64,000 nucleotides of DNA, taken from IMG/VR virus record IMGVR_UViG_3300045125_000034, positions 32,001-96,000 of that record. The stretch is one strand, 5' to 3'. This document shows positions 1-64,000 of the stretch, piece after piece. Position 1 is the stretch's first letter. Each line of letters opens with the position of its first letter. This stretch comes from a virus. The notes below the pieces were generated by a model. The model was not told where the DNA came from. It was given only the letters and a program-made list of their open reading frames with translations, and did not search any database. The translations under genes were made by a program, and so were the position numbers.

Positions 1-927
1 CCATATAAGGAAGGCAAAGTTCGGTTTGGATAGTCAAGGGAAAGGGCGGAAAGGAGATTGGTTTCATTACCATAGTCAAAAACCGCCTCAACCACCGTAC
101 CCAACCAGTTGTACTTGGGTAGTCAGGGCGAGGAGAGAGTTGGCTCTCAACCTGTGGCCCGAAAGTTGGAACCCCACCCACGGGCGGGTACACGCGGGAG
201 TATGTCAAGTTCAAGCCCAACCAAATGTTGCAGGCAGCAGCAAAGTGGATCATGGACAACCACAAGGAGTTGGTAGAGGAGGTTGTGGGTGAAGCCAGGA
301 AGACCTCAAGGTAGTCAAGAAGGGCAAGGCAAAGACAGAGAAGAACAAGACATCTGAGTTCACGCCGGCGACAAGCGTGGCATGAACCGTTTTGTTGAAG
401 AGGAAGAGGTAGAGGAAGTAGAGGATGTTGAGGAAGAGGTAACCGAGGGTGTTCGCTTTATGGCAGGTGCAGAGACCATGATTAAGAATGCGGGCGGATC
501 ATCTATGGTCAGCAACTTCCCGCAAGATGTCTCAACTTGATTCAAAGCCAACAGGAAGTGTCATTGTCTTCACAAGCGAGAAGAATCCCGAGTCTTCGGA
601 GATCAGGGTGTACAGCCCAAGCGATTTCCAAAACATGGTAAAGGGTCTATCAAAGAAGGTAGAGCCAAAGGTTGGTTCTAAGGGAAGTTGGTCGGACGGC
701 GAAGTGACCGTCATCGGCATCAAGAAAGCGTTGAACCTATTAACGAGAAGTACTACAGAAAAGCCGATCCAACCCAAGCAATGCACATTCCCGCTAAGTG
801 GGTCTATGAAGACTTCTTCAAGAAGGTTAAGACAAGCGGTGTAATGTTCAATCAACTCAAGGCAGAAGAGGCTCTTGAGGATACATTCGCAGGGATCGGT
901 CAGGTACAAAGGTATGCAAAAAACTAG
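1..927 (+). CDS. Hypothetical Lys/Glu-rich protein, 3' part (5' truncated, frameshifted); possible head protein
   Basis: Coding-like Lys/Glu-rich frames that shift repeatedly and end ..GIGQVQRYAKN* at 927; acidic linker (VEEEEVEEVEDVEEEVTE) and an I-N-E motif. Confidence 0.45.
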
Positions 928-944
928 AACAGTAGGTGAACTAC

Positions 945-2206
945 TGTGAAACTCCTTCTCTACCTACAAGAGATACATGGACATCAAGGAAGAAAACCTA
1001 AACGAGGCAGATTGGTGGTCAAGTTCAGGAACCATTGACAAGAAGACAGTAGACTCCTTCTTGGATGATTTGGAATCCGCGTACAAGAAGGGCGGAAAGA
1101 GAGCCAAGGTTGCCAAGACCGATGGAACCGTAGAGGGATTGGCTTGATGATTACAAGGATTGGTTCCGCCGCGCTCCCAAGAACCTCATGGACTACATCA
1201 AGTCAGAGATTGCAAAGATGGGCATCAAGGAATCCCTTGGAACCTATATGGCTACCTCCGAGGCTCGCATTCCGTTCAAGAAGATTCTCAACAATGTAAA
1301 GGACATTCAGGGACCATTCACAATCGTGGTTATGAAAGCAGATGGACCCCGGCACTAATGCAGAAGAAGGTAAGTGGTGCTGCTGCCATCCCTGCCCACA
1401 TCAATCACATGTTGGATGGAGATCTAAAGAACAAGAAGTGGAAGGCTATCGCTATTGAGACTGCTAGTGGCAAGATCGTAAATGTTCTTCATCCATCAGA
1501 TATGAAGAAGGAAGAGGTTGAGACAGAAGGCGAAGACCTAAGCGAAGCCTATATCAGCACAGAGCAGATCAAGGCAATCCGCGATGACTTGAAGAAGGAA
1601 CACCCACAGTTCACCTTCATGGTTGCTCGTCGTGCAAACAGTTACTCGTCAATCCGAGTAGCAATCGTCAGGGGACCAGTTGCCTTTGCTTACAAGGCAG
1701 ATGGAACTCCCGAGCCTAATGTGGACATCAACCACTATTGAGCCTGATAACTACAAGAACAGCCACATCCTCAAGAAGATTCTCAAGACCATCAACAAGA
1801 AGAGCTGGGATAGAAGCGACATATCAACGGACTACTTTGATGTTGGTTTCTACCTTGATCTGACCCAAGGCAACAATACCTACGGTAGCCAAAGAAAACC
1901 ATTTGAACTAACAGGAGCAAGAAGACTGCTCCGAAGTCTACTCCTGTTGCCGTGACAAAGAAGAAGGTTGATGATATAATCAAGAGAATCACCACTAACA
2001 CCGTAGCAAAGGGTCAGACTAAGACTCCCGCAAACGCAGGTCACGCACAGAAGAAGTCTCCATTCAACTCTTACTTTGAAGAGAAGGAAGGTGGAGATGA
2101 GATCAATGAAGTCTCGCCGCCATCGGTCCTGCTCGCAAGTTCAGCAAGGATCCCAAAGTCAAGGCTGATTTCAAGAAGAAGTATGGAGAGCGTTGGAAGG
2201 AAGTAA
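945..2206 (+). CDS. Multidomain hypothetical protein with an LPD29-like (large polyvalent protein) domain; frameshifted
   Basis: STEQIKAIRDDLKKEHPQFTFMVARR..SSIRVAIVRGP and WDRSDISTDYFDVGFY resemble LPD29 (recognised from memory); modules are separated by LNE/LSE/INE motifs. Ends approximate. Confidence 0.45.
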
Positions 2207-2475
2207 TGTACGCCACCGCATGGAAGATGCACAACAAGTAAGGAGAAACACACTGGCTAGAAGAAGTTGGTTAGCATAGCAGTCACTCCCGAATACTTTC
2301 TACATTTCTTTCCCGTAGGAACGGTTATTGACAGACCCGGACTTCCTCTGTTGAAGGTGTCCGATGCTGCTCCTATGTTGGACGGCAACATCTCTGTTCA
2401 GTTTGAAGTATCAAACAGCATGACCCGAGCGAAGCACACATTTGGTGGCACGAACGGGGAAAACGGCATTCCGTT

Positions 2476-3328
2476 TTGAAGTCATTCTTCGCACATCTAA
2501 CAGAACAGGAACAGGCTCCACGACCAAAGCCTGTGTATTTCGTCAGTCGTTTTAACATCAGCGGAACTGTCGTGAGTGCGGTGGCGGTATACGATACACT
2601 AACAAAGAACTACAAGAGCCGCACCAAATTTTGGCGATGGCGGGTTCGCATAAAAGACTAGCGAAGGATGGATGCTGATGGGTTACATCGGCAAAACACT
2701 ACAGCAGAAAGAACTCCCGCCTCTTCGTGTAGGAGATGTTGTGGAGGTTCAAGATCTTGTTCTGTCTGATATAGCTGGTGGAAATTGGGCATTAAATAAC
2801 AAGGTAACAGGGAACCCTATTGACTATCGCTCTAATCTGTTTTCTCGTCAACTGCACGGCAAGATCAAACGAACTTCAACACCTGTATGAAATCTTACAA
2901 GCAACTAAAGTGGGACTTGGGAGAATCGCGAAGAAGCAGGATGCTGTTGAGGCTATAGACCCATCTGCTAGAGTTGTTGTTCGCCCTGCTGATCTACGAC
3001 ACAAAACCCCGGCGTGACCGTCATGGTACGCAAGCACAAGAAGCACAAGAGAGGGGAAGAGGCTTACGATTGGACTCTCCGTGGGCCAAACAGCAACCGT
3101 AAGTATTATGGGACTCTCAAAAAGAACAAGGGTAAAAAGGCTAGTGGGTGGGTTGCGATGGCTACCGATTCAAGGGAAAAGGAAAAGGCAGTTATCACGG
3201 ATACCCACGGAGATTCCATGAAGGCTGTCAAAAAGGCATACAAAGCCATAGCCAAAGCCACAGGTTCTACTGCCTTGGGTCTGCCCCTGATCGCAAGAGG
3301 AAATGCGAAATATAGACCCTTGACTTGA
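2476..3328 (+). CDS. Hypothetical protein(s) starting with a capsid-targeting-like N-terminus (MKSFFAHLTE)
   Basis: Chained ORFs 2476-2661, 2672-2890, 2820-3017 and 3014-3328, probably one or two genes broken by indels. Confidence 0.4.
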
Positions 3329-3347
3329 CGGTGGGATGTGCTATAAT
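3320..3347 (+). promoter_or_regulatory. sigma70-type early promoter
   Basis: TTGACT-N16-TATAAT with TGn extended -10, just upstream of ATG 3354. Confidence 0.7.
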
Positions 3348-3619
3348 ATTGGTATGAAAAGCACATCGGTTCGCCGTCGTCCGTCAATCGCAACCACAGT
3401 CCTTTGGACCTTCGTCATACTGAAGTTGACGGGGCAGTTGAATTGGTCGTGGTGGTGGATCACCTCTCCCGCATGGATCGTCTTGGGTCTTTGGGTTTGC
3501 GTTTGCCCTTCTATTTGGGGTATCATACGCAATCAGCCCCGAGGGTATGAAGCGGTTCCTGCGGGAGCGAGTTTGAGCGTCTGTGCAGGAATACTTCAAC
3601 ACTACACGAAGGAGCAAGT

Positions 3620-3895
3620 GATGATTGCTGCAATGACACGCGACGAATACAAGTCTGAACTTCGCAAGGGTATCTGTGAGATCACCTTCACCAAGAAGGA
3701 TGGCACAGAGAGAGTCATGCGTTGCACCCTCGCGCAGGCGCACATGCCCGTGCGCGAGTACGAGAAGGACGCTCACGGAGCCGAAGAGCCCACGCAAGGT
3801 CAACACCAACACTCTTGCGGTTTTGGGATTTGGACAAGGCGGCGTGGAGAGCATTCAACTTGGACAGCGTGAAACATTTCAAGCCCGCTGTCTGA
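3620..3895 (+). CDS. WYL_2/DUF2693-like SH3 beta-barrel protein
   Basis: MTRDEYKSELRKGICEITFTKKDGTERVMRCTL ... (shift) VWDLDKAAWRAFNLDSV. Confidence 0.7.
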
Positions 3896-3901
3896 CCCCC
3901 T

Positions 3902-3975
3902 GTTCCCGTAACTCAGTTGGATAGAGTAGTTGCCTTCTAAGCAACAAGTCGCAGGTTCAAGTCCTGCCGGGAACA
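3902..3975 (+). tRNA. tRNA-Arg(TCT)
   Basis: Acceptor GTTCCCG/CGGGAAC, D stem ACTC/GAGT, anticodon arm GTTGC-CT TCT AA-GCAAC, T arm GCAGG-TTCAAGT-CCTGC. Confidence 0.95.
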
Positions 3976-3990
3976 GCTTACAATTTAATA

Positions 3991-4251
3991 TGCTCGTGGT
4001 AACTCAATTGGTAGAGTAGCCGACTTCAATAGGAGCGGTTTTGTAGGAATACAAAACATGAAACTCGTCAAATTCGGTGGACGGTTGAAAGACCCAACGC
4101 CGAGCCAAGCCCAAAAGGGAAGGTGTAGAGACTTGACGGCGGGCATTCAGAACGGATGAAGGCAAAGTCCAGACCACGAACTGTAAGGGCGGCGTAAGCC
4201 GAAGTGGTAAGTTAATCGGTGAGGTTGTGGGTTCAAGTCCCACCCAGGCAG
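3991..4251 (+). tRNA. tRNA-Lys(TTT) interrupted by a group I intron (exons about 3991-4026 and 4212-4251)
   Basis: 5' half has D arm ACTC-AATTGGTA-GAGT and GCCGA-CTT; 3' half has TTAA-TCGGT and T arm GTGGG-TTCAAGT-CCCAC. Joined loop is CT TTT AA. The 5' acceptor strand is imperfect, probably from read errors. Confidence 0.8.
4027..4211 (+). mobile_element. Group I intron (IC3-like, 185 nt, no ORF)
   Basis: P/Q/R/S-like cores AAATTCGGTGGA, AACGCCGAGCCAAG, GGTGTAGAGACTTGACGG, GAAGGCAAAGTCC; P1 helix CCG(A)CUU|C-AAUA-GGAGCGG puts a U.G pair at the 5' splice site; ends in omega-G at 4211. Confidence 0.88.
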
Positions 4252-4291
4252 CTTAGGGAGCACTAAATAGATTAGAGGAGTGTGCTAATCC

Positions 4292-4648
4292 ATGAACAAA
4301 TGCAAACATTGCAACAAGGAATTTAAATCTCATCCATCCAAACAATCAAAGAAAAAAGCAGAAGAATTATATGTGGTTCTTGTGCAGTTTCTAAAGAAGA
4401 TGGAAGACAAAAATTGAGTTTGTTGAATTATTAGGTGGTAAATGCCAAAGATGCGGGTTTAAAGGTCATCCGGGTGTGTTTCATTTTCACCATAAAGACC
4501 CATCACAAAAATCCCACGAATTAAATGGAAACGGTTTGTTGACAAAGAAAGATATAACGAACTTTCAAAGTGCGAATTATTGTGTGCTAACTGCCATCAA
4601 ATAGAACATTCAAACACAGATTTGATTAAAAGTTTTGGTCTGCTATAA
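4292..4648 (+). CDS. Free-standing HNH endonuclease (frameshifted; absent from the ORF track)
   Basis: MNKCKHC... ICGSC ... LLGGKCQRCG...FHFHHKDPSQK ... ELSKCELLCANCHQIEH; AT-rich; preceded by TAAATA (4264) and RBS GAGGAG. Confidence 0.8.
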
Positions 4649-4707
4649 TTGATAGCAGGTCTGCGAATCTAAATAAACTCACCCATCTCTTGAAAGGAGA
4701 TTACATC

Positions 4708-5075
4708 ATGGACACTCTTCTTTACGGTCTTCTTGGTCTTTCACTAGCAACAAATCTCGCTACTTTCGTTCACGGGTTCTTCGTTCGTTCTGAGCGTAGG
4801 GGCCGAAGAGAATGAGAGAAGTCTCTTCTGTTCGTGACGAACTTCTCAATCGTATTGATGATGTTGAACGCAATGTTGATGGGGTGAATAGTCACCTTCA
4901 CGACACAATCAACAGCGAGGTTGCCTCTCTCACCCGAAAGATTGAGGAACTAGATCGCACCTTTACTTCCATTATTGACAACTTGGAGGAAGAGGTATAC
5001 AATAGTCAGGATCGTTTCTTTGAGAGTTGCAGAAGCGGCAGAACCCGTTTGCTGCAAGACAAGAAGCGGAACTGA
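4708..5075 (+). CDS. Hypothetical membrane-anchored coiled-coil protein
   Basis: RBS AAGGAG, hydrophobic N-terminus MDTLLYGLLGLSLATNLATFV, then heptad-like ORF 4812-5075 after a frameshift. Confidence 0.5.
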
Positions 5076-5121
5076 TGCTGGGGATCGCCATCCCCACCAA
5101 CTTTAACATAAGGAGAAAACA

Positions 5122-5346
5122 ATGGCAAAGTTTGAATCAGAGCCATGCCCTGTTGCTGGTGGCTGCGACAAGTTGACCTGCGTTCTCAGCAAGGTTGGCA
5201 TTAACCGTAGCCTTCTTGTCACTCTCGCTCTTCTTCCATTCGCTTGGACCCGGAGCCGTGTGGCTGAAGAACGCCGTCGTAGCCGTCGCCAATGTGGTGA
5301 TGGGTCTTTTCGGCAACAACCCCGCTTGCTGATACAAGCGGGTTAA
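5122..5346 (+). CDS. Small hypothetical membrane protein
   Basis: RBS AAGGAG then ORF with hydrophobic SLLVTLALLPFAW. Confidence 0.5.
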   Translation: MAKFESEPCPVAGGCDKLTCVLSKVGINRSLLVTLALLPFAWTRSRVAEERRRSRRQCGDGSFRQQPRLLIQAG

Positions 5347-5364
5347 TTGTGCTAGAGATGCACT

Positions 5365-5435
5365 TGCCCGATGGTGTAACGGTAGCACCAGAGATTTTGG
5401 TCCTCTGTGTCCTAGTTCGAATCTAGGTCGGGCAA
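5365..5435 (+). tRNA. tRNA-Gln(TTG)
   Basis: Acceptor TGCCCGA/TCGGGCA, loop TT TTG GT, T arm CCTAG-TTCGAAT-CTAGG. Confidence 0.93.
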
Positions 5436-5449
5436 TTCAGGAGTTAGGA

Positions 5450-5656
5450 GTGGAATACAAGTTCTATCCAACTGATGACAACGGTAATGAAATCCGCGAC
5501 CCCGAAACGGTGCGGAAGTATCATCATGCCATCATGTTGTTTGGAATGAAGTTTAGTGAGTATGTGAAGGAGATGGATCCTGACCTTTGGAAGAGAGCCG
5601 CAGATTATGCTGCCTCCTTCACAAAGGTTGATGGAATAGAATTCATGGGCCGATAG
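5450..5656 (+). CDS. Hypothetical protein
   Basis: Intact 68-aa ORF with AGGAG RBS lying between tRNAs. Confidence 0.55.
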   Translation: MEYKFYPTDDNGNEIRDPETVRKYHHAIMLFGMKFSEYVKEMDPDLWKRAADYAASFTKVDGIEFMGR

Positions 5657-5718
5657 TTCAACGGGAGAACAATGCCTTTGCAAGGCATGGGTTGGAGGTT
5701 CGAATCCTCTTCGGTCCA
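5647..5718 (+). tRNA. tRNA-Ala(TGC)
   Basis: Acceptor GGGCCGA/TCGGTCC with G3.U70, ATGCC-TT TGC AA-GGCAT. Confidence 0.95.
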
Positions 5719-5732
5719 CTACGGAGGTAATC

Positions 5733-5950
5733 ATGACAAGTCTAAACTCATACACGCCCGGACAGGGCTACAAAGAAGGCTACAATGATCGCATGAATGG
5801 TCTAGCGGATCGTTCTATCACTCATGCTACCACAGAGCCGTTTTGGATGGAGTATCGGCAGGGCTATATGCAAGCCGAGAGAAACATTATTGAGAAGGCT
5901 CGTCAGGAAGTCAGCTTGAGAGCCGCAGGTTCTTGGCAGAATGAATTTCG
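5733..5950 (+). CDS. Hypothetical protein
   Basis: RBS GGAGG; MTSLNSYTPGQGYKEGYNDR..; true end probably just before tRNA-Ser. Confidence 0.5.
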
Positions 5951-5956
5951 AAAAAA

Positions 5957-6044
5957 GGACAGATGGCAGAGCGGTTTAATGCGGCGGTCTTGAAAACCGC
6001 TGAAGGGTGCATAGCCCTTCGGGGTTCGAATCCCTCTCTGTCCG
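5957..6044 (+). tRNA. tRNA-Ser(TGA)
   Basis: GGACAGA/TCTGTCC, GCGGT-CT TGA AA-ACCGC, long variable arm, G73. Confidence 0.93.
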
Positions 6045-6049
6045 CTTTG

Positions 6050-6133
6050 GCGTGGGTTCCCGGAGTGGTCAAACGGGACAGACTGTAAATCTGTTGGCTT
6101 TCGTCTTCGTAGGTTCGAATCCTACCTCACGCA
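6050..6133 (+). tRNA. tRNA-Tyr(GTA)
   Basis: GCGTGGG/CTCACGC, ACAGA-CT GTA AA-TCTGT, long variable arm. Confidence 0.93.
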
Positions 6134-6136
6134 CTT

Positions 6137-6221
6137 GGGCAGATGGCAGAGTGGTCTAATGCAGCGGTCTACTAAACCGCAGAGGTTAACGCCTCCGAGG
6201 GTTCGAATCCTTCTCTGCCCG
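6137..6221 (+). tRNA. tRNA-Ser (anticodon reads ACT; GCT if a base-call error)
   Basis: GGGCAGA/TCTGCCC, GCGGT-CT ACT AA-ACCGC, long variable arm, G73. Confidence 0.88.
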
Positions 6222-6246
6222 CTTGGAATGCTAAATATGATAGCCA

Positions 6247-6609
6247 TGCACATATCATTCTTCCTACAACTACAATCTCAACTACGAGTCCTTCATTGGC
6301 AAACCAAGTCGTATGCCGAGCTACAAGGCTCTAGGTAAACTATACGATGCTTTGGACGGTTTGATTGACACCTATGTTGAGACCCATGCAGGAAAGTATG
6401 GCAACACCTTGGGCAATCCAAACTTCTCATTCAGCGTCAGCAACTACAAGGACTCCAATTCGTTGGGTGTCATCACCACGGCTATTGAGTTCCTGTCTAT
6501 TGAGTTGCCCAAGAAGTTGAATCCTAACACCGACACGGATCTACTAAACATTCGTGACGAGATGCTTGGTGCGCTCAATCAGACAAAATATCTGCTTCGT
6601 CTAGAATAG
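6247..6609 (+). CDS. Ferritin/Dps-like four-helix protein (DUF5856-like)
   Basis: QLRVLHWQTKSYAE-(H)KALGKLYDALDGLIDTYVE...LLNIRDEM; late-type TAAATA at 6232. Confidence 0.7.
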   Translation, partial: CTYHSSYNYNLNYESFIGKPSRMPSYKALGKLYDALDGLIDTYVETHAGKYGNTLGNPNFSFSVSNYKDSNSLGVITTAIEFLSIELPKKLNPNTDTDLLNIRDEMLGALNQTKYLLRLE

Positions 6610-6612
6610 TTG

Positions 6613-6641
6613 TTGACGGCGAGCGGTTCGTCGGCTATAAT
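6613..6641 (+). promoter_or_regulatory. sigma70-type promoter for tRNA-Glu and downstream RNAs
   Basis: TTGACG-N17-TATAAT. Confidence 0.8.
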
Positions 6642-6655
6642 ACTCTAGACAACTT

Positions 6656-6728
6656 GGCCCCTATCGTCTAGTGGTTAGGATCAGAGACTTTCATTCTCTT
6701 GGCCGGGGTTCGAATCCCCGTAGGGTCA
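6656..6728 (+). tRNA. tRNA-Glu(TTC)
   Basis: AGAGA-CT TTC AT-TCTCT, T arm CGGGG-TTCGAAT-CCCCG, acceptor GGCCC(C)TA/TAGGGTC. Confidence 0.92.
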
Positions 6729-6736
6729 CTAAAACC

Positions 6737-6890
6737 TTGATGGGATTGTTAACCCCATCAAAAACTCTGACTGTCCATCACACCTACCTGCCCACTAACG
6801 GTAGGAACCCTAGTGTGCGATGCGGTTGGAGGGCGTAGTTGAGTGCTTCTTCTAGATGTACACTAGAGAGCAACAGGTCTACTGCCTTTC
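6737..6890 (+). ncRNA. Candidate structured ncRNA of unknown family
   Basis: Three consecutive helical domains: TTGATGGG/CCCATCAA; CTCTGACTG/CGGTTGGAG enclosing CCTACC/GGTAGG; AGGGCGTAG/CTACTGCCTT enclosing CTAG/CTAG, followed by a T tract. No ORF. Confidence 0.45.
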
Positions 6891-6897
6891 TTTTTAC

Positions 6898-7017
6898 GGG
6901 GGTTGTTCTTCGGTTAAAGCAGTAACAACCAAAGGTAGAATTGTCGGTGGCATGATCGCTAGTTACTGAGTTCTTGTAAGTTAAACATCGGCAGCGGGTT
7001 CGAATCCCGCACCCCCC
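6898..7017 (+). ncRNA. tRNA-like ncRNA (T arm and acceptor-like stem, no canonical D/anticodon arms)
   Basis: GCGGG-TTCGAAT-CCCGC (6994-7010) followed by ACCCCC, which pairs with 5' GGGGGT; internal helix TGTCGGTG/CATCGGCA. Confidence 0.6.
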
Positions 7018-7033
7018 TTTAGGAGTCTACACC

Positions 7034-8089
7034 ATGAAGATTGAAGAAGATGTCAAGTTGGATTTCGCTGATGTCCTGATTCGTCCTAAGCGAAGCAACC
7101 TTGAGAGCCGCAGCAAGGTTGACCTAAACCGAACATTCAAGTTCACTTTGCCAAACGGCGAAGAGACATGGACAGGCATTCCTCTCGTAGCGGCTAACAT
7201 GGATTCAACAGGGACCATCCCTATGGCTAAAGCACTATCCAAGTGGGAGGCTATGGGTGCGGTTCATAAGCATGTTCCGATTCGTGAGTGGAAGGAAGCC
7301 AACATTCACGATTGGTTTCCCGCCGCCATCTCATGCAACATCATCTATACGATGGGCATGGGAGACAACAACAGCAACGCCAAGGAGATGTTGAAGGCTC
7401 AAGAGGTGCTTGATACGCACCCACAGATCAAGTTCATCTGTATTGATGTTGCTAACGGATACACACAGAAGTTCGTCAACTTCGTTAGCAACATTCGTGG
7501 GTTCTTCCCGAAGCACATCATCATTGCAGGTAATGTAGTCACGCGAGGAGATGACGGAGGCACTACTTCTCGCAGGTGCTAACATCGTCAAGGTTGGTAT
7601 TGGGCACGGCTCAGTATGCACTACACGCAAGGTCGCGGGCGTGGGGTATCCACAACTCTCTGCAATCATGGAGTGTGCTGATGCTGCTCATGGTCTTGGC
7701 GGTTTCGTCATGGCTGATGGTGGCTGCACTTGTCCGGGTGACATCGCAAAGGCATACGGTGCGGGTGCTGACTTTGTGATGATCGGCGGTATGCTCTGCG
7801 GAAGCGGACGAGGCAGCAGGAGAGATCACAGAGAACGGCAAGGAGTTCTATGGCATGAGTTCTGCTGATGCTATGCAAAAGTATCTCAGGCGGTGTTGCT
7901 GCCTACCGTGCACCAGAGGGCAAGAAGGTTTATGTCAAGGCTAGTGGTCCTGCCGATGCAACGATTCGACAGATACTTGGTGGAGTTCGTTCTGCTTGCA
8001 CTTATGTCGGTGCAGAGAGGTTGAAAGACCTTCCGAAATGTACAACATTCGTGAGGGTTAACCGGCAACTCAACAACATCTTCACCTAA
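7034..8089 (+). CDS. guaC: GMP reductase (frameshifted)
   Basis: [65 protein letters not shown]. Confidence 0.95.
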
Positions 8090-8105
8090 CTACTAATGGC
8101 ACTAT

Positions 8106-8177
8106 GCGGATGTAACTCAATGGCAGAGTGTTGGCCTTCCATGCCAAATGTTGAGGGTTCGACTCCCTTCATCCGCT
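8106..8177 (+). tRNA. tRNA-Gly(TCC)
   Basis: GCGGATG/CATCCGC, U73, TTGGC-CT TCC AT-GCCAA. Confidence 0.95.
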
Positions 8178-8180
8178 TTA

Positions 8181-8255
<75 letters not shown>

Positions 8256-8651
8256 TATAGGAGGTTTTATGGGCGGTAAACATTCAGCAGGTAAGGGAGA
8301 CACCTACAGGAAGGTGGACTACGGTTTATGGTCTAAAAATTGGGATGCGATTTTCCAAAAGAAGACCAAGAAGAAGAGTGTAAAACTTGCACCCAAGCGA
8401 AAGCCGTGATTATACTAAACACTATATCACAACTAGAGTCGCCGTGATGTATGGCGGGTCGCTTTGGAGAAAGAGATGGTCATAGAAGATTTCGCCACAC
8501 ACGCAAACATCGGAGAGTTTGCCCGTAGAGGCTGCACGGATCGTAGAGTGGGAGACTGAGGGTAAGTTCGGAACGACACAAGCGTTTGAAGAGATCAAGA
8601 AGGCTTATCTTGCTTTGAAGCAGGCTAACGCAGAGATCAAGGGACTAACAA

Positions 8652-9273
8652 ATGGATGAAGAGATGGAGACATACAGCAGAGAACTAATCACCGAGATAT
8701 CATTGTCTCGCGTCTTCTCTCATGTTGAGGAAGAGACCGTTCGCTTATCCTCACCGCGTTTCGTGGTAGCAACTCTCTGCAAGTAAACAGAACGCAGAAC
8801 AAGAAACTTGAGAACGACATTCGCTCCGCAGGGTTTGGCTTTGAGAAGGTTGTTGGAACCTACGAAGAAGACCTTGGCGATGGCAAGAAGCGTAGAGTAA
8901 CCGAAGAGTCTTTCATGATTATCGGTGACGATGACTCTGATGCAAAGGTGGGTGCTATCAAGGGTTTCGCTAAGAAGATGGGAGCAAAGTACGAGCAGGA
9001 CGCTATCTTCTTCAAGTCGCCAAAGTCCCCACAGGGCTTCGTGATTGGAACCAAAGCAGATGCATGGCACGTTGCATGGGCAAGGAAGAGTCTGTTGGTG
9101 AGTTCAAGCCCAACCGACTAAGTGGTATCTACACAGCATTGAAGACCAAGAACAAGGAACCCATTCGCGGTTTCAAGTTTGAGGAGTTTCATCACCCAAT
9201 GACCGTGACTCAGATTTGGGTGCGTCATCTCATGAAGAAGAAAGGTATAGACAATGGTGAACAAGTTTCGTGA
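8652..9273 (+). CDS. Conserved phage hypothetical protein (frameshifted)
   Basis: ..ELITE-ISLSRLLSHVE..ILTAFRGSNS..EESFMIIG..KYEQDAIFFK; pattern familiar from large-phage proteins. Confidence 0.5.
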
Positions 9274-9463
9274 ACTACGCCGCCGTCGCAAGCGGAAGTA
9301 TGAAGCCCGCAAGTTGAAGCGGCAGGAAGGTCTACTCAACGCGAAGAAGGAAGCTCTTCGTAAGTTGGAAGACCGTGGCATTCTTCCCACTTGGGTTAAG
9401 AAGAAGAAGTTCTCTGCCGACCGAGAACCGACCGCATACGAGAAGGCTAGATACAAGGCTTGA
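9254..9463 (+). CDS. Small basic hypothetical protein
   Basis: Intact Arg/Lys-rich 69-aa ORF. Confidence 0.5.
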   Translation: MVNKFRELRRRRKRKYEARKLKRQEGLLNAKKEALRKLEDRGILPTWVKKKKFSADREPTAYEKARYKA

Positions 9464-9473
9464 TCGTAAGCAT

Positions 9474-9545
9474 TCCCGAGTAGCACAGCGGTAGTGCAAT
9501 CGGCTGTTAACCGATGGGTCGTTGGTTCAAATCCAACCTTGGGAG
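9474..9545 (+). tRNA. tRNA-Asn(GTT)
   Basis: TCCCGAG/CTTGGGA, G73, ATCGG-CT GTT AA-CCGAT. Confidence 0.95.
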
Positions 9546-9573
9546 TTGACAATACTTGGTTAGATGCTATACT
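9546..9573 (+). promoter_or_regulatory. sigma70-type promoter for the tRNA-Leu pair
   Basis: TTGACA-N16-TATACT with TGn. Confidence 0.75.
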
Positions 9574-9581
9574 ACCTGTAT

Positions 9582-9655
9582 GGGATCGTAGACCAACGGC
9601 AGAGTCAACGGATTTAAAAATCCGTAAAGTATGGGTTCGAATCCCATCGGTCCTA
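9582..9655 (+). tRNA. tRNA-Leu(TAA), short variable loop
   Basis: GGGATCG/CGGTCCT, A73, ACGGA-TT TAA AA(A)-TCCGT; the extra A is probably a homopolymer error. Confidence 0.8.
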
Positions 9656-9659
9656 TAAT

Positions 9660-9744
9660 GCGGAGTGAAGCTGGAATTGGCATACACGGCGGATTCAAAA
9701 TCCGCTGCCCTCTAAAGGCGTGTGGGTTCGAATCCACCTCCGCA
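9660..9744 (+). tRNA. tRNA-Leu(CAA)
   Basis: GCGGA-TT CAA AA-TCCGC, long variable arm; some read errors in the stems. Confidence 0.88.
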
Positions 9745-9953
9745 CTTCGTTCAGATTCCGTTAAGCCAACATATCTACTGTCATGGAAACCATAACACAC
9801 ATCTCTCTTGGTCTGTCCGCACTTTCTTTCATCTCCGCATTTCAGATTAAACTGTACAGGTGGGCATACGCTCGCGGTCACGCGCACGGACACCACACAG
9901 GATTTACTCACGGTCTGTGGAAGGCTCACGAAAGAAATAACCACAAAAAGACC

Positions 9954-9982
9954 TTGACGCAGGTCTGAGCCTGTGATACAAT
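9954..9982 (+). promoter_or_regulatory. sigma70-type promoter
   Basis: TTGACG-N17-TACAAT with TGn, upstream of ATG 9990. Confidence 0.7.
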
Positions 9983-9989
9983 CTTCGTA

Positions 9990-10313
9990 ATGGCAACCCC
10001 AATATACATCATTGGCAAAGATGAAACCTTCACCACCATCCATCAGAAGTGGGCAGACAAGTTCATCTCTATGGTCAAGAGCAACAAGACCTTGGTGTGT
10101 AAGGTTTGCAAGCACGAAGTCCCCGCCAAGGGGGATGAAGGAAAAGATGAAGATTTCGTCTGCTTCCCCTGCTTCCGCGATGAACATAATGGTGAGCCTT
10201 CAAAGAACAAAGAGTACTTTGATAGCCTGAACAAGCAGGACGCAGTAGAGAAGGTTCGTGAGGCGAAGCGAAAGCCTAGAAAGAAGAAGGTACAGAATGA
10301 CGCTACCGTATGA
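9990..10313 (+). CDS. Zinc-finger hypothetical protein
   Basis: CKVC...CFPC motif pair in an intact ORF. Confidence 0.6.
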   Translation: MATPIYIIGKDETFTTIHQKWADKFISMVKSNKTLVCKVCKHEVPAKGDEGKDEDFVCFPCFRDEHNGEPSKNKEYFDSLNKQDAVEKVREAKRKPRKKKVQNDATV

Positions 10314-10697
10314 ATCCTACAACTCTCTAGTCAACACCCGAGAGTTCCTGAAGGAAGTGATGAACAACTCCAAGATGTCCAAGGCAGAGATGCGTAAGAG
10401 GGCTAGAGATAGCTACTAAAGCATTTCCCTGCGGAGTTTGATTTCAAGAGGTGGATCATGGATCACGAAAAAGATCACCGCCGAATGGGTCAAGCCTGAA
10501 GCAGAGCAGCGTGGTTATATCTGTATTGGTCGCCATGATCCTGTAGAGTACAGCCCCGAAAATAAGGGATGGATCTTTTTGGGATGAAACATGGACACGC
10601 CCATCAAAGGGGTTCCTCTCCGAAGAGGAGTGCCAGAAGGCTCTCTCACAGTATGTAGAAGACCTTGGAAGCGGAAGAGACCTCTAAATAAGATCGC

Positions 10698-10779
10698 GTC
10701 GGTGTGGTGAAATTGGCATACACGAAAGATTTAGGTTCTTTTGCCGCGAGGCGTGTGGGTTCGACTCCCTCCACCGACA
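10698..10779 (+). tRNA. tRNA-Leu(TAG)
   Basis: GTCGGTG/CACCGAC, AAAGA-TT TAG GT-TCTTT, long variable arm. Confidence 0.93.
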
Positions 10780-10784
10780 TTCAC

Positions 10785-10858
10785 AGTCCCATAACTCAAC
10801 GGCTAAGAGTGCTTCCTTTACACGGAAGAAGTTGTAGGTTCGAATCCTATGGGGACTA
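10785..10858 (+). tRNA. tRNA-Val(TAC)
   Basis: CTTCC-TT TAC AC-GGAAG, D stem ACTC/GAGT, GTAGG-TTCGAAT. Confidence 0.92.
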
Positions 10859-10860
10859 CT

Positions 10861-10934
10861 GCCACCTTAGCAGAGCGGTAATGCGTCGCTTTTGTAAAGC
10901 GAAGATCATGGGTTCCGATTCCCCATAGGTGGCT
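10861..10934 (+). tRNA. tRNA-Thr(TGT)
   Basis: GCCACCT/AGGTGGC, TCGCT-TT TGT AA-AGCGA. Confidence 0.9.
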
Positions 10935-10937
10935 TCT

Positions 10938-11133
10938 ATGCTTGAGTTTCACAATCCCATACCCGGTTGTCGTAGAAGGCGTTAAGGAAGGATACGCCAT
11001 CTATGTACGAGACTCAGGAACCTTCGAAAACGACATTTGGTGTGTGGTGCATTGTGATACGGGGGTGGTTCGCCACTACCGATCCGATCAAATCCGCATC
11101 CATTTCAACGCAACTTTCAACATCACGAAGTAG
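10938..11133 (+). CDS. Small conserved phage hypothetical protein
   Basis: EGYAIYVRDSGTFENDIWCVV..GVVRHYRSDQIRI..NATF. Confidence 0.6.
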
Positions 11134-11140
11134 CCATTTT

Positions 11141-11148
11141 TATAAATA
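11141..11148 (+). promoter_or_regulatory. T4-type late promoter (gp55-dependent)
   Basis: Exact TATAAATA. Related (C/A)TAAATA boxes precede genes at 4264, 6232, 10685, 34138, 35060, 39591, 40188, 44646, 45846, 47689, 52320, 60225, and on the minus strand at 63668-63674. Confidence 0.75.
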
Positions 11149-11217
11149 CTGGTGTTCTTGGAAGGACAGATTTCTAGGAAGCATGGCCCTTCTAAAAAGG
11201 ACAGAACGGAGCCGCGA

Positions 11218-12070
11218 ATGCTAAGACCGAGGAGTTTGGTCATGGCGGGCGTTCTAACGCTCGCAGTCGTGCCACAGCGGGGCAAGTGTCCTGCCAATCA
11301 TCAGCAAATTGCGATTGCAATGGCTACAGCCAACAGGTGGTAGAGAAGGTCGTTGGGTCCAACGCAGTAGTTCACTACGACGGAAAGCCTCTTGGTTCTG
11401 GTATTGCATATCGCAAGAATGGAAAGTTGTATGTGCTATCAGCAGCACATGTGATAGAAGACGAAGATGCAGTCAAGAGCAGATATTGGTTTTGCCACAA
11501 AACTTCGTGGAGATTAAACGATACCCATCACTAATTTGTCCTGAAGATGAGCCAAGTCAGGACAAAACATGGGAACCAAGAAGATAGAGGTAACTTTGTT
11601 CTGTAGGAGAGATGGAATCTCCAATTACCAAAGAGACATGCAAGATGGTTTTAACTTGACCCCGAGTATGACTTGTGCATCTTGGAAGTTGAACAATCCA
11701 AACCATTAACTCCACTTGTTAGAGGATATGTGTTTTGACTACACCACTCCACGCTTGGGTGTGCCTGTATACATCATGGGCAATCCTTCAGCGGACTACA
11801 TGGGACTATCACCCGAGGTATCATCGGCAACAATCATAGGAGCCGTGGATCATTGTCTGAACATCTGCCTTTCTTCTACCAAACAGATGCGGACGCTGCT
11901 CCAGCTCTTCAGGCGGCGGTCTCTATCGTGCGGACACGGAGGCGCGTGTGTAGGCGTAGTTGTTATGTTGAACTGTTTAAATCGGCAGGTGTACAGCGTA
12001 CCTGTTAATGTTCCTACAAGAGACATTACTCAGGCACAATCAGATAGAATTGTTGCCTCCGAGTGCTTGA
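11218..12070 (+). CDS. Trypsin-like serine protease with a hydrophobic N-terminus (frameshifted)
   Basis: GSG..YVLSAAHV (catalytic His), EYDLCILEV (Asp), VYIMGNPS, QTDADAAP(G)SSGGG (Ser). Confidence 0.75.
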
Positions 12071-12094
12071 CTTACATTTACTGTGTGATATAAT
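12067..12094 (+). promoter_or_regulatory. sigma70-type promoter of the replication operon
   Basis: TTGACT-N16-TATAAT with TGn, followed by RBS GGAGG. Confidence 0.75.
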
Positions 12095-12123
12095 CTCTCC
12101 AACACCTTTGGAGGAGGTATACT

Positions 12124-12828
12124 ATGAACATCTCCGCAAGACACAATCGCTTTGCTCAAGAATTACGCTGCGATCAACAGCAATATCGTGATTCGTTCGG
12201 GCAACATAATTAGGACCATCAGTCCAACCAAGAACATCTTCTGCGAGGCTACTGTCTCCGAAGAGTTCCCGATTGACTTTGGTATCTACGATCTGAGCAA
12301 GTTCCTTGCTACGATCAGCATGTTCAAGGATCCAACCTTTGACTTTGAGGATACCCATGTGGTCATCTCTTCAAAAGGCAGCAAGTCCAAGGTCAAAGTA
12401 TTACTACTCTGATCCTGAGCAGTTGGTGAAGAGTGACAAGAAGTTGAAGGATGCCTCCTTCTGTGGTCAACTTCCGTTTGGATGTTAAGGATCTCGTTGA
12501 GATGCAGAAGGCTTCTGCTGTTCTTGGTTGCCCCGATATAGAACTGTGTCGTAAGGGCGACCGTCTTGAACTGCGAGTACTTGACCGCAAAGACCCAACA
12601 AGCCACACCTATGCAATGGTTGTTGGCGATACCGACACAGACGCAGACTTCAAGTTCCTGTTCAAGGTTGATGCTCTTCGCATGATCCCCGGCAACTACA
12701 ATGTCGTGGTGAGTGACAAGAATGTTGCGGAGTTCCGTAGCGAGGACGGCAACACGGTGTATTGGATTTCGCTTGAGAGCGACAGCACCTACAAGGCAGG
12801 AAAGAAGTCTCATGCTACCGTTGGTTGA
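12124..12828 (+). CDS. gp45: T4-like sliding clamp
   Basis: LLKNYAAINSNIVIRSGN.IRTIS..KNI..EATVSEEFP.DFGIYDL..FL; C-terminal YWISLE. Confidence 0.93.
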
Positions 12829-13749
12829 AAAGTACTCGACCTTCCAAGGTCGCAGACTGCATCCTACCCGCAAGCATCAAGAAGACCTTTGAGGATATCG
12901 TCCGACACGGGCGAAGTACCCAACATGATTCTTGCGTGGAGGTGCAGGCTGTGGTAAGACTACGGTCGCTGTTGCGATGTGCAAGGAGTTGGGTTTAGAC
13001 TACCTGTTCATCAATGCAAGCGAGGACAACGGTATTGATGTTCTTCGCACACGCATTCGCAGTTTCGCGTCCACGGTCTCTTTGAGTGGCGGCAAGAAGG
13101 TGGTCATCCTTGACGAGGCAGACTACCTAAACCCGCAGTCAACGCAGCCTGCTCTTCGTGGTGCTATTGAAGAGTTCGATAAACAACTGTCGGTTCATCC
13201 TGACCTGCAACTTCAAGACTCAGTATCATTGAGCCTCTGCACTCCGCTGCACCGTGATTGACTTCAAGATTCCTGCAAAGGAGAAGCCGTCACTCGCAGG
13301 TCAGTTTTTGGACAGAGCCAAGATGATTATGGACTCCGAGGGAGTACAGTACGAGGAGAAGGCAGTAGCCGAACTAATCATTCGCTACTACCCCGACTTC
13401 CGTAAGACCCTGAACACCATTCAGCGTCATGCTCTGTCAGGTTCCATCAACGCTTCTGTTCTGTCTAACGGTAGGGACATTGAGATAGATGCCCTCATCA
13501 AGGCAATGAAGTCCAAGTCGTTCCCGAGATTCGTAAGTGGGTTGTGGATAACTCGATAGAGAACCCGCTTCCTATTTAGGAAAATCTATGAGGGGATACA
13601 GGACAAGGTTGAAATGGGGTCAATCCCACAGGCTGTTCTCATCCTTGGGGAGTACCAATACAAGTCTGAGCTTCGTTGCAGATCAGGAACTAAACCTCGT
13701 CGCATGCTGTTTGATGCTCGCTTCGGACTGCACCTTCGCTAAACAATAG
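12812..13749 (+). CDS. gp44: Clamp loader large subunit (AAA+)
   Basis: VEKY(R)P, G.AGCGKTT, ILDEADYLNPQSTQPALRG, YYPDFRK, FVADQELN. Confidence 0.93.
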
Positions 13750-13753
13750 TGCC

Positions 13754-14378
13754 ATGAATCACAAGATCAAAAGTCTGAACGATCTTACAATCGCGTTGCA
13801 TGAGATCAACAAGAAGTTCCGCATCACCGAGTTTGTGGACGAGTACCGCAAGGCTATTGGAGACTCTAGCACAGACATCCTGTCTCAACTAAAGCAGGAC
13901 GGTCTGTCTAATCCATTCCAAAAGATCGTCAATCTATCTTCTAAGGTGAACGAGGAAGAACTAGAGAAGTTGATGAATGTGGGCGACAAGTTGACCACCA
14001 AGTACAACTATACTGACTACTTGGATGAATGCCAAAGCCTACGCGACACCTTCCTGAAGGATCGTCGCAACTACTTCGCGTCAAAGGTTACTCGTCAGCC
14101 AACAGCAAAGAAGGATGAGATCACAAGCATCTTTGACTTGAGCGGAACTACGGATATGATCCTAGCCGACTTCATAGACAAGGCTTTGGCGATCATACAC
14201 CCGAGCCACTTGGACACGTGTATGAGGACTTGAATGGCAATCGCATCAAGACCAAGATTCGCCACAAGCCCGCATCAATCACACACGACCATGTTGAAGC
14301 CCCGCTGATTGACCGTTATCATGGCATCAATGCATACGATACCTTCTTGCTCAGGTCTTTCTACGACATCAAGAAGTG
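13754..14378 (+). CDS. Hypothetical protein
   Basis: 159-aa ORF plus a frameshifted continuation between gp44 and gp62. Confidence 0.5.
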
Positions 14379-14457
14379 AGTGGGTTTACATTCCCATTCG
14401 TTTGATCGTATCCTTGACTTCCGAAGAGGATATCACAATATCCTTGACCTACAGATT

Positions 14458-14843
14458 ATGAATCCATTTGATCTTCGTAAACAGATAAACGACAAGACAG
14501 GCAACATCATAGACCGCGACTCTGACAAGGAAAAGCAGTACATTCCTTTCATAATTAATCGTGCGTTCTCACAGTTTCCTGATACGGTCATGGCAGCGAA
14601 CAGCATGAACCTCTTTCCTCACTTGGACAAGCGGTTTGCAGTACGACTTCCCACACAGGTATCAAGAAGCTAAGCGGTTCTCTCGTTGGCCCAAGGCAGA
14701 GTGGGACGAGGAGACAATAGGCATGATTGCCGAGTACTACAATGTGAGTAAGTACAGGGCAAGAGATACATGGCTCTGATGACTGAGGAAGATATTGAGT
14801 ATTTGAAGAGAAAACATGGAAAGGAGGAATCAAGGGTAAGTAA
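14458..14843 (+). CDS. gp62: Clamp loader small subunit
   Basis: MNPFD..QIN..KQYIPFIINRAFSQFPDTVMAANSMN..HLDK..QYDF; syntenic position before regA. Confidence 0.88.
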
Positions 14844-14882
14844 ATGCTAACACCCCTTGGACACACATCAAGGAGTATTGTC

Positions 14883-15324
14883 ATGTCGCTAGTGGAATCC
14901 TTCGTGGAGGTTGACCTCCCAAATCCAGAGAATTTCTTGAAAGTCAAGGAAACTCTCACCCCGTATCGGGGTATCATAAGACAGAAACACAAACTACGGC
15001 AGTCCTGCCACATTCTCCACAAGAGAGGCAAGTACTACATCGTTCACTTCAAGGAACTCTTCATGTTGGACGGGTTACCTGCAAACTTCCCCAGATTCGG
15101 ACAAGGCTCTGCCGTAATACCATCTGCAATCAGTTGCAGGAGTGGGGTCTAATCAAGATCACCGATCCAAGTAAGACCAAGGAGCCTGTAGTCCCCGTAT
15201 CGTACTCCTCAAGATTCTCCCATTCGGTCAGAAGAAAGAATGGGAACTGATTCCCAAGTACAACATCGGCAGGAAGAGATCAATGGATCACGGAGAGACC
15301 TACGACCCCGACAGCGACGAGTGA
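14883..15324 (+). CDS. regA: Translational repressor RegA
   Basis: NFLKVKETLT.IG..QSCHILHKRGKYYIVHFKELFMLDG..KKEWELIPKYNIG. Confidence 0.95.
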
Positions 15325-15349
15325 CTAACCCTTTTTTGAAATTTACATT

Positions 15350-15886
15350 ATGGAAACACTAAAGTTAAAATACAACAAACTTTGGATAGATGTCCCCGAT
15401 CTAGCTCTCTTCGCAACCGAACAGTCTGCCTGCTTTGATGTCAAGGCGTACTTCGGTTCCAAGACCCGTATGGTGGATGCCTACGACCGCAATAACGGTC
15501 ACCACAGGCTCATGGCGGGCTTTGAGCGTCCTGATGCCCTCCGTTCCTTATAGTGCCTCCTAATGGCATTAGAGTCCTTATACCGACAGGGATAGTCCTA
15601 GACATCCCCGAGGGCTATTCCGTTCGCCTACACGCCCGTAGCGGGTTGGCGATCAAGGTGGACTAATTTTAGCAAACTCCGAGGGGGTCATAGACTCTGA
15701 CTACACCGACCAACTCATGGTGGCTGTGGTTAACATATCGGACATGCCTCACCCAGTATTACACACGGAGACCGTATCTGCCAAGGCGAGATGGTCCCCG
15801 TTCTCAAGTACTCTCTGAAACCACCGACGAGAGAATTCTCCCCAAGACTAGCCGAAAGGGTGGGTTCGGCCTCTACTGGAGTTTAA
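15350..15886 (+). CDS. dut: Trimeric dUTPase (frameshifted)
   Basis: ATEQSACFD, LIPTG, ARSGLA, NSEGVIDSDY, GDRICQG, C-terminal RKGGFG(S)TG. Confidence 0.92.
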
Positions 15887-15888
15887 AA

Positions 15889-16200
15889 ATGACACGCGAT
15901 GAACTGCTCAAGATTCGTGAAGACCTGACTACCAAGGCTCGCAACCTGATGAAGAAGAAGAACGCCGACTTCACGCAGGTAACGACGGGTTGGAACCGAT
16001 TGCAAATTTCACTAGAGTTGAAGGGCTAGGGCATCTGCACCACCGAACAGGGCTTCCTAGTCCGTATGACCGATAAAATGAGCCGCCTTTCGTCATTTGT
16101 TGAGTCCGGTAAGTTGGCAGTAGAGAGATGAATCTTTTGAAGATACCCTTGTAGATGTTGTAAACTATGCCGTTTTGATGTATGCTTACATACATGGCAA
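15889..16200 (+). CDS. DUF1599 / nucleotide-modification-associated domain 1-like protein (frameshifted, end approximate)
   Basis: LMKKKNAD..ANFTRVE..GFLVRMTDKMSRL..ESFEDTLVDVVNYA. Confidence 0.65.
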
Positions 16201-16688
16201 GAACACCAAGTCTACTCCTGTGTCTGTTCATAGCGAACCTTCTCACCCTTTCGTTCCCAAGTCAAGTTGCTGCAAGCACCAAGAACGGCAACGGACGGTT
16301 TGAGGAGTTCATTATCAATCCGTGGTCTGACACCACAGCAAACCCGTCAACTGTTGAACGCTCTGCTACAAGCTGAGAGCGGTGGCAAAGACAACGCTGT
16401 TGGTGACAACGGCAAGGCGATTGGTCCATATCAGACTTGGGAAGTGTATTGGAGAGATGCTGTTGAGTACGACCCGTCAATCGGTGGCAATACTCGGACT
16501 GCACTAACCGTGCATACGCAGAACGGATTGTGGTAATATACCGCAATCGCTATGCTTCCAAGGGTGCGACCTACGAGACTCTTGCTCGCATTCACAACGG
16601 CGGTCCATCAGGTTACAAGAAGAGTGCTACTATCAAGTATTGGAACAAGGTGAAGAATGAACTTAGAAGATCATCTATCAGGAAGTGA
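16194..16688 (+). CDS. i-type (destabilase-like) lysozyme with a signal peptide (frameshifted)
   Basis: ALLQAESGG, GPYQ.WEVYWRDA, C..RAYAE, LARIHNGGPSG..KSATIKYWNKV. Confidence 0.8.
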
Positions 16689-17081
16689 TGGGTATACCCC
16701 AGAACAACAAGAGGTTCCTTCTAGATTTGCAACATGTGCTTGCTAGTAAAACCAATCACGGAGTTTCACAAGGATAGGGGCAGAAGAGACAAGTTCAAGA
16801 GGCATCCAGCATGCAATTTGTGCTTGAAAAAGCATCAGAAGGTGGTAGCAAAAATTAGGAAAAACGCACCTCCAAAACCAACCGTATGCGAATGCTGTGG
16901 CAGAAATCCCGACACGGATACCACTATCAGAGGTTGGGCTATGGATCATGACCACATCACAGAAGAATTCCGTGGTTGGATATGCCAAACCTGCAACATT
17001 GGCTTGGGGCATTTCAAAGACTCTGTTGAAGGTCTTGAGAGAGCAATAGATTACTTACAAAGAACAAGTAAACGGAAATGA
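16657..17081 (+). CDS. Endonuclease VII-like His-Me finger nuclease
   Basis: CECCGR..MDHDHITEEFRGWICQTCNIGLGHFKDS..LERAIDYL. Confidence 0.85.
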
Positions 17082-18411
17082 TAAGCATGGAAGACAGCAG
17101 ATACCAAATCATTGAAGGCGACTGCATCACAGGGAATGAAGACGCTACCCGATGGGTGCGTCCATACCATAGGTAACATCCCCACCGTACTATGGTCTTC
17201 GTGACTATGACGGCGGTGAGGCAGAGATCGGAGGCGAAGAGACCCCGATGACTATGTGAAGAAGATGGTTGAGGTGTTCAGGGAAGCCAAGCGTATTCTC
17301 CGAGATGATGGTACGCTGTGGCTGAACCTTGGTGACACCTACGCTACTACAAGCGGCGGAATGGAGCAGTTGCGTAAGTTGGGAGGTCAGACTCAAACTA
17401 CGGAGCGGTGAAGTACTCCGAGGGGTACAAGGGTGTGTCACAGAAAGGTAAGGATGGAGCCAAGAAGAGCGGTCTCAAGCACAAGGACTTGATCGGTATT
17501 CCTTGGAGAGTCGCACTTGCTCTACAGGCTGACGGTTGGTATCTCCGTCAGGACATCATTTGGAACAAGCCAAATCCCATGCCCGAGAGCGTGACCGACC
17601 GTTGCACCAAGTCTCACGAATACATCTTCCTGCTGACCAAGCACCCGAAGTACTACTACGATCACGAAGCAATCAAGGAGCCTGCGACCACATCTCCTAT
17701 GTCAAGAGACAAGCAGGGAGAGGGCTATCAGGCAGACTATCCTCACGGTGATCGTTTCTCTCCCGGGCGAAAGAGTGTGGGGAGCGGACGGCAAGCGTAA
17801 CAAGAGGTCTGTGTGGACTGTGACTACCAAGGCGTACAAGGGAGCGCACTTTGCTACCTACCCCAAGGACTTGATTGAGCCTTGCGTCCTCGCTGGGTAC
17901 GAGCGAGCATGGGTGCTGCTCCAAGTGTGGTGCCCATACAAGCGTACAGTAGAAAAGCCTACGCAAAACTTGGAGCCTGTTGATCCTATTGAGCGTAAGG
18001 AGAGTAGCGCTTACCCCTGAAGATAGTGCTATAGTTCTGTGGTTAGAACAGAATGGTGGCGACTACCGAATCTCCGTTGACGGCGACAAGCACACGGAAC
18101 AATGGAACGACATTCCTATCAGTAATGGCAGAAGAAGTGAGTTCAAGAAGAAAGGCTACACCATTCTCACACATGGGGAGAGGGGAACCAATAGCAACAG
18201 GGTGGGTTCAGACCTGTGAGTGTTCCGATTCCACCACCGTTCCCTTCGCACAGTTCATTCGACCCGTTCACAGGCAGCGGCACGACTGCGGTCGTTTGCT
18301 ATGAACCACTTGGACGCAAGTACATCGGTACAGAGTCGAACCCCGAGTACTATCAAGTTGGCTGAGGGCAGGATAGCCGAAGAAGCACCCCTAACTCTAT
18401 TGGATTCCTAA
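17078..18411 (+). CDS. DNA N4-cytosine/N6-adenine methyltransferase (beta class; frameshifted)
   Basis: TSPPYYGLRDY, GTLWLNLGD, RQDIIWNKPNPMPES, HFATYP, DPFTGSGTT. Confidence 0.9.
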
Positions 18412-18413
18412 CG

Positions 18414-18689
18414 ATGAACAAGTTGAGACCGATTGGAAAGTGGATTGAAGCTCTAGACTGTTGGTGGTGGCGAGAAGACCACAGAGAGTGGTATCATCTA
18501 CACCGAGAAGATCTCGCTCTCAGATGGTGTGGAGCACGGTCATGTCTATCGTGGCGAAGCAAGTTGACCGAGGACATCTAAGGTTGGAGAGACAAGGTTC
18601 TGTGGGACACCTCCAAGATCAGGGGCGGTGGCCACGGCAATAACAATGTGATCCATCAGGATTGGATCTCTATGGTGGAGAGAAAGTGA
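18414..18689 (+). CDS. GroES-like co-chaperonin (copy 1)
   Basis: MNKLRPIGKWI..GGGEKTTESGIIY..DIKVGDKVLW. Confidence 0.75.
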
Positions 18690-19513
18690 TGGACAAGACA
18701 GTATTCATTCCTATTCCGACACGCAATCATAACAACTATCTAAAGCACTATCTTCGGTGCATAGATGAGTTGGGACTATCCCAAGGATAAGATAGTCACT
18801 TCCACATCAAACAACAAACAACAACGATGATGACACTGCTAGCTACTCTTAACTTCATGGATGAACAAAAATCACCGAAGTTACAAGAAGGTAATGTTTG
18901 AGCACGGCGACTTCTCTGTTCTTCAGAAAGACATGGGGTGGCAGGACAAGGATGGAATTAGACTTCGCATCATGTCTATCATTAGGCTTAGAGAAGTTTG
19001 GATTTGTGCAAGCAAGAGTGGTGCGAGCTATTTCTTCCCTATGGATACGGATAATTGGGTTGCTCCATTCACATTGAAGTACCTAATTGATGATGATTGC
19101 CTTAGTAGCACCATTCATGAAGGACTTTATGGCAGAAAGAGAAATCTGGCGCTCCAGTTACTTCTACAAGGTAAACGAGTGGGGATTTATGGCAGTAAAG
19201 ACCCCAACCACGAATCATTCAACATATGCGGCACAGACAAAGGCCCGGTGTGGAACCATAAAGGTAGATGCTGTGGTTCATTGCACATATCTTCTTGGTT
19301 GCAGTTACATGTACAAAGGTCAAGTACTATGACGGCAGCAATCAATGGGAATTGCACCTTGCTAATTAGTGCTAGAACAAACGGAGTAAATCGTCGCAGT
19401 ACATCTGTAACGAAGGATGTTTGGGTTTGTTAGGTATGCGAAACAATAGTGGATCGTGATGACTGTTATGACCTTATGTCATCTAAATGCCTCAAAGATA
19501 ACAAAAGAGTGAC
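18689..19513 (+). CDS. GT-A glycosyltransferase resembling the N-terminal domain of procollagen galactosyltransferase (frameshifted)
   Basis: YLRCIDELDYPKDKI..TNNNDDDTL..YFFPMDTDNW..LVAPFM..VHCTYLL. Confidence 0.65.
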
Positions 19514-19521
19514 GGACAAAG

Positions 19522-20260
19522 ATGTTGTGTTTTTCGGGGCAACACAGCAAGAATAACACAAATCCAATCTATGCTAAACGAAAAATAGCCTGTGAAGAAA
19601 CATGGCTAAAGGATATTGATACAAGCAAGTACTGTTGTAACCACCATAAACGACCCATCACACTATGAGTTTCAACAGAATCCAGAAAAGAAATACCACT
19701 TTTCCGATGAGGAAGAGTCTTGTTACATAAACGCACCAGATAGTTGGCATTCTTGCTATGACAGAACTAAGATTTTCTAGAGTGGGTATGAATGAAACAA
19801 CATCTCAGTATTTTGGAAAGTTGATGATGATACTTTTATCAATGCGAATAGATTCAATACCTACGAAGATTACAAGAACAAAGACTCTATTGGACTACAG
19901 TATTTCTATAACAATCATTCTAAACTAAATGTGCCGGGTTACTTTATGCATGGAGCGGAGTGTTGTGTATCTCGTAGAATTTTAGGGAATGTGTTGGATA
20001 AATGCCTCTACCAATCAAAGATGACTATGTAAACCACGAAGATTATGACTTGGGGTACGTAATCAGTAATCTCATACCCGATGCTGTGGTCCATTCTCGA
20101 TTCTGATATACATCCAACAATAAATGAAACCTCTCCAGAAACTTTGAATTCGGGCAAGAAGATAGACAATCTATTACTTGCTGCCCCGTTCCTCCTGATA
20201 AGATGGTACTTCTTCACAAGATGTATTCGAATAGTGGCAGGAAAGACATGGAAACAATGC
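19522..20260 (+). CDS. GT31/Fringe-like glycosyltransferase (heavily frameshifted)
   Basis: ACEETWLKD, KVDDDTFIN (about 19815-19845), FMHGAG, HEDYDLG. Confidence 0.6.
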
Positions 20261-20282
20261 ACAACTACTACAAGGACGGCAA

Positions 20283-22839
20283 TTGAACTTCTACACCCAT
20301 GTAGCCGTCAAAGGCTCTAACATCCTCTTCCGTGGCTAATGAGAACGGTAAGAAGGTTTCCTACAAGGCAGACTTCGCACCGACTCTGTTTGTTCCCGCC
20401 AAGGGCAAGAAGACCGAGTGGGCTTACCCTTGATGGCAAGCCTGTAGAGCCATTCCAACCCGGCAGCATCCGCGACTGCAGCGAGTTCATCAAGGAGTAT
20501 CGTGGGGTGAGCGTGGTTTTGAGATATACGGTAACTCCGAGTGGGTCTATCAGTACATCGGCAAGCAGTACCTCAATGAAGTTGAGTACGATCCTTCGCT
20601 ACTTCGTGTTGGGTTCATAGAACATTGAGACCGAGAGTGAGGATGGATTCCCTAACATCAAAACTGCTACCGAGAGAGTCAATGCTATCACCCTGAAGGT
20701 CAAGGGCAAGACATTGGTGTTTGGCTTGGGTAAGTTTGCCCTGCCCGATTCCAAGTGCTTCCAGTACGATGACGAAGCCAAGATGTTGCAGGAGTTCCTT
20801 GCAGCATGGGAGGCTTTAGACATAGACATCATTACGGGATGGAACATCAACTTCTTTGACATCCCATACCTTGTCAACCGCATCACACGACTGTTCGGTG
20901 AGAAAGAAGCCATGCGTCTTTCCCCGTGGAGAGACATTCGCTCCCGAACAGTAGTTGTGATGAACAAGGAGAACGAGGTCTATGACTTGTTGGGGATAGC
21001 AACCCTTGACTACTTTGACCTGTACCGCAAGTTCACATATGTGAATCAGGAGTCCTATGCCCTGAACCACATTGCTTGGGTGGAGTTGGGGGAGCGTAAG
21101 AAGCACTACGAAGGAACCCTGTCTGAATTCTACAAGAGAGACTTTCAGAAGTTCATTGAGTACAATCAGCACGATGTTGCTCTCGTAGAGATGCTTGAGA
21201 ACAAGTTGAAGTTGCTTGAACTATCGTTGGCTCTAGCCTACTCCGCTAAGGTGAACCTCAACGATGTCTTCTCGCAGGTGCGTACATGGGATGCCATCGA
21301 TTATCACCACCTGACCAAGAAGAAGATCGCTATACCCATGAAGCGTGGGGATGCTGAGAAGGAAGACAAGTTTAGAGGGAGCCTATGTGAAGGAGCCTCT
21401 TGTGGGCAGTCACGATTGGGTAGTCTCGTTTGACTTGGACTCGCTGTACCCGCACCTCATCATGCAGTACAACCTCAGCCCCGATACCAAGGTGGTTGAC
21501 CGACAGGGTAGAGCCTCTAGCCTACACGGTAGAGGACTTCCTCACGCAGAGACACGCGGGTGCGGACACGCCCACGCGGGCGGTACATGGAGAGATGTTT
21601 GACAAGGGTTACTGTCGTTGCTGCTAACTGCGTCTGCTTCACCAAGAGCAAGCAGGGCTTCCTGCCCGAACTCATGGAGACCATGTATGAGGAACGCAAG
21701 GCTTTCAAGAACAAGATGCTTGAAGCCAAAGCGACACTAAAGAAGTTAGGGGAAGATGCTCCTGCCGATAAGGTCAAGCAGTTGAAACTTGACATTACTC
21801 AAGTACCACAACTTTCAGTTGGTGCGTAAGATTCAGTTGAACTCTGCGTTCGGTGCTTGTGGCAACCAATACTTCCGCTACTACGATCCGCAGATAGCCG
21901 AAGCCATCACCTATTCGGGTCAGTTGTCCATCCGTTGGATTGAGAACGCTCTGAACAAGTTCTTGAACAAGACTCTCAAGACCAACAGGATAGACTACAT
22001 CATCGCAAGCGACACGGACTCTGTATACATCCGTCTTGGTAACTTGGTCAAGCAGATCATGCCCAATGAGACTGACCTGCAGAAGATCACCAAGTTCCTG
22101 AACCGCTTCTGTAACGAAGTCTTGCAGCCACTCATCAACAAGGAGTTTGTCCAACTCGCAGAACAGCAGCAGGCTTACTCGCAGAAGATGAACATGAAGC
22201 GAGAGGGTATCTGCTAGTCGTGGCATATGGACGGGCAAGAAGCACTACATCCTTGCCATATGGATGGGCGAGGACAATGTGCTGTTGCAGAAGCCTGAGA
22301 TCAAGATGATGGGTATTGAGACTGCCAAGAGCAGCACCCCGTTCATCGTGCGTGAGGCTCTGAAGAAGGCTATCGGTATCATCATCAACGGAAATAGGGA
22401 GGAGTTGGTCTCGTTCGTTGGTTCCTTCAAGGAAACCTTTAACGGTAGCCCCGTGGAGGAGATAGCGTTCCCGCGTGGGTGCAACAACCTCAAAGAGTAC
22501 AAAGACCCAACGATGATCTACAAGAAGTCTACCCCAATCGCCGTGAAGGGTGCGTTGATTTATAACCATTGGCTACGCGAGAGGAACCTGACCAAGAAGT
22601 ACCCTCTGATAGGTGACGGAGAGAAGGTCAAGTTCATCTATCTGCGAATGCCCAATCCCGTGAAGGACAAGGTTATTTCGTTTAGCGGCAAGATTCCGAA
22701 GGAGTTTGGGCTGGAGGCGAAATACATAGATTATGAGGCTCAGTTTGATAAGTCCTTCGTAGTCCCCCTTACTACTATCACTAACTTGATCGGATGGAAC
22801 ATCTTTGAAATGAGTACCTTGGAGGATCTATTGTCATGA
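20283..22839 (+). CDS. gp43: Family B DNA polymerase (frameshifted)
   Basis: NFYTHV, DIETE, ITGWNINFFDIPYL, SFDLDSLYPH, KIQLNSAFG, ASDTDS, KMMGIETAKSSTP. Confidence 0.97.
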
Positions 22840-23015
22840 TTATGCAAATGCTTGGATTGGTGATTGGCGTATGTGCAGGTTACCTTTTGGGTCTGTTTGT
22901 CTACGAGCAGATGCAACCTCATAGCAGAGAAGCGTCGTAGGCGTAAGATCCGAGAAGAACTTGACCGTCTGTTCAATGACCGATAAACTACACTATTCTA
23001 AATGGAGTATACACA

Positions 23016-24082
23016 ATGAGCGACTTTCTAAAGAGCATGATTCGTGCTTCGGGTAACGAGTGGGCAACCATAGCAGAGGATGGAGTTGATGGTGATGTTG
23101 CGGGCTTTGTAGACACAGGCTCGTACATCTTCAACGCTCTCCTGTCGGGTTCACTCACAGGCGGTATCGCAAGCAACAAGATCCTTGGTATCGCAGGCGA
23201 GAGTGCTACGGGCAAGACCTACTTTGCCCTTGGTATCGCCGCACAGTTCTTGAAGGACAATCCCGATGGAGCGATCCTCTACTTTGACAGCGAGCAGGCT
23301 GTTACGAGTGAGATGATCTCAGGCAGAGTGTCTTGACCCCGCTCGCGTAGCCGTATTCCCTGTGGCTACTGTGGAGCAGTTCCGTCATCAGTTGCTACAG
23401 ATCATAGACAACTACGGCAAGTTGGACGAGAAGAAGCGTAAGCCCTTCTTTGTGGTGTTGGACCTCGCTAGGCATGTTGAGCACTAGCAAGGAAACCAAC
23501 GACACACTTGAAGGCAAGGAAGTCAGGGACATGACTCGCTCGCAGGTTATCAAGGGAACCTTCCGAGTCCTGACCATGAAGTTGGGTCTGCACAAGATCC
23601 CGATGGTTGTGACGAACCACACCTACGATGTCGTTGGTGCGTATGTTCCGACCAAGGAGATGGGTGGTGGTAGCGGTCTGAAGTATGCTGCGTCTACCAT
23701 CGTTTACCTGTCCAAGAAGAAGCATAAGGTAGATGACGAGGTTGTGGGTAACATCATTCATTGCAAGTTGTATAAGGCTCGCTTCACCCGCGAGAACAAG
23801 ATGGTTGATGTGCTACTTACCTTTGACAAGGGGCTAGATAGATACTATGGTCTAGTTGACCTTGCTCTCTCGCAGGTAGTGTTCAAGAAGGTTTCCACCA
23901 AGATTGAACTACCCGATGGGACTACCGCCTTTGAGAGTCAGATCAACAAGAACCCCACCAAGTTCTTCACTGAGCAGGTCATGAAGTCCCTTGAGGCAGC
24001 AGCCGCGAAGGAGTTCAAGTACGGTAGCGACAGCGAAAGTGAAGTAGAAACAGAAAAGGAATTGGAGACAGCAGATGAGTAA
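23016..24082 (+). CDS. uvsX: RecA-like recombinase
   Basis: [45 protein letters not shown]. Confidence 0.95.
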
Positions 24083-24755
24083 GTTTTTGAGCATAGTAGT
24101 TCCGTATAGAAACAGGCAAGAACATCTTGCGGTGTTTGCTCCGCATATGGAAAAGTTCCTTTACGACTTGGGTATAGAAAACTTCAAAATACTTATTGTT
24201 GAACAGGATGATCCACTCGTGAGGTCAAGCATTCAACAGAGCAAAACTTTTGAATGTTGGATTTGATTTGAGTAAGGACTATGACTATTTTTGTTTCCAC
24301 GATGTCGATATGATACCTACCGAAGCAGACTACAGTTGGGTGGATGAACCTACTCACATGGCAACAGAGTGTTCACAATTTGGATATCAGTTGCCATATG
24401 GTGGTTACTTTGGTGGGGTCACTCTATTCAATAAGCAAGACTTTTTGGATGTAAATGGTTACAGTAACGACTACTGGGGTTGGGGAGCAGAGGACGATGA
24501 TATGATGCTTCGTTGCTATTCTAAAAACAAATTGCACCCTCCTGCACATACCAAGAAGGCGTGGAAGATATGAATCTCTAAGCCATCAGAGAAGAATAAT
24601 ATTGAATGAGTATAAGGGGAACATACAAAAACTACAGACACTAAATCCAGATAATGTCTGTTTAGAGGGGTCTGAACACCCTTCATATGAGACCCTTGAT
24701 ATCAATCCGTATCCCAATACACAGCATACAACAATAGTAAAGGTGTCTATATGAG
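24075..24755 (+). CDS. GT7 beta-1,4-galactosyltransferase-like protein
   Basis: [48 protein letters not shown]. Confidence 0.9.
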
Positions 24756-25549
24756 TAAAGGTCTAATACTTGGGTCTTCAAAGGGTCTTTCTCTAGACCA
24801 ACTATATCCTTGGGCATCTTCTGCTTCAGAAACAGGGAATAGAGTTGTGTTACTTAACATGGATGGAGAGAGTAACAAAATGCTATCCCTTCAGTTAAAG
24901 GGGATTGGGATTGAAGTCAGGGATGTTGTTTCCGACAACACACTATCTCCGCATAATGCTAGATTTGTGGCTCAACACGAATACTTAAGCCGGGCGCGAC
25001 GAGGAATATTGTGTAATCACAGATGTTAGAGATGTTTTGTTTCAGGAGTGATCCAATAGAATGGATCACCAATAACATAGAAAATTATGATGTTGTATGT
25101 GCTAGTGAGGGTCTTCTTTATAAGGACGAACCTTGGGGTAGAGGTAATTTGATAGAGGGGTATCCCGATTTGTATGAGAGCCATAAAGACAACCCAATCA
25201 TGAATGTTGGTGTTATTGGGGAAATGCAGAGGAAGTTGCAAAGGTTTGTCTTAGAATATTTGAAATGTGCAAGGCAAACAAAGCATACTTAGCAGATCAA
25301 TCGTCTTTTAATGTTATCTGTGCTGACAGCACTATGCAGAACAAAATAAAGAAGACAACATCAAGAGATCCTTTTGCCTTGCATTGTAGTTGCTTGATTA
25401 GAAACTGCCGAGGTAGTAGTTTTGTCTTGAATGAGTCTACGGTTCATCTGTTAAAAGATCCCGAACCAATAAACGAAAAAGGAGTTCTAAAAACTCCGAG
25501 TGGTATCCCTTATTCTATAGTGCATCAATGGGATAGGATGCCGTCATGA
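24751..25549 (+). CDS. Putative glycosyltransferase-like protein
   Basis: TDVRDV.F..DP, EPWG, NVGVIG, DQSSFN, IVHQWDR. Confidence 0.6.
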
Positions 25550-26349
25550 AAACTGTTTGCAGAAGATATCCCGATTGGTTAAATTTTGAATTGGATTTCC
25601 CTACAGAGATTCATTTACAATACCCAGAATTTCCATTTGACCCCAAAGATGGGGTATACCGAGTGTATTGTGATTCCTTTGAGCCATCGACTTCTTGTGC
25701 AAATCCAAAACAAATAAGTAAGATATTGCTCCTGTATGACCTCATTCTTACGAAAAATGAAAACATAGTTTCGGAATATCCAAACGCTAAGTTGTTCTTC
25801 TTTGGTAATTCTATGATGTATCCTGATGTTCCCGGCAGGAAAGAATTCTCCGTGTCTTTCTTGACAACAAAACCCAATTGGCATTTGCCGGGCTATGATT
25901 TGAGGTATGAACTGTGGGGCAAACAAGACGAGATACTTATCCCCAAGGTATTCTATAGTTCAAGAAGAATGCCAATAGATTCTTCTCGTATACTTCCGGG
26001 AGATGGCGGGGACAAGGATAAGATGTTGATGTTTGAATCAATGTTTCACATAGCAATAGAAAATACCAATGAGAAGAACTACTTCACAGAGAAGATAAAC
26101 GATTGTTTTTGGACGGAAACAGTACCCTTGTATTGGGGCAACAAAGATACAATCAACAGTAAATTTGACTCTCGGGGGTAATACACTTCCAATCAATACC
26201 AGAACTGATAGAGTTATGCAATTCTCTAACGCCCGACGATTACACTTCTAGGCTTGAGAGTATAAAGAACAACAAAGAACTATCTAAAGAATACTCAAGG
26301 CATATGAACGAACGCATCCGTGATGAAATTTTAATGAGAAGAAGATGAA
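25546..26349 (+). CDS. GT10 (alpha-1,3-fucosyltransferase-like) glycosyltransferase
   Basis: MFHIAIENTNEKNYFTEKINDCFWTETVPLYWG. Confidence 0.85.
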
Positions 26350-27080
26350 GTGGTGTTTTGGAATAGTGTTCAATGGTATTGACTATTTGAGCAGACAAAT
26401 AGTCTCAATCAAGAACCAAGAGGGTATCTGTACAAACGACTATCAGATAATTTTAGTAGGGTCCAAGCACAGACGAATCTTCAAGATTGATTTCTTCGTT
26501 TCGGTCTGAAGGAATAGATATCTCTCTTATACCGTTTCAAGACACATCCGAAATGGGCTGGATAACTAAGAAGAAGAATCTTGTGGCTTACATGTCCAAG
26601 TACGAGAACTTAGTTATAACACACGACTATGTTGGTTTCTGCCGTGGGTGGTATAGAAATTTTGTTGAGTTTGGTGAGGATTGGGAGGTGTGCATGAACT
26701 CAATAAGAAGAGATGATGGTAGAAGGTTTAGGGATTGGATTACCTTTAAGGAATGGTGGGGTTGGCCTCTATTTCTTCCTTATGAAGTTACGGATCAAAC
26801 ATCCAAAATGTATGTTAGCGGAACTTATTGGTGCGCGAAGAAACACTACATGGTCAAAAACCCATTAAACGAAAAATCTAAGATGGGGGCAGGGTGAAGA
26901 CCTAGAGTGGTCTCATAGATGCAGGCACACTTGGAACTATAAGATAAACAAGAACTCTGTAGTTAAGTTGATGAAAGAGAAATTATGGAAGGGACAGCCC
27001 GACTATAGCCCGCACCCAGATACTGATCCTAATGTTGATGAAATTCTTACATCGTCAGAGGTTCAACCATGAAGGTTATA
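26345..27080 (+). CDS. GT2-like glycosyltransferase
   Basis: GWITKKKNL..YENLVITHDY..GRRFRDW..YVSGTYWCAKK..PLNE..GQGEDLEWS. Confidence 0.7.
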
Positions 27081-27517
27081 GCACACAGAGGAAATGTGTT
27101 TGGTCCGATACCTCTAAGGAAAACAATCCAAAGTATATTGAAGCAGCATTAGATCTTGGGTTTGATGTTGAGATTGATGTTTGGTTTGACGAGAGTGATT
27201 CGTGCGCGGGGTATTATCTCGGTCACGATCATCCCTTGTATAAAATTGATGCCTCTTGGTTGATGCGTGATGGAGTTTGGTGTCATGCCAAAAACCAGAA
27301 GGCACTAGAAAGAATGTTTTGTGACAAAATCCCCAACTATTTTTGGCATCAGGAAGATAGATTCACCATAACTAGTAGAGGTGATATATGGTGTTACCCA
27401 AACAATCCTAGTCGGTCGGGGATATTAGTCGATGTAGGTAGACCCAAACGAGGTCTTGATATTCGTGGAGTGTGTACAGACTACGCAAATGAATGGAAAA
27501 TGGAGTATAGAACATGA
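27069..27517 (+). CDS. Short glycerophosphodiester phosphodiesterase-like (PLC-like) protein
   Basis: MKVIAHRGN..ENNP.YIEAAL..GFDVEIDVW..LGHD..WCHAKN..FWHQED..GVCTDY. Confidence 0.8.
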
Positions 27518-28481
27518 AAACACTAGACATTTTTTACCTCACCTTTTCTAGACCAAACTTTCTTATTGCTCATGCTAGGGAAATAGCAGCAGCAATAAAG
27601 AAGAAGCCGGTGGTGAATTCAGTTGTATTTTTGGGCAATCCCAGCAGAATTCCTCAAGAAATTAAAGATCAACTCAAGGCAATTCTTGGTTCTAAACTCG
27701 TTATAGAAGATCACTACAAGAATCGAAGAGTACATGGCTAAACTTGATCGTATAGCCAGTTCTAAATCAGACTATACGATGAAGATTGACGAGGATTGCT
27801 ACATGACCTCCGAATCTTGGGTTAAGATGTTTGATTTGATGGACGAGATACAAGACAACGATTTGTTTGGTACTGGTTGTATAACAAACGGTATACCAAC
27901 ATGTGATCTTTTTCTTCAGAACCACGCACCAAAAGTAAAAGATCGAATCGAAACTGACTATTTCTGCAAGGCTCAGTTTTACCCCCATAAATGGAGCAGA
28001 TTATAGGGTGCTAAACCATCCATCATTGAAGATGAAATGGAATCCCGATCTTTTCTGGCATCTATTGTCTACAGTAAATCACCCCTATCAGGGGATTCAC
28101 CCCATGCGTCTTATGGGGGACGCAAACATAGTTCTAAACGATCACATAGTCAACAACTTTGATGAAACTATGCTTCCTAAAGACCTTCCTGTTATACACG
28201 AAAAGGACAAGTACCCCCATTACTGTCCCCAAGTTCTTTTGATGAAACCAGAAAATCTAAAGAAAGTCTTGTCTTCCAAAGAACTTTTTTATGACATGTA
28301 CGACGAAGTACCGCTGAACTTGTATAGAGAAAAACACGGAATGGCAATGGCTATAGGTGTAGGAATTCCAATACTTCATACTATGTTTAACTGGTCTCAG
28401 CAGTATGAATATGAAAGAACTCTTATAGATCGTTTGTGCAAGATATCTGAAGACCGCCATCAAAAAGAAGTATTCGTATGA
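27514..28481 (+). CDS. Putative GT-A glycosyltransferase (frameshifted)
   Basis: IFYLTFSRP, YTMKIDEDCY (DxD), NGIPTCD, YDEVPLN. Confidence 0.55.
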
Positions 28482-29199
28482 CCCCGATGAAGTTCAGGTA
28501 GTTATACCTCTTGCGGGGGAAGGCAAAAGATTTAGAGACAGGTATTCTTGCCCAAAGCCTCTCATAGACATAAGAGGCGAAAAGATGATATCTTTAGCCT
28601 TTAGAACTTTAGATATTCCTCACAGCAAAGCAGTATTCATAATACGATCAGATCACGATTACGATGGTATGTTATCAAAAACCATAGAGGAATTTTGTCC
28701 GAAAAGTTCTATAGTAGTTGTTGATAAATTGACAGAAGGTCCGTGCTGTACCGCTTTGTTGGCAAAACCACATTTAGAATCAGATAAACCTCTCGTTGTA
28801 GCGAATTGCGATCAGGTTATGAGATGGAGTGGTTCTAGGTTTATAAGATATTGTATAAGAGAAAACTATGATGGGGTTGTAGTAACCTATCATGAAGCCA
28901 CACCGAAAAATAGTTACGCTCGTTTAAACAAAAATGGGGATGTTGTTGAAGTAAGAGAGAAGAATCAGATAAGTTGTGTATCTTTGAACGGCATACACTA
29001 TTGGAAGAGAGCAGATTATTTCTTCGAATCTTCCGAAAAGATGATGAAAGCAGATGATAGGACTAACAATGAGTTTTACATTGCTCCCTCTTACAATTAC
29101 ATGATTGCTGATGGGCATACCGTTGGTATCTACCACATTCCCAATGAACAGCATTATGCTATCGGTACTACTCAAGATTTGGAGACCTACATAGGATAG
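28478..29199 (+). CDS. Sugar-phosphate nucleotidyltransferase
   Basis: VIPLAGEGKRF..PKPLIDI, TEGP, VANCDQ, EK..IS, NNEFYIAPSYN, IGT. Confidence 0.88.
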
Positions 29200-29220
29200 G
29201 ACACAGAACGAGGTTCCGTG

Positions 29221-29548
29221 ATGATAGTTGATATGATTCAGAACTATGTCTCGTGGGTGGTTTGTTGGAGACTTCGAACCTAGTATTCACAAAACTGATA
29301 AATTTGAAGTAGGCGTTCTTACCCACAAGAAGGGCGAGAAGTGGGCTGCTCATTACCATAAAGAAGCAAGAGAGATAAACCTTCTACTTGAGGGTAAGAT
29401 GTTGATGCATGGAGTGGAGTTGCAAGAAGGATCCATTTTTGTTCTTGAGCCTTGGGAAGTAGCAGATCCAATATTTCTTGAAGACTGCAAAGTTCTAGTA
29501 ATCAAAACCCCGTCTATAAAAGGAGACAAATATGAAGTTGTTTGTTGA
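29221..29548 (+). CDS. Cupin-fold protein
   Basis: GWFVGDFEPS..HYHKEAREINLLLEG..G.IFVLEP.EV..VIKTPS. Confidence 0.75.
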
Positions 29549-30789
29549 TGAAAACAGCATTGATCGTGAGAAGTATTTTGTTGTTACCTATATGGTCGAG
29601 TCTGATAAAAGTCTTAGAGATGCTGCTTGGAATATTGCCATAGGTCAAAGTGTCGGAAACCCAAATGTTAGGGGAACAGGTGGGAGACCGGAAGACCTGT
29701 TTAAAAATCATTCGTGTCTCATCCTCGGGGACGAAGGGGAACTTAGTGTCCAAAAAATAGGAAAGGTCAAGATTGCTTTCCCCGTAATCAATACAGATTG
29801 GGAAACAGACGGAATTAGCCATTTCATGTGCCAAGTCATGGGTGGGCATGTGGACATTGATTTGGTTAAGAGATGTCGTGCTATTGATATAGATTTCCTG
29901 CATAGTGTTACAAAGCACTTCAAAGGTCCACGGTTTGGAATAACGGGAATGCGTGAATTTACAGGGCAATACGATAAGCCACTTTTGGTGCTATCATAAA
30001 GCCTAAGATTGGAATAAGCCCAGAGACACTATTGGATATGGTTAAGGAACTAGTAGAAGGTGGGGTTGACTTCTATAAAAGAAGATGAAATCATGTCCAA
30101 CCCATCATTCTGCCCGCTAGACACTCGGGTGGGTATGATCTCCAATTACTTGGCATCACAATCAAGAAATGTGGTATTTTGCCACACCATAAACTGCGAT
30201 CCGCATGTTCTAGAAAGTAGAGTTAGTCGCATACATTCTCTTGGCGGTAATGGAGTACACATCAATGTATGGAGTGGGTATGGTTCATACAACAGCATAC
30301 GAAAGATGGATCTGCCGATATACATTCATTTCCAGAGTAGTGGAGCAAAAGTCACAACCAACATTACAAATCAGTTCAGTATTAGTTGGCCTGTCATCTG
30401 CAAATTGGCAACAATGATGGGAGTCGATACCATTCAGACGGGAATGGTTGGTGGATACAGCAACGATAATCCCGAAGAAATTCTAGAGTGTGTTCGTATT
30501 TTACAACAGGGGAATACTGTCCCTGTCCTGAGTTGCGGATTGCATCCGGGTCTTGTTGATAAGATAACCTCACTAGTAGGTAACGACTATTTGGGCAATG
30601 CTGGCGGTTCAATTCACGGACACCCAAATGGAACACTATCGGGTGCTAGAGCAATGCGTCAGGTCCATAGACAAAACTTATGGGGTCGAGTACAATGAGG
30701 CAATAGCCAAATGGGGTAAGGTTCAGCCCGAATTCAACATAAAGCAGTTGTATGAAACTGTAGAGTACCAACTAAATTCTAAGGAGTAA
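29532..30789 (+). CDS. RuBisCO-like protein (form IV RLP; frameshifted)
   Basis: AIGQSVG, IAFP, GPRFGITGMR, GAIIKPKIG, GGVDF(I)KEDE, LSCGLHPG, AGGSIHGHPNG..GARAMRQ. Confidence 0.9.
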
Positions 30790-30796
30790 ATGTAAT

Positions 30797-31403
30797 ATGC
30801 AATGGCAAACAGATCTAATAGCAGACATTCGGTTTAATGATCCTAACATAGATGATAGAGATGATGTAACCGGCTTGTTTCTGGCTATGGGTAGACATTT
30901 CGAATTTACGAATGACAACCATACAGCATTACAGAAGGCAATAAGTGCCTGTAGAACTCCCCCAAAAACTTTTTGAAATTGGTGTGTGCAGAAATGCATC
31001 ACAGTCATCTACACATACTATAATAAAAAATGTTCCATCGGACGGGGTTTATCTCGGTGTGGATCTTGATGACAAGACATTTTTAAACGACGCATCAAAG
31101 GGTATACACACCATAAAAACATCATCTTCAAACTACGATGAGGTTGTTAATAGATTAACTAGTCTTGGTGTTAAGACTTTGGATTTCATATTCATTGATG
31201 GTTGGCACAGTATAAATCAGGTTCTTAAAGATTGGGAGTATACAAAACTATTGTCTGACGGTGGTGTTGTTGGGTTCCATGATACTCGACTGCATCCGGG
31301 TCCGCACTATTTTATAAACAATCTGAATAGAGATAAGTGGGAAGTACACTCCAATCTTTGCCCCAATGATTGGGGTTTGGGATATTGTAGAAGAAAGGAT
31401 TGA
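30797..31403 (+). CDS. Class I SAM-dependent methyltransferase (Methyltransf_24-like)
   Basis: FEIGV, GVD, LDFIFIDGWHS, LLSDGGVVGFHD. Confidence 0.8.
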
Positions 31404-32342
31404 TAACTTGAGAAAACTGCATTAGTCACAGGAGCGTCGGGTTTCATCGGCTCAAACTTGGTTGACCATCTTGTTGGTTTGGGGTGGGATGTTGTTGGTA
31501 TAGACAATGAATCTAGCCTAGCCCACGACAAGTTCCACTACAACTCAAAGGCATCATATGTACCAAAGGATGAAGCAGACATCTCTACAGAGAAGCCTTG
31601 GAAGGCATTAGCCAACCATAAGTTTGACTATGTGTTTCATATGGGTGCAGAGTGTCGTATTCAGCAATGCATAGAGAATCCTGCCCTATGCATATCAACT
31701 AATGTTTTAGGTACAGTAAAGACTCTTGAATACGCCGCGAAGATAGGAGCAAAGAGACTTGTGTTCTCGTCCACCTCCTCCATATACTCAGGCTGTGACT
31801 ATGCAGCAGATGAGAACGAAGAGCCGATCTGCATCAATCCCTACGCTTCCACTAAACTTTCGGGAGAGGTCTTCTGCAAGCAGTACAGTATGACTACTGA
31901 GTTGGATACGGTTGTGCTTCGTTACTTCAATGTGTACGGCGAGAGACAGCCAATCCGTGGTTCGTATGCTCCTGTAATCGGTGTGTTTCAACGACAACTA
32001 GCAGAGAGAAGACAGCATTTACAATAGTTGGAGATGGTGAACAGCGTAGAGACTTCTGTAAATGTAAAGGATGTTTGCAGAGCCAATGTTATTGCTGCAA
32101 CAAACGAGGAATACACCCAAAGATACAACGCCGAGGTATTCAATATCGGAACAGGAGTAAACTACTCCGTAAATCAGGTAGCCGATATGGTCTCCCCCAC
32201 CCACAATAGAATAAATCTACCCGCCCGAGATGGCGAGGCTAGAATAACCTTATGTGATTGGGAGAAGGCACAAAATTGGTTGGGGTGGTCCCCACAAATA
32301 CAACTTTCTGATTGGTTATCGGTTGACAAGGCGGCAGTTTAG
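31400..32342 (+). CDS. NAD-dependent nucleotide-sugar epimerase/dehydratase
   Basis: ALVTGASGFIGS, SSTSSIY, YASTK, LRYFNVYG, NIGTG. Confidence 0.92.
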
Positions 32343-32350
32343 GCTATAAT
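32323..32350 (+). promoter_or_regulatory. sigma70-type promoter
   Basis: TTGACA-N16-TATAAT directly before gp41. Confidence 0.8.
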
Positions 32351-32356
32351 AGCCGA

Positions 32357-33796
32357 ATGGTAGCCGATAGAACCGAACTAATCATCCTCCGTTCCCTACT
32401 CCACAACGAAGAGTACGGTCGGAAGGTTCTCCCCTTTCTTCAGCCCGAGTACTTCACCGAACGCGACGAGCGTGTGGTGTTTGATGCTGTTGCCGAGTTC
32501 TTCAGCAAGTACAACAAGCCCCCGAGTGTGGAGACTCTGCTGATTGACTTGGGCAAGAAGGATGACCTAAACGAAGCCGAGTTCAAGAGCGTACAGACTG
32601 TCATTCGCTCCTTGGCAGACAACACTACAGTAGATGATAAGTGGCTCCTTGATACCACAGAGACCTTCTGTAAGGACAAGGCTGTGTATAACGCCATCAT
32701 GGAGTCCATTCAGATCATTGATGGCAAGAGCCAAAGGACTGCCAATGCCATCCCCGAGGTGCTGTCCAAGGCTCTGTCGGTGTCGTTTGATACCCACATC
32801 GGTCACGACTTTATTGAGGATGCCGAGAAGCGATACGACTTCTACCACACCGTAGAGAAGCGTATTCCGTTTGATCTTGAACTGATGAACAAGATCACTA
32901 ACAACGGAACCCCTACAAGACCCTGAATGTGTGTCTCGCGGGCACGGGCGTGGGCAAGTCTCTGTTCCTCTGCCACCATGCTGCCAACTGCCTGATGCAG
33001 AGTAAGAATGTGTTGTACATCACCTGCGAGATGGCAGAGGAGCGTATTGCAGAACGCATTGACGCTAACCTCATGGACATCACTCCTAGACGATCTGAAG
33101 TGCCTGCCCAAGGACATCTATGACCGCAAGATCAAGCGTATCATGGATCAGACTACAGGCAAACTCATTGTCAAGGAGTACCCGACAGCCACAGCCAATG
33201 TGATGCATTTCAAGCATCTGTTGGACGAACTGCGGCTCAAGCGAAACTTCAAGCCCGAGATCGTGTTCATTGACTACCTGAATATCTGTGCGTCAAGCCG
33301 TTTCAAGGCGGGAGCAAATGTCAACTCCTACACCTATGTGAAGGCTATCGCAGAAGAACTCCGTGGTCTAGCCGTGGAGACAGGCATCCCGATCTTCACC
33401 GCTACACAGACCAATCGTCAGGGCTTCTCAAGCACCGATGTTGAACTGACTGACACAAGCGAGTCTTTCGGTCTACCGCAGACTGCAGACTTCATGTTTG
33501 CCTTGGTCTCCACCGAGGAACTTGATGGTCTTGGTCAGATCATGGTGAAGCAGTTGAAGAACCGTTATGCGGACCCTGCCTCTAACCGACGCTTCGTTAT
33601 TGGTATTGACCGCAGCAAGATGAAGTTGTTTGATCTTGACCCCTCTGCACAGAATAACATTATCCTAGAGGGTGGGCGTGGAGGCAAGGAGGAAGAGGAA
33701 GAGGACAACGGAGGTTTCAAGACTTTCCGTGAGAGGATGAATGACAAGTTCGACAAAAAGAAGCGGATTTCGCGGATTGGTCTTGACAGCCGATAA
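32357..33796 (+). CDS. gp41: Replicative DNA helicase
   Basis: LAGTGVGKS, EMAEERIAERIDAN, IDYLNIC, ATQTNR, TSESFGLP, KQLKNRY. Confidence 0.96.
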
Positions 33797-33810
33797 ACAT
33801 ACACTATAAT
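33783..33810 (+). promoter_or_regulatory. sigma70-type promoter
   Basis: TTGACA-N16-TATAAT. Confidence 0.8.
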
Positions 33811-33816
33811 ACTCAT

Positions 33817-34062
33817 ATGTTCCGACTCCACATTGATATCCCACTAAACACAGACGAGCAGACGGCTGCAACTCTGTCCAACATGGTTATCGGAATCTTG
33901 TCAAGCAAGCCCGAGTACCTTGCTGAAGTGGGAGTGGAGGAGATCAACTACCGATTGGGTCACGACGATGATAGGCAGAAAAGCAACTACCTCATCAAGA
34001 CCGAATCGGGTCATGTCGCTAACAAGAAGTCTAGGATTTCTCTCAAGGAGGAATCCGCATAA
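33817..34062 (+). CDS. Hypothetical protein
   Basis: Intact 81-aa ORF after a promoter. Confidence 0.6.
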   Translation: MFRLHIDIPLNTDEQTAATLSNMVIGILSSKPEYLAEVGVEEINYRLGHDDDRQKSNYLIKTESGHVANKKSRISLKEESA

Positions 34063-34063
34063 C

Positions 34064-34136
34064 GGGAGCGGGGGTCTTTGGTTGCGCCAGATTGGTTTAT
34101 ACCCGATTGGAACAGGTTCGATTCCTGACGCTCCTA
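34064..34136 (+). tRNA. tRNA-Ile(TAT) with an atypical D arm
   Basis: GGGAGCG/CGCTCCT, A73, ATTGG-TT TAT AC-CCGAT, CAGG-TTCGATT-CCTG. Confidence 0.7.
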
Positions 34137-34163
34137 CTAAATACTCACAAAGGAGATTACACC

Positions 34164-34545
34164 ATGATGCTTATACCCAACACCAACTTCGCAATTCTTT
34201 CTGTTGACAAGGACTTTGATCCCAAGACTGCGGGATCAGCAGGTTCTCCTTTCAAGGGCAAGGCTGAGGCAGTAGGTCAGCCTGAGTTTGCACCACAGCC
34301 CGTAGCAGGCGATGGTCGTAACTTCTCCTTCGCACGACAGCCTGAACCGTTCCCTCTCAAGAAGGGGCGACGAGGTAATCTGCGGTGGGTACATTGACTA
34401 CATCTTGAAGGATCACGAAAACAACAAGACGCTCATCGTGGTCTTCAAGGATCAAATCTACGCCATCGTTCGTGACGAGCAGGAAGAGATCGGTCTCTTC
34501 AACCAAGAGATGGCTGCTCAGGAGCCGCAGTTTATTCAAGGCTAA
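34164..34545 (+). CDS. GroES-like protein (copy 2, divergent)
   Basis: MLIP..FAIL..KGKAEAVG..PLKKGDEVI..TLIVVFKDQIYAIV follows the GroES motif order; late promoter and RBS upstream. Confidence 0.55.
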
Positions 34546-34548
34546 TGA

Positions 34549-35062
34549 ATGAAGGTTCTTCTTCTCAACGCAAGTGAAGAAGTCCTAAACCTGATTGATT
34601 GGAAGCGAGCCGTCAACCTGCTCTGTTCGGGCAGGGCGGCGAAGCCCTATGGTCATGAGGACTTCTATCAGATCCGTACTCCCTGTAGGACAGTATGCCC
34701 TACCCACGGCTATCGTGCTTGTGGAGTATGTCCATGTTCCACATAGGGTGGAGGGTGTGACTCGTAAGGGTATCTTCCGACGAGACAAGTTCTCCTGCCA
34801 ATACTGTGGATGTTCTTTGAATTCGTCTAACGCCACGGTTGACCATGTTCTTCCTGTGAGTAGGGGTGGTCTGTTCTCTTGGAAGAATGTTGTGGCTTCC
34901 TGCAAGCCCTGCAATTCTAGGAAGGCGAATAGAACGCCCGAGGAGGCAAGAATGCCCCTCAAGACCAAGCCGTTTATCCCAACCCGTAAGATGCTGATCT
35001 ATACGATTGTGGACAAAATGGGCATCAAGAAATGGGGAAGATGGGTTCAGGGAAATGAATAA
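34549..35062 (+). CDS. HNH endonuclease
   Basis: VLLLNAS, RKGIFRRDKFSCQYCG, TVDHVLPVSRGG..WKNVVASCKPCNSRK. Confidence 0.92.
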
Positions 35063-35074
35063 ATACCCTAGCCT

Positions 35075-36318
35075 ATGCTCTCATTCACCATTTTTCAAAA
35101 TCAACCATGCAAGTTGCTGTCCGAAGAGGGGAAACTTACCCACCTTCAGCACCTTGAAGACGGTATGTTTTTGGATGGGGTGGATGGTCTAAACGACTCT
35201 ATAGACATTCTAAACAAGGTTGTAGATACCCTCACGCCCGCCCGCGTGGCGCACCTGCTTCCGTGAGCGTGACTACTAAATGGGACGGATCACCTGCTGT
35301 TGTTACAGGCACAGACCCAAGCAACAAGAAGTTCTTCGTGGCCACCAAGTCAGCCTTCAACCCAAAGAATCCAGATACTAAACTACAGCGTAGAGGACAT
35401 CAAGAAGAACTATCCCGATTCGGGAGTAGCCGATAAGTTGATTGATGCCTTCAACTACCTGAAGCCCATGAACATCAAGGGAGTGTTTCAGGGAGACCTA
35501 CTATACACGACAACAGGAAGGAAAGAGGAGACCATAGGAGGTATCCGCTACATCACCTTCCGTCCAAACACCATCGTGTATGCCGTACCTGTGGATAGTC
35601 CCGCAGGCATATCCATCAAGGCATCAAAGATCGGTATTGTATTTCACACGAAGTACACGGGGTCAACCATCGCAACAATGACTGCTTCTCCTTTGGGCAA
35701 CACCAAGGTAGGTAGCACATCAACGGCGGTGTGGTCTGTTGATCCAAAGATACCCGCGTTGCCGAAGAACTCCCCTGTTCTGATGCAACCCCCGAAGTCA
35801 AGTTGCTTGGTGAGTTGGTTAAGCAGATCAAGAGCAAAGGCAAAACGCTATCTGCTTTCCTCACCAACTTCTTGGCTAAGGACACGGCAAAGTATCTGAG
35901 CCTCTACATCAACTCAACAGTCAACGCAGGTATCTCAAACCGTAATGCAAACGGTCTTGGTCTCTACATCAAAACAAGAGAGACCAAGGAGATGGACAAG
36001 TTGAAGACGGAGAAGGCAAAGGCTCAACGCCAAGAGAAGTTGGACGGCATGATCGCGTACCTGAACGCCTATGCCAAGCAGATAGACGGACTCTTTGAAC
36101 TGCACTCCCTGTTATCGCAGGCAAAGATGATCGTCGTAAACAAACTATCAATGACCAATGTAGTTGACACATTCAATATAACCGACAAGGGTTATGTGAA
36201 GACTGCTCCCGAAGGATTCGTTGCTGTCTGCGGCGATACCTGCAAGATGGTAAAGTTGGTTGATAGAAATCATTTCTCGCGTATAAACGCAACATCTAAG
36301 AAGGAGTGGAGCAAGTGA
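35075..36318 (+). CDS. Conserved T4-like protein with ligase-type nucleotidyltransferase motifs (frameshifted)
   Basis: THLQHLED, TTKWDGSPA (KxDG), FVATKS, VFQGDLLY, PEGFV, VKLVDR. Confidence 0.6.
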
Positions 36319-39300
36319 AACGGTTCACCGAAATAGTGGCAGAAGCCCCCAAGAAAGAGAAGGCGATAGTCATAGGTGTGGGCAGGTTCAACCCTCCAAC
36401 TACTGGCCACGAACTTCTGTGCAAGAAGGTCATGGATGCTGCATCTGCTCGTCAGGCAGAAGCACGCTATCTTCGTTTCCAAATCGCAGGATATGAAGAA
36501 GAACCCTTTGGATGTCAAGACCAAATTGGAATACCTAAAGAAGTTCTTCCCCAAGGTTAACTTCAAGCAGATGGACACTTATAAGTCTCCCGATACAGGC
36601 AGGACAATCGGTGGTCCATTTGCTGTTCTACAGATGTTGAGTGACAAGGGGTACAAGAAGGTCTATGTGGTTACAGGAGCAGATCACATGGAAGTTTACA
36701 AGGAGCCTCTAAGTACATCAACACCGATCCAAATGACAAGACGGGTTACAAGTTCACAGAATACGAGGTCATCAATGCGGGTGATCGTGATCCTGATGCA
36801 GAGGGGTTGGTAGGTATGTCTGCTTCTAAGATGAGAGCCGCAGTTGTAGCCAACGACTACAACCAATTCCTCAAGGGCATTCCGTCACATGTCAACAAGA
36901 CCGATGCCAAGAAGTTGTACATGGCAGTCCGTAAGGGATTGCAGTTGAAAGAGGAGTGGTTGTGGGAGGAGAAGGCAACGGACGCAGTTATCCTTTGCTT
37001 GACTTCTGCTGAGGGAAGCATCAAGGGATCAAGCATTGAGAAGATGGAAGCCTCATGCAAGAAGAAGGGCATAGAGTTTCATGTCGTGAAGATGAAGTAC
37101 GCCATGATTGATGCGGCTTCTGCAACACCAAACAAGATCGTAATTCAAAACCACGATGGCGAGAAGAAGAGCATTACTGTAGACCCAACAAAGACCATGT
37201 GTTTTGTTCGTGGAGGCGTGATGAATTCGGAGATCGGTATTGGTCTCGCTACCGTGCTACAGAACAACGGTGTGTTCATGGTCAATGAAAAGAATGCTAT
37301 GGACCTGTGTGCAAACAAGTTGCAGACAGCCTTGGCACTCAAGAAGTTTGACCTACCACACCCACGAACTGCATTTGTTTCTGATGTTGACTCTATCCCA
37401 AATGCCATGAAGGGCTATCGGCGGCAAGTACCCCGTCATTCTCAAGACGATCACGGGGGCAGAGGGTATCGGTGTTTCTATCATTGAAAGCGAGAAGTCT
37501 CTGCTATCGGTTCTGCAATCGTTGTGGAAGTTCGGGGCAGAGGTTATCATTCAAGAGTTCCTGCCGGGGTTCAAGAACGATGTTCGCAGCATCGTACTCA
37601 ACGGCAAGATATTCGCCTGTGCCAAGAGAGACAAGGCAAGGGAGACTTCCGTACAAATATCGCCCGTGGGTCAAAGGGTGGCTCGTTCAAGTTGTCAGAA
37701 GAAGAGATTGCCTTGGTAGAGAAGGTCGCCCGCGTGAGCAAGTGCTACTATGTTGGTGTTGACCATGTTGTTGTTGATGGCAAGCCATACATCATAGAGA
37801 TGAACGCCTCACCCCGGCAGCGGTAATGTCTACACCATCTATAAGGATGGCAAGCCTGTAAAAGGAAGTAGACGGTCAGGGTCTCATGGACGAACTGATT
37901 GAGCATGTCTCCAACAAGGCTAACTGGAAACTCTTTACTGCCGTGGCTGTAGCAGACAAGATCAGGTAGAAGGTGAGGATTATATTTGTAAGGTAGACAC
38001 AGGTCAAAGTGGCTACAACTCAATGCATGCTACCGACATCAAGATCAACGAGAAGAATCACACAGTCACATTCAAACTAAACGGCAAGAAGCAAGTTACC
38101 AAGAACATCATCAGCCGAGTCAAGATCCGTCGTGGTGGTATCAAGGAACAAGAGGTCCGTCCTGTTGTGTTCATGGATGTTGAGTTTGGCGGCAGAAAGC
38201 ATAAGAATGTAAAGTTCACTCTTGCAGATCGTAGTCACATGACTTACAAGGTTCTTGTGGGTGTTCGCTTCCTCGTACAGGCGGGCGTACAGGTAGACCC
38301 AAGCGATATGTCTGCTGCTGCAAAACCAAATGTAAGTGAGTCCATCAACGAAGCCGATAGTAAGTACAAGACAAAGGCAGGCAAAACAAAGGCTAGCCCC
38401 AAGGACAAAGAAACGGGTCTACCAAGAAGTATGTTTCGGGCTTGAGTGACACGCAAGCAAAGAAGAGAGAAGCACAGTTGCTGCTCGTAAGGAGTAGATC
38501 CGATAGCGATCCCAAGGCATGGAAGAAGCTGCTCAGGGCGACCCAAGAAGACCGCAAAAGAGATCGTAGCACTCTGTAGCATTTGCTAAGAAGTTTGGAA
38601 GCAAGTCAGAAGCCTATGAGTTGCAGAATGTTCTTGAGACCCTTCTTCTTGTAGACAACGCAAAGACAAACATCGTGAAGGTTGAGAAAGCAAGGGCTTT
38701 TCAATCAAAGGCTACTTGTCAGAAGAGATTGATGCTCTGGCAGCTGTACATTGATGACATTAAGGAGTCTCTGCATGGTAATGCTATTCCTGAAGGCGAG
38801 ATGACCTTGGAAGAGAAGTTTGAGGATGTGTTGGTAAACCACAGACAAGACAAGCGAGGCTCGTCATGCATACCTTGAAGCCCTTGAAGTAGGTACAAAC
38901 AAGATTCGCAAAGACCTACGCCAAGGATACCCTCGGCCAACTAAAGGAAGAGGACAAGGAGAAGGAAGAGCAGGATGCCATCTACAAGGAATGGTCTAAG
39001 TTAGTCAATATGGGGCTCAAAGGAACTTGAAAAGTTCATTGATTCTGATGAGGGTGGAGAAGCCGGTCCTATCTCGCAAAGAGGCAGGCAAGGCAGGTTC
39101 GGGTGGTGGCAAGATAACAAGCGGCAGAGACTCTGCCCGTGCAATTGTAAGAATGTTGAAGCGTAACAAGGACTCATGGACAGCCAACGATTGGAAGTGG
39201 AGGCCAAGAAGCAGATCAACTTTGATAAATAGAATGAAGGGAGCCAAGGGTAAGATGCGTGAACCCGATGGAACCCCGACTCGCAAACTACTAGCCCAAA

Positions 39301-39347
39301 GATATGGTCACAATCCAGAAAATGAAAAAGTACAAAGACCTAGTTGA
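36315..39347 (+). CDS. Putative polyprotein: cytidyltransferase-like + RimK-type ATP-grasp + retropepsin-like protease + DUF3140-like domain (frameshifted)
   Basis: GRFNPPTTGH..MSASKMR; ANKLQT..PHPRT..PVILKT..GAEGIGV..QEF..DVR..DFRTNIARG..GVD..IEMNASP; KVDTG..SMHA..FTLADRSHMTYKVLVG; LVNM..ELEKF..SGRDSARAIV. The cytidyltransferase-to-RimK junction is in frame in ORF 36807-37487. Confidence 0.75.
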
Positions 39348-40215
39348 AGAATTGAAATTGCAAGAAGCCTGAAAGCCTTGAGAGACAAGGCTGGTGAAGT
39401 CGGGCGTATCCTATTCAATTTTGAAACAAGTCTACAACAGAGGGATGGCTGCTTGGAAGGGGCGGCTACAGACCCAGAGCCACACCACAGCAATGGGCAT
39501 TGGCTAGGAGTGAACTCATTTTTAACCGACGGCAAGACCCGCCATACAGCAGATGCAGACCTTGGAAGAAAGCCAAGGGCTGAAAAGTACTAAATATAGG
39601 TTAGCAACATCCTCAAGGAGTTACCATGCATAACAGCCCAATCAGTAAGGCATTTTACAACAACATCGCAGAAGTTCTATCCTGGCAAGACTACAAAGAA
39701 GGTAGAACTTCCCCAATCCCTAGTTGAAGCAGCAAAGGCTGCTGCAAGGATTTGGAAACATCGTTCTTGGCTGAGGGCTATACCAGCATTGAGCGTCGTA
39801 AGGAAATCCTCCGTAAGCACCTCAAGGAAGGGGCTTCCAAGTGTGGATGCAACCTAACAAACCAAATGGTTGCTCGTTTTGATGAGATGGTTGATGAGGT
39901 TGATGCTCCTGTTGTTGCTTGAAGAATCAAAGGACAAGATGCCAACCCAAAACAGCCCACTATAGCAACCCCAAGCGAGGTTGCTAAGAAGACTGCCAAG
40001 CCACGAGGCGGCAGCATCGGTATTAAGAACACGGCATTGGCAGGCAGCAAGAAGAATCCTCCAAAGATGGAAGAAGTTGCTACCGAAGAGGCAAACAGTA
40101 TCGTAGAAACAACCAGCACTAAACGCTTTTGTGAACGAACTGAACGGCGACGAGATTCGCATCCTAAAGAACATTCTTTCCAACCGCTAAATAGGTAAGA
40201 GGTGGAGAACACGAA

Positions 40216-41031
40216 ATGTCTTACTGGAATACAAACGATAGAGAAGAATCAAAGCCAGCTTGGCTGAACCACGTCACAGAAGCGTTTCGTGTGGCAAGAA
40301 ACAGCCAAAGGTTGGGAAGTGCCTCTTAGCAGATGGTAACTCAAACTTGGCAAAACCAGTGCTTGATGGAACAAAAACACTAGTGAGCAACAGATAGAGT
40401 TCCACTAACCGAACTTCTGGTTAAGCTTTGCCTGTAGATCCTAGAGCACAACTGGTCTATCAGCATCAAACTGGACAGCCAGAACAGCACCGTATTTCGG
40501 GTGGTACTGCTTCATCGGATACACTCAAACTATGCGGGCATACATCACCCGCCCATTCGGCGGCGATAGTTTCACCGTGCAGGTGGTATTATCAACGGCG
40601 TTGGCGTTTCGCACGACTCTGGCACAAACTACGGTCTTAATGGATATGGGGTGTCTACTCTATATTGGAAGAGCGAAAGACAAGTGCGGCGGAACAGGTT
40701 ACATTAAGGTTTGTGCAAACGATGTGAACTTCACAAACACCCTGGATCGCTATCCTTGACTGCAAGCAGCTCTAACTGCCGCTTCAACAACTGCCGGAAC
40801 TGTAAGAACCATCGCGTTCTTCACAAATGCAAATCTGCTGAATACCTCAAATGTCTCCTGCCGGATGTTTACGCTGAAGCACTATTCGGTCCAACATCTT
40901 CATACAATAGTAACATTGGTGTTAATATCCGTATTCCTTGGGGAATCACCACGGGCAACTACGGCATGACCGCTAATGTCTTTGATGGAACAGTCACGGG
41001 TTCAAGTAAGTTCACAGTCACCGTTTATTGA
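40216..41031 (+). CDS. Putative virion structural protein (heavily frameshifted)
   Basis: Late TAAATA at 40188; MSYWN.NDREESKP start; Gly/Thr-rich beta-type sequence. Confidence 0.4.
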
Positions 41032-41040
41032 TAGGAGTAG

Positions 41041-42230
41041 ATGATGCGTTTCAAAGACTGGCGTAAGAGTCTGAGATGAGAACTCGATGGCGATATGCCG
41101 ATAGTAGCTATCGGGTTTAGCCACCTTCGTCCCGCAGTTGCGCCTATTCAATCCCGATGGTGCTATTGACACCCCCGAGACAAACATCGCAGCACTAACA
41201 GGTGAGGCGATTGATAAGTTGAATGCCTACTTCTGGGAATGGTGGCTTTCTGCAAGTCATACATCAACCCATCAACCGTACTAAATCACATTCAGACCGA
41301 AACTTGCGGAGTTCGGTCTTCACTTTGACTGCCGCCTTCCTCCCGCAAAGCAAGGCGTTGGTCCAACCAAGCGACTCACGAACAGCACCTGGACAAGAAC
41401 GGACCAGCTGACCCCAAGTTGAAGAGGGCGAACACTACTATCCTCTGACCATGTTTGGTGGCTCACACGGTCGCTATCCAAACCGATCCAACTCTTGAGC
41501 CATATCACTCAGATGGCATCACCCGCAAGACAGGAACCTCTTGTACCTATGCGTACATGTGATGAGAAATCGAGAACTCAACCTTCACAGTCAAGCTCCT
41601 ATATCAAGATGGGTACTGTTCAGAATCCTGCTATGGAGGAGACTGAGGTCGAGGGCGAGGATATCGTTGAAGCCAAGGGCGAGTTGACGTGGAAGCACAG
41701 TAAGGATGGGAAATTCCAAGTAGTTCGTTACTTGGGCAATCAGAAGTTCTCACGACCAATAAAGACCTTCAACAAGCGAGAAAAGATGCTCGCAAGCATT
41801 GATAGCAAAGAAGGAAAGAAGGAAGGTTGGAGCGAGGAGACCAGAGGAGTTCTGGTAAAAAAACTGGATGAAGTAGTCTCAATGAAGGACTTGGGTTTCA
41901 AGCCCACGACTTCAATCGGCGGTACATCCTTGATCGGCTACATCAAGGGCACAGACCATCAACGAAATAAGCAAGATTCTTGGTTCACCTACGAGATATA
42001 CCCGTGGCGTAAAAGCGTAAGTGTGCTGTGGGCTATCAGTAACGATAGATTGACCATAACCATCTACGACTACACCACAGGCGGTACTAGATGACAACGA
42101 GAAGTACGACTTCCATGTTGGCACATTCTACAACAAGTATTCGGTAACCGAGTCTGTTCGTAGAAGCACTCAAGATGATGGGTCTAAAGTTCGTCGCCAA
42201 GAAGCGATAAGGGCGTTCCAAAATCCGTGC
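41041..42230 (+). CDS. Hypothetical multi-module protein (heavily frameshifted)
   Basis: RBS AGGAG; MMRFKDWRKSL.E start; IVE and LDE motifs between modules. Confidence 0.4.
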
Positions 42231-42289
42231 ATTTCATCGCCCGAAAGGAGTTGCAAAAACAACTCCTTTTTTCTTGCATAGATAATGGT

Positions 42290-42703
42290 ATAACGATGGT
42301 AAACTATGCAATTCAAAAAACCGGAATGAAGACAACTTTACGCCATTTGCGGTCAAGAACTACGACAACCCGCAATGTGCAAGTAAGCATTACGAACGAG
42401 TCCGAGGAAGACCTCACACGCATAGTCTATTTGAAGCGTCTGTTCAAGAAGTATCAATTCGCACGGGCGAACTTCGGGAACGACTAATCCTCAACCATCT
42501 CATCACCTTTCTATAATGTATTCGGTATTCCTGCGGGGAACCGAATGCTGTTTTATAGGATGGACAAAGACTTGCTGTCCTACCTCAAAACCTTCTCGTT
42601 TACCTGCAATATCTGCCAGAAACCACTAAAGATATAGAGGGCATAGATATAGTAGGAACGGCCGCTTGATCCTGCCATAGTTCAGAAGTTGAGGACTCTC
42701 TAA
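42290..42703 (+). CDS. Conserved T4-like hypothetical protein
   Basis: NEDNF..AVKNYDNPQC..EEDL.RIVYLKRLFKKY..GELRERLILNHLI..YNVFG. Confidence 0.7.
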
Positions 42704-43413
42704 TGAATATCATAGATGTCGTAATAGCCTACCGATTCGTCACGATTCTCTCAACCCCTTGGACGAGCATGGAGGCTTTCAAGTACGGCATCATAGACAA
42801 AAAGGGCAAGATCCTAAAGAAGAGAAGCCAACTGTCTACCCCGCAGGAAAAGGCTGCTTACCCTGATGTCTCTTCACCCTGTGTTGGAACATCAAGCGTA
42901 TTCTTGAAAAGGTCGGATTCAAGAGTCAGTTGACAAACTTTGCTGCCGCTCTGTGGCTACTCAAGGAGAAGTACGGCGAGACAGATCCCATGAAGTTTGA
43001 GAGGCTGCTGAACGATATCTTCAACGAGAGAGGTATATCCCTCAAGCCGATCATAGCCGAGCATAAGAACAACAACCTAATAGAGCCGGGCGTATACAGG
43101 CTCTACAACAAACTATACAGAGTTAAAGGAGTCGGTCAAGCCCGTTGGCGATGTGTTTGGAATCCCCGTCTTCAAGTTTGGCAACAAGGTCTTTATCCTT
43201 GACGAACTAAAGAGAGTGGCAGAAGACGGGGCTGTTGCTGCTCCTGCAAACAATGTTGGCGGTGGTGCTATGGCAGGCGTATCGCCGGGTCAGGAGCCAC
43301 CCATGCCAAAAAGCGTTGCCAAGAAGCGTAAGAAACTACTTAAGCGTCAGCAAGACAGAATGACAAAGGATGTGAAGACCCTGAATATCATTGATCCTTC
43401 AGGACAAAAGTGA
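42703..43413 (+). CDS. Conserved T4-like hypothetical protein
   Basis: IDVVIAYRF..LSTPW..AFKYGIIDKKG..FAAALWLLKE..ED..APANNVGGG. Confidence 0.65.
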
Positions 43414-43597
43414 TATAGGTTCTATGTATACAAGAAACTTGTGAGATTGACAAAATAATCGACAATCTTTACTTGACATTCCAAAACCCCCCAACTTTAG
43501 TTAAAATTGGTGTTGGGTTGAAATCACTACTTGCAATAAGTCACTAACTGCCACATTGTCACTTGATTTGCCCCGTGTTTATGATATACTAGCCGCA

Positions 43598-44640
43598 ATG
43601 GGCTTCCTTGAAATCAAGTACATCAATATGGTCTCCCCACGGCTAACCCGTTTCGTATGGAAGAAGACGAACAATCTAGCCACATGCAGGTGTCCAATAT
43701 GCGGAGACTCCAGAGAAACCGAACCAAGACCCGCTTCTACTTCTACGAAAGGAAGGGTGGCTTTATGTCAAGTGCCACAACTGTGACTATGGAACAACCT
43801 CGCACGATTCCTTGAGCAGTTTGACAGGGGACTCTTACGACCAATACATTATGGAGAAGTACCGAAGCGGGCTTGCATAGGGCAACGAGCCAAAGCCCGA
43901 CTCTCAAGTTTGAGCAACCAAGATTCAATACAGTGAAGCGATAGACCAAATAAGGGAGCAGGAGGCTATCGGACTCCCTTCACTTGACTCGCTTCCGCAG
44001 GATCATCTTGCGGTAGAGTTTGTCCGTAGTCGCCTGGATCCCGAGAGACAAGTGGGGGCTTCTATACTACGCAGAACACTTCGGAGAGTGGGCAAAAACC
44101 ATAGACCCTGAGAAGGAGCTGGGCGATGAGCCGAGACTCATCACACCCATCATTCGTGGTGGCAGACCGACCGGTGCTAACTGCCGTGCTTTGGACAGCA
44201 GGCAGGGGCAAGAACATTCTTGCCACATCACTCTACGCAAAGAGAAGGACGAAGACCGCCCGTGGTTTGGTCTAGACAGGCTGAACCCCAAGGAACAGGT
44301 TATCGTGGTGGAGGGTCCAAGCTAGACCCCTGTTCCTACCAAATGCAGTAGCCATGTCGGGGCTAGGTAAATGCACAAGCCTACCCAAGGAGTTGGGTGA
44401 GTCTCCCATCTTTGCCTTGGACAAACGAGCCAAGAAACAAGGAGTCGGTCAAGACCATGAATGAGTTGATCGCTATGGGCAGGTCGGTATGCTTTTACAC
44501 AAGTAAAGTCACGCAGAAGGACATAAACGAAATGGTCCTCGCGGGTCACGCGCCTGCCCGCGTGTGCGAGATGATAAAGCGAAAACGCCCGTCAAAGGAC
44601 CGTCTGCCAAACTAAAATGATGACTTGGAAACGCTGCTGA
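43598..44640 (+). CDS. gp61: DNA primase (frameshifted)
   Basis: Zn finger CRCPICGDS..KCHNC, EPRLI.P, FGLDR, TOPRIM VVEGP, NEPRN, KDINEM; promoter TTGATT-N16-TATACT at 43563. Confidence 0.92.
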
Positions 44641-44656
44641 AAGCCTAAATAATGGC

Positions 44657-45077
44657 ATGAAGCGTTTCACAGAATTCCTGAAGGAGACTTCCATAGTGAC
44701 CGACCGCCAAATGGTCAAGAAGTCCTATGGCTCCTTCCACGGGCAAGGTACTGTCTTTGTGTGGGTAGCCATCTCAAAGGGCAAGGTATACAAGACAGGA
44801 AAGATTGCGTCAGTAGATGTCACAGATGCCGGCGAAGGCAGCAGTTAGACAGATCGCTCATGATTTGCAGGCAGATGTTGACACCATGCGTGTCGGCCTG
44901 GCAGAGATGGTAAGACCTTGGCTGGATGTTGATGTGACAAGAGTGGAGTCATCTCAACATCGCGGTAGACATCGGAGACTTGGGAGATTTGGACAAGCCC
45001 GAAGGAACAGGCAAAGCTTCAAGAAATCAAAGCCACCAAGAAACCAATCACTAGCAATCACAAAACTGAATTTCTAA
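44657..45077 (+). CDS. Putative internal head protein (capsid-targeting N-terminus MKRFTEFLKE)
   Basis: Late TAAATA at 44646; N-terminus matches the T4 internal-protein capsid-targeting sequence. Confidence 0.55.
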
Positions 45078-45093
45078 ACAAGGAGTTTACATA

Positions 45094-45871
45094 ATGGATA
45101 CTTTGAAGATGGATGATCGCCATACCGTTAAGGTTTTGGACCGAGGGTTCGTGAAGTACATTGACCATATGGGAAGCGACTTGATGGTAGCCAATGCCGC
45201 CCGTGTCTCGTTCAACAAGGCGAGTGATTGGGACGTGGAAGGAACCTCCATTGGAGTGGTTCCCGCGAACACAAACTATCGGAACGGGATCAGAAACTCG
45301 TCAAGTATCTTGCAACTCACAAGCATTGGACTCCCGTTTGCTCATCCGCAGCATTACCTTGCACATCAAGGCTCCAACCTCCATTCGAGATCGCTAACTC
45401 TTCAAGCACAAGCAAGGGTTTGTGGAGCAGCCTTGAAGTGAGCCGTCGTTATGCGGTAAAGGGACGAACCTTTGACTTCTATGTGCCTGATTGGCGTTCT
45501 GCTCCAACCAACGGAGCCAAGCAGGGTAGCGATGACTTCATGACAGAACTAGTAACAAACGATCTAGACCGTGCCTACAGCCGTGTCGCTCTTGATGCTG
45601 TGGATACTTACAACATGCTTCTTACAGGAGGGTGTTGCCCCCGAGCAGGGCCGGGATTTGTTCCACACTCAAGGCACTTTACACCGAGTGGTGGTGGACA
45701 GGAAGTCTTGCCGCATACGCCCGCGTGTACGCACTACGCTCAGACCTGCATGCTCAATGGGAAGTACGGGAATACGCAAAACGCTATTTATCTTCGATTA
45801 GACCGCTATTCCCCTCTGTGTCGTGGGAGGCTCTTTGCCCACCCCTAAATACCTCTAATGGAGCAGTCTGA
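45094..45871 (+). CDS. thyX: Flavin-dependent thymidylate synthase (frameshifted)
   Basis: DHMGSDLMVANAARVSF, YLATHKHWTPF, EVSRRY, GAKQGS, EQ.R, YTEWWWTGSL, HAQWEVREYA. Confidence 0.92.
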
Positions 45872-47693
45872 CTGGTCAAATCAAGAGCCATCCGACGAGA
45901 AAGAATTCCTTCCAAGAGTTTGCAGAGTTCTTGGAGTCGGATACCGAGTCAAAACCTTTAAGAGAGGTTGCCGATGGTCTACAGGAGAGCAAGGCGAACG
46001 CGGAATGCGGGTCTTCGTGGTCTCCGTGGTATTACAGACCGAAAGGTGAGAAGTGGTGACAAGCGTGAGAGGCGAAAGCGCGGAAAGGGTGCGACGGGCT
46101 ATTCAGGATCGCAGGGAGCCACGGGCGCACAAGGACTTCAGGGTGCTACGGGGCCACAGGGAGAGAAAGGTGAGAGAGGAGATCGCGGAGAACAGGGAGA
46201 ATCCGGGTCCTCAAGGGGTATCTGGCGCCCGCAAGGCAAAGTGGGCGAGAAAGGTGAGAGAGGGGATAAGGGAGAGCAGGGAGCAAAGGGCGAGAAGGGG
46301 TCCAAAGGGAGATCGCGGAGAGAAAGGCGATACGGGCGAAAAAGGCGATACTGGACTGAGACGAGATGGGTCTGTAGGTCCACAAGGAGAGCAAGGTCCA
46401 AAGGGAGACAAGGGTGATCGTGGTGAACGCGGACCCAAGGGCGACAAGGGTGATCGCGGGGATGTTGGACCAAGAGGCGACAACGGTGAACGAGGCGAGA
46501 AGGGTGATCGTGGTGATGTTGGTCCCACAGGTCCGCAAGGAGAGACAGGAGTTCTGCTAAGTACCCACTAAAGTACGGATGCCAAGAAGAAACTACTAAC
46601 CATAGACACCACAAAGTTGGTTGGTGGCGGTAGTGTAAGCCGAGATGGTGGCGGTGGTGGTCTTGATACGGCGTTCAAGTACATATCGGTATCGGGGCAA
46701 TCAGGTCTTACCTCAGTTCATACGATGCGGAGACTTTGACTTTCATTGGTGGGTACTGGCGTTAACATAACAACAGATTCATCAACAAATAAGCCTATCC
46801 ATATCTGCTACGGGTGGTGGCGGTGGCGGCACCCACCTTGCCCAATTTTACCTTTTCTGATACAGCCCCCCGCTAAGCAATAGATGGAGATAGGTGGTTT
46901 AATAGTACAAATGGAATTTTGCACACTTACATGTATGATGGGATTCTGGACAATGGGTTCAGAGTGACAGCGGAATCGGTGGGGATAATGGTAGTGATGG
47001 TGCTACAGGAGTTGCGGGTGCTACAGGATCAACGGGCAAAACCAAGTGCTACAGGATCAACAGGAAACATCGGTGCTATGAAAACACAGGATCAACAGGT
47101 AACACAGGTGCTACAGGATCAACAGGAAACACAGGTGATACTGACCACAGGGCAACACAGGTTCAACAGGGAAACACAGGAAAACACAGGATCAACTGGT
47201 AACACAGGTGCTACAGGATCAACAGGCAACATCGGTGCTACAGGAAACACAGGATCAACGGGGTCAGACAGGTGCTACAGGTCAAACTGGTGCAACGTAC
47301 AGACAGATCAACGGGTCGACAGGATCAACTGGTAACACAGGAGCAACGGGTCAGACCGGGCGTTACAGGAAACACAGGTATACTGGACCACAGGGCAACA
47401 CAGGTTCAACAGGAAACACAGGTTCAACAGGAAACACAGGTGCTACAGGTAACACAGGTGCTACAGGTAACACAGGTGATACTGGACCACAGGGCAACAC
47501 AGGTTCAATGGTGCCCAGGTGCTACAGGAAACACAGGTGCTACAGGGAAACACAGGTGCTACAGGTAACACAGGTTCAACAGGAAACACAGGTTCAACAG
47601 GAAACACAGGTGCTAAGCATAGGTCAAACAGGTAACAGGGAGCACTCGTCCGCAGGACCTTGATTTGTGATTGCTATGGCAATAGCCCTATAA
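45858..47693 (+). CDS. Collagen-like fibre protein (frameshifted)
   Basis: Charged G-X-Y repeats (GEKGDRGE) at 45980-46550, then G-X-T repeats (GSTGNTGAT) at 46990-47640; ends FVIAMAIAL*. Confidence 0.8.
46990..47640 (+). repeat. 9-bp-unit coding repeat (G-X-T collagen triplets)
   Basis: Recurrent ACAGGTGCT / ACAGGATCA / ACAGGAAAC units. Confidence 0.85.
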
Positions 47694-47709
47694 ATACACA
47701 GGAGAACCC

Positions 47710-48364
47710 ATGAAGAAACTACTAGGACAAGACGCATCAGGCACATACGCATTCAACCCCACAGCCAAAACTGTGACATTTTCAGGGTTGAGTCAGGCTA
47801 TCACTCTAGCCAACATTCTTCTCATTACCAATGTCACCGCAAACACCATTATCTACAATTTTGCCAGTTCATCCACAGGTGCGGTGAGTTTTGCCAACAA
47901 TGTGCTGACGCTTGACTACGACACCACATCCATGAACTCTAGCAGGATGTGCTGCAAGTCTATCTTGACCTTGCAGGTGAGGAATCCCTTCACGACCTTC
48001 TTCGCCGCATGAACAAACTGCTGGAAAGCAATGCGGTGGTGGACACCGATTGCGTCAGAGAGTGGCGATTGATGCCATTGGAACCAGCACTGCTGGTTCT
48101 GCACCAACCGAAGTTAACGCAACTGTTCCTGTTTCTGGTACGGTTACGGCAACGGTCTATCGGATCCATGACAACTATATCCATAGGAGCAATAACGATA
48201 TTCAGTATGCACAGAGCAGTCAGGTTAATCCATATGCAAGTCACAAGCAATGTTACACTTGTGCTAGGACTATGAACGGCTCGATTGACGAGCGTTGGCG
48301 TATTGCCGATGATGCAAGAAACCTTTATGCTTCCGCAATTCGCTCTAAACTTTCATTCTCATAA
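47710..48364 (+). CDS. Virion structural / fibre-associated protein
   Basis: TATAAATA at 47689 and RBS; YAFNPTAKTVTF..ILLITNVT..IIYNF..LTLDYDTTSM. Confidence 0.65.
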
Positions 48365-48376
48365 TAGGATTAAACA

Positions 48377-51296
48377 ATGGCAGTAACTAATCTACTAAAG
48401 ACACAAGTTGACCAACCCGTATTTGAGTGGTTGCGTTTTGCTCCTGTAGCAACAGTCGGCACTTCAGCACTCACAAGCCAAAACGACCAATCAGGACGCT
48501 ACTTCTGGTATGTGAACGCACAGGCTCTTTGGCGTTACGACACCTATTCAGACTCATGGCAAGAACTCGCACCACCGAATACTGCATCTACCACCTCAAC
48601 CACCGCTAAATGGCAGCTCAACCAACAGGTAATCGTGGTCACATCTATTGCTGCCACATCCGATACCATAACCACAGGATTTGTAGGCAGAAAACTTCCG
48701 GGCAGGAACCAAGATTCGTATTATTGCAGGCAAAGGTGCAGGACAAGAGCGAACCATCCTCAAGCGTTGCTGACCCTGTAATTGCAGACTTTGGAATTAT
48801 TACTGCCACCTCAGGTGCGCTTACTTTATCAGACAGCACCAAAAAGTGGCGAGTTCAACCAATGGGACGGATACACTTGCCGATTGGTATTAAACCAAGG
48901 TATGAGTCAGTTCCGCAAGATTCAGTATAACGAGCACCACAACCCTGACTTTCTCGGATATCAACTGGCAAGCAATAGATTCGTGGAATAATACTGGATG
49001 GTCCATAGTATCGCCATACGCTGCTCCTCTATCCACGGCAGGCTCACAGGGTCACTACCAAATTGAATCTCAAGTGCTTACCGTTGACTCTTCATGGACT
49101 GTTACCCCCGACCAAAGTTCAGTTTACATGATTATGGAAGGCGGCATGTGGATGCTTACTTCAACTTTGCATCAACACCTTTGCTGTTCTGCAATGGTAT
49201 GATGCCTTGACTGACGCATGGGCGACTAAAACTCCTGTTAGCGGACATTTTACTGCTGGTGTAGCAAGCGGTAACAACGACCTTGCGTTTGAGCGAATTG
49301 GTGAGGTTGGTGGTGCTACTGCGGGTGCTAATGGTGCGTTTGTCTCGGGACCTACTGCAACCGCAGGAGCAGCGTATACTTTGACTGACAGCGGCGTAAC
49401 TATGGAGCGTGACCGTTACGCCAACTACGAATTGCGTATCACTTCAGGAACAGGTATAGGTCAGAAGCGTAGAATTGTAGGCAACAGCCCAACCGCATTT
49501 TATGTGAATCGCAAGTGGGATATCACGCCAGACAACACTTCTGTTTACGCTGTATACGGCAACACAAATCTTATATGGTTGTCTAACGGAGGCGGTGGTT
49601 CTGCTCTTCACGGATATGCTGTGGAAGAAGACATTTGGCACTCGGCTCACCTTACCGATTACGGCATTGCCAGCAAACATTACTGCAACACCATCTGCCG
49701 CGCAGGATATGGTCCTCCACACGAAGGGTTTGCTGTTACATCTATTGTTCGCACCACAAGCGGAATTCTTTCAGGCACGGTAAACGCCGCAGGCACAGGG
49801 TATGTGGTTGGTGATTTGGTGACTTGTTCTACCACAGGAACTCTTGGCACATTCTTTGTGACTGCTGTAAACACCTCTACAGGTGCAGTCACCGCTCTTG
49901 AACTTGCAGCAAGCGGTTCAGGTTACGCGAACGGTTCGTCCAACACTACAGGTGGTTCTGGTTCCGGCCCGCAATTACACTAACGGTTGGAACAACGGCT
50001 CTTGTAACCACAGCCATGAACCACGATTTCCGTCCTCCTATAGCGGGGTTGCACAAGAGTCTGTGACAATTGCAGGCTGTGCAACCGGATACTTCATTCA
50101 ATGCTACATTCAACGTGATTGGCGTGAGCAGTTACGTCATTCTCTATTGCTGCTCCAAGCAGTAGTGCATCACCAACCGCAGCATCATCACAATCCACTA
50201 CTTGTTTGTGGACGCTGCCAAAAACTGGGATACCAACGAATTGGTGGGCAAGATACTGGTCATATGGACATCAGGAGTTACCCCAACGGTGCAGGCTCGT
50301 AAGATTTCTGCAAATACGGCTACCACCATTTCATTCTCTTCAGGTGCAATCACCGCAGCAACCAACGGCACAAGCCGTTACGCCATACAAGAGCCAAGAG
50401 CGTTTGGTGCGGCGGTGGTAGACAAAGTTGCAACCCGTTCTCCGTTTGGATGGGCTACATCAGGAACCGCAACCACTTTGGTGGACAGCACTAAAACTCG
50501 GACACGCAATCAATGGACCAACTCACCGTGTTCGTATTATTTCAGGAACAGGCATCAGGAAACGAATCGGTTGTTACAGGTAATACTGCAACCACTCTGA
50601 CTGTTGCATCGTGGGGTGTTGCTACACCTGATACTACATCCAAATACGAAATCTTGGACTCACACGGAATCGTTACAACAGGCGGCACAAACTCGTTTAC
50701 CGATTCCGCTAAAAACTACACAACCAACATCTTGGTGGGTAAGCGTTGCAGAATCATTGCAGGAACCGCTATGGGCAACGAAGCCACAATTACTGCAAAT
50801 ACCGCAACGACTATTACTGCCGCAGTAGGAACCACAGATACCACAAGCGTGTATGTGGTATACGAGCCAACAACAACAGGTGCAGGTCAAGGATTGATAT
50901 ACCCATATAATCTGACTGATTCTGCACGAAAGGGAAGAATTTTAGTGGCTCCCGTGGTGCTGCTTCCACTCAGATTAACATTTACGATATTCCCACAAAC
51001 ACATGGCAGATTACCGAATATTTTCAACCACAAACTGTAACTCTGACCACAGGTTCCATGTTTGCGTATGATGGTGCAGACTCAATACTGTTCACAAAGG
51101 ATACCACAGGTCGTGTATAACGAAATGAAGTTGGATACTCTTTGAAATTTATCCATCGGGAATTACGCCATATGCACATGGTACGGCAGTAATCAATAAC
51201 CGAATGGAAGTTGTAAAAACTGTAGATGGTTTGAAGTATCTGTATATCATGCGTCATTCTGGATTTGAAATGTGGAGAACGCTGAAGTTCTGGTAA
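48377..51296 (+). CDS. Large tail/receptor-binding-like protein with repeated beta modules (frameshifted)
   Basis: Repeated TLxDxxKxWxxN..GxxxRIxxGTxxG..IxxNTxxT modules and Kelch-like WRYD..DSWQEL segments. Confidence 0.65.
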
Positions 51297-51308
51297 TAGG
51301 AGAACCCG

Positions 51309-51615
51309 ATGGCACTACAAAAAACAATCTATACGGCAGACAACACAGGAGCATCGTCTAACTACTGGAAGATTCGTTCTGTGTTATTGAATCACACAGA
51401 AGGCAATGGAACGATAACAATAGACGGATATGTTTCAGAGCAAGCACGGCAAACAGGTCGTGTTCCGCTTGAGACTAGAGTTGTTCCTGTAAGCGAATAC
51501 CCAACTCGGTTTTCTCCCTGCGGCTATTGATGAGGCAGGGATGAACGAAGTAAAGGCTGGTTATGTGTTTCTGAAAAGCCTAGTTGCGGACTCTCAAGGT
51601 TCAGAGGATGTTTGA
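51309..51615 (+). CDS. Small fibre-associated protein
   Basis: RBS GGAG; MALQKTI..G..NYWKI..GYVSEQAR. Confidence 0.55.
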
Positions 51616-52005
51616 AGTTTGCTTCGTAATTTATGGACCCAATCAAGAAAATAAACCTAAAAAGAGGACTTACAAGCGGCAGTCAGCCCATTCAGAGTTG
51701 TCTTTTGGTGAACTGGCAGTCAATACATTTGATCGCAAGTTCTTCATGGGTTCTAGTCAAGATGAGGTTCTTGACTTTCCAATAGAGAGAACCTTCTTCT
51801 ATGAAACAGCCACCGCATTTCAATATGACTTGGATGCAGGAGCCTTCGGGGCAACTTGCTCAGAGTATCATTTCAAGTTTGGCGACAGACTGTTGCTTAG
51901 GGATACATTAGACCAGCTTTGGTATATCTTCCTGCTACGGGAGGAACTGGAACAACCGCTGATTGTATTCCGGGAGTGTGGGTTGAACTTCCGGGAGGAG
52001 TGATA

Positions 52006-52293
52006 ATGCCAGTACAGTTCCCATCCAATCCCTCACCAAATGAAACTTATGTTTATCCGGGTCTACCCGCAGCGAGTGTCTATTGGCAATGGAACGGGTT
52101 TGGTTGGGCGTTCAGAGGAGCAACAGGGGGAGTAGAGCCACCATCAGCCCTTGTGCCGGGCCAAACTCAAATAGTCCTGTTCCAATCCTACGAAAACCAA
52201 GGAATTCCTATGGGAGCAGATACAGGTGCTTTGTGGTTCAACACCGACAGCGGGATTCTATACACCTATGTGGGCGGGCAGTACAGGATTTGA
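52006..52293 (+). CDS. Structural protein with an FPSNP..WQWNG..W module
   Basis: MPVQFPSNP..YWQWNGFGW, GALWFNTDSG.LY.Y; the same module begins the next gene. Confidence 0.55.
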   Translation: MPVQFPSNPSPNETYVYPGLPAASVYWQWNGFGWAFRGATGGVEPPSALVPGQTQIVLFQSYENQGIPMGADTGALWFNTDSGILYTYVGGQYRI

Positions 52294-52349
52294 GGACGCA
52301 TGGGTTCAGGCAACCATCCTAAATAACGATATCACACTACCTTCGTAAT

Positions 52350-55300
52350 ATGCAATTCCCATCATCTCCAACACCCGCGACACTTACAGCATCGGCAACA
52401 AGACATGGCGATGGAATGGTTTCGCTTGGGACTCCGTAATAGTAGACCTGAATGTAACTGGCAATCTCACCGTAGGCGGCAACATGACCGTCAGCGGAGG
52501 GGTTACCTCATCTTTCAGCGAGACCCTTGTAATAGAAGACAACATCATACTGCTGAACTCTAATGTCACGGGCGGGTCTCCATCCGAGAACGCAGGCATA
52601 GAAGTTAGCCGTGGTGCTTCTGCGAATGTTCAGTTGCGTTGGAATGAGAGTACAGACAAGTGGCAGTTCACCAACGATGGTACTGCCTACTACAACATAC
52701 CAACGGCTGATTATGTCAGCAGCATAACCGGCACAACAAATCAGATAAGTGTAAGCGGAAGCACGGGGAGTGTGGTTGTAGGGATTCCTAACAGCCCGTA
52801 CATACCCGGCAATCTATCCATAACAGGCTCAAACATAACAATCGTAGGCACTCGTTATGCTCCTAGTTACTTGACATTCAATACAGGTAATACCGCCGAG
52901 ACCCCCTATACGAATCAGGAATAGTCATAAACCGTGGTAGTTTAGGAACGCCTGCGTCTTTCTATTTTGCAGAAGCCAATCCCTATTATCCGGGAGGACC
53001 ATTACCTGCACGGTGGGTCTATACCAACGGAACAGATACTTCGTATTTGCCCGCATCAATGACAGATTTTGCGGTAAAGAATGCCAACAATAACTTTAGT
53101 GCTTCCCAAACTATATCAACGGGTGGAGGTTCTATTACTCTAGTTGATACAGACACCTCCCACGCCATGTCTGTTCTTCCTGCTAATGGTTATTTGCAAT
53201 ACGAAGATAATAGTGTTTCTAGTACACAAGTTTTGCAGTTTGCAGATTTGTATACAGCAGCAGGAGGCGGTGGGTTAGACCCAACTCCGGTCAACTATAC
53301 AGTAACTCTACCTGCTGCAACCTGTACACTTGCAGGACTTGGTTTAGCACAAACATTCTCTGCTTTACAGACCTTTACGGCAGGAATCACAGCCGATTCC
53401 CTATATGTTTCTGGTGGTGCTACATTCTCAAGTACTGTTGATGTTTTCGGAGATCTTCATGCTCCAAACATCGTCTACTCATTTGGTGGCAAAACAGGAA
53501 CAGTTGGTGCAGGCATAACAAGCACCCAAATCCTGTATTGGAGTGCGAATGATGTCACGGGGTCAAACAACTTCACCTTTGATGGCGTTGATGTTGTAAC
53601 CCTAGCAGACACAGGGACACTTTACGGGAAGGTTCTTGGGTCCAACTCTTGTACCCATCAAGAACACATCGGGCGGAACTATCACAAAAGGAACTCCGCT
53701 TTACGCAACGGGTTCTGTAGGAAATAGCGGCGTAGTAGAAGTAGCAGGATGTAGTGCATCCGACTCTACAAAGATGCCTGCAATCGGTCTTGCAGCAGAA
53801 ACCTTGGGTATAAACGGACAAGGACATGCTGTTGTCTTTGGTGTAATCAAGAATGTGGACACAACAGGCTACTCTATAAACGGAACCGTATTCGTTGCTC
53901 CTAACGGCGGTCTAACCGGAACGAAACCAACAGGAGCAAACGACCAAATTCAAAATGTTGGTCGCGTGGTTCGGGTTCACGCATCCACAGGTGAAATTCT
54001 TGTAAGTGCAATTGGCAGAAGCAACGATGTTCCGAACATACTTCAGGCTCGTTCTTATCTTCTGATGCCCAACGGTCAGACCGCGACTTCTGTAGTTACA
54101 ACTTGGAACGGTGCTAGTGGTCCAGTGAACCTTCAACAACTATGTTTCATCCAATGTCGCGGGCGTGGGTATAGCGGTCAGTTCAGCAACGGGCGCAGTA
54201 ACCATAAGCAATGTTGGTGTTACATCGGTCAACGGTGCAACGGGAGCGATTGCAAACATTGCAGTAACCAACGCAGCAGCAGACTTTCAGCGGATTGCAG
54301 ACATTCACCAACTGGTCTGTCTTCGGGATCTACGATCACAGTCAATAACGCAGTTCAGGGGCTAACAAATAGCAACTCACTTGTCTTGAGGACTGCGGTC
54401 AACAAGTTCAAACTATATCACCATAGGTGCTACCGGAGAACAACATGACTATTGCTCCCGGCAGCGGTAGTCTAATGCGTGTGACTACGGGGTATGGTTC
54501 GGTGTTTGGTCAGACTTCTGAGCTGTCAAAGAGCCAAATTGGTACTACAGGGAAACGATAACGACACTCTAACCTTTGATGTAACCATAGACCCATCATC
54601 TGCACTATCGGCTAGTAGAACTCTTGACCTGCCCCGATGCTTCGATGGAACTATCGCTCTAACAAACTCTGTAGTTACCTCTGCGGTCGCGGGCGTAGGT
54701 ATCGCGGTTAGTGGTGCTACAGGTGCAGTAACTATAAGCAACAGAGGCGTAACCTCATTCAATGGTTCAACAGGAGCAATCACCTATTACCCACCGACTG
54801 CTACCACAAGCGTCACGGGTATGGCTTCGTTTGACACCAACAACTTCTCGGTATCAAGCGGTGCAGTAGTATCAAGGCGGGAGGTGTAACTAACGGTTCT
54901 CTCGCCAACTCTTCAGTTACGGTAACGGCGGGTGTTGGATTAGCAGGAGGCGGCTCGGTTGCTTTGGGGTCTTCGGTAACCCTGAACAATGTTGGTGTAA
55001 CTTCGTTCAATGGTTCAACAGGAGCAGTCACTTACGCTCCACCTCCAGCCACCTCAAGCGTTACAGGTGTTGCATCGTTCGGTAATCAGTTCAATGTTTC
55101 AGCAGCAGGAGCAGTGATCTCTAACTGCTAACTATGTCTCAAGTGTCAACGGTTCAACAGGAGCAGTTGTTAGCGTAGCAGTCACAGGAGCCAATACATT
55201 CACGGGACTACAAACCATGAATGCAGTGGATTAACTGCAACAACCATATATGCAACGAGTGGTGCTACTTTTGCGGGCGCGGTGTCATCGGATACAGGCT

Positions 55301-55603
55301 ATCGGGTTTCATCAAGTGCGGTAAACACTCAAACAGGAACTACCTACAGCCTAACTGCTTCAGACAACGGTAAAATCATCACCATGAACAATGGTGCTAC
55401 AAGTACTGTAACTGTAATTGGTGGTCTTCCTGTAGGATTCAACGCAACAATCATTCAGTTGGGTGCAGGAAGTGTTGGCTTTACTTCGGCTAGCGGTGTT
55501 ACCTTGAACAGTTTTGCCTCTTCTCTAAACATGGCAGGACAGCACGGTGCTGCTACTGTGATAGCCTATGCAACCAACATCTTCAATCTATCGGGAACCT
55601 TGA
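52350..55603 (+). CDS. Long tail-fibre-like protein (frameshifted)
   Basis: IEDNIILLNS..AGIEV.RG..WNESTDKW; KNTSGGTITKGTP..MPAIG; repeated VTSFNGSTGAV; C-terminal NTQTGTTYSL..DNGK..GFNATIIQLGAG. Confidence 0.75.
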
Positions 55604-55607
55604 CTGT

Positions 55608-56598
55608 ATGGATTACCATACCATCTGCCCGTGGGGTTATTACTCGTTCCCCGATGGCTGAAGAGGGAGTAGTTACAACCAAAAAGTCTTCAGGAACATT
55701 TCCGCTTGTATGTAGCAGTATGCGTCCTCGATAGCGGGGGTTATAATTACACCACGATGAGAGTAACAGTTCTTTGGTGGGATGGAACCAAAACAACACA
55801 GAGTTATGATGTTGGTTTTACTCCAGAACTTGGTGGAGGAATAATGTGTGATATACCATTTACATTCAGCAAGAGTGTAAGTAGCCCATACAACAATACT
55901 AACGATAAAATAGTGCGGGTGTTTCTATCTGATGCAAACGGAAAAGCATTAGGCTACAAGAAAAATGCTTGGATATCCACATTAAATGTTATGGACACTA
56001 TTGCATACTCAGATAACGGAGTAAGTGCAATTGATGTTTCTGGATTGAGTAGATTGGGTGAGTTGACTACAGAATTAAACCAAAATCTAACTACGCTAAA
56101 TCGTTTACCAAAATCATTAGTGTATATCTTTAGCGGAAATTGCGGTCTCACAAATGTAAATGTTACTGGTTTAACAAATCTTTCATCTCTTCATGTATAT
56201 GCATCGGCATTAACTTCTTGATGTATCTTCATGTACGGGGCTAACCGATCTTTGGGCTTTTTCCTGCAATTTAACGGGAACACTAACCCTAAATGGATTG
56301 AGTGGTCTTTCCGTAGTTAAAGTACACGGCAATCCTAATTTGACATCTGTTCGTGCTATGGGGGTTGGTGGTAACATGGGTACTTATTACTCATATTCAA
56401 GTTATTCAGTCTTCTATTCGGGCATGAATGTCAGCCTGCAATCTGAGTGGATCTGCTTTGAATCAACTTTATACAGATTTGGATACTCCTTCGTCAGGAC
56501 CAAATGCATACCTTATAGTTGGAAATCAGGCAGGAGGAGGAGAAGCATCAGACACTCCAAGTATTGCTACCAATAAGGGTTATACAGTTCTACTTTAG
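55608..56598 (+). CDS. Leucine-rich-repeat-like protein (frameshifted)
   Basis: IDVSGLSRL.EL..N.NLTTL, NCGLTNVNVTGLTNLSSL, LDVSSCTGLTDL, GNPNLTSV. Confidence 0.6.
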
Positions 56599-56613
56599 TG
56601 ATGGCGCACCCCC

Positions 56614-57204
56614 ATGAGATATTTTATCACCCCAAACTATAGTCTTGCGTTCATACCAAAGCAGCGGCTGTTCTACTCTTGCTCGCTGTGTAATAGATTC
56701 CTTCCAGCTCTTCCGAAAATTTCTCAATAGAAAACGGAGCGTATCCCGAAGGCAGAAGTGCCGACACCTCTCAATGGCAATGGATGGCAAAGGTGGAACA
56801 CACACCAACCAAACCAATACTTGCATTCATACGCGAACCGCTGTCTCGCTTTCTTTCTGCTATGGCACAGTTTGGGCTAACTGATGTTCCTGCTGCTATA
56901 GAGTCTCTTACAGCGGGAACGCATCTACAACTACGCAGAAGAACCATAGACCTATCAGTGAAATCCGCATTTCTTGCCGCAGATAAAGTGGGTAGATGCC
57001 AATACCAAACTGTATAAATTTCCGCACCATCTAAACGAAGGTGCATTGGAAATAGGATTCACTCTACCACTACCAACAATTAATGCAGCCTCAAATCCAA
57101 AACCTGTTCCCACTCCCGAACAAGAAGCAGCAATACTTCAGTACTACGCAGAAGATACGATTCTTTACAATTCAATCACGACACCACGTGAATTACAGGA
57201 ATAG
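56614..57204 (+). CDS. Sulfotransferase-family protein (frameshifted)
   Basis: AFIP.SGCSTL (5'-PSB-like), AFIREPLSRFLSA (3'-PB), LPTIN, YYAED..LY. Confidence 0.7.
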
Positions 57205-57229
57205 TTGAAGGCGTATCTCTGCAACAGAA

Positions 57230-57257
57230 TTGACATCAGCAAAATCTGTGGTATACT
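57230..57257 (+). promoter_or_regulatory. sigma70-type promoter
   Basis: TTGACA-N16-TATACT with TGn. Confidence 0.75.
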
Positions 57258-57316
57258 AGGCGTAATCAAAGCGTCTGTTCCTACATACAGGAACAAGACA
57301 ACTAGGGAGAAATGCT

Positions 57317-59260
57317 ATGAGTAACCACAACGGTTTGCCTACCCCATATCAATCTTTCATCCATCTTTCTCGTTACAGCAGATGGATGCCTGAAAAGAAT
57401 CGCAGAGAGACTTGGGAGGAAACCGTCAACCGTTACTTTGACTTCTTCCAAACACACCCTGCAAGGAGAAGTGCGGCTACACCGTTACTGCCGCACAGCG
57501 TGAGGAGTTGCAGAACGTGGTACTCAATCTTGATGTGATGCCCTCCATGCGAGCCTTGATGACTGCGGGAGAAGCATTGCAGCGTGACCATGTTGCAGGC
57601 TACAACTGTGCATTCGTTGCGGTCAATCGTCTTCGTGCCTTTGACGAAATCCTCTACATTCTCATGTGCGGTACGGGCGTGGGCTTCTCTGTTGAGCAGC
57701 AGTTTGTAAACAAGTTGCCAACCATCGCGGAGGAGTTCAGCGACAGCGACACCATCATCGTTGTTGAGGACAGCAAGATCGGTTGGGCAAAGGCATTCAA
57801 GGAACTGGATGTCGCTTCTTGTGGGCGGTCAGGTTCCAAAGTGGGATGTATCAAAGGTTCGTCCCGCAGGTGCAAGACTAAAGACATTCGGTGGTAGAGC
57901 AAGCGGTCCTCGTCCATTAGGAGGATCTGTTCCGCTTCTGCGTTGAGACATTCAAGAGAGCAGCGGGTCGCAAGTTGACTTCTATTGAGGTTCACGACAT
58001 CGTTTGCAAGATCGCAGAGATCGTGGTAGTCGGCGGTGTTCGTCGTTCTGCTCTCATCTCTCTATCTGATCTGAACGACGAGCGTATGCGTGATGCCAAG
58101 ACAGGTGCGTGGTGGGAAGCCAATGCACAGCGAGCCTTGACTAACAACTCTGCCGTCTACAAGGAGCGTCCTGAAGTAGGAACATTCATGAAGGAATGGC
58201 TGTCTCTTTACAACAGTCAAGTCGGGCGAGCGTGGCATCTTCAATCGTGATGCTGCCAAGCGAACCGTTGCGAAGTTGGGAGATCGTCGTGATTCAAACT
58301 ACGAGTTCGGAACCAACCCATGCTCGGAGATCATTCCTCCGTGATCGTGAGTTCTGCAATCTCTCCGAAGTTGTGGTTCGTAAGGATGACACCGTAGAGA
58401 CCCTGAAGAACAAGGTTCGTCTTGCTGCAATCCTTGGTACATGGCAGGCTAGTCTTGCTGACTTCCGTTACCTGTCAAGCGAGTGGCGTAAGAACTGCCA
58501 AGAGGAAGCCCTTCTTGGTGTATCTCTCACGGGCATCCTTGGATAACCCTATCATGCGTGGGACAGGCACGGAACTACAGTCCATGCTTGAGAATCTTCG
58601 TAAACACGCAGTTGACACAAACGAGAAGTGGGCAAACCGACTCAACATCAATCCCGCTGCTGCTATCACCTGTGTGAAGCCAAGCGGAACCGTATCGCAG
58701 TTGACGGATGCGGCTAGCGGTATTCATGCTCGCCACAACCCTTACTACATTCGTACCGTTCGTGCTGATCGTAAAGACCCTCTGTGCCAATTCATGTTGG
58801 ACAAGGGATTCCCGCAGAGCCGTGTGTGATGAAGCCCGATTCGGTCATGGTCTTCTCGTTCCCGATGAAGTCGCCCGATCATTGCATCACCCGTAACGAT
58901 ATGACGGCTATTGAACACCTTGACCTGTGGTTGGTGTATCAGAACTATTGGTGCGAACACAAGCCATCAATTACGGTAACGGTCAAGGAGCCTGAGTGGG
59001 TAGAGGTCGGTGCATGGGTCTACAAGCACTTGGATTCGGTATCAGGCATCTCGTTCCTACCCCACTCCGATCACTCCTACAAGCAGGCTCCCTATCAGGA
59101 CTGCACCAAGGAGGAATACGAAGCCTTCCTGAAGCGTATGCCCAAGGATGTGGATTGGACCGAACTGAGCAAGTACGAGAAGGAAGATAACACAAGTGGG
59201 ACGCAGACCTACGCCTGTTCTGCTAACTCCTGTGAAATCGTGGACTTAGTGAACTCGTAA
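57317..59260 (+). CDS. nrdJ: Class II (adenosylcobalamin-dependent) ribonucleotide reductase (frameshifted)
   Basis: SRYSRW..RRETWEETV.RY, MPSMR, YNC, GTGVGFSVE, GGVRRSA, GTNPCSEI, CVKPSGTVSQL, EHKPS, QAPYQ, C-terminal ACSANSCEI; no adjacent small-subunit gene. Confidence 0.92.
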
Positions 59261-59288
59261 GGTCCGGATAAAAGAATTTGTGAAAAAC

Positions 59289-59328
59289 ACTCTCCACCCC
59301 TTGCTTTTGGGTGGAGAGTTGTTATATT
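59289..59328 (+). promoter_or_regulatory. Putative early promoter whose -35 box sits inside an 11-bp inverted repeat
   Basis: ACTCTCCACCC-CTTGCTTTT-GGGTGGAGAGT; TTGCTT-N16-TATATT. Confidence 0.5.
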
Positions 59329-59350
59329 AGAGATGTAAAGGAAACCACCA

Positions 59351-60159
59351 ATGAGCAGCACCTCCCAAACAACCTACGAAGTCACCGAAGAGTTCAAGAA
59401 CGCGGCTTTGACCGAAGCCGAGCAGATCGCCAAGTTGGAGAAGGCAAGCACCGAGGGCAACTACTACTTGGAAGTCGCCGCCAAGTGCTTCGTCAAGAGC
59501 CGACTGTATGCGGGTCTCGCCGTCCGTAAGGAAACTTGGTCATGGCGCACCTTTGATGACTGCCGTAGTGGCGTGACCCGCCAAGTCCTTGCCCTGAACC
59601 TTGTGACGGGTGAGGTGTCGTGGGTGAACGACGGCGGCGGTGAGGATCTCTACGGCAGCACCGACGATACCAAGGGCAACATCCCCATGAACGCTACCCT
59701 GAGCAGCGGAAGCAGGCTCTTGAGTGGCTGAAGAACAATCGCGGCACTAACGCTGACCGCGATAGGCTTGCCTACCAACTGCGGTCGTGCGAGGAGACTG
59801 CCTCTCAGAAGGCGGCTGAAGCCTTCAATCGCCTGACCGAGATCCGCAAGGGCAACACCGTCAAGGTGGTCAAGGGTCGCAAGGTTCCTGTCGGGACTAC
59901 GGGTACGGTTGTGTGGGTCGGTAACAGCAACTACGGTCCTCGCGTCGGTATCAGTCCGAGCGGCAGGATGGTCGGTAAGCGGTACGCCGATGTTGTGTGG
60001 ACTGCCCTGACCAATGTGGAACTGAACGAACCCGCCATCGTGGAGGAGGCCAACCGTGCGGCTGCTGAAGCCCACCAAACCTACTACACGCGAGAGACCG
60101 CCGCCGCCTACGGTCGCTTCACCGAACTGATGGAGCGATACGCCCGACTGCTCGCCTGA
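59351..60159 (+). CDS. Hypothetical early protein with a KOW/SH3-like segment (frameshifted)
   Basis: RBS AAGGA; GC-richer codon usage; KGNTVKVVKGRKVPVGTTGTVVWVG. Confidence 0.55.
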
Positions 60160-60180
60160 ACTAAACTTCAGTCCTTTACG

Positions 60181-60226
60181 GACCCCCTGCCACCCCGAAA
60201 GGGACTACGGTCGGCAGGGGTCTTTA
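60181..60226 (+). terminator. Intrinsic-terminator-like hairpin overlapping a late promoter
   Basis: GACCCC(C)TGCC...GGCAGGGGTC followed by TTTAT; inner CCC-GAAA-GGG. Confidence 0.55.
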
Positions 60227-60237
60227 TAAATATGTAG

Positions 60238-60787
60238 GTGAAGATCGTAGGCATTGACTATTCATTATGCTCTCCGTGCGTTGCCTTTATAGGCACGGAT
60301 ATGACCTATGAGGCACACTTCTCACGCCCACCCGCAGGCATGCGGGCGCGTGTACGCACCCGTGCGTGGCGCGGACAGGCGTGTACACACGCACGGGCAT
60401 GCGTACCCTGATTGGACCACAGAGGAAGAGAGACACCACAAGATATCCGAATGGGCTTTAGGTCTCTGTAAGGGTGCAGACCTGATCGTTATAGAGGACT
60501 ATGCTATGGGAGCCAAGGGTCGCGTTTTCAACATTGGGGAGAACGCGGGACTGTTGAAATGGAAACTGTGGCAGGGTGGATACCGATTTGAAAAGATACC
60601 GCCAACGGTCTTGAAGAAGTACGCCACAGGTAAGGGTAACGCCGACAAGGACAAGATGCACCAAGCCTTCCTAGATCGCTTTGGAGTCAATCTGAAGTCT
60701 TTGATGACTCCTGACGCAACCAAAGTAGGAAACCCCGTGAGCGATATCGTAGACGCTATCTTCCTCTGCTGCTACGGCGAGACTCTA

Positions 60788-60802
<15 letters not shown>
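60238..60802 (+). CDS. RuvC-like Holliday junction resolvase
   Basis: IVGIDYS, VIEDY, IGENAG.LK, PTVLKKYATGKGNADK, DIVDA. Confidence 0.85.
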
Positions 60803-63637
<2,835 letters not shown>

Positions 63638-64000
63638 TTATGACTTCTCCCCTAGAATTGTCTTGTGTATTTATCTCTTTTCAAATATCAGACGAATCAC
63701 TTAGACACCTCGGGATATACTGTAATCATGCCCTGTTGCACTCTGCGAACGACATTACGCTCTTCCGGATTGCTATGTCCTGCACCGCCATCAATTCCAC
63801 ATCATAAAAATAGACTCCCGCTTTATTTCTGCGGTTTGAGATGCGGTTAGAGAAACTTTAATTCCTCCCTGAATCCCCTCTCAATTTTAGTCGCATTTAG
63901 TGTTATTGCTGTGGCAGAAGTGTAATATTTTCTCATTTGGCAATAAACAGAGTAGTCAAATTTGATGTTTTTAGGAGTCCCATCATCATTTTTGACGGTT

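Follow-up and report, generated by a model that had tools for sequence, protein, structure and literature searches.

A tRNA-Lys(UUU) gene in the tRNA array of an uncultured phage is interrupted by 185 nt that very probably constitute a compact, ORF-less, IC3-like group I intron belonging to a mobile family. The DNA analysed is a 64-kb stretch (referred to throughout as the window) that corresponds to bases 32001-96000 of a 145-kb IMG/VR record, whose completeness estimate is 67%.

Location, junction and anticodon of the split gene

Two tRNA halves lie between tRNA-Arg(UCU) and tRNA-Gln in the tRNA array of the window and are exactly 185 nt apart (4027-4211), the length given in a preliminary description of this DNA that was made from its letters alone. 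Deletion of 4027-4211 yields the anticodon loop C-U-UUU-A-A, also as described there, and ARAGORN calls the spliced sequence tRNA-Lys(ttt). Because the intron starts with C and ends with G within a run of T, its boundaries are unambiguous and place it at 34/35.

The preliminary description had suggested a comparison with intron-less alleles, and this comparison upheld both the identity of the tRNA and the insertion site. A scan with the predicted spliced sequence identified uninterrupted tRNA-Lys(ttt) genes in seven contigs (L004-L010), all of which read CTTTTAA and have D and anticodon arms identical to the window exons. The same split gene, with clean acceptor stems, was found in L002 and L003 by an exact-match scan with the exon-intron junction. 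The order Arg(tct)-Lys-Gln-Ala-Ser-Tyr-Ser(act) is common to the syntenic intron-plus and intron-less phages, and in L005 and L008 the intron-less Lys gene follows tRNA-Arg(tct), the slot occupied by the split Lys gene in L002, L003 and the window. Read against these syntenic alleles, which fix the junction, the window tRNA is Lys(UUU) split at 34/35.

The syntenic phages also share a conserved tRNA-Ser(ACU) with a wobble A (window, 6137-6222; L002, 5808-5893; L003, 371-456; L005, 7879-7964). Bacteria normally read AGY serine codons with a GCU anticodon.

Table 1. Coordinates of the split tRNA-Lys(UUU) gene, its intron and associated features (window positions unless a contig is named).
Feature	Position	Strand	Remarks
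tRNA-Arg(UCU)	3901..3977	+	upstream neighbour of the split tRNA-Lys; called by ARAGORN; anchors the syntenic order
tRNA-Lys(UUU) 5' exon	3992..4026	+	acceptor 5' strand, D arm, anticodon-stem 5' strand, C32 U33 U34
tRNA-Lys(UUU) 3' exon	4212..4250	+	U35 U36 A37 A38, anticodon-stem 3' strand, variable loop, T arm, acceptor 3' strand
T arm of split tRNA-Lys	4227-4243	+	within the 3' exon
Discriminator A of split tRNA-Lys	4250	+	assigned by homology
Anticodon stem of tRNA-Lys precursor	4019-4023 / 4216-4220		
Group I intron	4027..4211	+	185 nt, no ORF; RF00028 match and covariation
P1	4024-4027/4032-4035		splice-site pair U4026.G4033
P2	4038-4045/4050-4057		loop GGAA
P3	4064-4069/4138-4143		
P4	4074-4079/4098-4103		
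P5	4083-4086/4091-4094		loop GAAA
P6	4104-4106/4122-4124		
P6a	4110-4112/4117-4119		
P7	4128,4130-4133/4166-4170		A4129 bulged
P8	4144-4148/4154-4158		
P9	4173-4177/4204-4208		
P9a	4181-4182/4187-4188		
P9b	4190-4193/4198-4201		loop GUAA
Terminal G of intron	4211		
Conserved hairpin (ATAGATTAG / CTAATCYAT)	4267..4294	+	Shine-Dalgarno AGGAG in the loop, part of the HNH start codon in the stem
Free-standing HNH endonuclease gene	4292..4648	+	directly 3' of the split tRNA; phrog_2255, E 1.3e-19
Intron PD-(D/E)XK ORF	L282:4869-5357	minus	PF11645; upstream of the P7 core

Group I identity and fold

By sequence and structure the insert is a group I intron, as the preliminary description had recognized from its core. 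The covariance model RF00028, a check that it had named, matched the insert over the full model (1-253) with 48.4 bits (E 2.6e-11) when 551 nt (3850-4400) were searched, and a search of the whole 145-kb record returned the same single match (E 1.6e-12). This score is borderline, falling 1.6 bits short of the curated gathering score of 50 bits. The gathering score is passed by 6 of 13 homologues in relatives, at 50.6-69.3 bits (L264, 69.3; L274, 64.3; L279, 59.4; L265, 52.0; L013, 51.3; L002, 50.6).

We also drew by hand a structure comprising P1-P9, with the P3/P7 pseudoknot, and the tRNA cloverleaf, and projected it on 16 phage pre-tRNA-Lys sequences (alignment A2). Paired cells made up 96.2% of this alignment, compared to 33.5-42.6% when the partners were slid by 1-3 columns. 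Both-sided change was present at 39 of the 76 pairs, and none of 500 shuffles matched any of the observed measures. Covarying pairs were found in P2 (7/8), P3 (6/6), P5 (4/4) and P9b (4/4), as well as in the acceptor stem (7/7) and T stem (4/5) of the tRNA. P7 and P9 were invariant and P4 varied on one side at two of its six pairs, with no both-sided change in these helices; across the 16 rows P4 and P7 were 100% paired, P8 94.9% and the anticodon stem 92.5%. Every helix of the P3-P4-P6-P7-P8 core, with its P3/P7 pseudoknot, is present in the window intron, and a free-energy fold alone recovers P2, part of P3, P4, P5, P6, P6a, P8, P9 and P9b. The L2, L5 and L9b loops are GNRA loops, and there is no P5abc. 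The similarity of the intron to known members and this minimal architecture point to an IC3-like class.

Alternatively, the insert might not splice, or might resemble a ribozyme by chance, and simply inactivate the tRNA gene; a score under the Rfam gathering threshold would be in keeping with this. However, the E-values of 1e-11 to 1e-12, the extensive compensatory change in every variable helix and the strict constancy of the catalytic core among divergent phages all argue against it. Furthermore, the flanking exons are canonical tRNA-Lys in 15 of the 16 family members, which implies selection on the spliced product. We therefore regard an inert insert as highly improbable.

The ends of the intron conform to the group I assignment. 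The P1 U.G pair that had been proposed for the 5' splice site, U4026.G4033, coincides with the conserved P1 U-G of RF00028; the pair is U.G in 15 of the 16 homologues and U-A in the other. The terminal G, also noted earlier, is G4211, and its column is invariant (16/16). These two positions bear on the alternative that the gene is a tRNA-Asn(GUU), with a 5' exon ending at U33 and a 3' exon beginning at G4211, an artificial junction that ARAGORN also accepts. Such a gene would require the intron to end at A4210 and to have a splice site other than the U.G pair, contradicting G4211 and U4026.G4033, which are conserved in RF00028 and in the homologues; the preliminary description had already objected to the non-G intron end. 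In addition, the intron-less alleles in the equal genomic slot read Lys, and an intact tRNA-Asn(gtt), which had likewise been pointed out, was located by ARAGORN at 9473-9546. The comparative data (intron-less alleles, terminal G and P1 U.G) thus refute the Asn reading, the probability of which is close to nil.

We infer that the window intron, a split tRNA-Lys(UUU) being the preferred reading, is capable of splicing itself. P10 is essentially absent, with one possible pair (U4212-A4031), and having at most one such pair, the exons must rely on the anticodon stem for their alignment. This stem would keep the exons together in the precursor while P1 forms between C32-U33-U34 and the internal guide GGAG (4032-4035), with U34.G4033 marking the 5' splice site. 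The bond after U4026 would be attacked by an external guanosine docked in P7; the terminal G4211 would then occupy the guanosine site, allowing the freed 3'-OH of U34 to attack after G4211. Ligation of the exons would produce the loop CUUUUAA. Splicing of the Anabaena tRNA-Leu intron depends on the anticodon stem, according to work cited in a review (Zaug et al. 1993, cited in PMC3984707).

Apparent damage in the window copy

Compared to L003, the window exons contain three indels (+G at 3996, +G at 4221 and loss of an A near 4247), whereas the intron contains none. The extra G at 3996 makes the 5' exon one base longer than in relatives. When spliced, the window tRNA was modelled by ARAGORN with an 8-bp acceptor that includes two mismatches, a 4-bp T stem and a 6-nt variable loop, although its anticodon loop and its D, anticodon and T arms are sound; the other 15 rows of the alignment show canonical tRNA-Lys pairing. 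Since the spliced window tRNA is not canonical, this copy may be non-functional even if the family is functional. An 11-nt insertion in the 3' acceptor was considered and rejected, as the alignment with L003 is collinear with small indels.

The HNH endonuclease gene that follows the split tRNA is also disrupted in the window. An A is missing from each of the A-runs after 4351, 4392 and 4543, which spreads the gene over three frames, and no intact HNH frame was found in the window. Only three ORFs of at least 250 aa are present in the 64 kb. The 352-aa ORF of L005 (dehydrogenase-like, phrog_9582) corresponds to window positions 7034-7582, 7551-7868 and 7868-8089 in three frames, and ORFs of 211, 288 and 120 aa in relatives are likewise split. 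Stop-codon recoding was rejected as the cause of the few long ORFs, because the relatives show that the splitting is by frameshift. Alignment of the window with a relative contained 11 gap openings over 852 aligned bases, a frequency at which zero indels in a 185-nt intron is unremarkable.

Other observations concern the same record. Window genes fragmented by frameshifts lie at 7034-8089, 8915-9273, 11286-12093, 6135-6609 and 33008-33796, and a DnaB-like helicase ORF spans only profile positions 410-603 of 621. The tRNA that ARAGORN calls at 9581-9656 has an 'anticodon' of four bases (taaa) in an 8-nt loop. This tRNA adjoins tRNA-Asn, as does a normal tRNA-Leu(taa) in L005 (3000-3073), and its extra base is probably another indel rather than the mark of a frameshift-suppressor tRNA.

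Taken at face value, the record resembles an unpolished assembly rich in indels, or else a decaying genome, and the tRNA exons and HNH gene of the window look damaged by sequencing error or by decay. If decay were responsible, the window copy would be a pseudogene, a dead tRNA-Lys with an intact-looking intron beside a dead HNH gene. The spoiled acceptor stem and lengthened variable loop in a family whose 15 other members are canonical, the HNH gene in three frames and the fragmentation of further genes (the 352-, 211-, 288- and 120-aa ORFs) would all fit with decay, and the exon indels lie outside homopolymers. On the other hand, all three HNH frameshifts are single-A losses in A-runs, a signature of homopolymer sequencing error, and undoing the three exon indels restores perfect acceptor pairing (GCUCUGG with CCAGAGC). 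Essentially every gene compared is fragmented, which is likelier in an unpolished assembly than in a phage recovered as a 145-kb contig. Decay is the less likely explanation for the record as a whole, and either cause may underlie the exon indels.

Detection by standard tools

The preliminary description had supposed that standard tRNA callers could miss the gene, and this held for default settings. Neither ARAGORN without its intron mode nor the Rfam tRNA model found a gene at the split tRNA-Lys locus, and a default Rfam scan at gathering scores gave no group I match there because the RF00028 score of the intron lies below the gathering value. The supposition did not extend to the intron mode of ARAGORN, which calls the clean relatives L002, L003, L014, L017 and L018 as tRNA-Lys(ttt) i(35,183-185), although it did not call the split tRNA-Lys of the window. 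The intron mode also mislabels family members as Stop(tta), Ala(ggc), Val(aac) and Ser(cga), since it does not apply group I splice rules; we reassigned these by hand from the positions of the U.G pair and the terminal G. Inventories of phage tRNAs are therefore too low, since the gene escapes default ARAGORN, the Rfam tRNA model and RF00028 at its gathering score.

Family and distribution

Scans with the core motif and the 3' junction identified the tRNA-Lys(UUU) group I intron in at least 25 viral contigs, the window included, and the intron is thus not rare in metagenomic phages. The preliminary description had called the insertion site unusual. Measured against a 2014 review, in which all phage introns seen to date were in protein-coding genes (PMC3984707), this judgement stands, with the frequency found here as a qualification. 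Insertion is at 34/35 in the window and most relatives, and is shifted 3' by one base, to 35/36 (between U35 and U36), in L015, L020 and L016. In L015 and L020 the internal guide GGAA replaces GGAG, so that the splice-site wobble is kept despite the one-base shift. These three contigs provide an example of one-base splice-site migration within a UUU anticodon. A much longer tRNA-Lys(UUU) intron, in L273 and L282, contains an ORF for a 163-aa PD-(D/E)XK endonuclease (PF11645, E 6.9e-18).

A 15-nt core motif (GTGTAGAGACTWGAC) was present in at least 120 bacterial contigs, mostly in tRNA-Leu(UAA) introns, so that the window intron has a core sequence in common with the classical introns of tRNA-Leu(UAA), tRNA(CAU) and tRNA-Arg(CCU). 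Among the bacterial matches listed, the hosts read by ARAGORN were Leu(UAA) (59), tRNA(CAU) (13), Leu(CAA) (4) and Arg(CCU) (3), and no Lys(UUU) host was found among the 121 bacterial motif regions examined. The motif GTGTAGAGACTTGAC was present in more than 120 viral contigs, and the intron mode of ARAGORN placed about half of these in tRNA genes: among the matches listed, Leu(taa) accounted for 30, Arg(tct) for 8, Lys(ttt) for 5 and Thr(tgt) for 3, besides others. Core hosts in IMG/VR, again as read by ARAGORN among the matches listed, were Leu(UAA), Arg(UCU), Lys(UUU), Thr(UGU), Ser(UGA), Pro(UGG), Ala(UGC) and Asn(GUU), with the Lys cases and one Asn case checked by hand. The remaining viral contigs with the motif probably have it in protein genes, such as the split capsid gene of HTVC120P.

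On a tree of the short core the window intron falls within a supported clade of 12-13 phage Lys introns, and tRNA introns from phages are intermixed with bacterial ones. The remaining Lys introns occupy other parts of the tree, which would mean either several lineages or poor tree resolution. Megablast with 2 kb around the site gave no match among GenBank phages, and a distant-mode search of the same phages gave nothing beyond sequences resembling tRNA-Arg and short matches to the intron core, including one in HTVC120P.

Several related loci were seen alongside the family. Two introns with the same core split other tRNAs at 35/36, a viral tRNA-Asn(GUU) in L052 and a tRNA-Lys(CUU) in L154, a Pyrinomonadaceae MAG, and both were accordingly rejected as Lys(UUU) members. 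In L013 (minus strand, within 9360-9581) the P6a segment GCCCGAAA is tandemly duplicated, an insertion in a peripheral loop. Pelagibacter phage HTVC120P (L011; MH598807.1, 19615-19807) has a related core between two CDSs annotated 'capsid protein', which is probably a group I intron of the major capsid gene that has escaped annotation, and the uncultured phage KT997847 (L012) has the same capsid arrangement. A tmRNA is also present in five of the split-tRNA-Lys contigs (L015, 6627-6971; L264, 160-391; L274, 10710-11016; L014, 3451-3721; L017, 2577-2779), and four of these tmRNAs are of the permuted (two-piece) type.

HNH neighbour and mobility

The HNH ORF matches the HNH endonuclease family phrog_2255 (E 1.3e-19) and scores below the cut-off of PF01844 (18.8 vs. 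21.4 bits). Its orthologue is intact in L003 (119 aa), L014 and L019, with ORFs of 119-122 aa. A hairpin over the ribosome-binding site of the gene is common to the window and these three contigs, folding at -3.7 to -13.8 kcal/mol with an invariant stem, and is a possible translational brake on the endonuclease. In L269 an HNH gene lies just upstream of the split tRNA-Lys, and L279 has HNH paralogues on both sides of it (7924-8283 and 8619-8957). The two L279 paralogues are diverged, being 71% and 48% identical to the L003 protein.

Of the 25 intron-plus contigs, 7 (three lineages) have an HNH gene beside the split tRNA, vs. 1 of 117 intron-less viral tRNA-Lys(UUU) loci (Fisher p 1.7e-5; by lineage, p 0.002). 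In L368, the sole intron-less control with a nearby HNH gene, the gene lies between tRNA-Asn and tRNA-Gly and does not abut tRNA-Lys. Within one synteny three states were found: neither element in L005, the intron only in L002, and both intron and HNH gene in L003 and the window. The window intron is 97.8% identical to that of L002 and 96.8% to that of L003, compared to 72-78% for the flanks, and the tRNA-Arg beside it has 16 mismatches in about 76 nt. High intron identity between diverged flanks fits with either recent spread or strong constraint.

The HNH adjacency suggests collaborative homing of the tRNA-Lys intron. The window intron belongs to a mobile family distributed over the tRNA-Lys(UUU) genes of many uncultured phages; a PD-(D/E)XK gene is present in some copies, and others, including that of the window, adjoin a free-standing HNH gene. 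We propose tentatively, and with somewhat less than even confidence, that the ORF-less intron and the adjoining HNH gene constitute a homing cassette of two parts whose target is a tRNA gene. In co-infecting phages the HNH enzyme would cleave intron-less tRNA-Lys(UUU) genes within the DNA of the anticodon arm, and the intron would shield its own carrier by splitting the target site. Repair would then bring the intron, together with adjacent exon sequence and in some cases the HNH gene, into the competing genome.

Discussion

The intron described here is a bacterial-tRNA-type group I intron for which both the host gene and the kind of genome are new, and tRNA-Lys(UUU) thereby joins the tRNAs that host group I introns. 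A 2025 article on phage introns (PMC11878797) still frames them as a protein-gene matter, and our search of the open literature turned up no phage tRNA gene reported to contain a group I intron. The tRNA-Lys intron is widespread in uncultured phages, and the endonuclease is a plausible candidate partner. If the proposed homing cassette exists, it would overturn the view of phage introns as confined to protein-coding genes. Together with the variants that have PD-(D/E)XK genes in the intron and those shifted by one base, it would make phage tRNA arrays a major, so far unrecognised arena of group I intron mobility. The series of no intron, intron only and intron plus HNH gene within one synteny, with an internal endonuclease elsewhere, is a ready-made test system for how ORF-less introns and free-standing endonucleases combine.

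The preliminary description had also mentioned tRNA-Lys(UUU) as the target of PrrC-type anticodon nucleases, a link that is background only. RNA-ligase families, a sign of counter-measures to anticodon nucleases, were not found in the 67%-complete record; the PF09511 search was silent in the control genomes as well and therefore carries no information.

Among known systems, the closest resemblance in insertion site is to the tRNA-Leu(UAA) introns (Kuhsel et al. 1990, as cited in PMC3984707). The window intron is like these in its insertion at 34/35 after U, small size, lack of an ORF, weak P10 and core sequence. However, its host gene is tRNA-Lys(UUU) in a phage genome, its guide pairs with CUU rather than with the Leu loop, and the short-core tree groups the phage Lys introns in a supported clade of their own.

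The introns of Azoarcus tRNA-Ile(CAU) and Agrobacterium tRNA-Arg(CCU) reportedly belong to IC3. The window intron has the same minimal architecture of about 200 nt (P2, P5, P6, P8 and P9, with no P5abc) and the same GNRA loops on P2 and P9, and its P4-P6-P7 core is, we presume, near-identical to the Azoarcus sequence. Introns of these types, in tRNA(CAU) and Arg(CCU), also carried the core motif in our bacterial scan. In contrast, the window intron interrupts another tRNA at another loop position, and its P9 region is a three-way junction with two GNRA hairpins.

The Synechocystis tRNA-fMet intron, in the account cited by the review, encodes I-Ssp6803I (Bonocora and Shub 2001, cited in PMC3984707). 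It parallels the introns of L273 and L282, which are likewise anticodon-loop group I introns with a PD-(D/E)XK endonuclease, whereas the window intron has no ORF and its candidate endonuclease is an HNH protein encoded outside the intron. Collaborative homing has been described for the psbA intron of cyanophage S-PM2 with the free-standing F-CphI (Zeng, Bonocora and Shub 2009, as presented in PMC3984707, Fig. 5b) and for the nrdA intron of phage Aeh1 with MobE (PMC3984707, Fig. 5b). The tRNA-Lys introns show the same three-state synteny pattern (neither, intron only, both), although their putative target is a tRNA gene rather than a protein gene and the enzyme is of the HNH type.

Finally, the arrangement in the window, a free-standing endonuclease gene inside a phage tRNA array, is also that of T4 SegB. 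SegB is reportedly a homing endonuclease whose free-standing gene lies among the tRNA genes of T4, and it is said to bias the inheritance of the T4 tRNA region. It also features in PMC13096335. Unlike the candidate endonuclease described here, SegB is a GIY-YIG enzyme and involves no intron.

What the first reader, a model, noticed from the sequence alone, without database searches (positions are those of the whole stretch)
27069..30789. Phage RuBisCO-like protein in a nucleotide-sugar module: candidate new biosynthetic pathway
Seen: a form IV RLP translationally coupled behind a nucleotidyltransferase and a cupin, with a phosphodiesterase-like gene upstream and a methyltransferase and epimerase downstream. 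By eye it keeps K175/K177 (KPK), the carbamylation/metal motif (KEDE) and the phosphate loops (SCG, AGG), but appears to lack H294 (IHFQ), H327 (IQTG) and loop-6 K334 (VGGY), so it is unlikely to fix CO2. Known: characterised RLPs perform enolate chemistry in methionine salvage and in catabolism of branched sugars such as apiose and hamamelose. Inference: here the RLP works anabolically to make an unusual, possibly branched, sugar or polyol phosphate that is NDP-activated and used by the adjacent glycosyltransferases. I know of no characterised RLP with that role.
Basis: partly seen in the sequence, partly recalled or inferred. Interest (0 to 1): 0.85.

Follow-up and report, generated by a model that had tools for sequence, protein, structure and literature searches.

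The report
Phage RuBisCO-like sugar-activation cassette
A freshwater T4-like phage carries a RuBisCO relative that cannot fix CO2 and sits in a conserved, sometimes fused, gene cassette with a sugar-activating nucleotidyltransferase, a small metal cupin and a miniature phosphodiesterase, which points to an untested glycan-building job for the RuBisCO fold.

Summary
The genes are there, but broken. The whole record is full of single-base indels (at least 1.7 frame switches per kb), and the RuBisCO-like protein (RLP) itself has three. Read through them, it is a 418-aa protein with no stop codon, 81% identical to intact relatives, and it keeps every family-invariant residue.

K175, K177, K201, D203 and E204 are kept. 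H294 is Q, H327 is Q and K334 is Y, so it is not a carboxylase.

The RLP belongs to the published phage/Beckwithbacteria 'Form IV-like' clade, whose function is unknown. In my tree this clade is monophyletic (support 0.998).

- **Neighbourhood:** in 67 phage loci with full flanks, the nucleotidyltransferase lies nearby in 66, the cupin in 50 and the mini-phosphodiesterase in 52.
- **Cellular genomes:** the RLP-nucleotidyltransferase pair recurs in SAR11, CPR bacteria, DPANN archaea and Legionella.
- **Fusions:** natural fusions link all four proteins.
- **Complex model:** an RLP-nucleotidyltransferase model passed its controls.

The anabolic, nucleotide-activation reading is therefore supported by comparison. 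No biochemistry exists, and nothing here supports a branched sugar or polyol product.

This scan has already flagged the same cassette on other genomes. New here are the fusion network and an optional beta-phosphoglucomutase-like HAD member; I also tested and rejected the idea that this HAD replaces the RLP.

The parts
26336..27066 (+). Unknown cluster gene (my family c51, about 255 aa intact), broken over 3 frames. It recurs next to the cassette in a few phage loci.
   Evidence: tblastn of L014:11268-12035 covers 26336-27066 in three frames. blastp of the piece 26487-26897 gives 50% identity. The intact ortholog has no Pfam match.
27069..27517 (+). Mini-GDPD-like phosphodiesterase (my family c2, about 148 aa) with one frameshift near 27110. 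It keeps the HRG...E.D...GHD catalytic-type motif.
   Evidence: Family HMM hit 2.3e-43. 47% identical to L006:11191-11628. Motif conservation shown in alignment A3. Profile against PDB: GDPD 7e0v, E 0.005, over the first 50 residues only. AF2 model of the ortholog has pLDDT 93.5, and its best Foldseek hits are GDPDs (1v8e E 4.6e-3, probability 0.98, TMq 0.46-0.60).
27514..28481 (+). Unknown protein of about 323 aa, a possible transferase, broken over 3 frames. Its start overlaps the mini-GDPD stop (ATGA) and its stop overlaps the nucleotidyltransferase start (ATGA).
   Evidence: Intact orthologs are L014:7637-8608 (39-66% identity by piece) and L015:6312-7238, both directly upstream of the nucleotidyltransferase. 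No Pfam match. Overlaps read.
28478..29199 (+). Nucleotidyltransferase (my family c1, RmlA/GlmU-like fold, GxGxR motif). One base is probably missing in the C-run just after the start codon.
   Evidence: Family HMM 8.5e-101. 69% identical to L006:8931-9683. Profile against PDB: uncharacterised NDP-sugar pyrophosphorylase 4evw 6e-34, then GDP-mannose pyrophosphorylases, HddC-like proteins and RmlA at 1e-12 to 1e-7. The domain fused to an RLP in P0122 reaches PF00483 at 1.7e-13.
29221..29548 (+). Small metal-type cupin (my family c3, about 107 aa) with the HxHx4E motif. An indel lies near 29245, and the last 17 nt overlap the RLP start.
   Evidence: Family HMM 1.9e-51. 82% identical to the L006 cupin. 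Invariant H44, H46 and E51. Profile against PDB: quercetinase YxaG 1.7e-5, small Cupin_2 proteins, 7zvm and KdgF.
29532..30789 (+). RuBisCO-like protein of the 'Form IV-like' Q294/Y334 clade. It is interrupted by three single-base indels (about 29988, 30074, 30663). Read through them it is 418 aa with no stop.
   Evidence: Pfam RuBisCO_large 8.7e-20 on the largest piece. Family HMM hits in four consecutive pieces. Indels located. The read-through is 81% identical to P0003 and keeps all 27 family-invariant columns. It sits in a phage-only subclade with support 0.995.
30797..31403 (+). Methyltransferase (my family c7; Methyltransf_24/CmcI-like) with one frameshift.
   Evidence: Pfam Methyltransf_24 9.6e-7. 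Family HMM 2.1e-73. Present within 6 genes of the RLP in 28 of 67 phage loci.
31407..32342 (+). NAD-dependent SDR epimerase/dehydratase (my family c4), broken near 32016-32030.
   Evidence: Pfam Epimerase 3.4e-28 and GDP_Man_Dehyd 2.4e-23. Family HMM 1.5e-55 and 2.5e-14 on two pieces. The GDG motif reads in a different frame at about 32017.
24069..26181 (+). Upstream glycosyltransferase-type genes of the same low-GC cluster: orthologs of the L006 GT7-like and GT10-like genes and of family c35. All are frameshifted.
   Evidence: tblastn/blastp to L006:3735-4394 (Glyco_transf_7N/7C) and L006:4391-5299 (Glyco_transf_10). GC is about 40% at 24-32 kb against about 48% in the flanks.

Best explanation
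The RLP is one enzyme of a portable cassette that makes a nucleotide-activated, non-standard sugar-like unit for glycan decoration. The cassette consists of the RLP, an RmlA-like nucleotidyltransferase, usually a small metal cupin and a miniature GDPD-like phosphoesterase, and sometimes a beta-phosphoglucomutase-like HAD.

Proposed mechanism:
1. The RLP keeps the carbamylatable Lys-Asp-Glu magnesium site, K175/K177 and the P1 phosphate loops. It has lost the residues needed for carboxylation and C-C cleavage. It therefore most likely binds a keto-sugar phosphate and performs a Mg-dependent enolisation that ends in isomerisation or epimerisation.
2. Its product goes to the nucleotidyltransferase, probably within a physical complex. 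That enzyme attaches an NMP to give an NDP-linked donor.
3. The cupin (isomerase/epimerase type) and the mini-GDPD act on neighbouring steps.
4. The adjacent glycosyltransferases, DUF7796/WavE-like transferases, methyltransferases and SDR enzymes use and tailor the unit.

What is shown: gene content, residue pattern, fold, conserved linkage and natural fusions. What is inferred: the substrate, the reaction type, the order of steps and the acceptor. The broken reading frames in this record are most likely assembly errors.
For: RLP identity and chemistry:
- Pfam RuBisCO_large match.
- AF2 model of the 81%-identical ortholog P0003 has pLDDT 93.1 and TM 0.89-0.90 to form III RuBisCO.
- K175, K177, K201, D203, E204, S379, G381 and G403 are invariant. 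H294 is Q and K334 is Y in all 22 aligned members and in the 94 complete-signature leaves of the tree clade.

Linkage in phages: of 67 loci with at least 4 genes on both sides, the nucleotidyltransferase lies within 6 genes in 66, the cupin in 50 and the mini-GDPD in 52. In 80 loci fetched through the cupin instead, 78 carry the RLP.

Linkage in cells: of 50 loci, the RLP lies next to the nucleotidyltransferase in nearly all. These include Pelagibacter, Beckwithbacteria, Saccharibacteria, Woesearchaeota, Micrarchaeota, Legionella, Nonomuraea and Turneriella. Neighbours include GT2, Wzz, LicD and SDR genes.

Natural fusions:
- RLP-nucleotidyltransferase (P0122, 667 aa; its transferase domain is 34% identical, 2e-56, to the cassette enzyme).
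- miniGDPD-RLP.
- Nucleotidyltransferase-cupin, in 91 of 120 longer cupin relatives.
- HAD-nucleotidyltransferase-cupin.
- cupin-miniGDPD.
- miniGDPD-nucleotidyltransferase-cupin.

Complex model of the L006 RLP and nucleotidyltransferase: score 0.66 against a best control of 0.00. This mark was reached by 58 of 80 solved complexes and 2 of 110 mismatched pairs. The counts hold only roughly because my own alignments were used. The runs agree in at least 85% of contacts and the partner's pLDDT is at least 87. I know of no solved complex of this kind, from memory.

Frameshifts as artefact: they occur across the whole window, including core replication genes. The RLP read-through keeps every invariant residue.
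Against: - There is no biochemical evidence for any member of the clade.
- The nucleotidyltransferase resembles sugar-1-phosphate enzymes. Known RuBisCO-family substrates, in contrast, carry the phosphate on a primary carbon next to a carbonyl. The hand-over step is therefore chemically unspecified.
- The cupin and the mini-GDPD are missing from some cellular loci such as Legionella.
- Cassettes with HAD, nucleotidyltransferase, cupin and mini-GDPD but no RLP within 6-7 kb exist, so the RLP is not indispensable to the rest.
- The window's subclade has changed three pocket residues relative to the wider clade: Q to H at the N123 position, K/R295 to S and H327 to Q. Its substrate may therefore differ.
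- The complex and structure models used intact orthologs, not this window's broken genes.
- I could not check raw reads to prove that the indels are errors.
Confidence: 0.6

Rival explanations
1. The order is reversed. The nucleotidyltransferase first makes an ordinary NDP-sugar. The RLP then works on the nucleotide-linked intermediate as an enolising epimerase or isomerase, with the diphosphate sitting in the retained P1 loop. The cupin acts like the cupin-type NDP-ketosugar isomerases and epimerases.
For: The nucleotidyltransferase profile is closest to sugar-1-phosphate enzymes such as GDP-mannose pyrophosphorylase, HddC and RmlA. Beta-phosphoglucomutase-like HAD domains are fused directly to it, which is the usual mutase-then-transferase order. 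Cassettes lacking the RLP exist, as expected if the RLP is a tailoring step. Most of the clade keeps K/R295 and H327, which could bind a second anionic group. The fusion and the complex model are equally compatible with this order.
Against: No RuBisCO-superfamily enzyme is known to accept a nucleotide-linked substrate (my knowledge). The active site is normally closed and sized for C5-C7 phosphates. In the Legionella loci I recognised only the RLP and the nucleotidyltransferase of the cassette.
Confidence: 0.17
2. The product is a CDP-alcohol-type donor, that is a ketose or polyol phosphate activated like CDP-ribitol. It is transferred as a phosphodiester-linked substituent rather than as a glycosyl residue. 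The mini-GDPD handles that phosphodiester chemistry.
For: RuBisCO-family substrates carry a primary phosphate ester next to a carbonyl (established knowledge), which is the type that TarI/IspD-like enzymes activate. A LicD-family phospho-alcohol transferase (PF04991, 6e-44) lies divergently next to the RLP in Legionella maceachernii, with orthologs in 3 more Legionellaceae loci. There is a weak RXYLT1_C hit beside a nucleotidyltransferase-cupin fusion in L144. The GDPD family acts on polyol-phosphate diesters. An SDR that could reduce a keto group lies two genes downstream in the window.
Against: LicD occurs only in the Legionellaceae loci. The nucleotidyltransferase scores far better against sugar-1-phosphate enzymes than against IspD (5ddt, 1.2e-4). 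The RXYLT1 hit is marked weak. Most linked transferases are GT-type or DUF7796/WavE-like.
Confidence: 0.12
3. The RLP is an auxiliary metabolic gene for salvage or catabolism, such as methionine or 5-deoxyribose salvage or acid-sugar breakdown. It only happens to sit in a glycan island.
For: All characterised RLPs work in salvage or catabolism (PMC6389311). RLP plus a phosphoesterase plus a cupin superficially recalls MtnW, MtnX and the cupin dioxygenase MtnD. MtnW is among the best sequence and fold matches.
Against: Scores are far below the MtnW and OiaX cutoffs. The catalytic Lys of MtnW at the N123 position is H or Q here. The linkage and fusion to a nucleotidyltransferase hold across phages, bacteria and archaea. 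The HAD members are of the beta-phosphoglucomutase type, and the enolase-phosphatase family was not among the NCBIfam matches shown. No other salvage genes were seen in the loci.
Confidence: 0.04
4. In this particular phage the cassette is decayed and non-functional, and the frameshifts are real.
For: Every cassette gene except the cupin core is interrupted. I could not inspect reads.
Against: The same indel density affects DNA polymerase B, UvsX and other core genes, which a viable phage cannot lose. The indels are single bases, partly in homopolymers, and long homopolymers are under-represented compared with relatives. No premature stops arise once the frames are followed, and all invariant residues are kept.
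Confidence: 0.05

Closest known systems
'Form IV-like' RuBisCO-related proteins of phages (Myoviridae) and Beckwithbacteria (Jaffe, Castelle, Dupont & Banfield, Mol Biol Evol 2019; PMC6389311)
   Same: Same kind of object: divergent RLPs on large myovirus contigs from IMG/VR that group with Beckwithbacteria sequences. My clade contains a Beckwithbacteria MAG locus (L099) and many IMG/VR myovirus contigs. As that paper states, key residues diverge from canonical form IV.
   Different: The paper left the function open. In the passages I read it does not mention the gene neighbourhood. Here the clade is defined by a fixed Q294/Y334 signature and by linkage, fusion and a modelled interface with a nucleotidyltransferase. 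It also extends to SAR11, DPANN archaea, Legionella and others. I could not compare directly with their sequences.
MtnW/YkrW 2,3-diketo-5-methylthiopentyl-1-phosphate enolase (methionine salvage RLP; PDB 2oem)
   Same: Same fold (TM 0.85). Same Mg site (K201/D203/E204) and P1 phosphate loops with a lost P2 site. Likely the same class of chemistry, namely enolisation of a phosphorylated keto compound.
   Different: Scores 160 bits against a cutoff of 409. The catalytic Lys at the N123 position is His or Gln. H294 is Gln. The genomic partners are a nucleotidyltransferase and glycan genes rather than salvage genes.
Form III archaeal RuBisCO (PDB 2cwx, 2d69, 3a12)
   Same: Best sequence match (1.5e-35) and best structural match (TM 0.89-0.90). 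K175, K177 and the carbamate-metal triad are conserved.
   Different: H294, R295, H298, H327 and K334 are all replaced in the window's protein. It scores 171 bits against a cutoff of 497. There is no AMP-pathway partner, whereas IF-2B fusions occur in other hits (P0156, P0179).
Nucleotide-sugar and CDP-alcohol activation modules such as GmhB-HddC (GDP-heptose) or TarJ-TarI / AbpA-AbpB (CDP-ribitol, CDP-arabinitol)
   Same: Same logic of a sugar-phosphate-modifying enzyme feeding an RmlA/IspD-fold nucleotidyltransferase inside a glycan cluster. HAD-nucleotidyltransferase fusions in some cassettes mirror the phosphatase or mutase plus transferase pairing.
   Different: None of those modules uses a RuBisCO-fold enzyme, a 107-aa HxHx4E cupin or a 148-aa GDPD remnant (my knowledge). 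The nearest solved relative of the nucleotidyltransferase, 4evw, is itself uncharacterised.

Membership tests
Bona fide RuBisCO (forms I-III) | Carbamylated Lys201 with Asp203/Glu204 metal site, plus K175 and K177 | tested here: met
   KPK and KEDE are present in the window's read-through and invariant in 22 relatives.
Bona fide RuBisCO (forms I-III) | H294, K334 (loop 6) and the P2 phosphate site R295/H298/H327, needed for carboxylation of RuBP | tested here: not met
   These positions read Q, Y, S, A and Q respectively in the window. Q294 and Y334 are invariant across the clade.
Bona fide RuBisCO (forms I-III) | Score above the curated NCBIfam cutoffs (rubisco_III 497, PRK04208 438) | tested here: not met
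   The intact ortholog P0003 scores 171.5 and 171.8 bits.
RuBisCO large-subunit fold (superfamily) | N-terminal alpha/beta domain plus C-terminal (beta/alpha)8 barrel | tested here: met
   AF2 model of P0003 (81% identical to the window's protein) has pLDDT 93.1 and TM 0.89-0.90 to 2d69/3a12 over about 415-437 columns. The window's own broken gene was not folded.
MtnW DK-MTP-1-P enolase | Curated equivalog score (NF007095 409; TIGR03332 513.6) and a catalytic Lys at the N123 position | tested here: not met
   Scores are 160 and 133.7 bits. His in the window's subclade and Gln in most of the clade align with the Geobacillus 'GK' Lys.
OiaX 3-oxo-isoapionate-4-phosphate decarboxylase (apiose catabolism RLP) | Curated equivalog score 700 | tested here: not met
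   138.2 bits.
'Form IV-like' phage/Beckwithbacteria RLP clade (Jaffe et al.) | Divergent RLP on myovirus contigs that clusters with Beckwithbacteria sequences apart from other RLPs | tested here: met
   T4-like context with gp23, UvsW/X/Y, gp44/45 and PolB. The clade, including Beckwithbacteria L099, is monophyletic with support 0.998 in a FastTree of 179 sequences. Identity with the published sequences themselves could not be checked.
Glycerophosphodiester phosphodiesterase (GDPD) family, for the 148-aa gene | Catalytic H-R ... E-x-D ... H-D motif | tested here: met
   H6, R7, E35, D37, H49 and D50 are invariant in alignment A3 and align with GDPD 7e0v.
Glycerophosphodiester phosphodiesterase (GDPD) family, for the 148-aa gene | Complete (beta/alpha)8 barrel of about 220-250 aa and a Pfam-level match | tested here: not met
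   The protein is only 145-150 aa and has no Pfam hit. Foldseek E is 4.6e-3 with TMq 0.46-0.60. It is a cut-down relative, not a standard member.
Sugar-phosphate nucleotidyltransferase (PF00483-type) | N-terminal G-x-G-x-R loop and RmlA/GlmU-like fold, with a score over the Pfam cutoff | tested here: inconclusive
   The motif P13/G16/G18/R20 is invariant. The profile hits 4evw at 6e-34 and RmlA/GMPP enzymes at 1e-12 to 1e-7. The fused copy in P0122 passes PF00483 (51 bits against 21.2). The window's and L006's own copies fall below Pfam cutoffs.
Metal-binding cupin | Motif 1, G(x)5HxH(x)3-4E(x)6G | tested here: met
   H44, H46, E51 and G58 are invariant across RLP-linked and HAD-linked copies. 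The second cupin motif has no His. Pfam Cupin_7 scores 18.4 bits against a cutoff of 27.

The most novel reading that the evidence does not exclude
The Q294/Y334 RLP clade is the first biosynthetic branch of the RuBisCO superfamily. It forms a complex with a dedicated nucleotidyltransferase and, together with the mini-cupin and the mini-GDPD, produces a so far undescribed nucleotide-activated sugar or sugar-like unit. Phages, giant viruses, SAR11, CPR bacteria, DPANN archaea and Legionella would use this unit to decorate surface glycans.
Probability: 0.5. Interest if true: 0.8.

Novelty: new variant of a known kind. Interest (0 to 1): 0.62.

Why it matters
Every characterised non-carboxylating RuBisCO relative works in salvage or catabolism. 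A clade wired to sugar activation would add an anabolic, glycan-building role to one of the most studied enzyme folds.

It would also define a new activated donor present in very abundant aquatic microbes and their viruses. SAR11 and its phages both carry the cassette, so the glycan may bear on phage-host recognition.

Culturable carriers exist, including Legionella maceachernii, L. nautarum, L. drozanskii, Nonomuraea rosea and Azospirillum oleiclasticum (its RLP context was not resolved here). The question can therefore be tested directly.

This particular window is a poor template because of its indel errors. Intact orthologs such as those in L006 and L014 should be used instead.

Tried and rejected
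- **Alternative genetic code as the cause of the short ORFs.** Reassigning TGA, TAG or TAA does not restore long plus-strand ORFs. Single-base indels explain the breaks.
- **My own idea that a beta-phosphoglucomutase-like HAD replaces the RLP.** Four metagenome loci have HAD, nucleotidyltransferase, cupin and mini-GDPD with no RLP. However, in 80 IMG/VR loci fetched through the cupin, 78 have the RLP and 10 have both RLP and HAD. The HAD is an optional extra member, not a substitute. It is also not of the enolase-phosphatase type: the best NCBIfam match is the beta-PGM family TIGR02009.
- **LicD as the universal transferase of the cassette.** It was found only in 4 Legionellaceae loci.
- **DNA hypermodification.** Neither a thymidylate synthase nor a dCMP hydroxymethylase family gene was found in the 145-kb record. 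This is weak evidence, because the record is 67% complete and frameshifted.
- **GenBank phage collection.** There was no DNA match for the cassette and no tblastn match for the RLP, so I could not name an isolate that carries it.
- **DUF7796 (family c6).** Its profile has no PDB sequence relative. It shows only a distant WavE link (hhalign 80%).
- **Pfam and NCBIfam.** Neither gave anything for the 323-aa gene, c51, c12 or c18.

Full report
**1. What is in the window**

Under table 11 the 64-kb window has no ORF longer than 286 aa, and no stop-codon reassignment repairs this. I built family HMMs from intact relatives and used them to map the cassette:

- mini-GDPD-like gene, 27069-27517
- an unmentioned gene of about 323 aa, 27514-28481
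- nucleotidyltransferase, 28478-29199
- cupin, 29221-29548
- RLP, 29532-30789
- methyltransferase, 30797-31403
- SDR epimerase/dehydratase, 31407-32342

The cupin overlaps the RLP by 17 nt, and two upstream junctions are ATGA overlaps.

The RLP carries three single-base indels: a missing G at about 29988, an extra T at 30074 and an extra G at 30663. I read it through with X at the first break. The result is 418 aa with no stop, 81% identical to the intact relative P0003, and it keeps all 27 columns that are invariant in a 22-member family alignment.

Frame switches are not specific to this gene. At least 26 occur in 19 genes over 15 kb (1.7 per kb), including DNA polymerase B and UvsX. Long homopolymers are under-represented compared with relatives. 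I therefore read the breaks as assembly error.

**2. The genome**

The window lies in a 145-kb IMG/VR virus record estimated to be 67% complete. Relatives of the locus sit between gp23, UvsW, UvsY, UvsX, PolB and the gp44/45 clamp genes, so this is a T4-like myovirus. The closest isolates by UvsX are Methylophilales phage Melnitz (69%) and Pelagibacter phage HTVC008M (65%). The glycan cluster at 24-32 kb has about 40% GC, against about 48% on either side.

**3. The RLP**

Pfam RuBisCO_large matches the largest piece at 8.7e-20. More than a thousand metagenomic proteins match. The best are intact proteins of 395-418 aa with up to 89% identity.

- Kept: K175, K177, K201, D203, E204, S379, G381, G403 and G404.
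- Changed: H294 to Q, R295 to S, H298 to A, H327 to Q and K334 to Y.
- The N123 position, where MtnW has its catalytic Lys, is His.

NCBIfam scores for the intact ortholog are far below every curated cutoff: form III 171 against 497, MtnW 160 against 409 and OiaX 138 against 700. An AF2 model of P0003 is confident (pLDDT 93.1) and shows the complete large-subunit fold. Its TM-score is 0.89-0.90 to archaeal form III RuBisCO and 0.85 to MtnW.

I built a FastTree of 179 sequences: phage loci, cellular loci and 50%-identity representatives. The sequences carrying Q294 and Y334 form one clade with support 0.998. The window falls in a phage-only subclade defined by H at the N123 position, S295 and Q327, with support 0.995. 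Most of the wider clade has Q, K/R and H at those three positions.

**4. Known literature**

Jaffe et al. (PMC6389311) reported about 80 'Form IV-like' RLPs on phage contigs, some from Myoviridae. These group with Beckwithbacteria sequences, and the authors left the function open. My clade contains a Beckwithbacteria locus (L099), so I take it to be the same clade. Six full-text searches found no paper linking an RLP to a nucleotidyltransferase or to glycan synthesis.

**5. Neighbourhood**

A scan of IMG/VR found 203 contigs with the RLP, and I analysed 81 loci. Among the 67 loci with at least four genes on both sides:

- the nucleotidyltransferase family lies within six genes in 66, usually in the order nucleotidyltransferase-cupin-RLP
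- the cupin in 50
- the mini-GDPD in 52
- a Methyltransf_24-like methyltransferase in 28
- a DUF7796 protein, distantly WavE-like, in 29

FkbM methyltransferases, SDR enzymes, and GT1-, GT2- and WavE-type genes are common too.

I then entered from the cupin side as an independent route. This gave 363 IMG/VR contigs, and of the best 80 loci 78 carry the RLP.

In cellular genomes, 50 loci were found. They come from Pelagibacter (including a complete genome), Patescibacteria, DPANN archaea, Verrucomicrobia, Planctomycetes, three Legionella species, Tatlockia, Francisellaceae, Nonomuraea, Azospirillum, Turneriella and others. The RLP lies next to the nucleotidyltransferase in nearly all of them. 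The mini-GDPD is often present and the cupin sometimes. Neighbours include GT2, Wzz, a LicD-family transferase in Legionellaceae, a 2-hydroxyacid dehydrogenase and a CMP-type cytidylyltransferase.

**6. Fusions and modelled contact**

P0122 (667 aa) is a natural fusion of an RLP to a nucleotidyltransferase. Its transferase domain passes PF00483 and is 34% identical (2e-56) to the cassette enzyme.

Among 120 longer relatives of the cupin I found these architectures:

| Architecture | Count |
|---|---|
| nucleotidyltransferase-cupin | 91 |
| HAD-nucleotidyltransferase-cupin | 7 |
| cupin-nucleotidyltransferase | 3 |
| cupin-miniGDPD or miniGDPD-cupin | 4 |
| miniGDPD-nucleotidyltransferase-cupin | 1 |
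| fusions to methyltransferases or DUF7796 | several |

One miniGDPD-RLP fusion also turned up, among the RLP representatives (P0148).

Each of the four core proteins is therefore fused to another of them in at least one lineage.

A complex model of the L006 RLP and nucleotidyltransferase scored 0.66, with a best control of 0.00. That mark was reached by 58 of 80 solved complexes and 2 of 110 mismatched pairs. The counts hold only roughly because I used my own alignments. The runs agree in at least 85% of contacts and the partner's pLDDT is at least 87. The model supports binding; it does not show it.

**7. The partners**

- **Nucleotidyltransferase:** it has the GxGxR loop. Its closest solved relative is the uncharacterised 4evw (6e-34), followed by GDP-mannose pyrophosphorylases, HddC-like enzymes and RmlA.
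- **Cupin:** it has an invariant HxHx4E metal motif and matches quercetinase-type and small Cupin_2 proteins.
- **148-aa protein:** it has the GDPD catalytic motif. A confident model (pLDDT 93.5) has GDPDs as its best structural matches, but only as a cut-down barrel.
- **HAD domains:** where present, they are of the beta-phosphoglucomutase family.

**8. A hypothesis I tested and dropped**

Four metagenome loci have HAD, nucleotidyltransferase, cupin and mini-GDPD with no RLP. RLP/HAD displacement has a precedent in methionine salvage, so I asked whether the HAD replaces the RLP. It does not: ten of the 80 viral cupin loci carry both. The HAD is an optional fifth member. The RLP-less loci do show that the other three proteins can work without an RLP.

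**9. Reading**

The nucleotidyltransferase is the hub of the cassette, and the RLP is its most constant partner. The residue pattern shows an intact Mg/carbamate site, K175/K177 and the P1 phosphate loops, with no H294 or K334. This fits an enzyme that enolises a phosphorylated keto sugar and ends in isomerisation or epimerisation rather than carboxylation or cleavage. Its product, or its substrate if the order is reversed, is nucleotide-activated and then used by the surrounding transferases.

The substrate, the product, the order of steps and the acceptor are all inferred. The polyol-phosphate variant has only lineage-restricted hints: LicD in Legionellaceae and one weak RXYLT1_C hit. No thymidylate synthase or hydroxymethylase family gene was found in the record, so a role in DNA glycosylation has no support.

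**10. Relation to earlier notes of this scan**

The same cassette has been followed up on other genomes several times. I re-derived the linkage, the cellular distribution and the fusions independently.

Noticed in passing
window 1-64000 (whole record): The record is riddled with single-base indels. No ORF exceeds 286 aa, and there are at least 1.7 frame switches per kb across 19 homology-mapped genes, including PolB and UvsX. Any gene-level reading of this record needs frameshift-aware translation.
   Followed up: partly
window 3901-10934 and 34064-34137: Fifteen tRNA genes, fourteen of them in a 7-kb cluster. One call at 9581-9656 has a four-base anticodon (taaa) and no assigned amino acid, which may be another indel artefact.
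   Followed up: no
window 24000-32000: The glycan/RLP cluster is a low-GC island (about 40% against about 48% in the flanks) inserted just after the PolB and UvsX genes. This suggests a horizontally exchanged or hypervariable module.
   Followed up: no
P0180 (583 aa): A TIR_2 domain is fused to the N-terminus of a full-length RuBisCO-family protein (RuBisCO_large 9.8e-46). It lies outside the Q294/Y334 clade and could be a defence-type architecture.
   Followed up: no
P0156 (726 aa) and P0179 (742 aa): IF-2B (ribose-1,5-bisphosphate isomerase-type) domains are fused to RuBisCO-family proteins that score strongly on both RuBisCO Pfam domains. These are single-chain versions of two AMP-pathway steps.
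   Followed up: no
L132:6916-7755 (-) and orthologs in L131, L133, L135: In Legionella maceachernii, L. nautarum and L. drozanskii a LicD-family phospho-alcohol transferase is transcribed divergently right next to the RLP-nucleotidyltransferase pair. In Tatlockia (L131) it lies two genes away. A carboxymuconolactone-decarboxylase-family gene lies nearby.
   Followed up: partly
L141:5609-6952 (-): A single 448-aa protein joins the mini-GDPD to a DUF7796 domain, next to a HAD-nucleotidyltransferase-cupin fusion on a contig that also has a mitochondrial-carrier gene. The contig is probably from a giant virus or a eukaryote.
   Followed up: partly
L003:12580-13194 and L003:14495-15304: In one phage lineage a DHBP-synthase (RibB-like) gene and a transaldolase-like gene lie a few genes downstream of the RLP. 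Both act on pentose-phosphate-pathway sugars and could feed the cassette.
   Followed up: no
window 31407-32342: The SDR gene shows an apparent in-frame TAG at 32025-32027, but the conserved GDG motif reads in a different frame there. At least two further indels are likely.
   Followed up: partly
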